In this document: piece after piece, positions 1-15,946 of the stretch | Numbering within the stretch: the stretch's first letter is position 1 | How the letters are laid out: every line of letters begins with the position of its first letter | Assembly (NCBI GenBank): GCA_002405515.1 | Contig: DHLZ01000204.1 | Location: 1 to 15,946 of the forward strand | Length of the DNA stretch: 15,946 bases | Source of the DNA: Planctomycetaceae bacterium UBA4655 | GTDB taxonomy: Bacteria > Planctomycetota > Planctomycetia > Pirellulales > UBA1268 | Reading direction: 5' to 3' | The notes under the pieces: generated by a model | What the model was told of the DNA's origin: nothing | Database searches by the model: none | Seen by the model: the letters and a program-made list of their open reading frames with translations, nothing else | Made by a program: the position numbers and the translations under genes

Positions 1-110
1 CCTCGGGCTTCCGTATTCGGCACCTGTTCGCCTGCAGGGCAACTCGCGCCTCGGGCTTCCGTATTGGGCACCTGTTCGCCTGCAGGGAAACTCGCGCCTC
101 GGGCTTCCGT
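1..110. repeat. 48-bp tandem direct repeat, about 2.3 copies (units 1-48 and 49-96, partial unit 97-110), containing the 8-bp palindrome CCTGCAGG
   Basis: Read directly. Unit 1 is cctcgggcttccgtattcggcacctgttcgcctgcagggcaactcgcg. Unit 2 differs at 2 of 48 positions. The third copy is truncated after cctcgggcttccgt. The array lies downstream of the 3' end of the minus-strand aroE-like gene. Confidence 0.9.
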
Positions 111-198
111 GAAAGTCAGCAGGCCGAGTTGCCCGCAGAACGATGTCAACTACTTGATGCTCCCGGTAGTACGCGGATGGAATCCGGCCGACGGGCGA

Positions 199-1080
199 TC
201 AGGCCGAGAGGAATTCCTCGAGCGACTCGCGGAGCAGCTCGGCGTTGGGCTCGAGGCCCGTCCACTGGGTGAACTCGATCACCGTTCTGGCGCAGCGGAT
301 CTCGATGCCATCGATCGTGCAGGCGCCATGACGTGCCCCCTGCGAAACGATCGCCGAGGGCTCGCCGCCGAGGGCGAGATCGGCCATCACGAGATCGGGC
401 CGCACGGCGTCGAGTTCGATCACCGACTTGTCGGCCGCGGGGATTGCGGAGACGACGAGCCCGACCTCCTCGGGAATCGCGAGCGGTTTGCCCCGCTCGC
501 AGGGAATCGCCTCGACATGCATGACGGCTGCCGGCGGCTGATCGGGAGCGGCCGCGCCGCCGATCCCGCGAAGCCTTTCGGCAAGCGCCGTGGAGCGGTC
601 CATCGAGCGGTTCGCGAGGAGCAGACGGCCGACTCCCGCGAGTGACAGTTCCAGCGCGGTGGCCGCCGCCGCCGGGCCGCTGCCGATGAGCAGCACCGCG
701 GCGTTCACGGGATCGAAGTGGCCACGAATCGCCTCGAGGGCTGCACGGCCGTCGGTCATGTGCCCCACGAGTCCTTCCGGCTGCCGGTCGATCACGCTCA
801 CGGCCCCCGCGAACGTGGCCGTGGGGCTCGCGGAATCAACCAGCGGCAGCCCCGACTGCCGCAAGGGGCCGGTGAGCACGGCACCGCGAAACCCGAGGGC
901 GCGAACGCCGCGGATCGCATCCTCGGCCCGCTCCAAGGGCACATCGAACGTGACGAACCGCCAGTCGAGCCCGGCCTCGGCCATCGCCCGCTCGAAGACG
1001 TACTGCGTCGGGTCGCCGGCTGCGGGGCAACCGAGGACGGCGATGATCTCCTGAAGCGCCGGTCGGCTCGATCGTGGCAC
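199..1080 (-). CDS. aroE: Shikimate 5-dehydrogenase family protein (AroE-like), GTG start
   Basis: 293-aa ORF with GC3-rich codons. The N-terminal pattern is AVLGcP..Y.FerAm.eaGLd..Fv.F.V.....a......GfrGa.lT.P. It has GAVSV...G.L.GHMTDG (the NTDG-like motif) and an LLIGSGPAAAATALEL...NRS Rossmann/NADP loop, matching the AroE fold. Several canonical residues look substituted (see findings). Confidence 0.75.
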   Translation of the reverse strand: MPRSSRPALQEIIAVLGCPAAGDPTQYVFERAMAEAGLDWRFVTFDVPLERAEDAIRGVRALGFRGAVLTGPLRQSGLPLVDSASPTATFAGAVSVIDRQPEGLVGHMTDGRAALEAIRGHFDPVNAAVLLIGSGPAAAATALELSLAGVGRLLLANRSMDRSTALAERLRGIGGAAAPDQPPAAVMHVEAIPCERGKPLAIPEEVGLVVSAIPAADKSVIELDAVRPDLVMADLALGGEPSAIVSQGARHGACTIDGIEIRCARTVIEFTQWTGLEPNAELLRESLEEFLSA

Positions 1081-1144
1081 GCTCTTTGGCTCGCGACTGG
1101 CTTGCGGGGTGGAAGCTGGCGCCGATCCCGCCGCAGCGGACGTG

Positions 1145-1708
1145 TCAGACCGTCAGGTGCGTCACCGCCACGAACCTCGGATCGGAACGGATCGGGTCGA
1201 AATCCGGTTCGATCTGGGTCAGGTCGCGAAACCGCTTGTCGATCGAGATCGCCTTCGTGAGGTGCTCGATCGCCGCCTGCACGTCACCGCCGAGCGAGAG
1301 GTAGCACGACAGATTGTAGTGGAGGATCGGCTCATCGGGCGAGGCGACCAGGCCCTGCTCGAGCACGTCGATCGCCTTCGGCAGCCGGCCGAGCCGCTTG
1401 AAACACCAGCCCAGGCCGAGCCACGCCTCGAGCCGCTTGGGATCGTTTTCCACGACGAGTTCGAACGGGCCGATGGCATCCGCCCAGTGGCCCATCGCCC
1501 GGAGGGCCTCCGCCTCGAGCAGTTTGGCGTCGGGCATCGACCGCGTCGGCTCGGGCAGTTCGTCGATCGTCTCGATCGCCCTGACGAGCAGCACCCGCGC
1601 GGTCTCGGGGGTGGGCCGGTCGCCATCGACCAATAGTTCCGCCAGCTCGACGTATCCAGAGGCCTGTCGCAGGATTGCCTGTCGGCGATTCCGGGTCATG
1701 GCGGTCAT
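1145..1708 (-). CDS. TPR-repeat protein (small, about 187 aa)
   Basis: TPR-like helical repeats, for example WLGLGWCFKRLGRLPKAIDVLEQGL and HYNLSCYLSLGGDVQAAIEHLTKAISIDKRF. An ATG at 1708 is preceded by AGGAG about 10 nt upstream on the minus strand. The ORF-track start at 1747 is a TTG, a less likely alternative. The gene is co-oriented with the aroE-like gene across a 64-bp gap and is probably in the same operon. Confidence 0.6.
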   Translation of the reverse strand: MTAMTRNRRQAILRQASGYVELAELLVDGDRPTPETARVLLVRAIETIDELPEPTRSMPDAKLLEAEALRAMGHWADAIGPFELVVENDPKRLEAWLGLGWCFKRLGRLPKAIDVLEQGLVASPDEPILHYNLSCYLSLGGDVQAAIEHLTKAISIDKRFRDLTQIEPDFDPIRSDPRFVAVTHLTV

Positions 1709-1747
1709 GGCAGTTCCGCTCCTGCTGAAAGCATTCGTCAGTTCCAA

Positions 1748-2006
1748 CCGTTCGACACGAGCGGCTCAGCCCGTGCGGCAGGATCTGCCGGAGTCTTCCT
1801 TGTTTCCCAGCACCTACATCATACCCAGGGTCCGGCGATTGCCGATTCTCCGGACCCCCGTCATACGGATTTTTCTACGGGATTCACGGTCGTTTGGGTC
1901 GCGCGGCGGGCGCCCCGGATTTTTTCCACGAAATGTCGGGCCGGATCGCCACTCTTCTCTTGGGCGGCCGGTTCGGCCGCGGCCGAACGATTCCGGGAGC
2001 CTGCCA
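1748..2006. promoter_or_regulatory. Divergent intergenic/promoter region between the TPR operon (-) and the membrane-protein gene (+), containing hairpins and palindromes
   Basis: GGGTCCGG(1828-1835)...CCGGACCC(1850-1857) forms a perfect 8-bp stem around a 14-nt loop that has an internal cgattgccgatt direct repeat. A near-palindrome ggttcggccgcggccgaacg (about 1967-1988) lies just 5' of the GGGAG RBS at 1994-1998. No promoter consensus could be assigned with confidence. Confidence 0.4.
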
Positions 2007-4268
2007 ATGTTGCGACTGACACTGCGGACGCTGCTCGCCTGGCTCGACGGCGTTCTTTCGGCGGATGAGGCCGATGCCTTCGCCGCGAAGCTCTCTGCCA
2101 GCGGATCGGCCCGGGTGCTCGTCGATCGTATCCGGGCGGTCGTCGCCCATCCCGGGCTCGACTCGCCCAAGGTGGTCGGCAAGGGCCTCGGCGCGGACGC
2201 CAATACCGTCGCCGAATACCTCACCAACTCGCTGCCGGCCGAGGCGGTCGCGGCGTTCGAAATGGTCTGCATCGAGTCCGACGTCCACCTCGCGGAGGTG
2301 GCGTCGTGCCACAGGACGCTCGTGGAGGCCCGCAACTCCCCGCGGGTTTTCGAGCCGCCGGAACCCCATGAGCTTGAACGACTGCTCGCTGCGACGGGCG
2401 GCCTTGCCAGCGGCGCGATCGGCTCGGAACGGTCAAAAGCGAAGCCGGCGGCGGCTTCGCCCGCGGCACCGTCTTCCAGGGCGGCTTCGCCAGCGGCATC
2501 GTTGCCAAAAACGCCGTCACCCGCGGCGGCGTCAACCACGATGAAGGGCTCCAAGACGTCGCCGGTGGCCTGGGCGTCGTTGATTGCGGCGGTGCTCCTG
2601 CTGGGAGCGCTCGCGGGAACGCTTGCCTGGAGGCTCATGCCGAATGAAACCGGCGGAGCGGTGCCAAAAAACAAGGACGCCGTCGCCCTTCGAGAATCGC
2701 CGGCTCCCGCGCCGGTGCCGCCGGCCCCGGCAGACCCGGCCGTGGAAGCGATCCCTGTAGTTTCGCCGGAGCCGGAGCCATCGCTTCCAGCGAAGGAAAA
2801 CGCGGGCCCGAAGCAGGATCTGAAACGGGACGACGCACTCGTCTCGCCGCCGCCGCGCGAAACTGATGCCTCCGTCGCGGCAGTCGGGGCGGAGCCCGCA
2901 CCGGAGCCCGCACCGGACGCTCCGCAGCCGTCGGCCGGCCGCGTGCCCGGGGGCGATGCGCTTGCGATCGGAGCGACCATCCGGCCGCCCGCCACGATTC
3001 CGAAGCAGCCCGCGCCGAACGATCCCAAACCGGCCGATCCTGCACGGAAAGAATCGGGTCCGGCAACACTGCCGGCGAGGAACGACGGGTCGGCGTTTGC
3101 GATCGTCGGCGTCGCCCCGCTTTTCCTGCAACGCATCGGAGATGCCGGCGGTCCGGCCGACTGGAAGGTCGTCGCACCACAGTCGCCGCTTTCCGCATCG
3201 ACCGACCTGCTCGTGCCGGAGGGCTTTTTTCCAACGTGGGCGGTCGGGAAGGCGACGATCCGCGTGATCGGTCCGGCCCGCGTGGTGGTCCGGCCGCGGA
3301 AGGATGCCGCCGCGGAGATCGAGCTCGTCTTTGGACGGGCGATTGTTGGCGGAATCGAGGCCGGGCGACCGATCGCGTTCGTGGCCGGCGATCTTTCGGG
3401 GCGGCTCGACGCCGGCGATCCGATCGGGCTGGAGGTGCGGTTCGATCGACCGTTCGGCAGTGATCCGGAGGCCGTGCCGTCGGCGGCCGTCGGCTCGATT
3501 GCGTTTCCCGAGGGGGGGAGGCTCACGTTCGAGCCCGGGGCCGCCGTCGCTGTTGAGGATGGGCTCATCCGCCCCGACGGCTCGGTCGCGACCGGTGTCG
3601 TGGTGACGGGCCGCGGGGAGGCATCCCGAGGCCTTCCGGATTGGCTGGCGTCGCCGTCCGCCCCACGGCTTCTCGATCGCCTCGCCGCCGAAGCGGTTGC
3701 CCGGAGCCTCGCGACGGCTCCGACGCCTGAAGCCCTCGAGCGGCTGCTCGGGGACAACCGTCTCGAGAATCGCTCCGCCGCCGCCGCGACGCTCGCGGTC
3801 ATGGGCCGGTACGAGCCGCTCGCGGACCTGCTCGCGGAGGAGCAGCAGGGCCTGCGGCTGCCGGCGCGGGCCTGGGAGGCCCTGGAGCAATCGACGGTTC
3901 CACTCGCCCTCGCCCGAGGGCCGACGTCGGCGGGCAGTCTGCTCGCGGCCTTCGAATCGGTCGTCCCGCCGAACGACCGGGATCTCGTGCGGCGGCTGGT
4001 CGTCGGCCTGTCGGGCCAGTCGCTCGCCGAAGGGGGCGACGCGGTCCTGGTCGCCGCCCTCGAACACCCCGTGCTCCTCGTCCGCCGCCTGGCAGCGTCA
4101 CGGCTGCTCGGGGCGGTTCGCCCGGCCGCGGCCGACCGTCTGCGGTACCGGCCGGACGGTCCTCCGGCAGCCCGCGCCGAAGCCGTGAAATGGTGGCGGT
4201 CGCAGCTCGAGAAGGGGCGGATTCGCGGGGGAGCGGAGGGAGGTCTGTCGAACGCCGAAGGGGAGTGA
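2007..4268 (+). CDS. Hypothetical single-pass membrane protein (754 aa) with an anti-sigma-factor-like architecture
   Basis: ATG at 2007 with GGGAG 8 nt upstream. The 1398-2006 part of the long ORF-track entry overlaps the TPR gene antisense and is treated as non-coding. The protein has an N-terminal soluble domain of about 130 aa. A hydrophobic segment follows (VAWASLIAAVLLLGALAGTLAWRL). After it comes a long Pro/Ala-rich linker (PAPAPVPPAPADP...EPAPEPAPDAP...). A beta-rich region resembling a FecR-type domain follows, by eye. C-terminal HEAT-like repeats include LLGDNRLENRSAAAATLAVMG and VAALEHPVLLVRRLAASRLLG. GC3 bias runs throughout. Confidence 0.65.
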   Translation: MLRLTLRTLLAWLDGVLSADEADAFAAKLSASGSARVLVDRIRAVVAHPGLDSPKVVGKGLGADANTVAEYLTNSLPAEAVAAFEMVCIESDVHLAEVASCHRTLVEARNSPRVFEPPEPHELERLLAATGGLASGAIGSERSKAKPAAASPAAPSSRAASPAASLPKTPSPAAASTTMKGSKTSPVAWASLIAAVLLLGALAGTLAWRLMPNETGGAVPKNKDAVALRESPAPAPVPPAPADPAVEAIPVVSPEPEPSLPAKENAGPKQDLKRDDALVSPPPRETDASVAAVGAEPAPEPAPDAPQPSAGRVPGGDALAIGATIRPPATIPKQPAPNDPKPADPARKESGPATLPARNDGSAFAIVGVAPLFLQRIGDAGGPADWKVVAPQSPLSASTDLLVPEGFFPTWAVGKATIRVIGPARVVVRPRKDAAAEIELVFGRAIVGGIEAGRPIAFVAGDLSGRLDAGDPIGLEVRFDRPFGSDPEAVPSAAVGSIAFPEGGRLTFEPGAAVAVEDGLIRPDGSVATGVVVTGRGEASRGLPDWLASPSAPRLLDRLAAEAVARSLATAPTPEALERLLGDNRLENRSAAAATLAVMGRYEPLADLLAEEQQGLRLPARAWEALEQSTVPLALARGPTSAGSLLAAFESVVPPNDRDLVRRLVVGLSGQSLAEGGDAVLVAALEHPVLLVRRLAASRLLGAVRPAAADRLRYRPDGPPAARAEAVKWWRSQLEKGRIRGGAEGGLSNAEGE

Positions 4269-4281
4269 TATGCTCCCCGCC

Positions 4282-4602
4282 ATGCAAATCAACGTCTCAA
4301 CTCGACACGGGCATTTGAGCCCGGCATCTCAGTCCAAGATCAGCTCGAAGGTCTTCCGCCTGAAGCGGTATTTCGACCGCCTGACGGCTCTGAACGTCAC
4401 GGTGGACCTCGAGAATCCGTCGCTGCCGCTGGTGGAGATCATCGCCTCCGCCGAGCACATGCACGACATGGTGGGCCACGAGGTGTCGGCCGATCTTTGG
4501 CGGAGCGTCGACGGCGCGGTTCAGAAACTGGAACAGCAACTCAGGAAGCACAAGGAGAAGGTCCGCGACCACAAGCACGTCCAGAACACGAAGCGTTCCT
4601 GA
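4282..4602 (+). CDS. hpf: Ribosome hibernation promoting factor (short HPF/YhbH/RaiA family)
   Basis: MQINVSTRHG...KVFRLKRYFDRLTALNVTVDLE...ASAEHMHDMV...AVQKLEQQLRKHKEK matches the conserved HPF fold pattern MQlnItG....E..f.KlE+yfdri..v.V.l......A.d.Y.AID.l.dkL.RQL.KHK. An in-frame ATG at 4270 is an alternative start. A GGGGAG motif lies at 4260-4265. The gene starts 13 nt after the stop of the upstream gene. Confidence 0.85.
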   Translation: MQINVSTRHGHLSPASQSKISSKVFRLKRYFDRLTALNVTVDLENPSLPLVEIIASAEHMHDMVGHEVSADLWRSVDGAVQKLEQQLRKHKEKVRDHKHVQNTKRS

Positions 4603-4636
4603 GGCGCGTTCCTGGGGCGGCCTTCCTAATTTCACC

Positions 4637-5113
4637 ATGAAGTTTTCCGATTTTGTGGCGGCGGATGCGATTCGTTCGAGCGTGAAGGCCCGAACGAAAG
4701 AAGGCGTGATCCGGGAGATGGCGACCGCCCTCGTCGAGGCGGGGAAGATTCCCGCCGGCGACATGGAGGGCATCGTCAAGGCGATCATGAAGCGGGAGGA
4801 TCTCGGCAGCACCGGGATCGGCCGCGGCGTCGCCGTCCCCCACACGAAGCACCCGAGCGTGAGCCGGCTGGTCGGCACCGTGGCCGTGAGCCGCGAGGGG
4901 ATCGATTTCGAGAGCCTCGACGGCGAGCCTGTGCAGTTGTTCTTCCTGCTGGTTTCGCCGCCGGATCGGCCGGGCGACCATCTGCGGGCGCTCGAGAACA
5001 TCTCGAGGCAGCTTCGCGACGACTCGTTTTGTGCAACGCTCAAGGCGGCACCCGCCGCGACCGACATCCGGCACCTGCTGGAGGAGGCCGACAGTCATGG
5101 GCTCGTTTCTTGA
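4637..5113 (+). CDS. ptsN: PTS EIIA-Ntr-type (fructose/nitrogen family IIA) regulatory protein
   Basis: 158 aa. Conserved region GIGRGVAVPHTKH carries the phosphorylatable His loop, GIAIPH-like. The length and layout (...MKREDLGSTGIG...VQLFFLLVSP) are typical of PtsN. It sits immediately after hpf, as in canonical rpoN-hpf-ptsN clusters. Confidence 0.85.
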   Translation: MKFSDFVAADAIRSSVKARTKEGVIREMATALVEAGKIPAGDMEGIVKAIMKREDLGSTGIGRGVAVPHTKHPSVSRLVGTVAVSREGIDFESLDGEPVQLFFLLVSPPDRPGDHLRALENISRQLRDDSFCATLKAAPAATDIRHLLEEADSHGLVS

Positions 5114-5162
5114 TACAAGTGAATGAATTGGCGGATTTGCGTGACGTGGTTTGGCAAGCGTG

Positions 5163-5441
5163 ATGTCGGAACGGACCGTGGTTCGTCAGGTCGTGGTGGG
5201 CATGCGGCAGGGGCTTCACGCCCGGCCGGCGGACATGCTTGCGCGCGAGGCGAGGAAGTGGCAGTCGCGGATCGAACTCGTGGCGGGCTCGCAGCGGGCC
5301 GACGGCAAGAGCATCCTCGAGGTGCTCACCCTGGCGGCCGAGGCGGGAACGTACGTCGTGATCGAGGCGACCGGGCCCGATGCCGATGAGGCGATCGACG
5401 CCATCGGCGGGCTCTTCGAGCGGAATTTCGACGAAGACTGA
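5163..5441 (+). CDS. ptsH: Phosphocarrier protein HPr/NPr
   Basis: The GLHARPA active-site His motif is present. A downstream ...RADGKSILEVL... segment has the Ser46-like GKS, consistent with HprK-regulated HPr. About 92 aa from the ATG at 5163. The ORF track extends to a TTG at 5151 and there is a GTG at 5160. No strong SD. Confidence 0.85.
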   Translation: MSERTVVRQVVVGMRQGLHARPADMLAREARKWQSRIELVAGSQRADGKSILEVLTLAAEAGTYVVIEATGPDADEAIDAIGGLFERNFDED

Positions 5442-5450
5442 AGGAACATA

Positions 5451-5482
5451 GGGAACGGGAACACTCGGGAACGGTAACACTC
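5451..5482 (+). repeat. Two tandem copies of a 16-bp direct repeat (GGGAACGGGAACACTC / GGGAACGGTAACACTC) just 3' of the HPr stop, followed by AGGAG
   Basis: Read directly. GGAAC recurs five times within 5443-5476. The region is locally AT-richer than its surroundings. It lies in a 292-bp spacer before ptsI. That spacer also holds an 8-bp-stem hairpin ATCGCATC-cccgt-GATGCGAT at about 5583-5603. Confidence 0.6.
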
Positions 5483-5732
5483 AGGAGATAGAGCCAAGGC
5501 CCCTGCCGATGGGCGCCGGGAGATCCTGATCGCAGCGCGTCGCTTCGCGATCTCTCCACGGACTCGCCCCGCGGTGGCCGATACATCGCATCCCCGTGAT
5601 GCGATCCACGCCGGCCGGTGCCGGCGAGATCGAACATGCCTTCGATTTCGATGCCGCCAAAAACGGCCATCGGAGCGAAAGGTGCATTGAGACTCGCCCG
5701 AGGCGACCGGGTCGGCGTGCGGAAAGCGCGCC

Positions 5733-7472
5733 ATGATCAAACTTCAGGGAATCGCGGTCTCGTCCGGCGTCACGATCGGCGAGGCGCTCGTGCTCGACGC
5801 AGAGGGCTTTCGGATCCCTCGGCGGTTCGTCGCCCGGTCGGCCGTGGACACCGAACTCGAGCGGCTCTCCACGGCCATCGGCGACACCACCCGCGAGATC
5901 GAGCGCAACCGCGACGCCATCCGCGCGGAGCTGGGTCAGCAGTACGCCGCCATCTTCGACGCCCACCTCGCGATGCTTCACGACGAGCGGCTCCAGGCCG
6001 AACTCGTCAGCGCGGTCCGTGACAAGAACCTCTGGCCGGAATACGCGGTCAGCCGCACGCTCCGCCGCTACGCGAAGGCCTTCCAGAATCTCGACAACCA
6101 CATCGCCCAGCGGGCCCACGACATCTACGACATCGAGAAGAGCCTGCTGCGGAACCTGCTCGGCCAGCGGAGCGAGACGCTCGCGGCCGTCTCCCAGCCG
6201 GTGATCGTGCTCGCCCACAACCTCACCCCGAGCGAGACCGCGAAGCTCGACCGGCGGTTCGTCCAGGGATTCGCGACGGAGCTCGGCGGGCCCGGCAGCC
6301 ATACCGCGATCGTGGCCGAAGGTCTCGAAATCCCGGCGGTGGTCGGGATCGGGCCGTTCTTGAGCGACGTCTCGGGCGGGGAGCCCGTGATCCTCGACGG
6401 CAACCAGGGGGTCGTGATCCTGCAGCCCGACGAGGAGACGATCGCCAGGTATCGGCTCGAGGTCGAGGCGGCACGAACGGCGGCCGTGAACCTCGGGCGG
6501 CTCCGCGACCTTCCCGCCGAGACGATCGACGGCGTCCGGATCCGGATCCACGGCAACATCGAGTTTCCGAACGAGGTCGAGCAGTGCATCCGCCGCGGCT
6601 GCGACGGCATCGGCCTGTACCGCACCGAGTTTCTCTACCTCACGAGCCCCCGGGAGCCGACGGAAGAGGACCACTTCGCCGCCTACAGCGAGGTCGTGAG
6701 GGCGATGGGCGGCAAGCCGGTGGTGATCCGCACGCTCGACCTGGGCGCCGACAAGATGCTCACCGAGACGACGCCCGAGGAGGAGAGGAATCCGTGCCTC
6801 GGCCTGCGGAGCATCCGACTGTCGCTGCGGCAGCTGCCTATGTTCCGGACGCAGTTGCGGGCGATCCTGCGGGCGAGCGCCCTCGGCGACGTGCGGGTGA
6901 TGTTTCCGCTCATCTCGACGATCGTCGAATTGCGTCAGGCGCGGATGGTGCTGGCCGACGTCATGGAAGACCTCGCCGAGCACGGGATCGCGTTCAACCG
7001 CGACATGCAGGTCGGCATGATGGTGGAAACGCCGGCCGCCGCGGTCATGCTCGACACGTTCGTGGGGGACGTGGACTTCGTGTCGATCGGCACGAACGAC
7101 CTCATTCAATACACGTTGGCCGTGGACCGTGGCAACAAGGAGGTCGCGGACCTCTACAACGCCTGCGACCCGGCTGTGCTGCGGCTCTTGAAGCGGTCGG
7201 TGCAGACCGCGAAGGAGGCGAACGTTCCCGCGAACGTGTGCGGTCAGATGAGCGGCAGCGTCATGTACACGCAGCTGCTTCTGGGCATGGGCCTCGAGCA
7301 GTTGAGCGTTCCCGCAAGCGCGATTCCCGAGGTGAAGCAGCTCTGTCGGAGCGTTTCGCTGGAGGAATGTCGCGCGATCGCGGAGAGGGTGCTGGAAATG
7401 GACAGCGCCCAGCAGGTCAAGTCGTTTTTACGGGATCAGTTGCGCCGCGTGCTCGCCCAGACTGTGGCGTAG
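5733..7472 (+). CDS. ptsI: Phosphoenolpyruvate-protein phosphotransferase (PTS Enzyme I), without an N-terminal GAF domain
   Basis: 579 aa. The N-terminus MIKLQGIAVSSGVTIGEALVL matches EI. GGPGSHTAIVAEGLEIPAVVG is the His-domain signature, and the C-terminal PEP-utilizer/TIM-barrel motifs are present (...GIGLYRTEFLYL...NDLIQYTLAVDR...). The protein starts directly with the EI N-domain, so it is not PtsP-type. Confidence 0.95.
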   Translation: MIKLQGIAVSSGVTIGEALVLDAEGFRIPRRFVARSAVDTELERLSTAIGDTTREIERNRDAIRAELGQQYAAIFDAHLAMLHDERLQAELVSAVRDKNLWPEYAVSRTLRRYAKAFQNLDNHIAQRAHDIYDIEKSLLRNLLGQRSETLAAVSQPVIVLAHNLTPSETAKLDRRFVQGFATELGGPGSHTAIVAEGLEIPAVVGIGPFLSDVSGGEPVILDGNQGVVILQPDEETIARYRLEVEAARTAAVNLGRLRDLPAETIDGVRIRIHGNIEFPNEVEQCIRRGCDGIGLYRTEFLYLTSPREPTEEDHFAAYSEVVRAMGGKPVVIRTLDLGADKMLTETTPEEERNPCLGLRSIRLSLRQLPMFRTQLRAILRASALGDVRVMFPLISTIVELRQARMVLADVMEDLAEHGIAFNRDMQVGMMVETPAAAVMLDTFVGDVDFVSIGTNDLIQYTLAVDRGNKEVADLYNACDPAVLRLLKRSVQTAKEANVPANVCGQMSGSVMYTQLLLGMGLEQLSVPASAIPEVKQLCRSVSLEECRAIAERVLEMDSAQQVKSFLRDQLRRVLAQTVA

Positions 7473-7518
7473 CCGCGACCGGGTTGGGAAACGCGAAGAA
7501 GAAACCACTGGAGAATTC

Positions 7519-9123
7519 ATGAAACAGGAAATGCTCATCAACGTGTCGCAGCCGGAGGAATGCCGGATCGCGATCATGGAAGACGGTGTGCTCGAGGAGC
7601 TCTACGTGGAGCGGACGAGCGCCGACAACTACGTCGGCAACATCTACAAGGGCCGGATCGTCAACATCGAGCCCTCGATCCAGGCGGCGTTCGTCGATTT
7701 CGGCGTCGGCCGCAACGGCTTTCTCCACATCAGCGACGTGGAGCCGCAGTACTACCGTCAGGGCGGCCTCGATCCCGACAAGGCGTTCGACCTGCCGGAG
7801 CCGGCGGGCAAGGGAGGAGACGACTCGCAGGGGGCCACGAAGACGCCGCCCCGCCGCCGGGCCCGCCTTGGCGACCGGCCGCGGGTGAAGCCGCCGATCC
7901 AGGACGTCCTCCGCCGGGGCGACGAGGTGCTCGTGCAGGTGATCAAGGAGGGCTTCGGCACGAAGGGGCCGACGCTTTCCACGTACATCTCGATCCCGGG
8001 CCGCTACCTCGTGCTCATGCCGCCGCTCGGGCGGGTCGGCATCTCGAAGAAGATCGACGACGAGCAGGATCGCCGCCTCCTTCGCGACATCATGCTGGAG
8101 CTGAAGCCGCCGAAGGGAGTGGGGTTCGTCGTGCGGACGGCCGGCACCACCCGGACGAAGCAGGAGATGGCCCGCGACATGGCCTATCTGCTGCGGCTCT
8201 GGAAGAGCATCGTGCGGCGGATGAGGAAATACTCCGCCCCGATCGACATCTACCAGGAAAGCGACATGATCATCCGCACGATCCGTGACATGTTCACGGA
8301 GAACGTGGGGAGGATCCTCATCGACGAGCCGGCCGCCTACGAGCGTGCCCGCGAGTTCCTCGAACTCGTCATGCCGCGGTACGTGAGCCGGCTGCAGCTC
8401 TATGAGGGCAAGGAGCCGCTCTTCCACCGCTACGGCCTGGAGGAGGAGATCGGCCGGATGTATCAGCGGAAGGTTCCGCTCAAGGGGGGCGGCTCGATCG
8501 TGATCGACCAGACGGAAGCCCTCGTCGCGATCGACGTCAATTCGGGCAGCTTCCGGACGGAGCAGTCGGCCGAGGAGAACGCCTATCAGATGAACCTCAT
8601 CGCCGCGAAGGAGATCGCCCGACAGCTGCGGCTGCGGGACTTGGGCGGCGTGATCGTCAACGACTTCATCGACATGCGGAAGGAGAAGTACCGCCGCGGG
8701 GTCGAGAAGGCGCTCCACGACGCGATGAAGCGGGACCGCGCCCGGACGAAGGTGCTCCGCACGAGCCCCTTCGGCCTGATCGAGATGACCCGCCAGCGGA
8801 TCAGGCCTTCGCTCCGCAAGAGCATCTTCCGCGACTGCCCCACCTGCAACGGCACGGGCACGGTGAAGACGGCGGAGAGCATGGCGATCGAGGTGATGCG
8901 GACGCTCCAGCTTTCGAGCGCCCGCGACGACATCACGAAGCTCGACATCTCGGTGCACGACGACGTCGCCACCTGGATCAACAACAAGAAGCGTCGGGAG
9001 ATGGCCCACTTCGAGGACACGACCCACATCCAGCTTCATGTCGTCGGGAAGGACGGCGTGTCGCCGGAGCATCTCGTCTTCGAGGCAAGGGACTCCGCCG
9101 GTCGGCAGGTGCGGTTTCCGTAG
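7519..9123 (+). CDS. rng: Ribonuclease G/E family endoribonuclease (RNase G-sized, 534 aa)
   Basis: MLINVSQPEECRIAIMEDGVLEELYVER...NIYKGRIVNIEPSIQAAFVDFGVGRNGFLHISD is the S1/RNase E-G catalytic N-terminus. The DNase-I-like region is present. The Zn-link CPTCNGTGTV is present. GGAGAA RBS lies before the ATG at 7519. Confidence 0.9.
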   Translation: MKQEMLINVSQPEECRIAIMEDGVLEELYVERTSADNYVGNIYKGRIVNIEPSIQAAFVDFGVGRNGFLHISDVEPQYYRQGGLDPDKAFDLPEPAGKGGDDSQGATKTPPRRRARLGDRPRVKPPIQDVLRRGDEVLVQVIKEGFGTKGPTLSTYISIPGRYLVLMPPLGRVGISKKIDDEQDRRLLRDIMLELKPPKGVGFVVRTAGTTRTKQEMARDMAYLLRLWKSIVRRMRKYSAPIDIYQESDMIIRTIRDMFTENVGRILIDEPAAYERAREFLELVMPRYVSRLQLYEGKEPLFHRYGLEEEIGRMYQRKVPLKGGGSIVIDQTEALVAIDVNSGSFRTEQSAEENAYQMNLIAAKEIARQLRLRDLGGVIVNDFIDMRKEKYRRGVEKALHDAMKRDRARTKVLRTSPFGLIEMTRQRIRPSLRKSIFRDCPTCNGTGTVKTAESMAIEVMRTLQLSSARDDITKLDISVHDDVATWINNKKRREMAHFEDTTHIQLHVVGKDGVSPEHLVFEARDSAGRQVRFP

Positions 9124-9179
9124 GACCGGCGGCCGGACGGCCCTACGCCCAAAACTCCCGGGAATTTCAGGGCTGCGCT

Positions 9180-9198
9180 CGACCTGCAGGGCAGGTCG
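9180..9198 (+). terminator. Hairpin CGACCTGC-agg-GCAGGTCG downstream of rng, containing CCTGCAGG and related to the window-end repeat family; possible terminator
   Basis: Perfect 8-bp stem with a 3-nt loop, 57 nt after the rng stop. It is followed by gggtatcctttcc, which is only a weak U-tract. A TTGACG -35-like hexamer lies at about 9220, ahead of rplU. Confidence 0.35.
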
Positions 9199-9257
9199 GG
9201 GTATCCTTTCCTGACTGTATTGACGATTTCCGCCCCCGATCTTTTTGGACTCCAGTC

Positions 9258-9653
9258 ATGGCCAAGGCATCTTCCGAACCCACCACCACCACCGCCGCCA
9301 GCACGAGGGGCTCCGCCGCCAGCATGAAGGGCGCGGGCCACGAGTACGCCGTCATCGTCGATGGCGGCCGGCAGTACACCGTGCAGGAGGGGCAGGAGCT
9401 CGAGATCGACTTCCGGCATCTTCCGGCCGGCAGCGAGGTCGTGTTCGACGAGGTGCTCGCGGTGAGCCGCGCGGGCAAGCTCACGCTGGGAGCCCCGAAG
9501 GTGAAGGGGGCAACGGTGAAGGCGAAGGTGGTCGGAACCGAGCAGGGCGAAAAGATCTACGTGCAGAAGTTCGCCCGTCGGAAGAACTACCGCCGCCGCA
9601 CCGGCCACCGCTCGCTCCACACCCGCGTGAAGATCGCGGGTATTTCCGGCTGA
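9258..9653 (+). CDS. rplU: 50S ribosomal protein L21 with an N-terminal extension of about 27 aa
   Basis: YAVIVDGGRQYTVQEGQELEIDF...VVFDEVLAV...GEKIYVQKFARRKNYRRRTGHRSLHTRVKIAGISG is collinear with E. coli L21, MYAVFQSGGKQHRVSEGQ...[28 protein letters not shown]. The extension MAKASSEPTTTTAASTRGSAASMKGAGHE has GC3-biased codons. An alternative internal ATG lies at 9324. Confidence 0.9.
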   Translation: MAKASSEPTTTTAASTRGSAASMKGAGHEYAVIVDGGRQYTVQEGQELEIDFRHLPAGSEVVFDEVLAVSRAGKLTLGAPKVKGATVKAKVVGTEQGEKIYVQKFARRKNYRRRTGHRSLHTRVKIAGISG

Positions 9654-9818
9654 TCAAGCGATCGGCGGGCTCATGGGTGCGGGCCGCGGGTATCTCCGGC
9701 TGATCGAGCGATCGGCGGGCTCATGGGTGCGGGCCGCGGGTATTTCCGGCTGATCAAGCGATCGGCGGGCTCATGGGTGCGGGCCGCGGGTATCTCCGGC
9801 TGATCGAGCGATCGGCGG
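9636..9818 (+). repeat. 50-bp tandem repeat, about 3.65 copies (units 9636-9685, 9686-9735, 9736-9785, partial 9786-9818), beginning within the last codons and stop of rplU
   Basis: Unit gcgggtat(t/c)tccggctgatc(a/g)agcgatcggcgggctcatgggtgcgggcc. Units alternate between two variants (tt..a / tc..g), giving a 100-bp super-unit in about 1.8 copies. The first unit encodes AGISG-stop of L21. Each unit has an imperfect inverted repeat ccggctgatc...gatcggcgg. The array sits between convergent rplU and the flotillin gene. Confidence 0.95.
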
Positions 9819-9819
9819 A

Positions 9820-11883
9820 TCAAGCGGTTGGCGGGGCAGGCGGACTGGTGATGGCCTGTGGTGACACCTCGGCCCTCTGCTGGCGGACGAGCTGGGCGAG
9901 CAGCACCTGCACGAGCCCGCCGCCCTCGACGCCGTCGCCCGCCCCGCCGACGATGATGTCGGGCGTGATCTTCAGCCCGGCCGTCGATATCGCCTTCATG
10001 ACCTCGACGGTGGTGACGCCCTGGGCGGTGAGCGCGTCCACCTGGTCGCGGTAGGCCTTGGCCTGCGCCTCTCCCTTCGACTGCACGACGCTCGCCTCGG
10101 CATCGCCGATCTGCTTCGTCTTCGAGGCCTCGGCCTCGGCGATCAGTTGCACCTTCGCGGCGTCGCCCCTCGCTCGCTCCTCCACCTGCCGGGCCTCGTG
10201 CTGCGCCACCTTGATGCCCGCCTCGGCCGAGATGATCTTCACCTGAGCGTCGGCCTCGGCCCTCGTCTTCTCGAACTCGATCCGCCGCTGCTCCGCGTCC
10301 TTCTTCGCGTCGTACATCGACTTTTCCTGCTCGGCGAGGTTCTTCTGCTGGGTGGTCTTCATGAGGGCCTCGGGCAGGTGGATGTTGGTGATCATCACCG
10401 ACACCACCTCCACCCGATACTTCGCGAGATCCTGCCGGACCGCCTCCTCGGCCGCCTTCTGCTCCTCGGCGCGATTCTGCTGGTAGGCGATGGCCGGCGA
10501 TCGCGAGACCTGGGCCCGGAAGATGCCGTCGATCTGGGGATGGATGACGTTCGTCTCGAGTTCCTCCACGGAGCCGATCTTCTGCACGACGTACGGCGCG
10601 TTCTCCGGCAGGATCCGGTATTGGCAGCGGACTTCCACCTTCATCTCGAAGCCGTCGTGCGACACGACCTGGAACGGGTCGAATCCCGTGATCTCCCGCG
10701 ACTTGGCCTTCTCGGCGCTCCAGTCGACCGACCGGGTCGTCGTGGGGATGATGATCACCGAGTAGGCGAGGGGATTGATGTTGTAGGCGCCCGGGCCGAG
10801 CACCTCCCGTTGGATGCCGCGGAAGCCCTTCGGCACGACGTGCCTCGTCCGCGAACCGTCGGGATGGGGGCCGTCGGTCTCCGGCTCGAACTCCGACGGA
10901 TCCTTTCCGATGTTGGAGATGAGCACGGCCACCTCGCCCTGGCGGACGAGCGCCTGCTTCCTCTTCGAAACGGCGAACATGTACGGATTGATGTAGTAGG
11001 TGCCCGGCGTCAGGATGTTTTCCTGCGGACCCCTTTTTCCACCCTTGTCGAGGAACAGCTGTCCGTCCTGGAAGCTGTTGACGTCCTCGGGCGTGTGCAC
11101 CACGACGTCGCTGCGGGCCATCGACAGGCCGTCGCGGGCGTCAACGATGCCGATCTCGTTCTCGCCGATGCGGATGGCGTCGCTGATCTCGACCTTGAAG
11201 ATCTCGGTGTTGATGTTGTAGGTGCCCGGCCTGAGGAAATCGATCTGCGGCCCCTTCTGCCCGCCGTTCTTCAGGAAGGCCTCCGCCTTCTGGAAATTGT
11301 CGTGGTCGGGGACGCTTCGGCCGAGCAGCTGGCCTGGCGCGAGCGGGGCGCCGTCGGCCGCCGTGATCACGCCGATCTGCCCCTCCGGCACGACCGTCTT
11401 CACGATCTTCGTCACCTTGAAAAGCCCCGGGTGGATCTTGAACGTGCCGTTGGTCAGGAACCGAAGCTGCTTGCCGCGGATGCCGCCGTGCGCGAGAAAC
11501 TCCACCGGGAGCTGGAAGTTGTCGTGCTGCTGGCCTGCGGGATCGTCGGCGAAGATGCGGCCGGCGGGAAGGGCGGCGCCGTCGGTCGCCTCCACGATGC
11601 CGAGCTCGTTGGCGCCGATCGTGATGAACCGCGGCTTCGCGACGACCCGCGTGATCGGCCAGAGGATGAAGTGGAGTCCCGGCGCGAGATACTCCGCCTT
11701 GAATCCCACCTCGCCCTGGAGCGCGAAGACCCGTCCGGGCGAGAGCTCCTTGCCGATGAACCTCCGCTCGAGAACGGCGATCCGATCCGAGCCGACGTTG
11801 ACGAGGAAGCGGGAGAGCAGGACGAGTCCCGCGACGACGCCGAAAAGTGAGGCGACGAGAACGACGATCTGCTGTTCGGTCAT
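9820..11883 (-). CDS. Flotillin-like SPFH/band-7 membrane protein (687 aa) with four extra tandem ~70-aa repeats
   Basis: ATG at 11883 with AGGAAAG 4 nt upstream. The N-terminal TM segment is IVVLVASLFGVVAGLVLL. The C-terminal half is a canonical SPFH core plus a flotillin EA-rich coiled coil (AEQEKSMYDAKKDAEQRRIEFEKTRAEADAQVKIISAEAGIKVAQHEARQ...LIAEAEASKTKQIGDAEA...). Between them sit four repeats, each showing G(I/V)(V/I)....DG..........D.NxFQ...FL..GG.+G.Q...L.PGTY.IN...F.V. The part of the ORF-track entry upstream of 11883 is an Arg-rich extension overlapping the ubiD 3' end and is not called. Confidence 0.85.
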   Translation of the reverse strand: MTEQQIVVLVASLFGVVAGLVLLSRFLVNVGSDRIAVLERRFIGKELSPGRVFALQGEVGFKAEYLAPGLHFILWPITRVVAKPRFITIGANELGIVEATDGAALPAGRIFADDPAGQQHDNFQLPVEFLAHGGIRGKQLRFLTNGTFKIHPGLFKVTKIVKTVVPEGQIGVITAADGAPLAPGQLLGRSVPDHDNFQKAEAFLKNGGQKGPQIDFLRPGTYNINTEIFKVEISDAIRIGENEIGIVDARDGLSMARSDVVVHTPEDVNSFQDGQLFLDKGGKRGPQENILTPGTYYINPYMFAVSKRKQALVRQGEVAVLISNIGKDPSEFEPETDGPHPDGSRTRHVVPKGFRGIQREVLGPGAYNINPLAYSVIIIPTTTRSVDWSAEKAKSREITGFDPFQVVSHDGFEMKVEVRCQYRILPENAPYVVQKIGSVEELETNVIHPQIDGIFRAQVSRSPAIAYQQNRAEEQKAAEEAVRQDLAKYRVEVVSVMITNIHLPEALMKTTQQKNLAEQEKSMYDAKKDAEQRRIEFEKTRAEADAQVKIISAEAGIKVAQHEARQVEERARGDAAKVQLIAEAEASKTKQIGDAEASVVQSKGEAQAKAYRDQVDALTAQGVTTVEVMKAISTAGLKITPDIIVGGAGDGVEGGGLVQVLLAQLVRQQRAEVSPQAITSPPAPPTA

Positions 11884-11980
11884 GACTTTCCTTGCTCGGA
11901 GTGGCTGCCGTGCGGCCACGGCACGGACGTCGGAGGATACTACCTCCGCGGGGTGCCCGTTGCACGGCAGGCATCGGCCT

Positions 11981-13879
11981 TCAGCCGAGGAGCCCGGCGA
12001 GCGGGCCCCCGCGGACGCAGAGGGCATCGACCTTCGCCGTGACCGCCGGGTCTTCCTCGACCGGCGGAGCGTGGTGGGGCTTGAGCCGGGCGTCGATGAC
12101 GAGCGGGCCCTCGCAGCCCCAGTGCTTCTGACGGACCCTCGCCGCGACACCGTGGACGTCGGCCGCGGGGTTCGACCGCGTGAACGTCACCCAGAGAAAG
12201 TTCTCGAGGCTCGCGGCCGAAAAGCCGGAGTCGTCCACGACCACGATGAGCGGCCATGGACGCAGCGGGTTGTCCGCGTGGATCGCATCGCAGAGCCGTT
12301 GGATCCCGGCCGACCAGGGGGAGGCGGCCGCGAGGCCGGCGAGCGACGTGGCGGCAGGGGCCGCGTCGTCCGAGGCGAGCGTCGGCGCGGGATCGATCCT
12401 CGGGCCCTCGATCGCGACGACGCCCGGCAGGCAGACCCTCGGGTTGCGGAAGCCGTCGGGGAGGGCGATGCCGGCGGGCAGTTCCCGCGAGAGGCTGCGG
12501 ATCGCCGGCCCACGGGCGGCCACCACGAGCTTCGAGCCGGCGTTGAGCCCGCTGCCGGAGTAGTCGAGCGTGTCGATCGTGGTCTCGGTGTGGAAGTGGC
12601 AGTCGCGCCGCCAGTCGGCCCGCGACAGCACGTGCGCGAGGAAGGGCCGGATGTCGTGGGCATCGAGGCCCGGCGCATCCCCCCCCGACACGATGAAGAG
12701 ATACTTCGCGAGCGACAGCTGCCCTTGGCCGAGGATCGCGGAGGCCTGCGTGAGCAGCTCGGCCGGGCGGTTCGACCGCTGCCAGGGCAGGTAGCGCTCG
12801 CTCCCGACGGCAAGCAGAAGCGGATGCACTCCCGACGCATCGACGGCATGAACGCTCCGCACGCCAGGCAGCACCGTCGGGATCACCGGTCCGGTCAGCT
12901 CGTGCACGAGCCAGCCGAAGAGCGTGTCTTCCTGCGGCGGGCGGCCGACCACCGTCACCGGCCAGATCGCCCCCTCGCGGTGCCAGACCCGCTCGACCTG
13001 CATCACCGGAAAATCGTGCCGTTTGGCATAGTAGCCGAGGTGGTCGCCGAACGGCCCCTCCGGCTTCGTCGTTCCCGGCTGCACCGTCCCCTCGATCACG
13101 AAATCGGCGTCGGCATAGATCGCGGGTCGTCCTCGCCTCGCGATCATCGGGATGCGGTGGCCCGCAAGCGCCCCGGCGAAGAGCAGCTCGGAGAGCCCCT
13201 CGGGCAGCGGCATGACGGCGGCGACGGCCATCGCCGGCGAGCCGCCGACGAACACGTTCACCTTCAGTGGCTCGCCGCGGGCGAGCGCCGCGGCATGATG
13301 GACGCCGATGCCGCGGTGGAGCTGGTAGTGGAGGCCGATCTCGCGGTCGGGCAGGTAGTCGTTGCCCGCCAGCTGCACCCGGTACATCCCGAGGTTCGAG
13401 TGTTTCGTGCCCGGCCGGTCGGGGTCTTCGGTGTAGACCGCCGGGAGCGTGACGAACGGACCGCCGTCGCCGGGCCAGCCCGTCACCTTGGGCAGCTGAG
13501 AAAGGGGGATCGAGTGGGCGACCGCCGGGCCCGATTTCACGCGACGCGGCAGCATCGAGATCGCGTCGATCGGGCTTCGCCAGTACCGCCACGGCTTCTT
13601 CAATGCTTCAGCCGGGTCGATCTTGAGCTCCACGAGCCGCTTCACCCGATCGAGCGTGCGGTGGAAGATCCGCTCGATCCGCTTTTGCGTGCCGTAGAGG
13701 TTCACGAGCACGGGGAAGGCCGTGCCAGCCGGTCGCGAGAAGAGCACCGCCGGCCCGCCGACCCGGAACAGCCGCCGCTGGATCTCCGCGATTTCGAGGT
13801 GCGGATCGACCGGATGGTCGACGACCACGAGTTCCCCCTCGCGGGCGAGCCGATCGACGCAGGATCGAAGCGATCGCAT
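11981..13879 (-). CDS. ubiD: UbiD-family (de)carboxylase; 3-octaprenyl-4-hydroxybenzoate carboxy-lyase / menaquinone MqnL-like
   Basis: [44 protein letters not shown] is collinear with the E. coli UbiD N-terminus, [49 protein letters not shown]. Full length is about 632 aa. The ATG at 13879 is the first Met compatible with the family N-terminus. The 13880-13984 extension in the ORF track lies inside the palindrome. Confidence 0.9.
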   Translation of the reverse strand: [632 protein letters not shown]

Positions 13880-13965
13880 AAAAAGGTGCCAGCCACCAAA
13901 TCTGGGTAAAATACCTTCGGCTTTATAGACATCTTGCCCAGATTTGGTGGCTGGCACCTTTTTTT
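13880..13965. repeat. Perfect 27-bp inverted repeat (13880-13906 / 13937-13963; AAAAAGGTGCCAGCCACCAAATCTGGG) around a 30-nt AT-rich spacer, with A5/T7 tails
   Basis: Read directly. Right arm CCCAGATTTGGTGGCTGGCACCTTTTT is the exact reverse complement of the left arm. The spacer taaaataccttcggctttatagacatcttg contains TATAGA/TATAAA-like hexamers in both orientations. The element fills the whole divergent intergenic space, 0 nt from the ubiD start codon and 13 nt from the osmC GTG. Confidence 0.9.
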
Positions 13966-13977
13966 GAAAGGACGCAG

Positions 13978-14388
13978 GTGGCACGAATCACGACGACGTA
14001 CGAGGGGAAGCTCCGCTGTCGGGCCCAGCACGGGCCTGCGGGCGAGACGGTGCTCACTGACACCCCGGCCGACGGCCAGGGCCGCAGCGAGGCGTTTTCG
14101 CCGACCGACCTCGTGGGAGTGGCCCTCGGGGCGTGCATGATGACGATCATCGGCATCGTCGCCGAGCGGCACGGGCTCGCGCTGGCCGGCATGAAGGCCG
14201 ACACCGTCAAGGAGATGAGCAAGGAGCCGCCGCGGCGGATCACTGTGCTCCGCACGACGCTCACGATCCCGCTCCCGCCGGATCATCCGAAGCGACACCT
14301 CATCGAGCAGGCGGCGCTCACCTGCCCCGTCCACAAGAGCCTCGCCGCCGGCATCGACGCCGCCGTCGACTTCGTCTGGACGGGCTGA
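13978..14388 (+). CDS. OsmC/Ohr-family protein (organic hydroperoxide resistance / OsmC-like)
   Basis: 136 aa. ...EAFSPTDLVGVALGACMMTIIGIVAERHG... and the ...LTCPVHKSL... Cys pair are typical of the OsmC/Ohr fold. GTG start with AAAGGA 6 nt upstream. Confidence 0.8.
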   Translation: MARITTTYEGKLRCRAQHGPAGETVLTDTPADGQGRSEAFSPTDLVGVALGACMMTIIGIVAERHGLALAGMKADTVKEMSKEPPRRITVLRTTLTIPLPPDHPKRHLIEQAALTCPVHKSLAAGIDAAVDFVWTG

Positions 14389-14408
14389 AGATCCACGGGA
14401 CCGATTCC

Positions 14409-15728
14409 ATGGCCGACCTCTTCGCCGCGTCGCGTGCCGCCAACCTCGCGCGGGCCGCGCCGCTCGCCGCGAGAATGAGGCCGCGGCGGCTCGCCGACTA
14501 CGTCGGCCAGGGGAAGGTCGTGGGGGAGGGGATGCTGCTGCGGCGGCTCATCGAGGCCGACCGGCTCGGGTCGGTGATCCTCTACGGTCCGCCGGGCGTC
14601 GGCAAGACGACGCTTGCGGAGATCGTCGCCACGGAAACGCGTCGCCGGTTCGTCGAGCTGTCGGCCACGTCGTCGGGCGTGAAGGAACTCCGCGACGTGC
14701 TCGACGCGGCCCGGCGGCGGCTCGAGGACGATGGGCAGCGGACCTGCCTCTTCATCGACGAGATCCACCGCTTCAACAAGTCGCAGCAGGACGTGCTCCT
14801 GCCCGACGTCGAGAGCGGGGTGATCGCGCTGGTGGGTGCGACGACCCACAATCCCTTCTTCGCGCTCACCTCGGCGCTCGTCAGCCGCAGCCGCATCTTC
14901 GAACTCGAGCCGCTCTCGGCGGACGACGTCGCCGAGATCCTCAGGCGTGCCCTGGCCGACCGGGAGCACGGCTTCGGCGCGGAACCGATCGAGATGGCCC
15001 CCGAGGCCCTGGCATTCCTCGTGGAAACCTCCGACGGCGACGCCCGGAGGGCGCTCGGCGGGCTCGAGGTGGGCGTGCTTTCGACGGCCGAGCGGCCGCT
15101 GCGGTTCACGCTGGCGCTCGCCCGGGAGAGCGTGCAGCGGAAGGCTGTCGCCTACGACGCCGGCGACACGCACTACGACTGCGCGAGCGCCCTCATCAAG
15201 AGCATCCGTGGCAGCGACGCCGACGCCGGCCTCTACTGGCTCGCGCGGATGCTCGAGGGGGGAGAGGACGTGCGGTTCCTCGCCCGCAGGCTCGTCATCC
15301 TCGCGAGCGAGGACGTCGGCAACGCCGACCCGCGGGCGCTGCTCCTGGCGGTGGCGGCGATGCAGGCGGTCGAGTTCGTCGGGCTGCCGGAATGCCAGCT
15401 CGCGCTCTCGCAGGCGGTGACGTATCTCGCGCTTGCGGCCAAGAGCAACGCCTGCACGACGGCGATCGCCGCCGCCCGATCCGACGTCCGCGAACAGCGG
15501 GTTATCCCCGTTCCCAGGCACCTGCAAGACAAGCACTACGCAGGCGCCAAGCGGCTCGGCCACGGCCAGGGCTACGAGTACTCCCACGACGCCCCCGACG
15601 GGATCGCCGCGCAGGACTACCTCGGCGTCGAAAAGCGGTATTACGAGCCCACCGACCGCGGCCACGAGCGGGAGCTTGCCGAGCGGCTCGCCGAGATCCG
15701 CCGGCGTCTTGGATCGCGGGAGGCGTGA
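14409..15728 (+). CDS. rarA: Replication-associated recombination protein A (RarA/MgsA AAA+ ATPase)
   Basis: RPRRLADYVGQGKVVGEGMLLRRLIEADRLGSVILYGPPGVGKTTLAEIVA... carries Walker A. ...CLFIDEIHRFNKSQQDVLLP... carries Walker B and sensor. The C-terminal MgsA domain is present. The 14133-14408 part of the ORF-track entry overlaps osmC out of frame and is not called. Confidence 0.9.
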   Translation: MADLFAASRAANLARAAPLAARMRPRRLADYVGQGKVVGEGMLLRRLIEADRLGSVILYGPPGVGKTTLAEIVATETRRRFVELSATSSGVKELRDVLDAARRRLEDDGQRTCLFIDEIHRFNKSQQDVLLPDVESGVIALVGATTHNPFFALTSALVSRSRIFELEPLSADDVAEILRRALADREHGFGAEPIEMAPEALAFLVETSDGDARRALGGLEVGVLSTAERPLRFTLALARESVQRKAVAYDAGDTHYDCASALIKSIRGSDADAGLYWLARMLEGGEDVRFLARRLVILASEDVGNADPRALLLAVAAMQAVEFVGLPECQLALSQAVTYLALAAKSNACTTAIAAARSDVREQRVIPVPRHLQDKHYAGAKRLGHGQGYEYSHDAPDGIAAQDYLGVEKRYYEPTDRGHERELAERLAEIRRRLGSREA

Positions 15729-15754
15729 GCCCCGGGCTACGGCGCCCGCACGAC

Positions 15755-15826
15755 ATACGGAAGCCCGAGGCGCGAGTTTCCCTGCAGGCGTTTGCGCAGA
15801 ACGCCCGGAAGCCCGAGGCGCGAGCC
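15755..15826. repeat. Inverted (reverse-complement) copies of the window-start repeat family: 36-nt match at 15755-15790 and 19-nt match at 15806-15824, downstream of rarA
   Basis: The reverse complement of 15755-15790 is cgcctgcagggaaactcgcgcctcgggcttccgtat, identical to positions 77-112 of the start array. A second block cggaagcccgaggcgcgag recurs 15 nt later with a different spacer. The plus strand here also shares gcgcagaacg with 136-144. Confidence 0.85.
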
Positions 15827-15946
15827 GAGAGGGGCGTTGACGAGGCCCCGCGAGTGGATGCCCGGTCACGAGCCCGCCTGCACGACACCGCATTGCCGCC
15901 CGGGGGGCAGACGCATCGTCGCTACGGCGAGGATACGCCTGATGCA

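Follow-up and report, generated by a model that had tools for sequence, protein, structure and literature searches.

A REP/REPIN-type repeat family of Planctomycetota with direct half-REP arrays and a probable class 3 HUH-Y1 transposase partner

Repeats at the two ends of the contig

The window analysed here, meaning the whole stretch of DNA at its full length of 15,946 nt, has a G+C content of 68% and constitutes a complete contig, both ends of which lie inside repeats; a MgsA protein 100% identical to that of the window is recorded on one NCBI contig with a length of exactly 15,946 nt. At the left end, Tandem Repeats Finder (TRF) recovers a 48-bp period across positions 1–110 in 2.3 copies with 96% matches, in agreement with the initial annotation, and this array sits 88 nt past the stop codon (199–201) of an aroE-like gene (199–1080, minus strand). 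At the right end, the first repeat unit begins at 15758, 29 nt past the mgsA/rarA stop codon (15726–15728). A repeat search within the window aligns 77–110 with 15757–15790 in inverted orientation over 34 nt at 100% identity, and 29–64 with 15755–15790, also inverted, over 36 nt at 97%. The identical block reported earlier at the opposite end of the window is thus real, as is its different 15-nt spacer: read on the same strand, the 15-nt segments of the two ends are unlike (TATTGGGCACCTGTT vs GGCGTTCTGCGCAAA). The first 19 nt of the unit occur once more in direct orientation at 15806–15824, offset by 48 nt from the preceding copy. In an nhmmer search with the --max option, matches to the REP profile within the window fall only at 15806–15839, 15758–15776, 43–61, 91–109 and 1–13. 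All window copies are extragenic, beyond the stop codons of Pfam-supported genes, as the earlier placement of the copies at gene 3′ ends had it. The left array is truncated by the window edge, with position 1 inside a unit, and the right-end element runs to position 15946, where it is truncated too (Table 1).

Table 1. Repeat features of the window and the evidence for each
Feature	Positions	Strand	Parts	Evidence
Truncated REP 5′ half, cut by contig end	1..13	-	Last 13 of the 19-nt core	nhmmer, 13-1 vs profile 2-14
Half-REP (type B) 48-nt unit no. 2	14..61	-	CGGAAGCCCGAGGCGCGAG + TTGCCCTGCAGGCG + AACAGGTGCCGAATA (minus-strand reading)	TRF period 48; core match 43-60
Half-REP (type B) 48-nt unit no. 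1	62..109	-	CGGAAGCCCGAGGCGCGAG + TTTCCCTGCAGGCG + AACAGGTGCCCAATA (minus-strand reading)	TRF, repeat search, nhmmer
Half-REP (type B) 48-nt unit, directly 5′ of full REP	15758..15805	+	CGGAAGCCCGAGGCGCGAG + TTTCCCTGCAGGCG + TTTGCGCAGAACGCC	Repeat search, nhmmer
Complete type A REP	15806..15835	+	Foot CGGA; A; outer stem GCCC/GGGC; GA; inner stem GGC/GCC; GCGA tetraloop	nhmmer E = 3.7e-10; DNA fold; two-tier model fit
Interior of long REPIN-type element joined to REP, cut by contig end	15836..15946	+		Similarity to L017, L008

The short segment at 1–13 may begin either a third half-REP unit or a full REP/REPIN arm. At the other end, 15836–15946 is 87–91% identical to positions 5119–4979 of locus L017 and 88% identical to 4639–4762 of L008, both of which are non-syntenic with the window. 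An inverted REP partner does not occur within the window, in which the units of 1–109 are direct repeats and the interior that follows the REP at 15806 breaks off where the contig stops; any partner arm of the 15836–15946 element would lie outside the window.

The octamer CCTGCAGG, initially taken as the core of the repeat family, has a different place in the unit. Its count of four in the window stands (0.27 expected; 0 of 200 shuffles attain four), but three of the four lie within copies of one repeat unit, leaving only two independent occurrences. Moreover, the octamer belongs to a linker motif, CGCCTGCAGGGAAAC, that is restricted to half-REP units of a single sublineage, and even there it is not constant: L017 has CGCCGGTAGGGAAAC / CCCTACCGG. 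The conserved family core is CGGAAGCCCGAGGCGCGAG(CCGAGAGGGG), not CCTGCAGG. A palindromic ancestor centred on the octamer was also considered and found unconvincing, with agreement at only 7 of 15 flanking positions.

Hairpin units, half-REP units and REPIN-like pairs

The conserved unit of the family reads CGGA-AGCCC-GA-GGC-GCGA-GCC-GAGAG-GGGC, a weak two-tier hairpin preceded by a 5′ CnGA foot. The window contains one such full REP of about 30 nt (type A), and its DNA fold over 15806–15835 is .....((((..(((....))).....)))). A lone REP hairpin is weak by energetic measures (-5 kcal/mol, z = +0.2). When 37 unique REPs gathered from many genomes are compared, 29 fit one explicit structural descriptor consisting of the foot, an outer stem of 3–5 bp, 1–3 nt, an inner stem of 2–3 bp and a 4-nt loop, followed by the mirror image, and the loop is G-N-N-A in nearly all of the REPs that fit. 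Compensatory swaps are seen in both tiers, with GGC/GCC, AGC/GCT, GC/GC, CC/GG and CGC/GCG in the inner stem and CCC/GGG, CCT/AGG, CCG/CGG and CCGC/GCGG in the outer one. At one inner pair, unique copies have G..C 34 times, A..T 11 times and C..G 4 times, against a single A..C and no G..T, counts for which the Fisher P value is optimistic given that the copies are kin by descent. A search of Rfam returned no family at gathering or relaxed thresholds, yielding only spurious matches of miRNA precursors to long hairpins.

The second kind of unit (type B) is a 48-nt half-REP, made up of the first 19 nt of the REP, the linker TTTCCCTGCAGGCG and 15 diverged nucleotides. This composition upholds the earlier description of the array as a mosaic of conserved blocks and variable 15-nt inserts. 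Type B keeps only the foot and the 5′ half of the hairpin, starting at CGGA and ending one base past the tetraloop; the three half-REP units of the window misfit the hairpin model, their 3′ half being absent. A search for a conserved secondary structure of the half-REP unit itself gave none that is consistent, with pairing that differs from subfamily to subfamily, and the arrays fold no better than their shuffles (z = -1.3 to +0.5). Wherever a type B unit is seen whole, it lies directly outside a type A arm and points in the same direction, a rule that holds at all such loci: the order is B-B-A in L020, A-B-B and A-B in L017, B-A in L014 and B-A at the right end of the window. Decayed type B copies in L024 and L039 are likewise found beside type A.

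The CGGA foot precedes the window copies at 15758 and 15806 on the plus strand and at 109 and 61 on the minus strand, with an extra A between foot and stem. Other lineages show CTGA, TCGA, AGGA or ACTA in its place, and neither GTAG nor GTGG occurs at the foot of any copy.

Bertels and Rainey reportedly described the REPIN, in 2011, as two inverted REPs that form one hairpin, and the present family displays an arrangement of this sort. In planctomycetes, every match to the 19-nt core forms the outer portion of a longer arm, CGGAAGCCCGAGGCGCGAGCCGAGAGGGG, that faces an inverted copy of itself 30–140 nt away, generating a REPIN-like hairpin. Inverted arms of 26–29 nt were found in L001, L006, L014, L017, L020, L026 and L030–L040, and complete REPINs of the same family are present in L014, L017, L020 and L039. 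The REPIN at 1268–1425 of L020 folds at -64.5 kcal/mol (z = -4.3). The two arms of short REPINs differ systematically (GAGGCGCGAGCC vs GAAGCGTAAGCT) because they represent two REP subtypes, each internally compensated, that resemble the Y and Z REPs of E. coli. Target-site duplications are not visible at the flanks of the elements.

Spread across Planctomycetota and flanking class 3 transposase genes

A scan of one representative genome per species with the 19-mer CTCGCGCCTCGGGCTTCCG identified at least 25 loci. Among the matches listed, approximately 16 fall in MAGs of Planctomycetota, with several contigs per MAG, and the others are fortuitous hits to coding sequences of unrelated phyla. With a 24-mer taken from the arm, 11 lake-metagenome contigs of the same architecture were retrieved. 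In the loci that these two scans yielded, additional REP clusters have a density of ~0.65 per 10 kb; although it comes from loci so ascertained, this figure suggests hundreds of clusters per genome. The left 48-nt units of the window, including the 15-nt spacer, recur at 1173–1287 of the non-syntenic L020 with 92–96% identity, and the 48-nt unit is therefore itself a dispersed module. By comparison, the half-REP junction AAGCCCGAGGCGCRAGTTTCCC gave 0 matches in the metagenome scan, and half-REP units seem to be confined to a narrow lineage or to be degenerate elsewhere. In the loci with called genes (L029, L041 and L043) the REPs are intergenic; the one apparent overlap of a REP with a gene, in L026, probably reflects an over-extended gene start. 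Stop-to-stop frames run through the GC-rich repeats, and a 13-mer query with two mismatches draws chance matches.

The window itself is without a class 3 transposase gene. A candidate partner was found in L017, which belongs to the same related MAG (CAZPEM01) as L020 and contains repeats 87–96% identical to those of the window: there, a 172-aa ORF lies between two REPINs. The encoded protein matches the Pfam family Y1_Tnp (PF01797) with 24.0 bits against a cut-off of 23, and its best NCBIfam match is REP_Tyr_transpos at 31.4 bits, under the 80-bit cut-off of that model. Its 128 homologues include proteins from Blastopirellula, Gemmataceae, Stratiformator, Calycomorphotria and Phycisphaerales, many of them called RayT by JGI. 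Five more homologue loci, whose proteins are 43–53% identical, have the same REP family on both sides of the gene in every case (5/5), so that all six class 3 loci examined (L017, L026, L029, L041, L042 and L043) are REP-flanked. The flanking repeats vary in form. REPINs stand on both sides of the transposase gene in a JGI metagenome locus (L026), and single inverted REPs do so in Blastopirellula marina (L029); a Gemmataceae MAG (L041) has 12 alternating copies with periods of 108–110 nt, Stratiformator vulcanicus (L042) has the REP variant AGCCGCGACTGGTAAGGAGCGG, and in L043 REPs on both sides are accompanied by an IS110-type transposase nearby.

The structure predicted from 42 homologues (pLDDT 91) has HUH-Y1 transposases as its only convincing match. 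The top hit is 4er8, which shows TnpA-REP in complex with a REP hairpin, and the TnpA proteins of IS608 and ISDra2 come next; a sequence profile detects these structures weakly, with E about 0.1. An alignment reveals the motifs NHVH, KSWATR and YVxExQ together with a conserved N-terminal block, features that match the rare class 3 of TnpA-Y1 proteins defined by Quentin et al. 2018 (BMC Genomics 19:475, PMC6006769). In that study, class 3 proteins come mainly from Planctomycetes, Acidobacteria and Proteobacteria and are characterized by the motifs NHVH / W[TA] / YV[VI][AENY]EQ and extended N-terminal conservation, and class 3 REPs reach up to about 600 copies per genome (PMC6006769). The REPs in its Table S1, among them CACGAGCCGGAAGCGTGAGCGACGGGT of Planctomyces limnophilus, CCGAGCCGCGACCGTAAGGGAGCGGA of Legionella and CAGAGCCGCGACCGTTAGGGAGCG of Solibacter, are all drawn as (((..((....))..))). 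Class 3 and its repeats were spotted by manual inspection in few genomes and were proposed to be intermediate between IS200/IS605 and the domesticated RAYT/REP systems (PMC6006769). In the literature searched, no later paper on class 3 was found, nor any on planctomycete REPs.

The correspondence between these published class 3 REPs and the present family is close. Both have a 5′ CnGA foot (CGGA here), a weak two-tier hairpin and a G-N-N-A loop; both are extragenic and found mainly in Planctomycetes; the many copies of the published REPs probably have their counterpart here, and in the six loci examined the present REPs likewise flank the gene for a Y1 protein of ~160–180 aa with the motifs NHVH / W[TA] / Y----Q. 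The P. limnophilus REP CACGAGCCGGAAGCGTGAGCGACGGGT can be aligned with the AGC/GCT subtype of the present family at nearly every base. They differ in that the consensus CGGAAGCCCGAGGCGCGAGCCGAGAGGGG is absent from the published table and that an extra A separates foot and stem. REPIN doublets with long interiors, two compensatory subtypes per REPIN and 48-nt half-REP tandems have no counterpart in PMC6006769.

Comparison with the canonical REP/BIME/REPIN-RAYT systems of class 2, known from E. coli, Pseudomonas and Stenotrophomonas, likewise reveals a shared plan. In both, short palindromes led by a 5′ guide tetranucleotide lie outside genes, pair up as inverted doublets and form mosaic clusters whose linkers are conserved; the transposase gene stands between REPs of its own family, and the fold predicted here matches 4er8. 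The class 2 foot is GT[AG]G, whereas it is CnGA here, and the present hairpin is much weaker and two-tiered. Class 2 REPs are species-specific, in contrast to a core that is conserved here across families and even orders, and alternating Y and Z REPs take the place of the direct half-REP tandems. The class 2 transposase also forms a separate class, in keeping with the 31 bits scored by the present protein against a cut-off of 80 in the NCBIfam RAYT model. With the IS200/IS605 elements IS608 and ISDra2 the family has in common an HUH-Y1 enzyme, subterminal imperfect hairpins of the type recognised on single-stranded DNA, a tetranucleotide guide at the hairpin foot and the lack of target duplication. 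Here, however, the hairpin units probably far outnumber the transposase gene instead of making up both ends of a single transposase-carrying element, and the same REP is found on either side of that gene, whereas IS200/IS605 elements have distinct left and right ends.

Orthologous sites, alternative readings and a possible mechanism

Taken together, these observations favour, with a probability of roughly 80%, a non-coding, non-autonomous REP/REPIN-type family of Planctomycetota that has as its partner a class 3 HUH-Y1 (IS200/RAYT-like) transposase, the gene of which lies elsewhere in the genome. The earlier characterization of the repeats as REP/BIME-like or terminator-associated accordingly holds in its first half, the repeats being dispersed and extragenic, arranged in inverted doublets and found at the flanks of RAYT-type genes, but not in its second.

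Sites orthologous to those of the window lack the repeats. In L045, which is 82–86% identical in nucleotide sequence and collinear from HPr to aroE, a convergent ferritin gene lies 38 nt past the aroE stop with no REP. The same arrangement, aroE directly followed by the convergent ferritin gene and no REP, is seen in five Logan contigs (L046–L050) encoding a 95%-identical AroE; the idea that Logan contigs break at a REP after aroE was rejected, the break falling at an unrelated 17-nt mini-tandem that the ferritin gene follows. L051, 90% identical over 11980–15709, has no REP after mgsA nor anywhere in its 11.6 kb. The REPs are therefore lineage-specific insertions or rearrangement junctions, and not conserved regulatory sites.

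A rival reading takes the repeats for transcription terminators or stabilisers of mRNA 3′ ends, kept by selection after genes. Every window copy does lie just 3′ of a gene, full REPINs fold strongly, and enterobacterial REPs are reported to stabilise mRNA and to terminate transcription (background in PMC6006769). Yet the repeats are missing after the same genes in L045 and L051, a downstream convergent gene of one relative has its own classical hairpin with an A-run, and the units occur in both orientations and also 5′ of the transposase gene. Neither repeat region contains a terminator-like site (no stem with a T-run at 1–300 or 15600–15946), and the arrays, as noted above, fold like shuffled sequence. 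The sole such site of the window is at 9178–9200 after rng, a terminator-like stem with a T-rich tail (RNA fold z = -3.2). This hairpin had been read as a diverged copy of the repeat, but it shares only CCTGCAGGGCA with the unit, and the REP profile has no match near 9180. A terminator role for the repeats is quite unlikely.

An origin as MITEs of a DDE insertion sequence, in which the 26–29-nt arms would be terminal inverted repeats and the half-REPs decayed ends, would suit the general appearance of the elements. Like the Correia elements of Neisseria and ERIC, they are ~85–160 nt long, dispersed and intergenic, with long, near-perfect inverted ends and strong hairpin potential, and the IS110-type transposase of L043 is close to one RAYT locus. 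The flanks, however, are devoid of direct target duplications, and a DDE transposase with these ends is not found in any locus examined, in contrast to the Y1-transposase loci, which have repeats on both sides in 6/6 cases. Compensatory changes maintain a small hairpin within a single arm, unlike Correia and ERIC and unexpectedly for DDE terminal repeats, and lone single arms flank the transposase gene in L029. We regard this derivation as very unlikely.

Still less probable is a footprint of local duplication and inversion, or a recombination hotspot specific to this 16-kb segment. It could account for identical 34-nt blocks in opposite orientation at the two ends and for the loss of synteny with relatives at both repeat sites, but the same units are present at non-syntenic loci elsewhere (L017, L020, L008, L024 and L039), and the family as a whole occurs in many genomes of multiple species and not merely in local copies. 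Between its ends, the window aligns collinearly with L045 and L051 save for two gene-sized indels, and the window is an entire contig with ends set by the assembler. The earlier suggestion of recombination-prone boundaries is accordingly set aside: the bracketing by repeats arises because assembly stopped within repeats at both contig ends. A REP or REPIN cluster visibly adjoins the right end and probably the left one too. The full REP beside a half-REP can be seen directly at the right end only; since half-REPs point toward the adjoining full REP, a full REP or REPIN just beyond each end would predict the inverted arrangement. Lastly, a degenerate or miniature CRISPR-like array can be dismissed despite the alternation of a conserved 33-nt repeat with a variable 15-nt spacer at a fixed 48-nt period, as the spacers are near-identical within one array (TATTCGGCACCTGTT vs TATTGGGCACCTGTT) and at 15 nt too short (CRISPR spacers have at least about 21 nt), the whole unit including the spacer recurs in L020, the variable blocks share a weak common motif that marks them as diverged homologues and not acquired sequences, and the window has no cas genes or domains.

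For the REP/REPIN-type family favoured here, the mobile unit is likely the inverted REP pair with its arms 30–140 nt apart. By analogy with characterized relatives, the transposase would bind the folded REP on single-stranded DNA and would cut and rejoin it at a site set by the foot, as the class 2 TnpA-REP and the IS608 and ISDra2 enzymes do. The class 2 enzyme TnpA-REP has been found to cut folded single-stranded REPs in vitro and to rejoin them (PMC8266576); in the literature searched, including PMC6006769, no biochemical work on class 3 transposases was found. Through such a reaction REPINs may spread into intergenic DNA without generating target duplications. Growth of the half-REP arrays beside a full REP would then proceed through slippage between the 19-nt direct repeats, through unequal exchange between them, or perhaps through rounds of cutting and joining by the transposase at the foot. 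Family membership, hairpin covariation, the link to the transposase gene and absence at orthologous sites are shown by the comparisons above; the action of the transposase on REPs of the window family is put forward by analogy, and the origin of the arrays is an inference.

A more specific and rather unlikely version of the second route holds that half-REP units are natural footprints of class 3 transposase chemistry. The suggestion derives from the fact that the units start at the CGGA foot, end one base past the tetraloop and stack head-to-tail on a full REP, a pattern that might result if the foot were cleaved time after time and the cuts led to strand transfer or to abortive one-ended copying. 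If correct, the arrays would mark the cleavage and joining points of a class 3 transposase and would represent a new mode of REP-cluster growth, through direct half-site arrays rather than alternating BIMEs.

The kind of element described here is already known, and the direct half-REP arrays and compensatory REP subtypes are small additions to it. The conservation of the REP core across families of Planctomycetota is unusual and could point to a host function rather than purely selfish spread. The repeats also have practical consequences, in that they fragment assemblies of planctomycete MAGs and can be misread as regulatory motifs or as CRISPR-like arrays. For the class 3 system, the family adds a well-populated planctomycete branch, covariation support for the small hairpin, two compensatory subtypes per REPIN and direct half-REP arrays, and the window and its relatives supply concrete substrates for a first biochemical test of a class 3 enzyme.

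Gene-sized indels around rplU

The repeat unit of the array that follows rplU combines the last 18 nt of that gene, stop codon included, with 32 nt of downstream sequence. In L051, a relative with 90% nucleotide identity over window positions 11980-15709, this 50-bp unit is present as a single copy (3747-3816), and the SPFH/Band7 gene that neighbours the array in the window is missing, which places the array at the junction of a gene-sized indel. A second such indel between the two genomes, which are collinear elsewhere, lies in the rng-rplU interval, where L051 carries an extra 890-aa beta-propeller-like gene (591-3263) that the window is without (9120-9160). The large ORF between the TPR gene and the hpf cluster contains no Pfam domain, and its homologue in L045, a relative with 82-86% nucleotide identity that is collinear from HPr to aroE, is called at 760 aa and has no Pfam match either.

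Features of the window
Feature	Position	Strand	Structure or context
Large ORF	about 1400-4268	+	up to 956 aa; between TPR gene and hpf/ptsN/HPr/ptsI cluster
Hairpin after rng	9178-9200		10-bp stem, 3-nt loop, T-rich tail; 55 nt past RNase E/G stop codon
Tandem array after rplU	9635-9818		50-bp unit x 3.7, 95% matches
SPFH/Band7 gene	9820-12150	-	adjoins 50-bp array
Palindrome	13877-13966		near-perfect, A+T-rich; 36-nt arms, 18-nt spacer

Hairpin and palindrome outside the REP family

The hairpin after rng (RNA fold z = -3.2) is terminator-like. The initial annotation had read it as a diverged repeat copy, but despite having CCTGCAGGGCA in common with the REP family it has no relationship to that family. 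The palindrome, which has a predicted RNA fold of -60 kcal/mol (z = -11) and A and T runs on its flanks, occupies the intergenic region between the divergent UbiD-like and OsmC genes and is therefore situated at two 5' ends, not at 3' ends. L051 retains it at 79% (5719-5805). Possible roles for this sequence include an operator, a cruciform or some other kind of small element.

Short repeats in related loci

Just 3' of aroE, the closest relatives (L046-L050, contigs with 95%-identical AroE) contain two to three copies of a 17-nt mini-tandem, GCCTGATTACACCGTCA, and four of these five contigs end inside it. A second dispersed repeat, GACCGTGAGGGGCTGCCCGTGCCC(GGGAGCCGGCG), adjoins REPINs (inverted REP pairs) at L020 1440-1463 and L024 5185-5208, and a variant of it takes the site after mgsA in L051 (about 7625-7660), which has no REP there. 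The repeat was not found in the window at up to 3 mismatches. At L017 3717-3790, the 18-nt REP foot region CTCTCACGGAAGCCCnnn is repeated four times head-to-tail and followed directly by a full REP, a further form of tandem reiteration beginning at the REP foot.

The arms of the short REPINs (L030, L034-L036, L038, L040, L006 and L037) systematically belong to different REP subtypes, GAGGCGCGAGCC versus GAAGCGTAAGCT, with differences that are compensatory inside the small hairpin of each arm. This two-subtype arrangement resembles the Y and Z REP types of E. coli BIMEs.

Follow-up and report, generated by a model that had tools for sequence, protein, structure and literature searches.

The spacer downstream of rplU in the window (the whole analysed stretch of 15,946 nt, contig DHLZ01000204.1 of Planctomycetaceae bacterium UBA4655) carries a tandem array of 50-bp units that includes the rplU stop codon. 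With a probability of about 0.68, the array can be explained as a locus-specific minisatellite (VNTR) that originated from an old duplication of the rplU tail, has been resized recurrently and is near-neutral. What is shown comprises the anatomy of the array, the homology of its units to the rplU tail, the distribution among lineages, the concerted evolution of the units and the lack of rpmA at the loci of every relative. The corrected gene map of the window comprises the following genes:

199-1080, minus strand: shikimate dehydrogenase
1145-1747, minus strand: TPR protein
1398-4268, plus strand: large protein without family
4270-4602, plus strand: HPF/S30AE
4637-5113, plus strand: PTS EIIA
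5151-5441, plus strand: HPr
5733-7472, plus strand: PtsI
7519-9123, plus strand: RNase E/G (RNase G)
9258-9653, plus strand: rplU, ribosomal protein L21, 131 aa (Pfam PF00829, E=2.6e-29)
9820-11883, minus strand: flotillin-like SPFH/Band-7 gene (Pfam PF01145; CDS ends from the gene call on a near-identical contig)
11981-13828, minus strand: UbiD-family decarboxylase (Pfam), ancestral convergent neighbour of rplU
13978-14388, plus strand: OsmC
about 14409-15728, plus strand: MgsA/RarA

Anatomy of the array and origin of its unit

TRF placed the tandem array at 9635-9818 with a period of 50, 3.7 copies, 95% matches, no indels and a score of 340. Counted from 9636, it comprises 183 bp or 3.66 copies in the unit order A, B, A, B, the last unit having 33 nt. 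The array and its surroundings are composed as follows:

9636-9685, plus strand: unit 1, variant A (ATTTCC...TCAAGC)
9686-9735, plus strand: unit 2, variant B (ATCTCC...TCGAGC)
9736-9785, plus strand: unit 3, variant A, same sequence as unit 1
9786-9818, plus strand: unit 4, partial (33 nt), variant B, same as the start of unit 2
9627-9653, plus strand: coding copy of the 27-nt rplU tail, GTG AAG ATC GCG GGT ATT TCC GGC TGA
9646-9668, plus strand: predicted stem-loop over the rplU stop, CCGGCUGAUC / AAGC / GAUCGGCGG, MFE -13.9 kcal/mol
9819-9835, plus strand: spacer-like fragment ATCAAGCGGTTGGCGGG, resembling unit positions 18-34
9816-11977, minus strand: window-specific segment of 2162 nt with the flotillin-like gene and its 5' region (blastn breakpoints against L003 and L100)

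Since the alternation of A and B is strict, the exact period of the array is 100 bp. In the repeat search, the 84-nt blocks 9635-9718 and 9735-9818 were 100% identical, compared to 95% for the block at an offset of 50, and an exact direct repeat of 84 nt cannot arise by chance. The rplU stop codon (TGA, 9651-9653) lies within unit 1. An earlier note on this DNA had described a 50-bp array of alternating variants with the rplU stop inside, which is confirmed by TRF and by the identical 84-nt blocks. It had also let the unit open with the end of rplU (gcg ggt att tcc ggc tga), and indeed 9636-9653 comprises the last five codons and the TGA.

The aligned units of the array-bearing lineages are in register, with a common 5' end of G(C/T)(G/A)RGTATYTCCGGCTGA and a GTGCGG near the 3' end. 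In the outgroups L006 and L095, rplU ends with (GTG/ATC) CGG ATC GCG AGC ATC TCC GGC TGA. Compared to these ends, the unit consists of the last nine ancestral codons (V R I A S I S G stop) followed by a 23-nt spacer, so that 27 of its 50 nt correspond to the ancestral rplU tail and the array starts at 9627 in the nine-codon register. The coding tail at 9627-9653 appears to be the source of the repeated one. Internal units read GTG CGG nnn GCG GGT ATY TCC GGC TGA and have kept the ancestral Arg codon, while the coding copy shows GTGAAG or GTGAAA at the place where internal units and outgroups show GTGCGG. Arg (CGG) was exchanged for Lys (AAG/AAA) in the coding copy once the duplication had taken place, and the internal GTGCGG is a fossil of the former state. 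Accordingly, the proposal of the earlier note that the 3' end of rplU had been duplicated holds true, while the length of five codons has to be extended to nine in view of the ancestral Arg-containing C-terminus.

A second NCBI MAG (GCA_036747375.1, contig DAIOCJ010000183.1) is 99.95% identical to the window over 7415 nt with 4 mismatches, none of them in the array, and its array matches that of the window base for base. The copy number in another assembly, which the earlier note had named as a check, is therefore again 3.66 and not one. The strain-level pair (about 99.9% identity, n=2 genomes) showed equal copy numbers, and the identical flotillin protein is present on two NCBI contigs. Furthermore, a Logan k=31 unitig stops after exactly one unit of the array, which is what a real repeat would lead one to expect. 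The data come without exception from metagenome assemblies of short reads, on which the absolute copy numbers rest and in which arrays could be collapsed. An assembly artefact, by which one copy or a different copy number was mis-assembled from short reads, would agree with this common origin of the sources, with the breaks of the unitigs and of the contigs L002, L005 and L101 within or just past unit 1, and with the array length of 183 bp, which exceeds the typical read length. It does not agree with the presence of the same array on two NCBI MAG contigs that are 4 SNPs apart, with the unique k-mers above 100 nt provided by the A/B variants, or with the T/C alternation that is seen again in L003. 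Since orthologous arrays with lineage-specific units also occur in assemblies of four other projects and assemblers, an artefact is very unlikely.

Distribution among relatives and concerted evolution

The L21 protein of the window yielded 750 homologues, the closest of which carry planctomycete labels, and 102 related rplU loci with flanks of up to 3-6 kb were collected. Apart from the window, arrays of the same type were found in the following loci:

L003 (GCA_964585575.1), about 95% nucleotide identity to the window: 3.5 copies
L004 / L005 (JGI), UbiD 94.5% identity: about 2.4 copies
L094 (ENA): 1.9 copies
L100 (Logan), 93.9% identity to the window: about 1.45 copies
L101: probable array; the contig stops 27 nt past the rplU stop

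Altogether, homologous period-50 arrays that start from the same rplU codons are present in five related lineages with 1.45 to 3.66 copies. The array was not found in L093, L095, L006 and L008, and in about 60 more distant JGI loci the rplU tail does not recur downstream. Its presence in five close lineages and its absence from distant ones point to a single origin in a small clade. The differences in copy number from lineage to lineage bear out the VNTR-like locus that the earlier note had considered.

The identity of whole units was 0.94 within a genome compared to 0.70 between genomes. This difference originates from the 23-nt spacer part, for which 0.94 within and 0.49 between genomes (range 0.26-0.74) were determined, while the rplU-tail part showed 0.91 in both comparisons. 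The units thus resemble their neighbours in the array more closely than the units of orthologous arrays, which is concerted evolution. The flanks show much higher conservation than the units. On the UbiD side, the identities amount to 94-100%, with 94.5-95.7% for UbiD itself and, for the spacer between UbiD and OsmC, 100% in the comparison with L004 and 95% in that with L003. The spacer between RNase G and rplU agrees with that of L003 at 87%. The spacer part of the unit showed only 35-48% identity to L004 and L100, compared to 74-79% at the third codon positions of rplU. This excess of divergence over third codon positions is not predicted by plain neutral concerted evolution, and the slippage model given below accounts for it only in part.

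Unit position 9 runs T, C, T, C in both the window and L003. Since this alternation over four units is common to both, the four-unit layout is older than their split, and the 3' halves of the units appear to have been homogenised separately in the two genomes. The earlier note had deduced a recent duplication of a 100-bp dimer. This is half right, as the recent date does not stand: the four-unit layout is also present in the about 95%-identical L003 and predates the split, while the exact identity of units 1 and 3 and of units 2 and 4 seems to result from later homogenisation.

A possible consequence of such homogenisation for the protein is seen at residue 128 of L21. Codon 128 of the coding copy is AGT (Ser) in L003, L004, L094, L100 and L101, and the corresponding position is GGT in most internal units, with GTT in unit 3 of L003 as the exception. 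In the window and in L001, the coding copy itself reads GGT (Gly128), and units 1 and 3 have the same sequence. In an alignment of 24 L21 proteins, Gly at column 128 is unique to the window. The most economical reading is that Ser128Gly probably results from gene conversion by an internal unit into rplU; another explanation could be a plain point mutation.

From these comparisons we infer that the array evolves by slippage and conversion, that it is transcribed and that it is neutral. The process would have started with one old 50-bp duplication, comprising the nine-codon tail GTG CGG ATC GCG AGY ATY TCC GGC TGA and the 23-nt spacer, in the promoter-free gap between the convergent genes rplU and UbiD. 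The resulting rplU tails of 18-27 nt, located 50 bp apart, would act as direct repeats, at which replication slippage or unequal recombination could let the array shrink and regrow in an accordion-like manner, while short-tract gene conversion would take place between the units. Slippage and conversion together would hold the period at 50 and homogenise the units, and the unconstrained spacer would drift fast between genomes. At times conversion may reach the coding copy, in the present case probably at residue 128 (Ser to Gly). The array is presumably transcribed as 3' UTR of rplU, with each unit being able to form a stop-codon-spanning stem-loop, and its reiteration is most likely near-neutral and would be tolerated because the gap contains nothing regulatory. 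Some observations do not fit readily to a minisatellite of this kind. All five lineages have a period of exactly 50, the spacer part has changed far more rapidly than the third codon positions of rplU, and independent arrays in the same spacer of several lineages could mean selection for reiteration; moreover, Ser128Gly could be an ordinary point mutation and the short-read copy numbers could be collapsed.

As a minisatellite, the array would be a natural example of a repeat born from a gene's own 3' end, kept across species-level divergence and evolving in concert. It preserves fossil codons of an ancestral protein tail, and conversion by its units has probably altered an essential ribosomal protein in the coding copy (Ser128Gly). 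In practice, it offers a VNTR strain-typing marker for an uncultured freshwater planctomycete clade, and it gives a warning that short-read contigs break or collapse at the array downstream of rplU.

Gene neighbourhood of rplU and the flotillin segment

The gap between RNase G and rplU contains a hairpin with a T-run (9178-9200), which resembles a terminator and suggests that rplU forms its own transcription unit. The genes upstream of rplU vary among close relatives, with a TPR gene in L004 and RNase G in the window. Beside rplU, no rpmA (L27) was found in any of the 102 related loci, based on a signature regex and on tblastn with E. coli L27 in flanks of up to 3-6 kb. A UbiD homologue was located downstream of rplU in about 70 of these 102 loci (tblastn), whether the array was present or not, and it was convergent to rplU wherever gene calls existed. 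In L008, the stop codons of rplU and UbiD are 22 nt apart and lie within one hairpin. The convergent UbiD gene is thus the ancestral neighbour of rplU. The assumption of the earlier note that the array replaces an rplU-rpmA linkage has to be rejected, since no L27 occurs in the 102 loci and UbiD is the conserved neighbour; the absence of rpmA is a trait of the lineage which predates the array and is unrelated to it. This corrects the expectation of an operon: rplU is unlinked to rpmA here, and from the missing linkage it does not follow that the array has brought about a rearrangement.

A rearrangement is found at the right edge of the array. The stop codon of the convergent flotillin gene at 9820-9822 directly follows the array, as the earlier note had stated. 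The homology between the window and L003 extends to 9815 and resumes at 11978, with 9 nt in L003 in place of the 2162 nt of the window, and L100 shows the same gap. According to the gene lists, the flotillin gene is not present at the rplU locus of L004, L094, L095 and L008. Since the segment is missing from all five relatives with the array locus, an insertion in the lineage of the window is the simplest explanation, and the rearrangement boundary suspected in the earlier note is indeed present, as the closest relative has 9 nt in place of 9816-11977. ATCGG occurs at both edges of the segment. The closest homologues of the flotillin gene show about 87% identity and are located in other contexts, with the nucleotide similarity confined to 9869-11826. 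The spacer-like fragment ATCAAGCGGTTGGCGGG at the beginning of the segment is most similar to the L003 version TCAAYCGGTTGGCGG, as compared by eye with the L003 units, and contains the final codons of the flotillin gene together with its stop. A 16-bp mini-repeat detected by TRF at 9797-9834 covers much of this fragment.

These features could be taken as signs that the array acts as an att-like hotspot of recombination or integration, which captures genes and through which the flotillin gene was inserted. The segment starts right where unit 4 ends and has ATCGG on both sides, and its first 17 nt (ATCAAGCGGTTGGCGGG) resemble the unit spacer of the L003 type. Likewise, flotillin homologues in unrelated contexts, including some with 72-78% identity that are labelled Bdellovibrio-like or Alphaproteobacteria, suggest mobility, and close relatives vary in what lies upstream of rplU, too. 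Nevertheless, only a single event is seen, the gene families of the window include no integrase, transposase or cassette structure nearby, and convergent spacers are permissive for insertions in general. Illegitimate recombination mediated by microhomology would explain the 5-nt flanking repeat just as well. An att-like role is considered highly improbable. The array rather appears to be a variable junction, with no sign of a dedicated integration system.

Stem-loops, further arrays downstream of rplU and known repeat systems

The stem-loop CCGGCUGAUC/AAGC/GAUCGGCGG over the rplU stop recurs at 9696-9718, 9746-9768 and 9796-9818. The inverted repeat ccggctgatc/gatcggcgg, which the earlier note had located in each unit, is hereby verified and folds at -13.9 kcal/mol. 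Compared to this value, the unit hairpin of L003 (-9.8 kcal/mol) is weaker and that of the last unit of L004 (-16.9 kcal/mol) is stronger, while the internal one of L094 reaches no more than -7.6 kcal/mol (z=+0.5) and is weak. In the array-less L008, the hairpin pairs the termini of rplU and UbiD (-24.7 kcal/mol, z=-4). An arm complementary to CCGGCUGA is present in every lineage at a differing offset, and the 5' arm is invariant coding sequence. The shuffle test was accordingly done with the rplU tail fixed and only the 32 nt downstream of it shuffled. With this test, the window hairpin reached a z of -0.57 and was no better than chance, and the array-bearing lineages ranged from -0.8 to +0.7. 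A combined Z of -2.4 over nine lineages was driven by the array-less L008. Altogether, the shuffle tests do not support selection on the stem. No compensatory changes were seen by eye between the units of the window and L003, e.g. at positions 34 and 48.

No U-tract terminator was found on either strand of 9600-9850, and a scan of 9000-12300 revealed no sigma-70-like promoter or U-tract terminator in the array. The bidirectional terminator proposed in the earlier note is therefore not upheld, as a U-tract is missing on both strands and the hairpin is no better than those of shuffled GC-rich spacers. Rfam gave no match at the gathering threshold in the window; a search of 9100-9950 at a permissive threshold gave one sub-threshold match of 20 bits, compared to a cutoff of 112 bits, which is not credible. 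Global RNA folds of the whole array from three lineages were dominated by long-range pairing between units (z -2.2 to -3.9), which was inconsistent between the lineages, and were set aside. A coding role was rejected, as the ORFs crossing the array at 9245-9703 (plus strand) and 9671-9823 (minus strand) have no Pfam family. The same holds true for frameshifting or read-through, since the TGA in each of the three frames is an automatic result of the 50-bp period, and for CRISPR, since there are no unique spacers.

Arrays are not restricted to the 50-bp type. In 449 kb of rplU-centred loci, TRF yielded 18 array rows (period >= 25, score >= 90), of which 14 lie within 480 nt downstream of rplU. 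When near-duplicate loci were removed and genes were called with a crude caller, arrays were counted in 9 of 43 rplU-downstream spacers; elsewhere the count was 2 of 176 spacers and, for convergent spacers, 0 of 22. As the lineages do not count as independent and genes were called only roughly, this enrichment can be taken as a lead only. The arrays of the rplU-downstream spacer comprise:

50-bp family: window and its relatives
52-bp family: L016, L018, L030, L038, L040
194-bp array: L056
44-bp array: L065
41-bp array: L091

Furthermore, there are short arrays, and in two of them the repeat again includes the rplU stop: CGGCTGA recurs at intervals of 15 nt in L052 and CGGGTTGA at intervals of 11 nt in L060. 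These observations suggest that the 3' flank of rplU is a hotspot for unrelated arrays, be it mutational or selected.

Selection could be invoked at the level of the array itself. The units would then be a stem-loop module, acting as multi-hairpin terminator or insulator or as a shield of the monocistronic and highly expressed rplU mRNA against 3' exonucleases, which guards the convergent UbiD or flotillin gene from read-through and whose extra units are kept because they improve its function. A stem-loop containing the stop codon is possible in every unit, and relatives without an array likewise form a hairpin at this stop codon, as shown by L008 with its z of -4. In addition, the unrelated 52-, 44- and 41-bp units in the same spacer elsewhere fold into hairpins as well, arrays are enriched in this spacer, and the hairpin with T-run at 9178-9200 suggests that rplU is transcribed alone. 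Against this stand the missing U-tract on both strands of the array, the z values of -0.8 to +0.7 in array-bearing lineages, the weak internal hairpin of L094, and copy numbers that range from 1.45 to 3.66 with no favoured value. A selected module is rather unlikely. The array is predicted to be able to add stem-loops to the 3' end of rplU, but a selected terminator or insulator role for the reiteration is doubtful. A wider version of the idea, to which we also give little credence, would be that the gap downstream of rplU is selected in the planctomycete family to hold reiterated stem-loops, which terminate or insulate a highly expressed, orphaned ribosomal protein gene facing a convergent one, with the pseudo-termini serving as a conversion reservoir that rewrites the L21 C-terminus. 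It could draw on the fact that unrelated arrays arose at least five times (50, 52, 44, 41 and 194 bp), in addition to the short arrays of 11-15 bp. If the hotspot reflects selection, it would give insight into transcription termination in Planctomycetota, which is poorly known.

The alternative that the unit belongs to a dispersed family of the REP or MIRU type, inserted beside rplU by chance, is very unlikely. A 48-bp-period repeat is present on the same contig at two loci (1-110 and 15747-15824), and a 14-mer related to it directly follows the 50-bp array of L094, which indicates that these genomes hold dispersed intergenic repeats. MIRUs are, moreover, intergenic tandem units of 40-100 bp that overlap flanking stop and start codons (PMC12548453). 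However, the 50-bp and the 48-bp units show no similarity, and since 27 of 50 nt of the former derive from the ancestral rplU tail, its origin is local. The non-coding 32 nt of the unit (TCAAGCGATCGGCGGGCTCATGGGTGCGGGCC) were found nowhere else when the 15.9-kb contig and 488 kb of related loci were searched. A scan of 185,579 species-representative genomes for two rplU tails 44-56 bp apart gave only one planctomycete match, the orthologous locus of one relative. The other match was an unrelated 49-bp array in a Holosporaceae MAG, located between a 368-aa ORF (probably RecF-like, by eye) and a 1106-aa gene and not beside rplU, which was taken as a chance match of a 14-mer. BLAST of the array against plasmids and phages gave no match. 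The view of the earlier note that the rplU terminus was duplicated locally, as opposed to a REP-like element, is in line with this lack of dispersed copies in the contig, the related loci, the species genomes, plasmids and phages. The convergent flanking genes also make a translational coupling of the MIRU type impossible.

According to Supply et al. in 1997, MIRU units are reportedly about 50 bp long, tandem and intergenic in a high-GC bacterium, and overlap the flanking stop codon. The units of the array are similar in length, in tandem arrangement and in the overlap with the stop codon of a flanking gene. In contrast, MIRUs occur at tens of loci between co-directional genes and contain small coupling ORFs, whereas the array lies between convergent genes, at the only locus found in the contig, the related loci and the species genomes scanned, its period of 50 cannot be divided by 3 and the crossing ORFs have no family match. 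REP palindromes located 3' of genes were described by Newbury et al. in 1987 and are said to stabilise the upstream mRNA. The REP/BIME elements of enterobacteria resemble the array by their palindromic units 3' of genes, often between convergent genes, but they are dispersed in hundreds and alternate in orientation, while all units of the array are direct and head to tail (TRF, repeat search) and were found at one locus in the sequences scanned. Tandem or I-shaped intrinsic terminators of high-GC bacteria may correspond to the array in its predicted serial GC-rich stem-loops at the stop codon of a highly expressed gene; the array differs in having no U-tract and in stems that are no better than chance.

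The closest agreement is found with intergenic minisatellites or VNTR loci of bacteria, known as 'satellites in prokaryotes' (PMC6749651). The array shares with them direct head-to-tail units of tens of bp (~10-100 bp), the location in a non-coding gap, copy numbers that differ among lineages, homogenisation within the array, i.e. concerted evolution, and the breaks of short-read contigs. It differs from them in that its unit derives from the 3' terminus, stop codon included, of a ribosomal protein gene that is essential, and in that it keeps fossil ancestral codons and appears to feed back on the coding copy. Apart from the fossil codons, the concerted evolution, the probable conversion of the tail and the recurrent hotspot, which are notable details, the array behaves as a known bacterial VNTR.

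Tandem arrays and an in-frame duplication at rplU

In other planctomycete lineages, the spacer between rplU and its convergent neighbour UbiD is filled by tandem arrays unrelated to the 50-bp array. The following arrays were found in the rplU relatives collected for comparison (L numbers denote loci):

52-bp array, about 20 nt past the rplU stop: L016, L018, L030, L038 and L040
194-bp array, rplU-UbiD spacer: L056
44-bp array, rplU-UbiD spacer: L065
41-bp array, rplU-UbiD spacer: L091
14-bp array, rplU-UbiD spacer: L093
15-bp array, rplU-UbiD spacer: L052
15-bp array, rplU-UbiD spacer: L073
11/22-bp array, rplU-UbiD spacer: L060

As in the 50-bp array, the rplU stop codon is embedded in the short units of L052 and L060. 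Within rplU itself, a further repeat was observed in the N-terminal extension:

9292-9332, plus strand: 21-bp in-frame tandem duplication, CCGCCGCCAGCACGAGGGGCT / CCGCCGCCAGCATGAAGGGCG

This duplication is a second putative slippage product within rplU, beside the 50-bp array, and accounts for a 7-residue insertion in L21 that was observed solely in the window and the L21 proteins P0001 and P0002. Met23, a short way past the duplication, is invariant and may be the true start codon of rplU.

Genes flanking rplU

Two features adjoin rplU in the window:

9178-9200: terminator-like hairpin whose tail is rich in T, CTCGACCTGCAGGGCAGGTCGGG GTATCCTTTC, in the gap separating RNase E/G from rplU
9820-11883, minus strand: flotillin-like SPFH protein, 687 aa

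The hairpin suggests that rplU would be transcribed on its own. The gene upstream of rplU, RNase E/G in the window, is a different one in L004, where it encodes a TPR protein, and in L094, two loci carrying a homologous 50-bp array; thus, rearrangement among close relatives affects rplU on either side. The flotillin-like protein is unusually conserved: from end to end, it shows 72-78% identity to homologues that carry the labels Bdellovibrio/Bdellovibrionaceae, Bacteriovoracaceae, Micavibrio and Alphaproteobacteria. The neighbourhoods of its gene vary even between close planctomycete relatives, and the data suggest a single gene with horizontal mobility.

Repeats at the contig ends and in the UbiD-OsmC spacer

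Besides the 50-bp array, the window contains a 48-bp repeat and an inverted repeat:

1-110: 48-bp repeat CCTCGGGCTTCCGTATTCGGCACCTGTTCGCCTGCAGGGCAACTCGCG, 2.3 copies, very start of the contig
15747-15824: the same repeat, about 1.6 copies, inverted orientation, near the contig end
13877-13966: AT-rich inverted repeat, 36 nt, 92% complementary, 18-nt loop, divergent UbiD-OsmC spacer

The 48-bp copies lie directly 3' of shikimate dehydrogenase (left) and MgsA (right), with an identical orientation relative to the adjoining gene at both loci. The 19-mer core CGGAAGCCCGAGGCGCGAG occurs four times compared to 0.4 expected, and a related 14-mer comes right after the 50-bp array in L094. The repeat is probably a dispersed REP-like family, and it is this repeat that cut the assembly short on the left side.

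The inverted repeat stands in a genome with 68% GC. Over its 149 nt, the UbiD-OsmC spacer matches L004 at 100% and L003 at 95%, although identity in the flanking genes is about 95%; the changes in L003 are non-compensatory. Judged from these sequences, a conserved operator or promoter element is likely.

Holosporaceae array and the label of L003

The scan of genomes for the rplU tail also matched a Holosporaceae MAG (L011):

L011, 3340-3540 (JAISMS010000029.1): tandem array with a 49-bp unit, bordered by a 368-aa ORF, possibly RecF-like, and a convergent 1106-aa gene

The 14-mer GTATTTCCGGCTGA is common to this array and the rplU tail. The array does not adjoin rplU, and a relationship to the rplU-tail array was rejected in favour of a chance match.

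The L012/L003 record (GCA_964585575.1, CAZPEM010000009.1) is titled 'uncultured Chitinophagaceae bacterium', yet shares about 95% identity with the window. Since, in addition, the named homologues of the L21 and flotillin proteins of the window belong to Planctomycetota/Planctomycetaceae, the Chitinophagaceae label looks wrong.

Follow-up and report, generated by a model that had tools for sequence, protein, structure and literature searches.

The cages built by SPFH proteins (flotillin, prohibitin, stomatin, HflK/C and erlin) and the vault have recently been recognised as a single structural family, in which the vault is distinguished mainly by its many SPFH1 modules and by the lack of a membrane anchor. 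At the waist of the vault, its two halves come together with their N-termini. The closest described relatives of the protein analysed here fall on both sides of this divide.

Flotillins (flotillin-1/2 in eukaryotes; FloT/YuaG and YqiK in bacteria; the 'SPFH2' subfamily described in 2009 by Hinderhofer et al., PMC2636767) are attached to the membrane N-terminally and have one SPFH1 within the SPFH/Band_7 domain, long EA-rich helices and, typically though not universally, an NfeD2-type operon partner (YuaF/YqiJ); the only 'giant' prokaryotic flotillins of the same study are expanded in their coiled coils, not by N-terminal modules. The other solved cages, those of HflK/C, prohibitins, stomatin/QmcA and erlins, also contain one SPFH1 only, belong to a different family at the C-terminus, and have FtsH, NfeD and m-AAA as known partners. 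The eukaryotic major vault protein (MVP; PDB 4V60, 4HL8, 9Z4W, 3GF5) consists of a free, waist-forming N-terminus, nine SPFH1-type modules, an SPFH2 'shoulder', a long cap helix and a cap-disk C-terminus. According to PMC12915596, MVP repeats R1-R9 are homologous to SPFH1 and the shoulder is SPFH2; PMC13607799 likewise equates the repeats with SPFH1. Prokaryotic homologues of MVP have been reported from Myxococcales, Cytophagales and Oscillatoriales (PMC3762200; bioRxiv 10.1101/872010) and from Asgard and other archaea (PMC12962969, PMC13607799). These homologues were identified by their likeness, in sequence or structure, to MVP itself; they unite MVP-repeat/SPFH1 modules with a shoulder of the Band-7 type and a tail of helices, and some of them are annotated as 'band 7 protein'.

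Here we describe a bacterial protein of 687 aa that is intermediate in architecture between flotillin and the vault, encoded in a window of 15,946 nt from Planctomycetaceae bacterium UBA4655 (contig DHLZ01000204.1). It resembles flotillins in its N-terminal membrane attachment, SPFH/Band_7 domain, long EA-rich helices and, on a phmmer match to flotillin-2, probably also in its C-terminal segment, but contains five SPFH1 modules, with ~300 extra residues between the anchor and SPFH2, and lacks both a Pfam Flot match and an adjacent NfeD-type partner gene; nor were any of the known partners of the other cages found beside the gene. With MVP, it shares the order of SPFH1-type modules, SPFH2 shoulder and long cap helix, but differs in having five modules rather than nine, a transmembrane (TM) helix in place of the free N-terminus, a flotillin-like rather than a cap-disk C-terminus, and a short helix insert (DNFQ..FL) in three of the modules (R1-R3). 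The Asgard MVP homologue has five repeats as well; a TM anchor, a flotillin-type tail and a copy number of 1-13 do not figure in the available descriptions of the prokaryotic homologues.

Domain architecture

The gene occupies positions 9820..11883 of the minus strand, with the ATG at 11883 and the stop codon at 9820-9822 (ORF and translation; all features below are on the same strand). The encoded protein comprises, in this order, an N-terminal TM helix, modules R0-R4, SPFH2, a helix of ~110 residues and a flotillin-like C-terminus, so that five SPFH1-type modules precede SPFH2 and there is no single SPFH1-SPFH2 unit immediately after the anchor. The single TM helix proposed in an earlier note on this DNA is borne out: AF2 places a helix at aa 3-26 (11806..11877) with pLDDT 88-96, and the 19-aa hydrophobic window at this site is conserved in 120 homologs. 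The membrane-proximal module R0 (aa 26-86; 11626..11808), delineated by hhalign and by beta strands in both structural models, is a short form without the helix insert; it contains the PGLHFILWPI motif that had been taken as the start of an SPFH domain, but spans about 60 aa rather than the ~80 aa suggested. The four ~70-aa repeats previously placed at ~10680-11640 correspond to R1-R4 (10735-11625). Among these, R1 (aa 87-163; 11395..11625; BLASTP, hhalign 99.9%, pLDDT >93) carries the insert DNFQ..FL..GG.RG.Q, R2 (aa 164-237; 11173..11394) and R3 (aa 238-311; 10951..11172) are delimited by BLASTP, hhalign and AF2, and the divergent R4 (aa 312-383; 10735..10950), supported by hhalign and Pfam Band_7, includes an acidic loop at about aa 330-350 that is modelled with low confidence. 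The alpha/beta 'shoulder', SPFH2 (aa 384-505; 10369..10734), completes the SPFH domain and is followed by a long EA-rich helical region, coiled-coil or cap-helix-like (aa 505-634; 9982..10371; AF2 helices 505-617 and 620-634), and by a Gly-rich segment, a short hydrophobic helix and a Pro-rich tail (aa 635-687; 9823..9981; pLDDT <50 for 636-684), which by analogy may sit where the C-termini form the crown in SPFH cages of known structure.

The only Pfam family found in the whole protein is Band_7 (PF01145; 89.2 bits, above the curated cut-off of 23.6; E 4.3e-25, aa 356-536); R0-R3 are covered by no Pfam family. The SPFH domain and the coiled coil come last, as had been noted, but the former overlaps with the fourth repeat: the Band_7 match begins at aa 356, inside R4, at profile position 16, and R4 alone matches Band_7 positions 19-49. 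All the modules, each ~60-75 aa long, are homologous to each other. BLASTP aligns R1-R3 pairwise at 39-41% identity (E 6e-16 to 6e-18; R1 against R2 and R3, 6e-16 and 2e-15) and links only the C-terminal half of R4 to the other repeats (E 2e-5 to 7e-7); profile comparison extends the homology of R4 across its whole length. In hhalign, every pair among R0-R4 scores a probability of 95-99.9% (E 2.5e-8 to 3e-35), including 96-98% for R0 against R1-R4 (E 2e-9 to 2e-13) and 95-98% for R4 against R0-R3, and each module scores below 1% against the SPFH2 control. Self-BLASTP of the whole protein returns the identity match only, the repeats being seen by segment-wise BLASTP and profile comparison. Since Band_7 starts inside R4 and the modules are mutually homologous, R4 is itself, on sequence grounds, the SPFH1 part of the canonical domain, with R0-R3 as four extra copies of it, in agreement with the count of extra copies in the earlier note.

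The repeat motifs described previously hold in part. The ending L.PG.Y.IN...F.V is present in all four of R1-R4 (TNGTFKIHPGLFKV in R1), but the core D.NxFQ...FL..GG.+G.Q is limited to R1-R3, and R4 retains G.RG.Q only. The repeats are also visible in the DNA, where GTTGTAGGTGCCCGGC occurs exactly at 11215-11230, with 1 mismatch at 10993-11008 and with 2 mismatches at 10780-10795 (3 matches against 0.15 expected; this number was reached in 0/200 shuffles), and members of a 35-nt family are found at 10757, 10970, 11192 and 11414, spaced by 213-222 nt. The duplications are old, since the repeats are overall only 54-57% identical in nucleotide sequence.

At the C-terminus, aa 559-664 match residues 289-401 of human flotillin-2 in a phmmer comparison (E 8.5e-5). 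The Pfam Flot model matches neither the protein nor any of 59 diverse relatives, and the NCBIfam flotillin models do not match the protein. Family members are labelled only 'SPFH domain-containing', 'YqiK' or 'HflC' in the sources, which agrees with the earlier view of a poorly annotated architecture.

Structural similarity to the major vault protein

The AF2 model of the full-length protein has a mean pLDDT of 85.6, with values >93 over most of aa 1-500; the model of aa 26-505 alone, built from an alignment of 24 sequences, has a mean of 87.7. In the model, the SPFH1 (beta) and SPFH2 (alpha/beta) folds are superposable on solved SPFH domains, the tandem modules superpose on repeats R1-R7 of MVP and are stacked in the same rod-like manner, and the shoulder is followed, as in MVP, by a long cap helix (505-617 in AF2). 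When the full model was compared with the PDB using Foldseek, full-length MVP chains took the first 12 places (E 7e-16 to 4e-12 over 730-830 aligned columns), with prohibitin (5e-12) and flotillin (1.4e-9) ranking lower. The model without the TM helix and the long helix gave the same outcome, with MVP in the top 8 places (E 5e-12 to 3.5e-10) and a TMq of 0.49 over 538 columns for the rat vault chain 4v60_A; ordinary SPFH structures superpose on R4 and SPFH2 only (~196 columns). As modelled, the module fold is the MVP repeat fold, and the whole protein is structurally most similar to MVP. The earlier note missed the vault-repeat fold, as it did the identity of R4 as the canonical SPFH1.

No such connection is seen in the sequence. 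The families Vault (PF01505), Vault_2/3/4 (PF17794-6) and MVP_shoulder (PF11978), all five of which are borne by every true MVP listed, have no match in the protein at E <= 1, in the single repeats at E <= 10 or in 59 diverse relatives at E <= 0.01. A profile search of PDB sequences yielded weak prohibitin matches and no MVP, and the pooled repeat profile did not match rat MVP, a query that had been checked against PDB 4hl8_A (1909 bits over 1-861). Comparison of the family profile with a vertebrate MVP profile was not significant (hhalign E 0.023, probability 2%); a PGTY motif closes the module in both families and falls in register in this non-significant alignment. Kinship with MVP is therefore not demonstrable at the sequence level.

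Relatives, copy number and topology

Searches retrieved 2692 homologs, and the public collection contains the identical protein P0001. The 4-module form is found across several phyla at 57-90% identity, and Band_7 is matched by 58 of the 59 diverse relatives. A repeat HMM applied to 109 diverse relatives with a length of 500 aa or more detected 1-13 modules per protein, with a correlation between protein length and module number of r = 0.81 and a modal period of 73 aa. The 13-14-module members carry a fused VWA domain, and relatives with more modules occur in cultured Geomonas species, the protein of Geomonas subterranea/oryzae being 829-837 aa long.

The bulk of the protein probably faces the cytoplasm, a placement made because of two features. 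Lysine and arginine are biased around the TM helix (means of 0.075 on the N side and 1.7 on the C side in 120 homologs), which, by the positive-inside rule, puts the repeats inside; and the long relatives P0122, P0138 and P0139 start with a signal-peptide-like segment, followed by ~60 residues, a TM helix and then the repeats.

Gene neighbourhood

The gene is flanked by a UbiD-family gene and rplU. The former (11981-13984, minus strand) lies upstream in the same orientation, separated by the 97-nt gap reported earlier, and, again as reported, NfeD is absent among the window ORFs scanned. Adjacency to ubiD is not conserved: UbiD, rplU, RNase G, OsmC and MgsA adjoin the gene only in L001, which is the same organism, and the UbiD adjacency is missing even where the flotillin is 83-89% identical, a lack of conservation that the earlier note had not registered. 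A functional tie to quinone biosynthesis was rejected because this neighbourhood is confined to one genome. Partners were sought by clustering the six-frame ORFs with a length of 90 aa or more in about 80 related loci, which were found with an alignment of 35 closer sequences. Across these loci, no partner gene is conserved beyond a single lineage; an MFS transporter shared by 13 Micavibrio-like loci makes up the largest genuine cluster in the flanks, and the other clusters are shadow ORFs of the gene itself.

A proposed multi-module membrane cage and its alternatives

We conclude, with a probability of roughly 0.72, that the protein is a TM-anchored flotillin-family scaffold with fivefold SPFH1 that most likely forms a tall membrane cage on the cytoplasmic face. 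Lined up next to one another on the inner side of the membrane, many copies would form a ring; the SPFH1 modules, stacked as five rings, would give a beta-sheet barrel wall similar to the vault body, and the top would be closed off by the helices and C-termini. The resulting dome would be taller than a normal flotillin cage, very roughly by 2-3 nm per extra module (a rough estimate), and would fence off a membrane patch along with a larger volume above it, its height being set by the copy number, 1-13 in the relatives. We infer these ring and cage steps because of the analogy with the solved SPFH cages (HflK/C, flotillin, stomatin, prohibitin and erlin) and the vault.

A bolder extension, which we offer only tentatively, is that such proteins form membrane-tethered 'half-vaults', that is, closed inner-membrane SPFH domes with walls of stacked SPFH1 rings like those of the vault barrel, the height of which follows a copy number from 1 to at least 13, and that these represent the membrane-bound prokaryotic counterpart of the eukaryotic vault and might even be its ancestral form. 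If so, the vault would have arisen by loss of the anchor and pairing of two halves, and the VWA domain of the 13-14-module members would echo the VWA-bearing vault partner PARP4.

The fold, the homology and the concept are already known, so that what is added here is an architecture and not a new principle. Nonetheless, the family is large, conserved and essentially unannotated, with such genes carried by thousands of bacteria, and joins a vault-type multi-module wall to the flotillin anchor and tail; because of these features and the range of 1-13 modules, it provides a natural intermediate series for studying what determines the height of the wall and the volume enclosed, and how the vault architecture originated. 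The cultured Geomonas carriers open the cage idea to cryo-EM.

Among the alternatives, an unlikely one is a periplasm-facing protease modulator similar to HflK/C or prohibitin, in which the stack of repeats would serve as a stalk or wall around the periplasmic part of the protease. Many members are labelled 'regulator of protease activity HflC' by JGI, and an M48 peptidase gene is located divergently upstream in Bdellovibrio and Micavibrio-like loci. Such labels, however, are automatic COG transfers; the M48 neighbour, no more than a weak lead, turns up in just a few of the ~80 loci compared, all from these two lineages, and is absent from the window, and FtsH, HtpX and NfeD are not conserved nearby in those loci. 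Furthermore, the C-terminus is flotillin-like rather than HflK/C-like, and the charge bias, together with the second TM helix of the relatives with signal peptides, argues for cytoplasmic repeats.

It is quite improbable that the protein is a true bacterial orthologue of MVP that forms free, closed, soluble vault particles instead of the proposed membrane cage. Both models find their best structural matches among MVP chains, the modules are superposable on those of MVP, and bacterial MVP homologues have been reported from three orders (PMC3762200; bioRxiv 10.1101/872010). Against orthology, the protein has a conserved hydrophobic TM helix at the very N-terminus, the part that meets at the waist in vaults; none of the five Pfam signatures of real MVPs is present, the profile-profile comparison is not significant, Pfam scores the shoulder as Band_7, and the tail matches flotillin-2.

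That the modules are an ordinary, unrelated repeat of a beta-sandwich or adhesin type (such as CshA) joined to a flotillin without any SPFH kinship is very hard to sustain. Pfam CshA_repeat does match parts of modules in 8 of the 59 diverse relatives, with P0122 giving the best E value (1.6e-13), and R0-R3 taken singly are recognised by no Pfam SPFH model, but the 687-aa window protein has no CshA_repeat match, R0-R3 are homologous to the Band_7-covered R4, and the MVP repeats on which the modules superpose are equated with SPFH1 in PMC12915596 and PMC13607799. An artefact, that is, a collapsed or expanded repeat array or a frameshifted pseudogene, can practically be dismissed: tandem repeats misassemble easily and the contig is metagenome-assembled, but the repeats are too divergent in DNA for misassembly, the ORF is uninterrupted, an identical protein is encoded on a second contig, and intact repeats are seen in thousands of orthologues, with full-length four-module forms from many lineages on contigs of up to 9 Mb.

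Start site and sequence context

A Shine-Dalgarno-like sequence, AAGGAAAG (11887..11894, minus strand; direct reading), lies 4 nt 5' of the ATG; a longer ORF with a GTG start (to 12150) would overlap the upstream gene. Recent horizontal acquisition in this genome is ruled out because the GC3 of the gene (0.914) is like that of its neighbours (0.84-0.93), so that the gene is compositionally native. When the surroundings of the gene were scanned for promoters and terminators, no sigma-70-like site was detected, and terminator-like sites were as frequent as in the background. The 97-nt spacer between the UbiD-family gene and the flotillin gene folds to -44.9 kcal/mol, with a z of only -1.8.

Tandem SPFH1-type modules in a membrane-anchored protein

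The 687-aa protein encoded by the flotillin-family ORF of the window (reverse strand, from the ATG at 11883 to the stop at 9820) starts with a transmembrane (TM) helix (aa 3–26) that is followed by five modules resembling the beta half of the SPFH domain (SPFH1), namely, R0 (aa 26–86), R1 (aa 87–163), R2 (aa 164–237), R3 (aa 238–311), and R4 (aa 312–383). In BLASTP comparisons, R1–R3 are 39–41% identical to each other (E 6e-16 to 6e-18), only the C-terminal half of R4 matches these three, and R0 hardly matches any other module. When module profiles from a 118-sequence family alignment were compared using hhalign, all 10 pairs among R0–R4 were significant (probability 95–99.9%, E 2.5e-8 to 3e-35), whereas the control comparison of each module with the next SPFH2 segment, the alpha/beta half of the domain, stayed below 1%, so that the tandem repeats reported in the earlier note are real. 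The D.NxFQ..FL..GG.+G.Q element is an insert with a helix that is present in R1–R3 only. The repeats are visible in the DNA as well, as had been claimed: the block quoted in that note occurs three times, against 0.15 expected (0 of 200 shuffles reach three), and a 35-nt family recurs with a period of 213–222 nt along the repeats. Overall, the DNA identity between repeats is only 54–57%, which indicates old duplications; the leftover similarity reflects motif codons conserved in a GC3-saturated gene.

The full-length AlphaFold2 model, built on the same alignment, has a mean pLDDT of 85.6, with values above 93 across nearly all of aa 1–500; a second model, limited to aa 26–505, has a pLDDT of 87.7. 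In the full-length model, R1, R2, and R3 each have a short helix between the first strand and the other four, and beyond the modules lie an alpha/beta SPFH2, a helix (aa 505–617), and a low-confidence tail. In a Foldseek search of the PDB with this model, the best twelve matches are all to MVP (major vault protein), the shell protein of the eukaryotic vault (E 7e-16 to 4e-12, 730–830 columns), which outranks prohibitin, erlin, HflK/C, flotillin, and stomatin. After removal of the TM helix and the long helix, the best eight matches are still MVP (E 5e-12 to 3.5e-10). The rat vault structure 4v60_A aligns over 538 columns (TMq 0.49), compared with just ~196 columns for ordinary SPFH proteins, so that a run of about four modules fits onto the vault repeats as a single rigid body. 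Both the fold and the stacking of the modules are, as modeled, vault-like.

Relationship to flotillins and the major vault protein

The sole Pfam match in the protein is Band_7, at aa 356–536 from profile position 16, so that the canonical SPFH domain begins inside R4. By itself, R4 matches Band_7 positions 19–49; singly, R0–R3 have no Pfam match even at E ≤ 10. Thus, R4 is the SPFH1 half of an ordinary domain, and R0–R3 are four further copies. The layout proposed in the earlier note, in which a complete domain follows an SPFH-like stretch and four repeats, therefore holds with respect to the four extra copies but not with respect to the last of its parts, R4 already belonging to the domain. 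The C-terminal part of the protein matches residues 289–401 of human flotillin-2 by sequence (E 8.5e-5), the only informative match among PDB sequences; Pfam Flot and the NCBIfam models do not match the 687-aa protein.

The repeats R1–R9 of MVP, numbered separately from the modules described here, have been described as homologous to SPFH1, the shoulder as SPFH2, and the cap helix as the SPFH coiled coil (PMC12915596). ECOD-based work equates the module at the N-terminus of SPFH proteins from archaea with a single MVP repeat (PMC13607799), and MVP homologues have been described in Myxococcales, Cytophagales, and Oscillatoriales (PMC3762200; bioRxiv 10.1101/872010) and, with five repeats, in Asgard archaea (PMC12962969). 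In a survey of SPFH proteins from prokaryotes, the only 'giant' flotillins to be mentioned have expanded coiled coils (PMC2636767), and our literature search, of limited range, turned up no account of proteins that combine a TM anchor and a flotillin tail with tandem SPFH1 modules.

The protein is MVP-like by structure, yet it is no demonstrable member of the MVP family by sequence. None of the Pfam families that occur in true MVPs, namely, Vault, Vault_2/3/4, and MVP_shoulder, was detected in the protein, in its single repeats, or in 59 diverse relatives, and a family-profile search did not find MVP among PDB sequences. Comparison of the family profile with a vertebrate MVP profile by hhalign (rat MVP sequence verified against PDB 4hl8_A) yielded only an E of 0.023 and a probability of 2%, the best local alignment placing R2 on MVP R3, in register at the common PGTY motif. 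Furthermore, vaults have a free N-terminal waist, whereas the window protein has a conserved N-terminal TM helix that is incompatible with such a waist. Because of this helix and the lack of an MVP sequence signature, we assign the protein to the SPFH superfamily, nearest to the flotillins, as a variant with several SPFH1 modules and a wall like that of the vault. The original observation is thus confirmed and its interpretation supported. Two points can be added: the module is that repeated in the vault, and the architecture, with its evolvable module number, is intermediate between flotillin and vault.

Topology and proposed assembly

Among 120 homologs, the N-terminal stub (~5 residues) contains on average 0.075 K/R, compared with 1.7 in the 15 residues past the TM helix, and long relatives consist of a signal-peptide-like start, ~60 residues, a TM helix, and then the repeats. 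From this charge bias and layout, we infer that the repeats, SPFH2, and helices are probably cytoplasmic. Behind the TM anchor, the protein stacks five SPFH1 modules, which are followed by a single SPFH2, a long helix, and a flotillin-like tail. By analogy with all solved SPFH assemblies and the vault, the copies would associate side by side into a ring. Its wall would be a beta barrel built from the SPFH1 layers, with SPFH2 as a belt, the helices as a roof that tapers, and the C-termini as a crown. Such an assembly would stand as a dome on the inner membrane face, four module layers taller than a flotillin cage, and would enclose a patch of membrane together with a larger lumen.

Relatives and variable module number

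A word-indexed search retrieved 2692 homologs, the best 120 of which are 72–90% identical and ~680 aa long; source names are only 'SPFH domain-containing', 'YqiK', or 'HflC'. An exhaustive search of 50%-identity representatives gave 2400 matches (297 with E ≤ 1e-30) of up to 1802 aa. Counting only full modules and excluding R0, a repeat HMM detected 1–13 modules per relative among 109 representatives with a length of 500 aa or more, the number correlating with protein length (r = 0.81; modal period 73 aa). Most of the close family has four modules; five are found in some members of ~750 aa that are ~70% identical. Among the named carriers are cultured Geomonas subterranea and G. oryzae (829–837 aa) and, at 1802 aa, a Symploca cyanobacterium.

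The 4-module form is 57–89% identical across distant phyla (loci L006–L085 from GTDB representative genomes), being found in Pirellulales and Planctomycetaceae, Phycisphaerales, Bdellovibrionota, Micavibrio and other Alphaproteobacteria, Myxococcota, Melainabacteria, and Opitutae; such sequence conservation points to unusually strong constraint or horizontal spread. Predatory lineages account for many of the carriers, and almost all of the records are MAGs.

The relatives with 13–14 modules, P0122 (1802 aa, Symploca sp. SIO2E6; VWA at aa 1594–1747) and P0124 (1793 aa; VWA at aa 1592–1746), have a von Willebrand factor A (VWA) domain at their end; VWA is present in 4 of the 59 diverse relatives. 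In eukaryotic vaults, a VWA domain is carried by the minor protein PARP4, a parallel that may be coincidental. In 8 of the 59, Pfam CshA_repeat, a streptococcal surface-adhesin repeat, matches portions of SPFH1-like modules (best E 1.6e-13; for example, P0122 aa 1009–1065), but it does not match the window protein; the similarity may reflect either distant relatedness or chance resemblance in a Gly-rich beta motif.

Genomic context

A Shine-Dalgarno-like AAGGAAAG, found by sequence inspection, lies 4 nt upstream of the ATG at 11883 on the reverse strand. The window is 68% G+C, and the GC3 of the flotillin gene (0.914) agrees with that of its neighbors (0.84–0.93), so that the gene is compositionally native, an observation that stands beside the possible horizontal spread of the 4-module protein. 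Housekeeping genes were found on both sides in the window ORF scan: aroE, a TPR protein, hpf, a PTS EIIA-2 protein, ptsI, an RNase E/G-family gene, and rplU on one, and a UbiD-family decarboxylase, OsmC, and MgsA on the other. No NfeD gene was found among the scanned ORFs, and, as noted earlier, the UbiD-family gene (11981–13984) is on the same reverse strand, ending 97 nt upstream of the flotillin gene. The top NCBIfam match of its product is TIGR03701, a menaquinone-pathway decarboxylase, at 353 bits, under the 495.9-bit cut-off; only the cut-off of the generic UbiD subfamily model is cleared, and a ~175-aa C-terminal extension follows the Pfam UbiD_C domain. The 97-nt spacer (11884–11980, reverse strand) can be folded as a long imperfect hairpin (-44.9 kcal/mol) that lacks a U-run and is not clearly more stable than those of shuffled sequences (z -1.8; 8 of 200).

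Clustering of all flank ORFs of ~80 related loci revealed no partner gene conserved past single lineages, so that the flotillin gene behaves as a stand-alone unit. The window neighbors, including UbiD, adjoin it only in a second contig of the same organism and are not adjacent even where the flotillin is 83–89% identical. The link to quinone biosynthesis that the adjacency had suggested is thus unsupported. A Peptidase_M48 gene lies divergently upstream only in Bdellovibrio and Micavibrio-like loci (L002, 5774–7081, reverse strand; L004, 4221–6623, reverse strand; also L013, L018, L022, L029, L073, and L078), encoding 435 aa in the Bdellovibrio MAG and ~800 aa in Micavibrio-like genomes, and is absent from the window and the remaining lineages compared. 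This neighbor may hint at the protease link typical of SPFH proteins; for the protein itself, such a link is a weakly supported possibility.

Elsewhere in the window, two long ORFs overlap on opposite strands (1398–4268, forward, 956 aa; 1814–3802, reverse, 662 aa), with zero Pfam matches for either and no NCBIfam match for the 956-aa ORF. At 4270–7472 (forward strand), hpf, PTS EIIA-2 (PtsN-like), a small ORF, and ptsI form a cluster; the 88-aa ORF (5123–5389), which lies where an HPr/NPr gene would be expected, matches neither Pfam nor NCBIfam, and the hpf/PtsN-like/ptsI cluster is a nitrogen-PTS-like regulatory set.

Follow-up and report, generated by a model that had tools for sequence, protein, structure and literature searches.

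A palindrome between divergent ubiD and osmC genes is probably a REPIN-type element of a dispersed freshwater Planctomycetota repeat family with a cognate Y1/HUH transposase

The standard single REP sequence is an imperfect palindrome, one end of which is tagged with GTAG (or CGTC). For the REP/BIME repeats of E. coli, binding of nucleoid proteins or gyrase has been proposed. Correia elements leave TA target duplications and are presumed to derive from a parent of the DDE type; like other bacterial MITEs they can affect the expression of neighbouring genes. DNA uptake sequences occur about once per kb, also inside genes, and the DUS of Neisseria form terminator-like inverted pairs. Two inverted REPs around a spacer constitute a REPIN, which is mobilised by RAYTs, according to two earlier studies (PMC3337134, PMC3116915). 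A RAYT is expected to be vertically inherited and to occur roughly once in each genome. In the related TIRYT or TIRtron arrangement, RAYT-like tyrosine transposase genes are located between terminal inverted repeats which, unlike REPs, lack self-complementarity; Di Nocera et al. (2013, PMC3733652) describe these TIR families as moderately abundant, with single, dimeric or clustered copies. Both the REPIN/RAYT and the TIRYT systems are well described, and Planctomycetes receive a mention in this literature.

The palindrome characterized here separates the divergent genes of a UbiD-family decarboxylase and an OsmC-family protein in the window, by which we mean the whole 15,946-nt stretch of DNA that was analysed (Table 1). 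Read directly, the gap has the sequence CAT-AAAAAGGTGCCAGCCACCAAATCTGGG-TAAAATACCTTCGGCTTTATAGACATCTTG-CCCAGATTTGGTGGCTGGCACCTTTTT-TT. Two exact 27-nt arms around a 30-nt A+T-rich loop, as described in a sequence-only reading of this DNA, are thus present. The left arm had been placed at the very start of ubiD, and indeed the CAT at 13877-13879 abuts the arm and an alignment of orthologues backs this start codon; on the other side, the distance of 13 nt from the end of the T-run to the osmC start holds as well. The reading also spoke of a 22-bp GC stem, but the 22-bp core has a G+C content of only 59%. In a repeat search the inverted repeat extended imperfectly to 36 nt with 92% identity (13877-13912 / 13931-13966). 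Within the window, each strand has exactly one occurrence of the 22-nt core, while none of 200 shuffles gave two occurrences, and the G+C content at the palindrome is 48-49% compared to 65-74% in the flanking segments. When folded as RNA, the palindrome gave strong structures on both strands (-58.7 kcal/mol for the + strand and -60.2 kcal/mol for the - strand, z about -9.6 to -9.9), and the 84-mer folded as DNA reached -33 kcal/mol (z -10.5). For one arm on its own the fold has -2.8 to -3.7 kcal/mol, which is not better than shuffled sequences.

Table 1. Features of the ubiD-osmC intergenic element and its flanks (window coordinates)
Feature	Position	Strand	Remarks
UbiD-family decarboxylase gene, flanking host gene	11981-13879	-	Pfam UbiD_N, UbiD, UbiD_C
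Left arm (REP/TIR unit)	13880-13906	+	AAAAAGGTGCCAGCCACCAAATCTGGG; A-run plus 22-nt core
Left-arm A-run	13880-13884		5 nt, before 22-nt core GGTGCCAGCCACCAAATCTGGG
Loop (spacer of the doublet)	13907-13936		30 nt, A+T-rich; falls in the common 29-31-nt class
Putative -10-like box towards ubiD, TATTTT (AAAATA on +)	13908-13913	-	Orthologue comparison
Putative -10-like box towards osmC, TATAGA	13924-13929	+	Kept in orthologues
Right arm	13937-13963	-	Exact reverse complement of the left arm; T-run continues to 13965
Right-side T-run	13959-13965		7 T (5 A on the left)
Shine-Dalgarno-like motif of osmC, AAAGGA	13967-13972	+	
OsmC-family gene, flanking host gene	13978-14388	+	GTG start; Pfam OsmC

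We scanned the arm 19-mer GCCAGCCACCAAATCTGGG against one genome per species and found it in at least 117 stretches from at least 51 MAG assemblies, with up to 8 stretches per assembly among the matches listed. The arm is thus multi-copy, a question that the sequence-only reading had raised. Among the matches listed, nearly all are freshwater Planctomycetota MAGs with the labels Pirellulales, Planctomycetaceae or Planctomycetia; some arm-bearing MAGs are labelled 'Kuenenia', evidently wrongly, and we infer that single arm-bearing contigs in Chitinophagaceae, Actinomycetota and Verrucomicrobiota bins are binning errors. A near-identical MAG contig (L001, 99.95% identity) has the same element together with an identical OsmC protein. 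In 807 kb of fetched loci, 252 arm-like matches (up to 4 mismatches in 22 nt) were counted, comprising 88 hairpin pairs and 76 unpaired arms, the latter including a few same-strand neighbours. The arms therefore come as hairpin doublets, as single arms or, as described below, as the inverted ends of a transposase gene. Additional sites beyond the one by which a tile had been selected occur about once per 17 kb, which agrees with one copy in the 16-kb window.

The repeat unit of the family has a length of about 27 nt and the form AAAAA-GGTGCCAGCCACC-AAATCTGGG; two inverted units make up the 84-bp element. In the 88 pairs the spacer between the 22-nt cores is quantised, measuring 14-15, 29-31 or 40-43 nt. 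The central 13 nt of 29-nt spacers are 49% alike between loci in the better of two orientations, hence length is kept and sequence is not. In order to avoid selection bias, conservation was scored on 63 partner arms that had not been picked by the search word. At least 90% conservation per position was found for AAAA followed by GGTGCCAGCCACCAAA (the block AAAA-GGTGCCAGCCACC-AAA), the TCTGGG being less conserved and the flanks past the A-run showing no conservation. The inner tag of 170 arms reads GCAA in 68, GTAA in 37 and GTAG in 13 cases. A CRISPR-like array was considered and rejected, as only 6 cases of same-strand neighbours occur and their spacing is irregular.

Two further features of the arm ends were seen. 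At seven loci a partial tandem duplication of the arm's outer end, for example AAAAAGGTGCCAG-CGAAAAAGGTGCCAGCCACC, stands beside a full copy, and it may have been left behind by the copying mechanism or by hairpin slippage. Several copies show the variant outer end GTGCCATTCGTGCCAGCCACC in place of the A-run (L006:100-210, L084:1-120, L096:1-165, L051:300-420; L021, L043; L018, L042). In several assemblies these variants are preceded by a conserved stretch of about 140 nt, located at contig starts, which may be the end of a larger repeat. An Rfam search near the GTGCCATTCGTGCCAGCCACC variants found no family on the 140-nt stretch; the only match was a tRNA-His about 800 nt off in L084, without overlap.

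Among the fetched loci a recurring layout consists of an arm on the + strand, about 770 bp and an arm on the - strand, and it encloses one ORF with a product of 232 aa. This product matches Pfam PF01797 Y1_Tnp (37.6 and 48 bits, cutoff 23). Its only NCBIfam match is NF047646, REP-associated tyrosine transposase, with 70.5 bits, under the equivalog cutoff of 80. It also matches PDB 4ER8, the E. coli TnpA-REP (E=4.5e-9), with the HUH (NHWH) and tyrosine (RYVERNP) motifs aligned. Using tblastn on the fetched DNA we found nine transposase genes in nine assemblies, each flanked by arms on both sides with the A-run pointing outward. A protein search revealed a large family in Planctomycetota MAGs that is annotated only as 'transposase'; three members picked by protein similarity alone (71%, 70% and 63% identity) were all flanked by arms or close variants. 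This brings the arm-flanked transposase genes to 12 of the 12 examined, all from relatives of the window's genome; within the 16-kb window we found no RAYT gene. Both flanking arms of one gene (L200) carry the same C-to-A variant, and the flanking arms of another (L201) retain the core AAAAGGTG(G/C)CAGCCACCAA. The RAYT neighbourhoods are partly syntenic, with shared neighbours only in L006, L083 and L117.

A transposase gene that is flanked by arms in every case is the defining architecture of a REP/REPIN-RAYT (or TIR/TIRYT) system. We therefore assign the ubiD-osmC palindrome, with a probability of roughly 85%, to the REPIN-type elements of a dispersed freshwater Planctomycetota repeat family that has a cognate Y1/HUH transposase of the RAYT/TIRYT type. 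As the repeat is scattered in many genomes and tied to a dedicated transposase, it is not a regulator specific to this locus. The odd 'terminator between divergent genes' is explained by this known class of genome-resident elements and should not be annotated as a regulator. The REPIN/RAYT-type family of these uncultured freshwater Planctomycetota is previously undescribed: no paper with the arm sequence was found in the full-text literature searched. Its architecture suggests that the family is mobile. In single-stranded DNA the doublet would fold as a long hairpin (about -33 kcal/mol), which the transposase would recognise and cut, thereby copying or maintaining the repeats.

The planctomycete elements resemble the REPIN-RAYT system of P. 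fluorescens SBW25 and the REP/BIME repeats of E. coli in several respects: two short inverted repeats enclose a short spacer and pair into a long hairpin, many extragenic copies exist, also as singlets and clusters, copies persist at orthologous positions, and a Y1/HUH gene that aligns with E. coli TnpA-REP (4ER8) is located between inverted repeats. They differ in that the single unit is without a clear palindrome and the GTAG tag is rare (13/170). The planctomycete RAYT furthermore has a C-terminal extension of about 80 aa and stays below the NCBIfam equivalog cutoff. The hosts are Planctomycetota and not Gammaproteobacteria, and one core word is found in at least 51 species-level assemblies. 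Since a single arm is not a convincing palindrome and GTAG is rare, the family fits the TIR/TIRYT variant even better, with which it shares a tyrosine transposase gene between terminal inverted repeats that are not self-complementary. However, the GGGGWSAS motif reported for some TIRs is missing from the planctomycete repeat.

The five RAYT genes of L100 (6219-6281), L103, L117, L199 and L200 show the canonical promoter-like motif TTGAC-N17-TATACA starting from the inner end of the arm, with the ATG about 7 nt past the -10 box. This spacing suggests that the RAYT mRNA could be leaderless or near-leaderless. A reading of the loop of the window element as a copy of such a RAYT promoter finds no support, because the TATAGA of the window is 10 nt out of register with the geometry at the RAYT genes.

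We then compared the ubiD-osmC neighbourhoods of other species. Five of them carry the doublet at the same site, and there the ubiD start follows 3-8 nt after the T-run. The mean pairwise identity of these orthologous doublet loci is 97.5-98.8% in the arms and 67% in the loop, compared to 78% both over the initial 330 nt of ubiD and on the osmC side. In each locus from the DNA scan one arm had been selected by the search; hence 80 loci were refetched by UbiD protein similarity, of which 79 had a usable upstream region. This protein-based set contains six loci with an intact pair of arms and five with a single ubiD-proximal arm that is followed by GTTATAGGCA and then osmC. In three more loci the single arm is further decayed (4-6 mismatches), and in others (L120, L138, L144/L151 and L145) both arms are decayed without compensatory changes. 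No trace of the element is left in loci such as L119, L123, L153 and L165, which carry another pair of -10-like boxes (CATCGTAGCC ... TGTAGGATG). Across the ubiD-osmC orthologues the mismatches of the best match range continuously from 0 to about 8 of 22. Apart from the ubiD-osmC site, no further arms were found in 435 kb around the 79 orthologous ubiD loci, which shows the low density of the repeat.

This pattern of presence, absence and decay at orthologous loci is compatible with one old insertion, and the ubiD-osmC copy would have inserted ahead of the divergence of these species. Judged from the alignments, the insertion is old and is near-perfect in some lineages and decaying in others. 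The perfect identity of the arms had been taken as a sign of recent origin, but the insertion is common to orthologous loci whose coding flanks are only about 78% identical and the arms are therefore no such sign. The arms may be maintained through selection, through gene conversion between copies or because the transposase copies them anew. One idea is that the lineages with a near-perfect copy are those in which the RAYT system is still active. With one core word in at least 51 species-level assemblies and insertions that are near-perfect while the adjacent genes have diverged by about 20%, the clade offers a natural test of how repeats are kept: by transposase-driven copying, gene conversion or host selection.

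Two other arrangements were observed upstream of ubiD. In five loci (L160, L183, L188, L193 and L196) one arm lies beyond the -10-like box of ubiD and the neighbouring gene is not osmC, as if the repeat had been placed in this gap independently. In L129 and L143 the gap contains a different hairpin doublet with the arm AAAAAAGGGGACATCCCCCGTTTT and its complement, seemingly from a second REPIN-like family that is unrelated to the first but shares its A-run/T-run style.

The old copies bear on the question of whether the transposase alone maintains the arms. It is unlikely, though it deserves some weight, that host-level selection contributes and that the family, or at least this old insertion, has become domesticated. 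Host selection is compatible with two observations: the arms are near-perfect at an insertion that predates a coding divergence of about 20%, and the core is retained beside RAYTs that are only 63% identical. In its domesticated form the element may act as a symmetric module that gives the two divergent genes a common upstream context and a common U-rich one-arm leader; if this were true, expression of a quinone-pathway decarboxylase and of an oxidative-stress OsmC protein would be coupled. The arm could also be a putative protein-binding word conserved across a clade of Planctomycetota.

Coding sequence reaches the element from both sides, so the element itself most likely contains the ubiD and osmC promoters. 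Both are probably located in the loop, which has a -10-like box for either direction. Orthologues retain the box towards osmC in the form (G)TTATAG(G/A)C and at an unchanged position, even where one or both arms are lost; the box towards ubiD corresponds by position to TAGTTT or TAGATT in orthologues (AAACTA/AATCTA on the opposite strand). In that case the transcripts of ubiD and osmC would begin within an arm or immediately ahead of it, and each mRNA would carry one arm only, as a U-rich leader with the U-run just ahead of the start codon; neither mRNA would form the complete terminator-like hairpin. The symmetric back-to-back promoter considered in the sequence-only reading survives in part: the conserved boxes of the loop allow a secondary local role, but a scan of the window element with the sigma-70 promoter consensus, for which -35 and -10 hexamers should stand 16-18 nt apart on each strand, gave no match, including no -35 match for TATAGA. 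A sigma-54 promoter was also considered, as the arm has a perfect -24 box (CTGGCAC), and was rejected because no conserved GC element is present at -12 in the copies listed.

A further reading is an RNA-level element, in which the whole hairpin with its U-run would be transcribed from outer promoters and serve as a bidirectional intrinsic terminator or leader attenuator. The succession of A-tract, long G+C-containing stem and T-tract resembles bidirectional intrinsic terminators, the RNA fold amounts to about -59 kcal/mol on both strands, and many members of the family directly adjoin stop codons. However, the neighbours of the window element diverge from it, so that, as had been noted from the sequence, the hairpin cannot terminate either of them, and coding sequence up to the element on both sides leaves no space for the promoters further out that a leader attenuator was proposed to have. 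The planctomycete stem of 27-30 bp and loop of 15-41 nt are also too long for a standard terminator scan, and a consensus terminator scan found nothing at the element; an Rfam search at gathering thresholds found no family in the window. Moreover, selection on structure alone would permit compensatory changes, but what is fixed between loci and between species is the sequence of the arm, and the decayed relics show no compensatory maintenance.

The genomic context of the hairpins points in the same direction. Coding frames on each flank were assigned from GC3 periodicity, and the gaps that hold hairpins were tandem in 30, divergent in 11 and convergent in 10 cases, thus without an enrichment at the 3' ends of genes. 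This ratio is close to that of random intergenic placement and marks neither a terminator nor a promoter family. In a same-frame read-through test, none of 53 hairpins with assignable flanks was inside a continuous reading frame; a test for stop-free frames was uninformative because 91% of random 320-nt stretches in these genomes of 67% G+C pass it. In many copies the A-run or T-run is fused directly to stop or start codons. Overall we consider an RNA-level element very unlikely.

A word used by the host, such as a site for a nucleoid protein or gyrase or a DNA-uptake signal, could in principle owe its persistence to selection at the host level instead of to the transposase. An exact 19-22-mer across at least 51 species-level assemblies, which is also found beside RAYTs of only 63% identity, old orthologous copies that are still perfect, and the terminator-like inverted pairs that are likewise typical of uptake sequences would be in line with such a word. 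Nevertheless its density is low (about 1 site per 17 kb) and strictly extragenic, the copy decays freely in some lineages, and the tight physical link to the Y1 transposase gene already accounts for the family, which makes this explanation extremely unlikely. As an additional role, use by the host may apply, but the data do not require it.

The sequence-only reading had further proposed a dedicated operator or cruciform at which a regulator co-controls the quinone-pathway decarboxylase and the OsmC/Ohr-type protein. Several species do keep the doublet at orthologous ubiD-osmC loci, with arms far better conserved than the genes, and the outer 13-mer GGTGCCAGCCACC is, as read from its sequence, a near-palindrome of the size of a dimer-binding site. 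This proposal is hardly tenable, however, as the same word stands in every intergenic context at more than 160 other sites by unrelated genes in at least 51 assemblies, divergent gaps are not preferred, and many orthologous ubiD-osmC loci have both genes with no element or with relics only.

A classical MITE, that is, a deletion derivative of an IS with a DDE transposase moved in trans via its 27-bp TIRs like the Correia elements of Neisseria, is equally hard to maintain: perfect TIRs, size classes of 69-96 bp, many dispersed intergenic copies beside starts and stops, arms that also bracket a transposase gene and the resemblance to Correia elements in size and inverted ends (about 26 bp there) would suit it, but the sole gene type found between the arms is a Y1/HUH transposase (12/12), the flanks of the 88 pairs show no direct target-site duplication while the A-run/T-run recur inverted, and near-perfect arms at old orthologous insertions are unexpected for a dead MITE. 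The earlier suggestion of a MITE-like mobile element thus named the right class, a non-autonomous and dispersed multi-copy element, but two of its details do not hold: the partner is a Y1/HUH transposase, unlike that of a classical TIR/DDE MITE, and the perfect arms do not imply a recent origin.

Other repeats are present in the window as well. At its two ends (1-110 and 15747-15858) the same 48-nt tandem repeat CCTCGGGCTTCCGTATTCGGCACCTGTTCGCCTGCAGGGAAACTCGCG is found in about 2.3 copies, the two occurrences being mutually inverted, and the near-identical contig L001 ends within this 48-nt repeat. We regard it as a further, probably dispersed, repeat at which assemblies break; together with the planctomycete hairpin repeats, the repeats at the window ends are likely to cause contig breaks in these MAGs. 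At 9635-9818, in the gap directly past the stop codon of the Band7/SPFH gene, 3.7 copies of a 50-nt unit with 95% identity follow one another.
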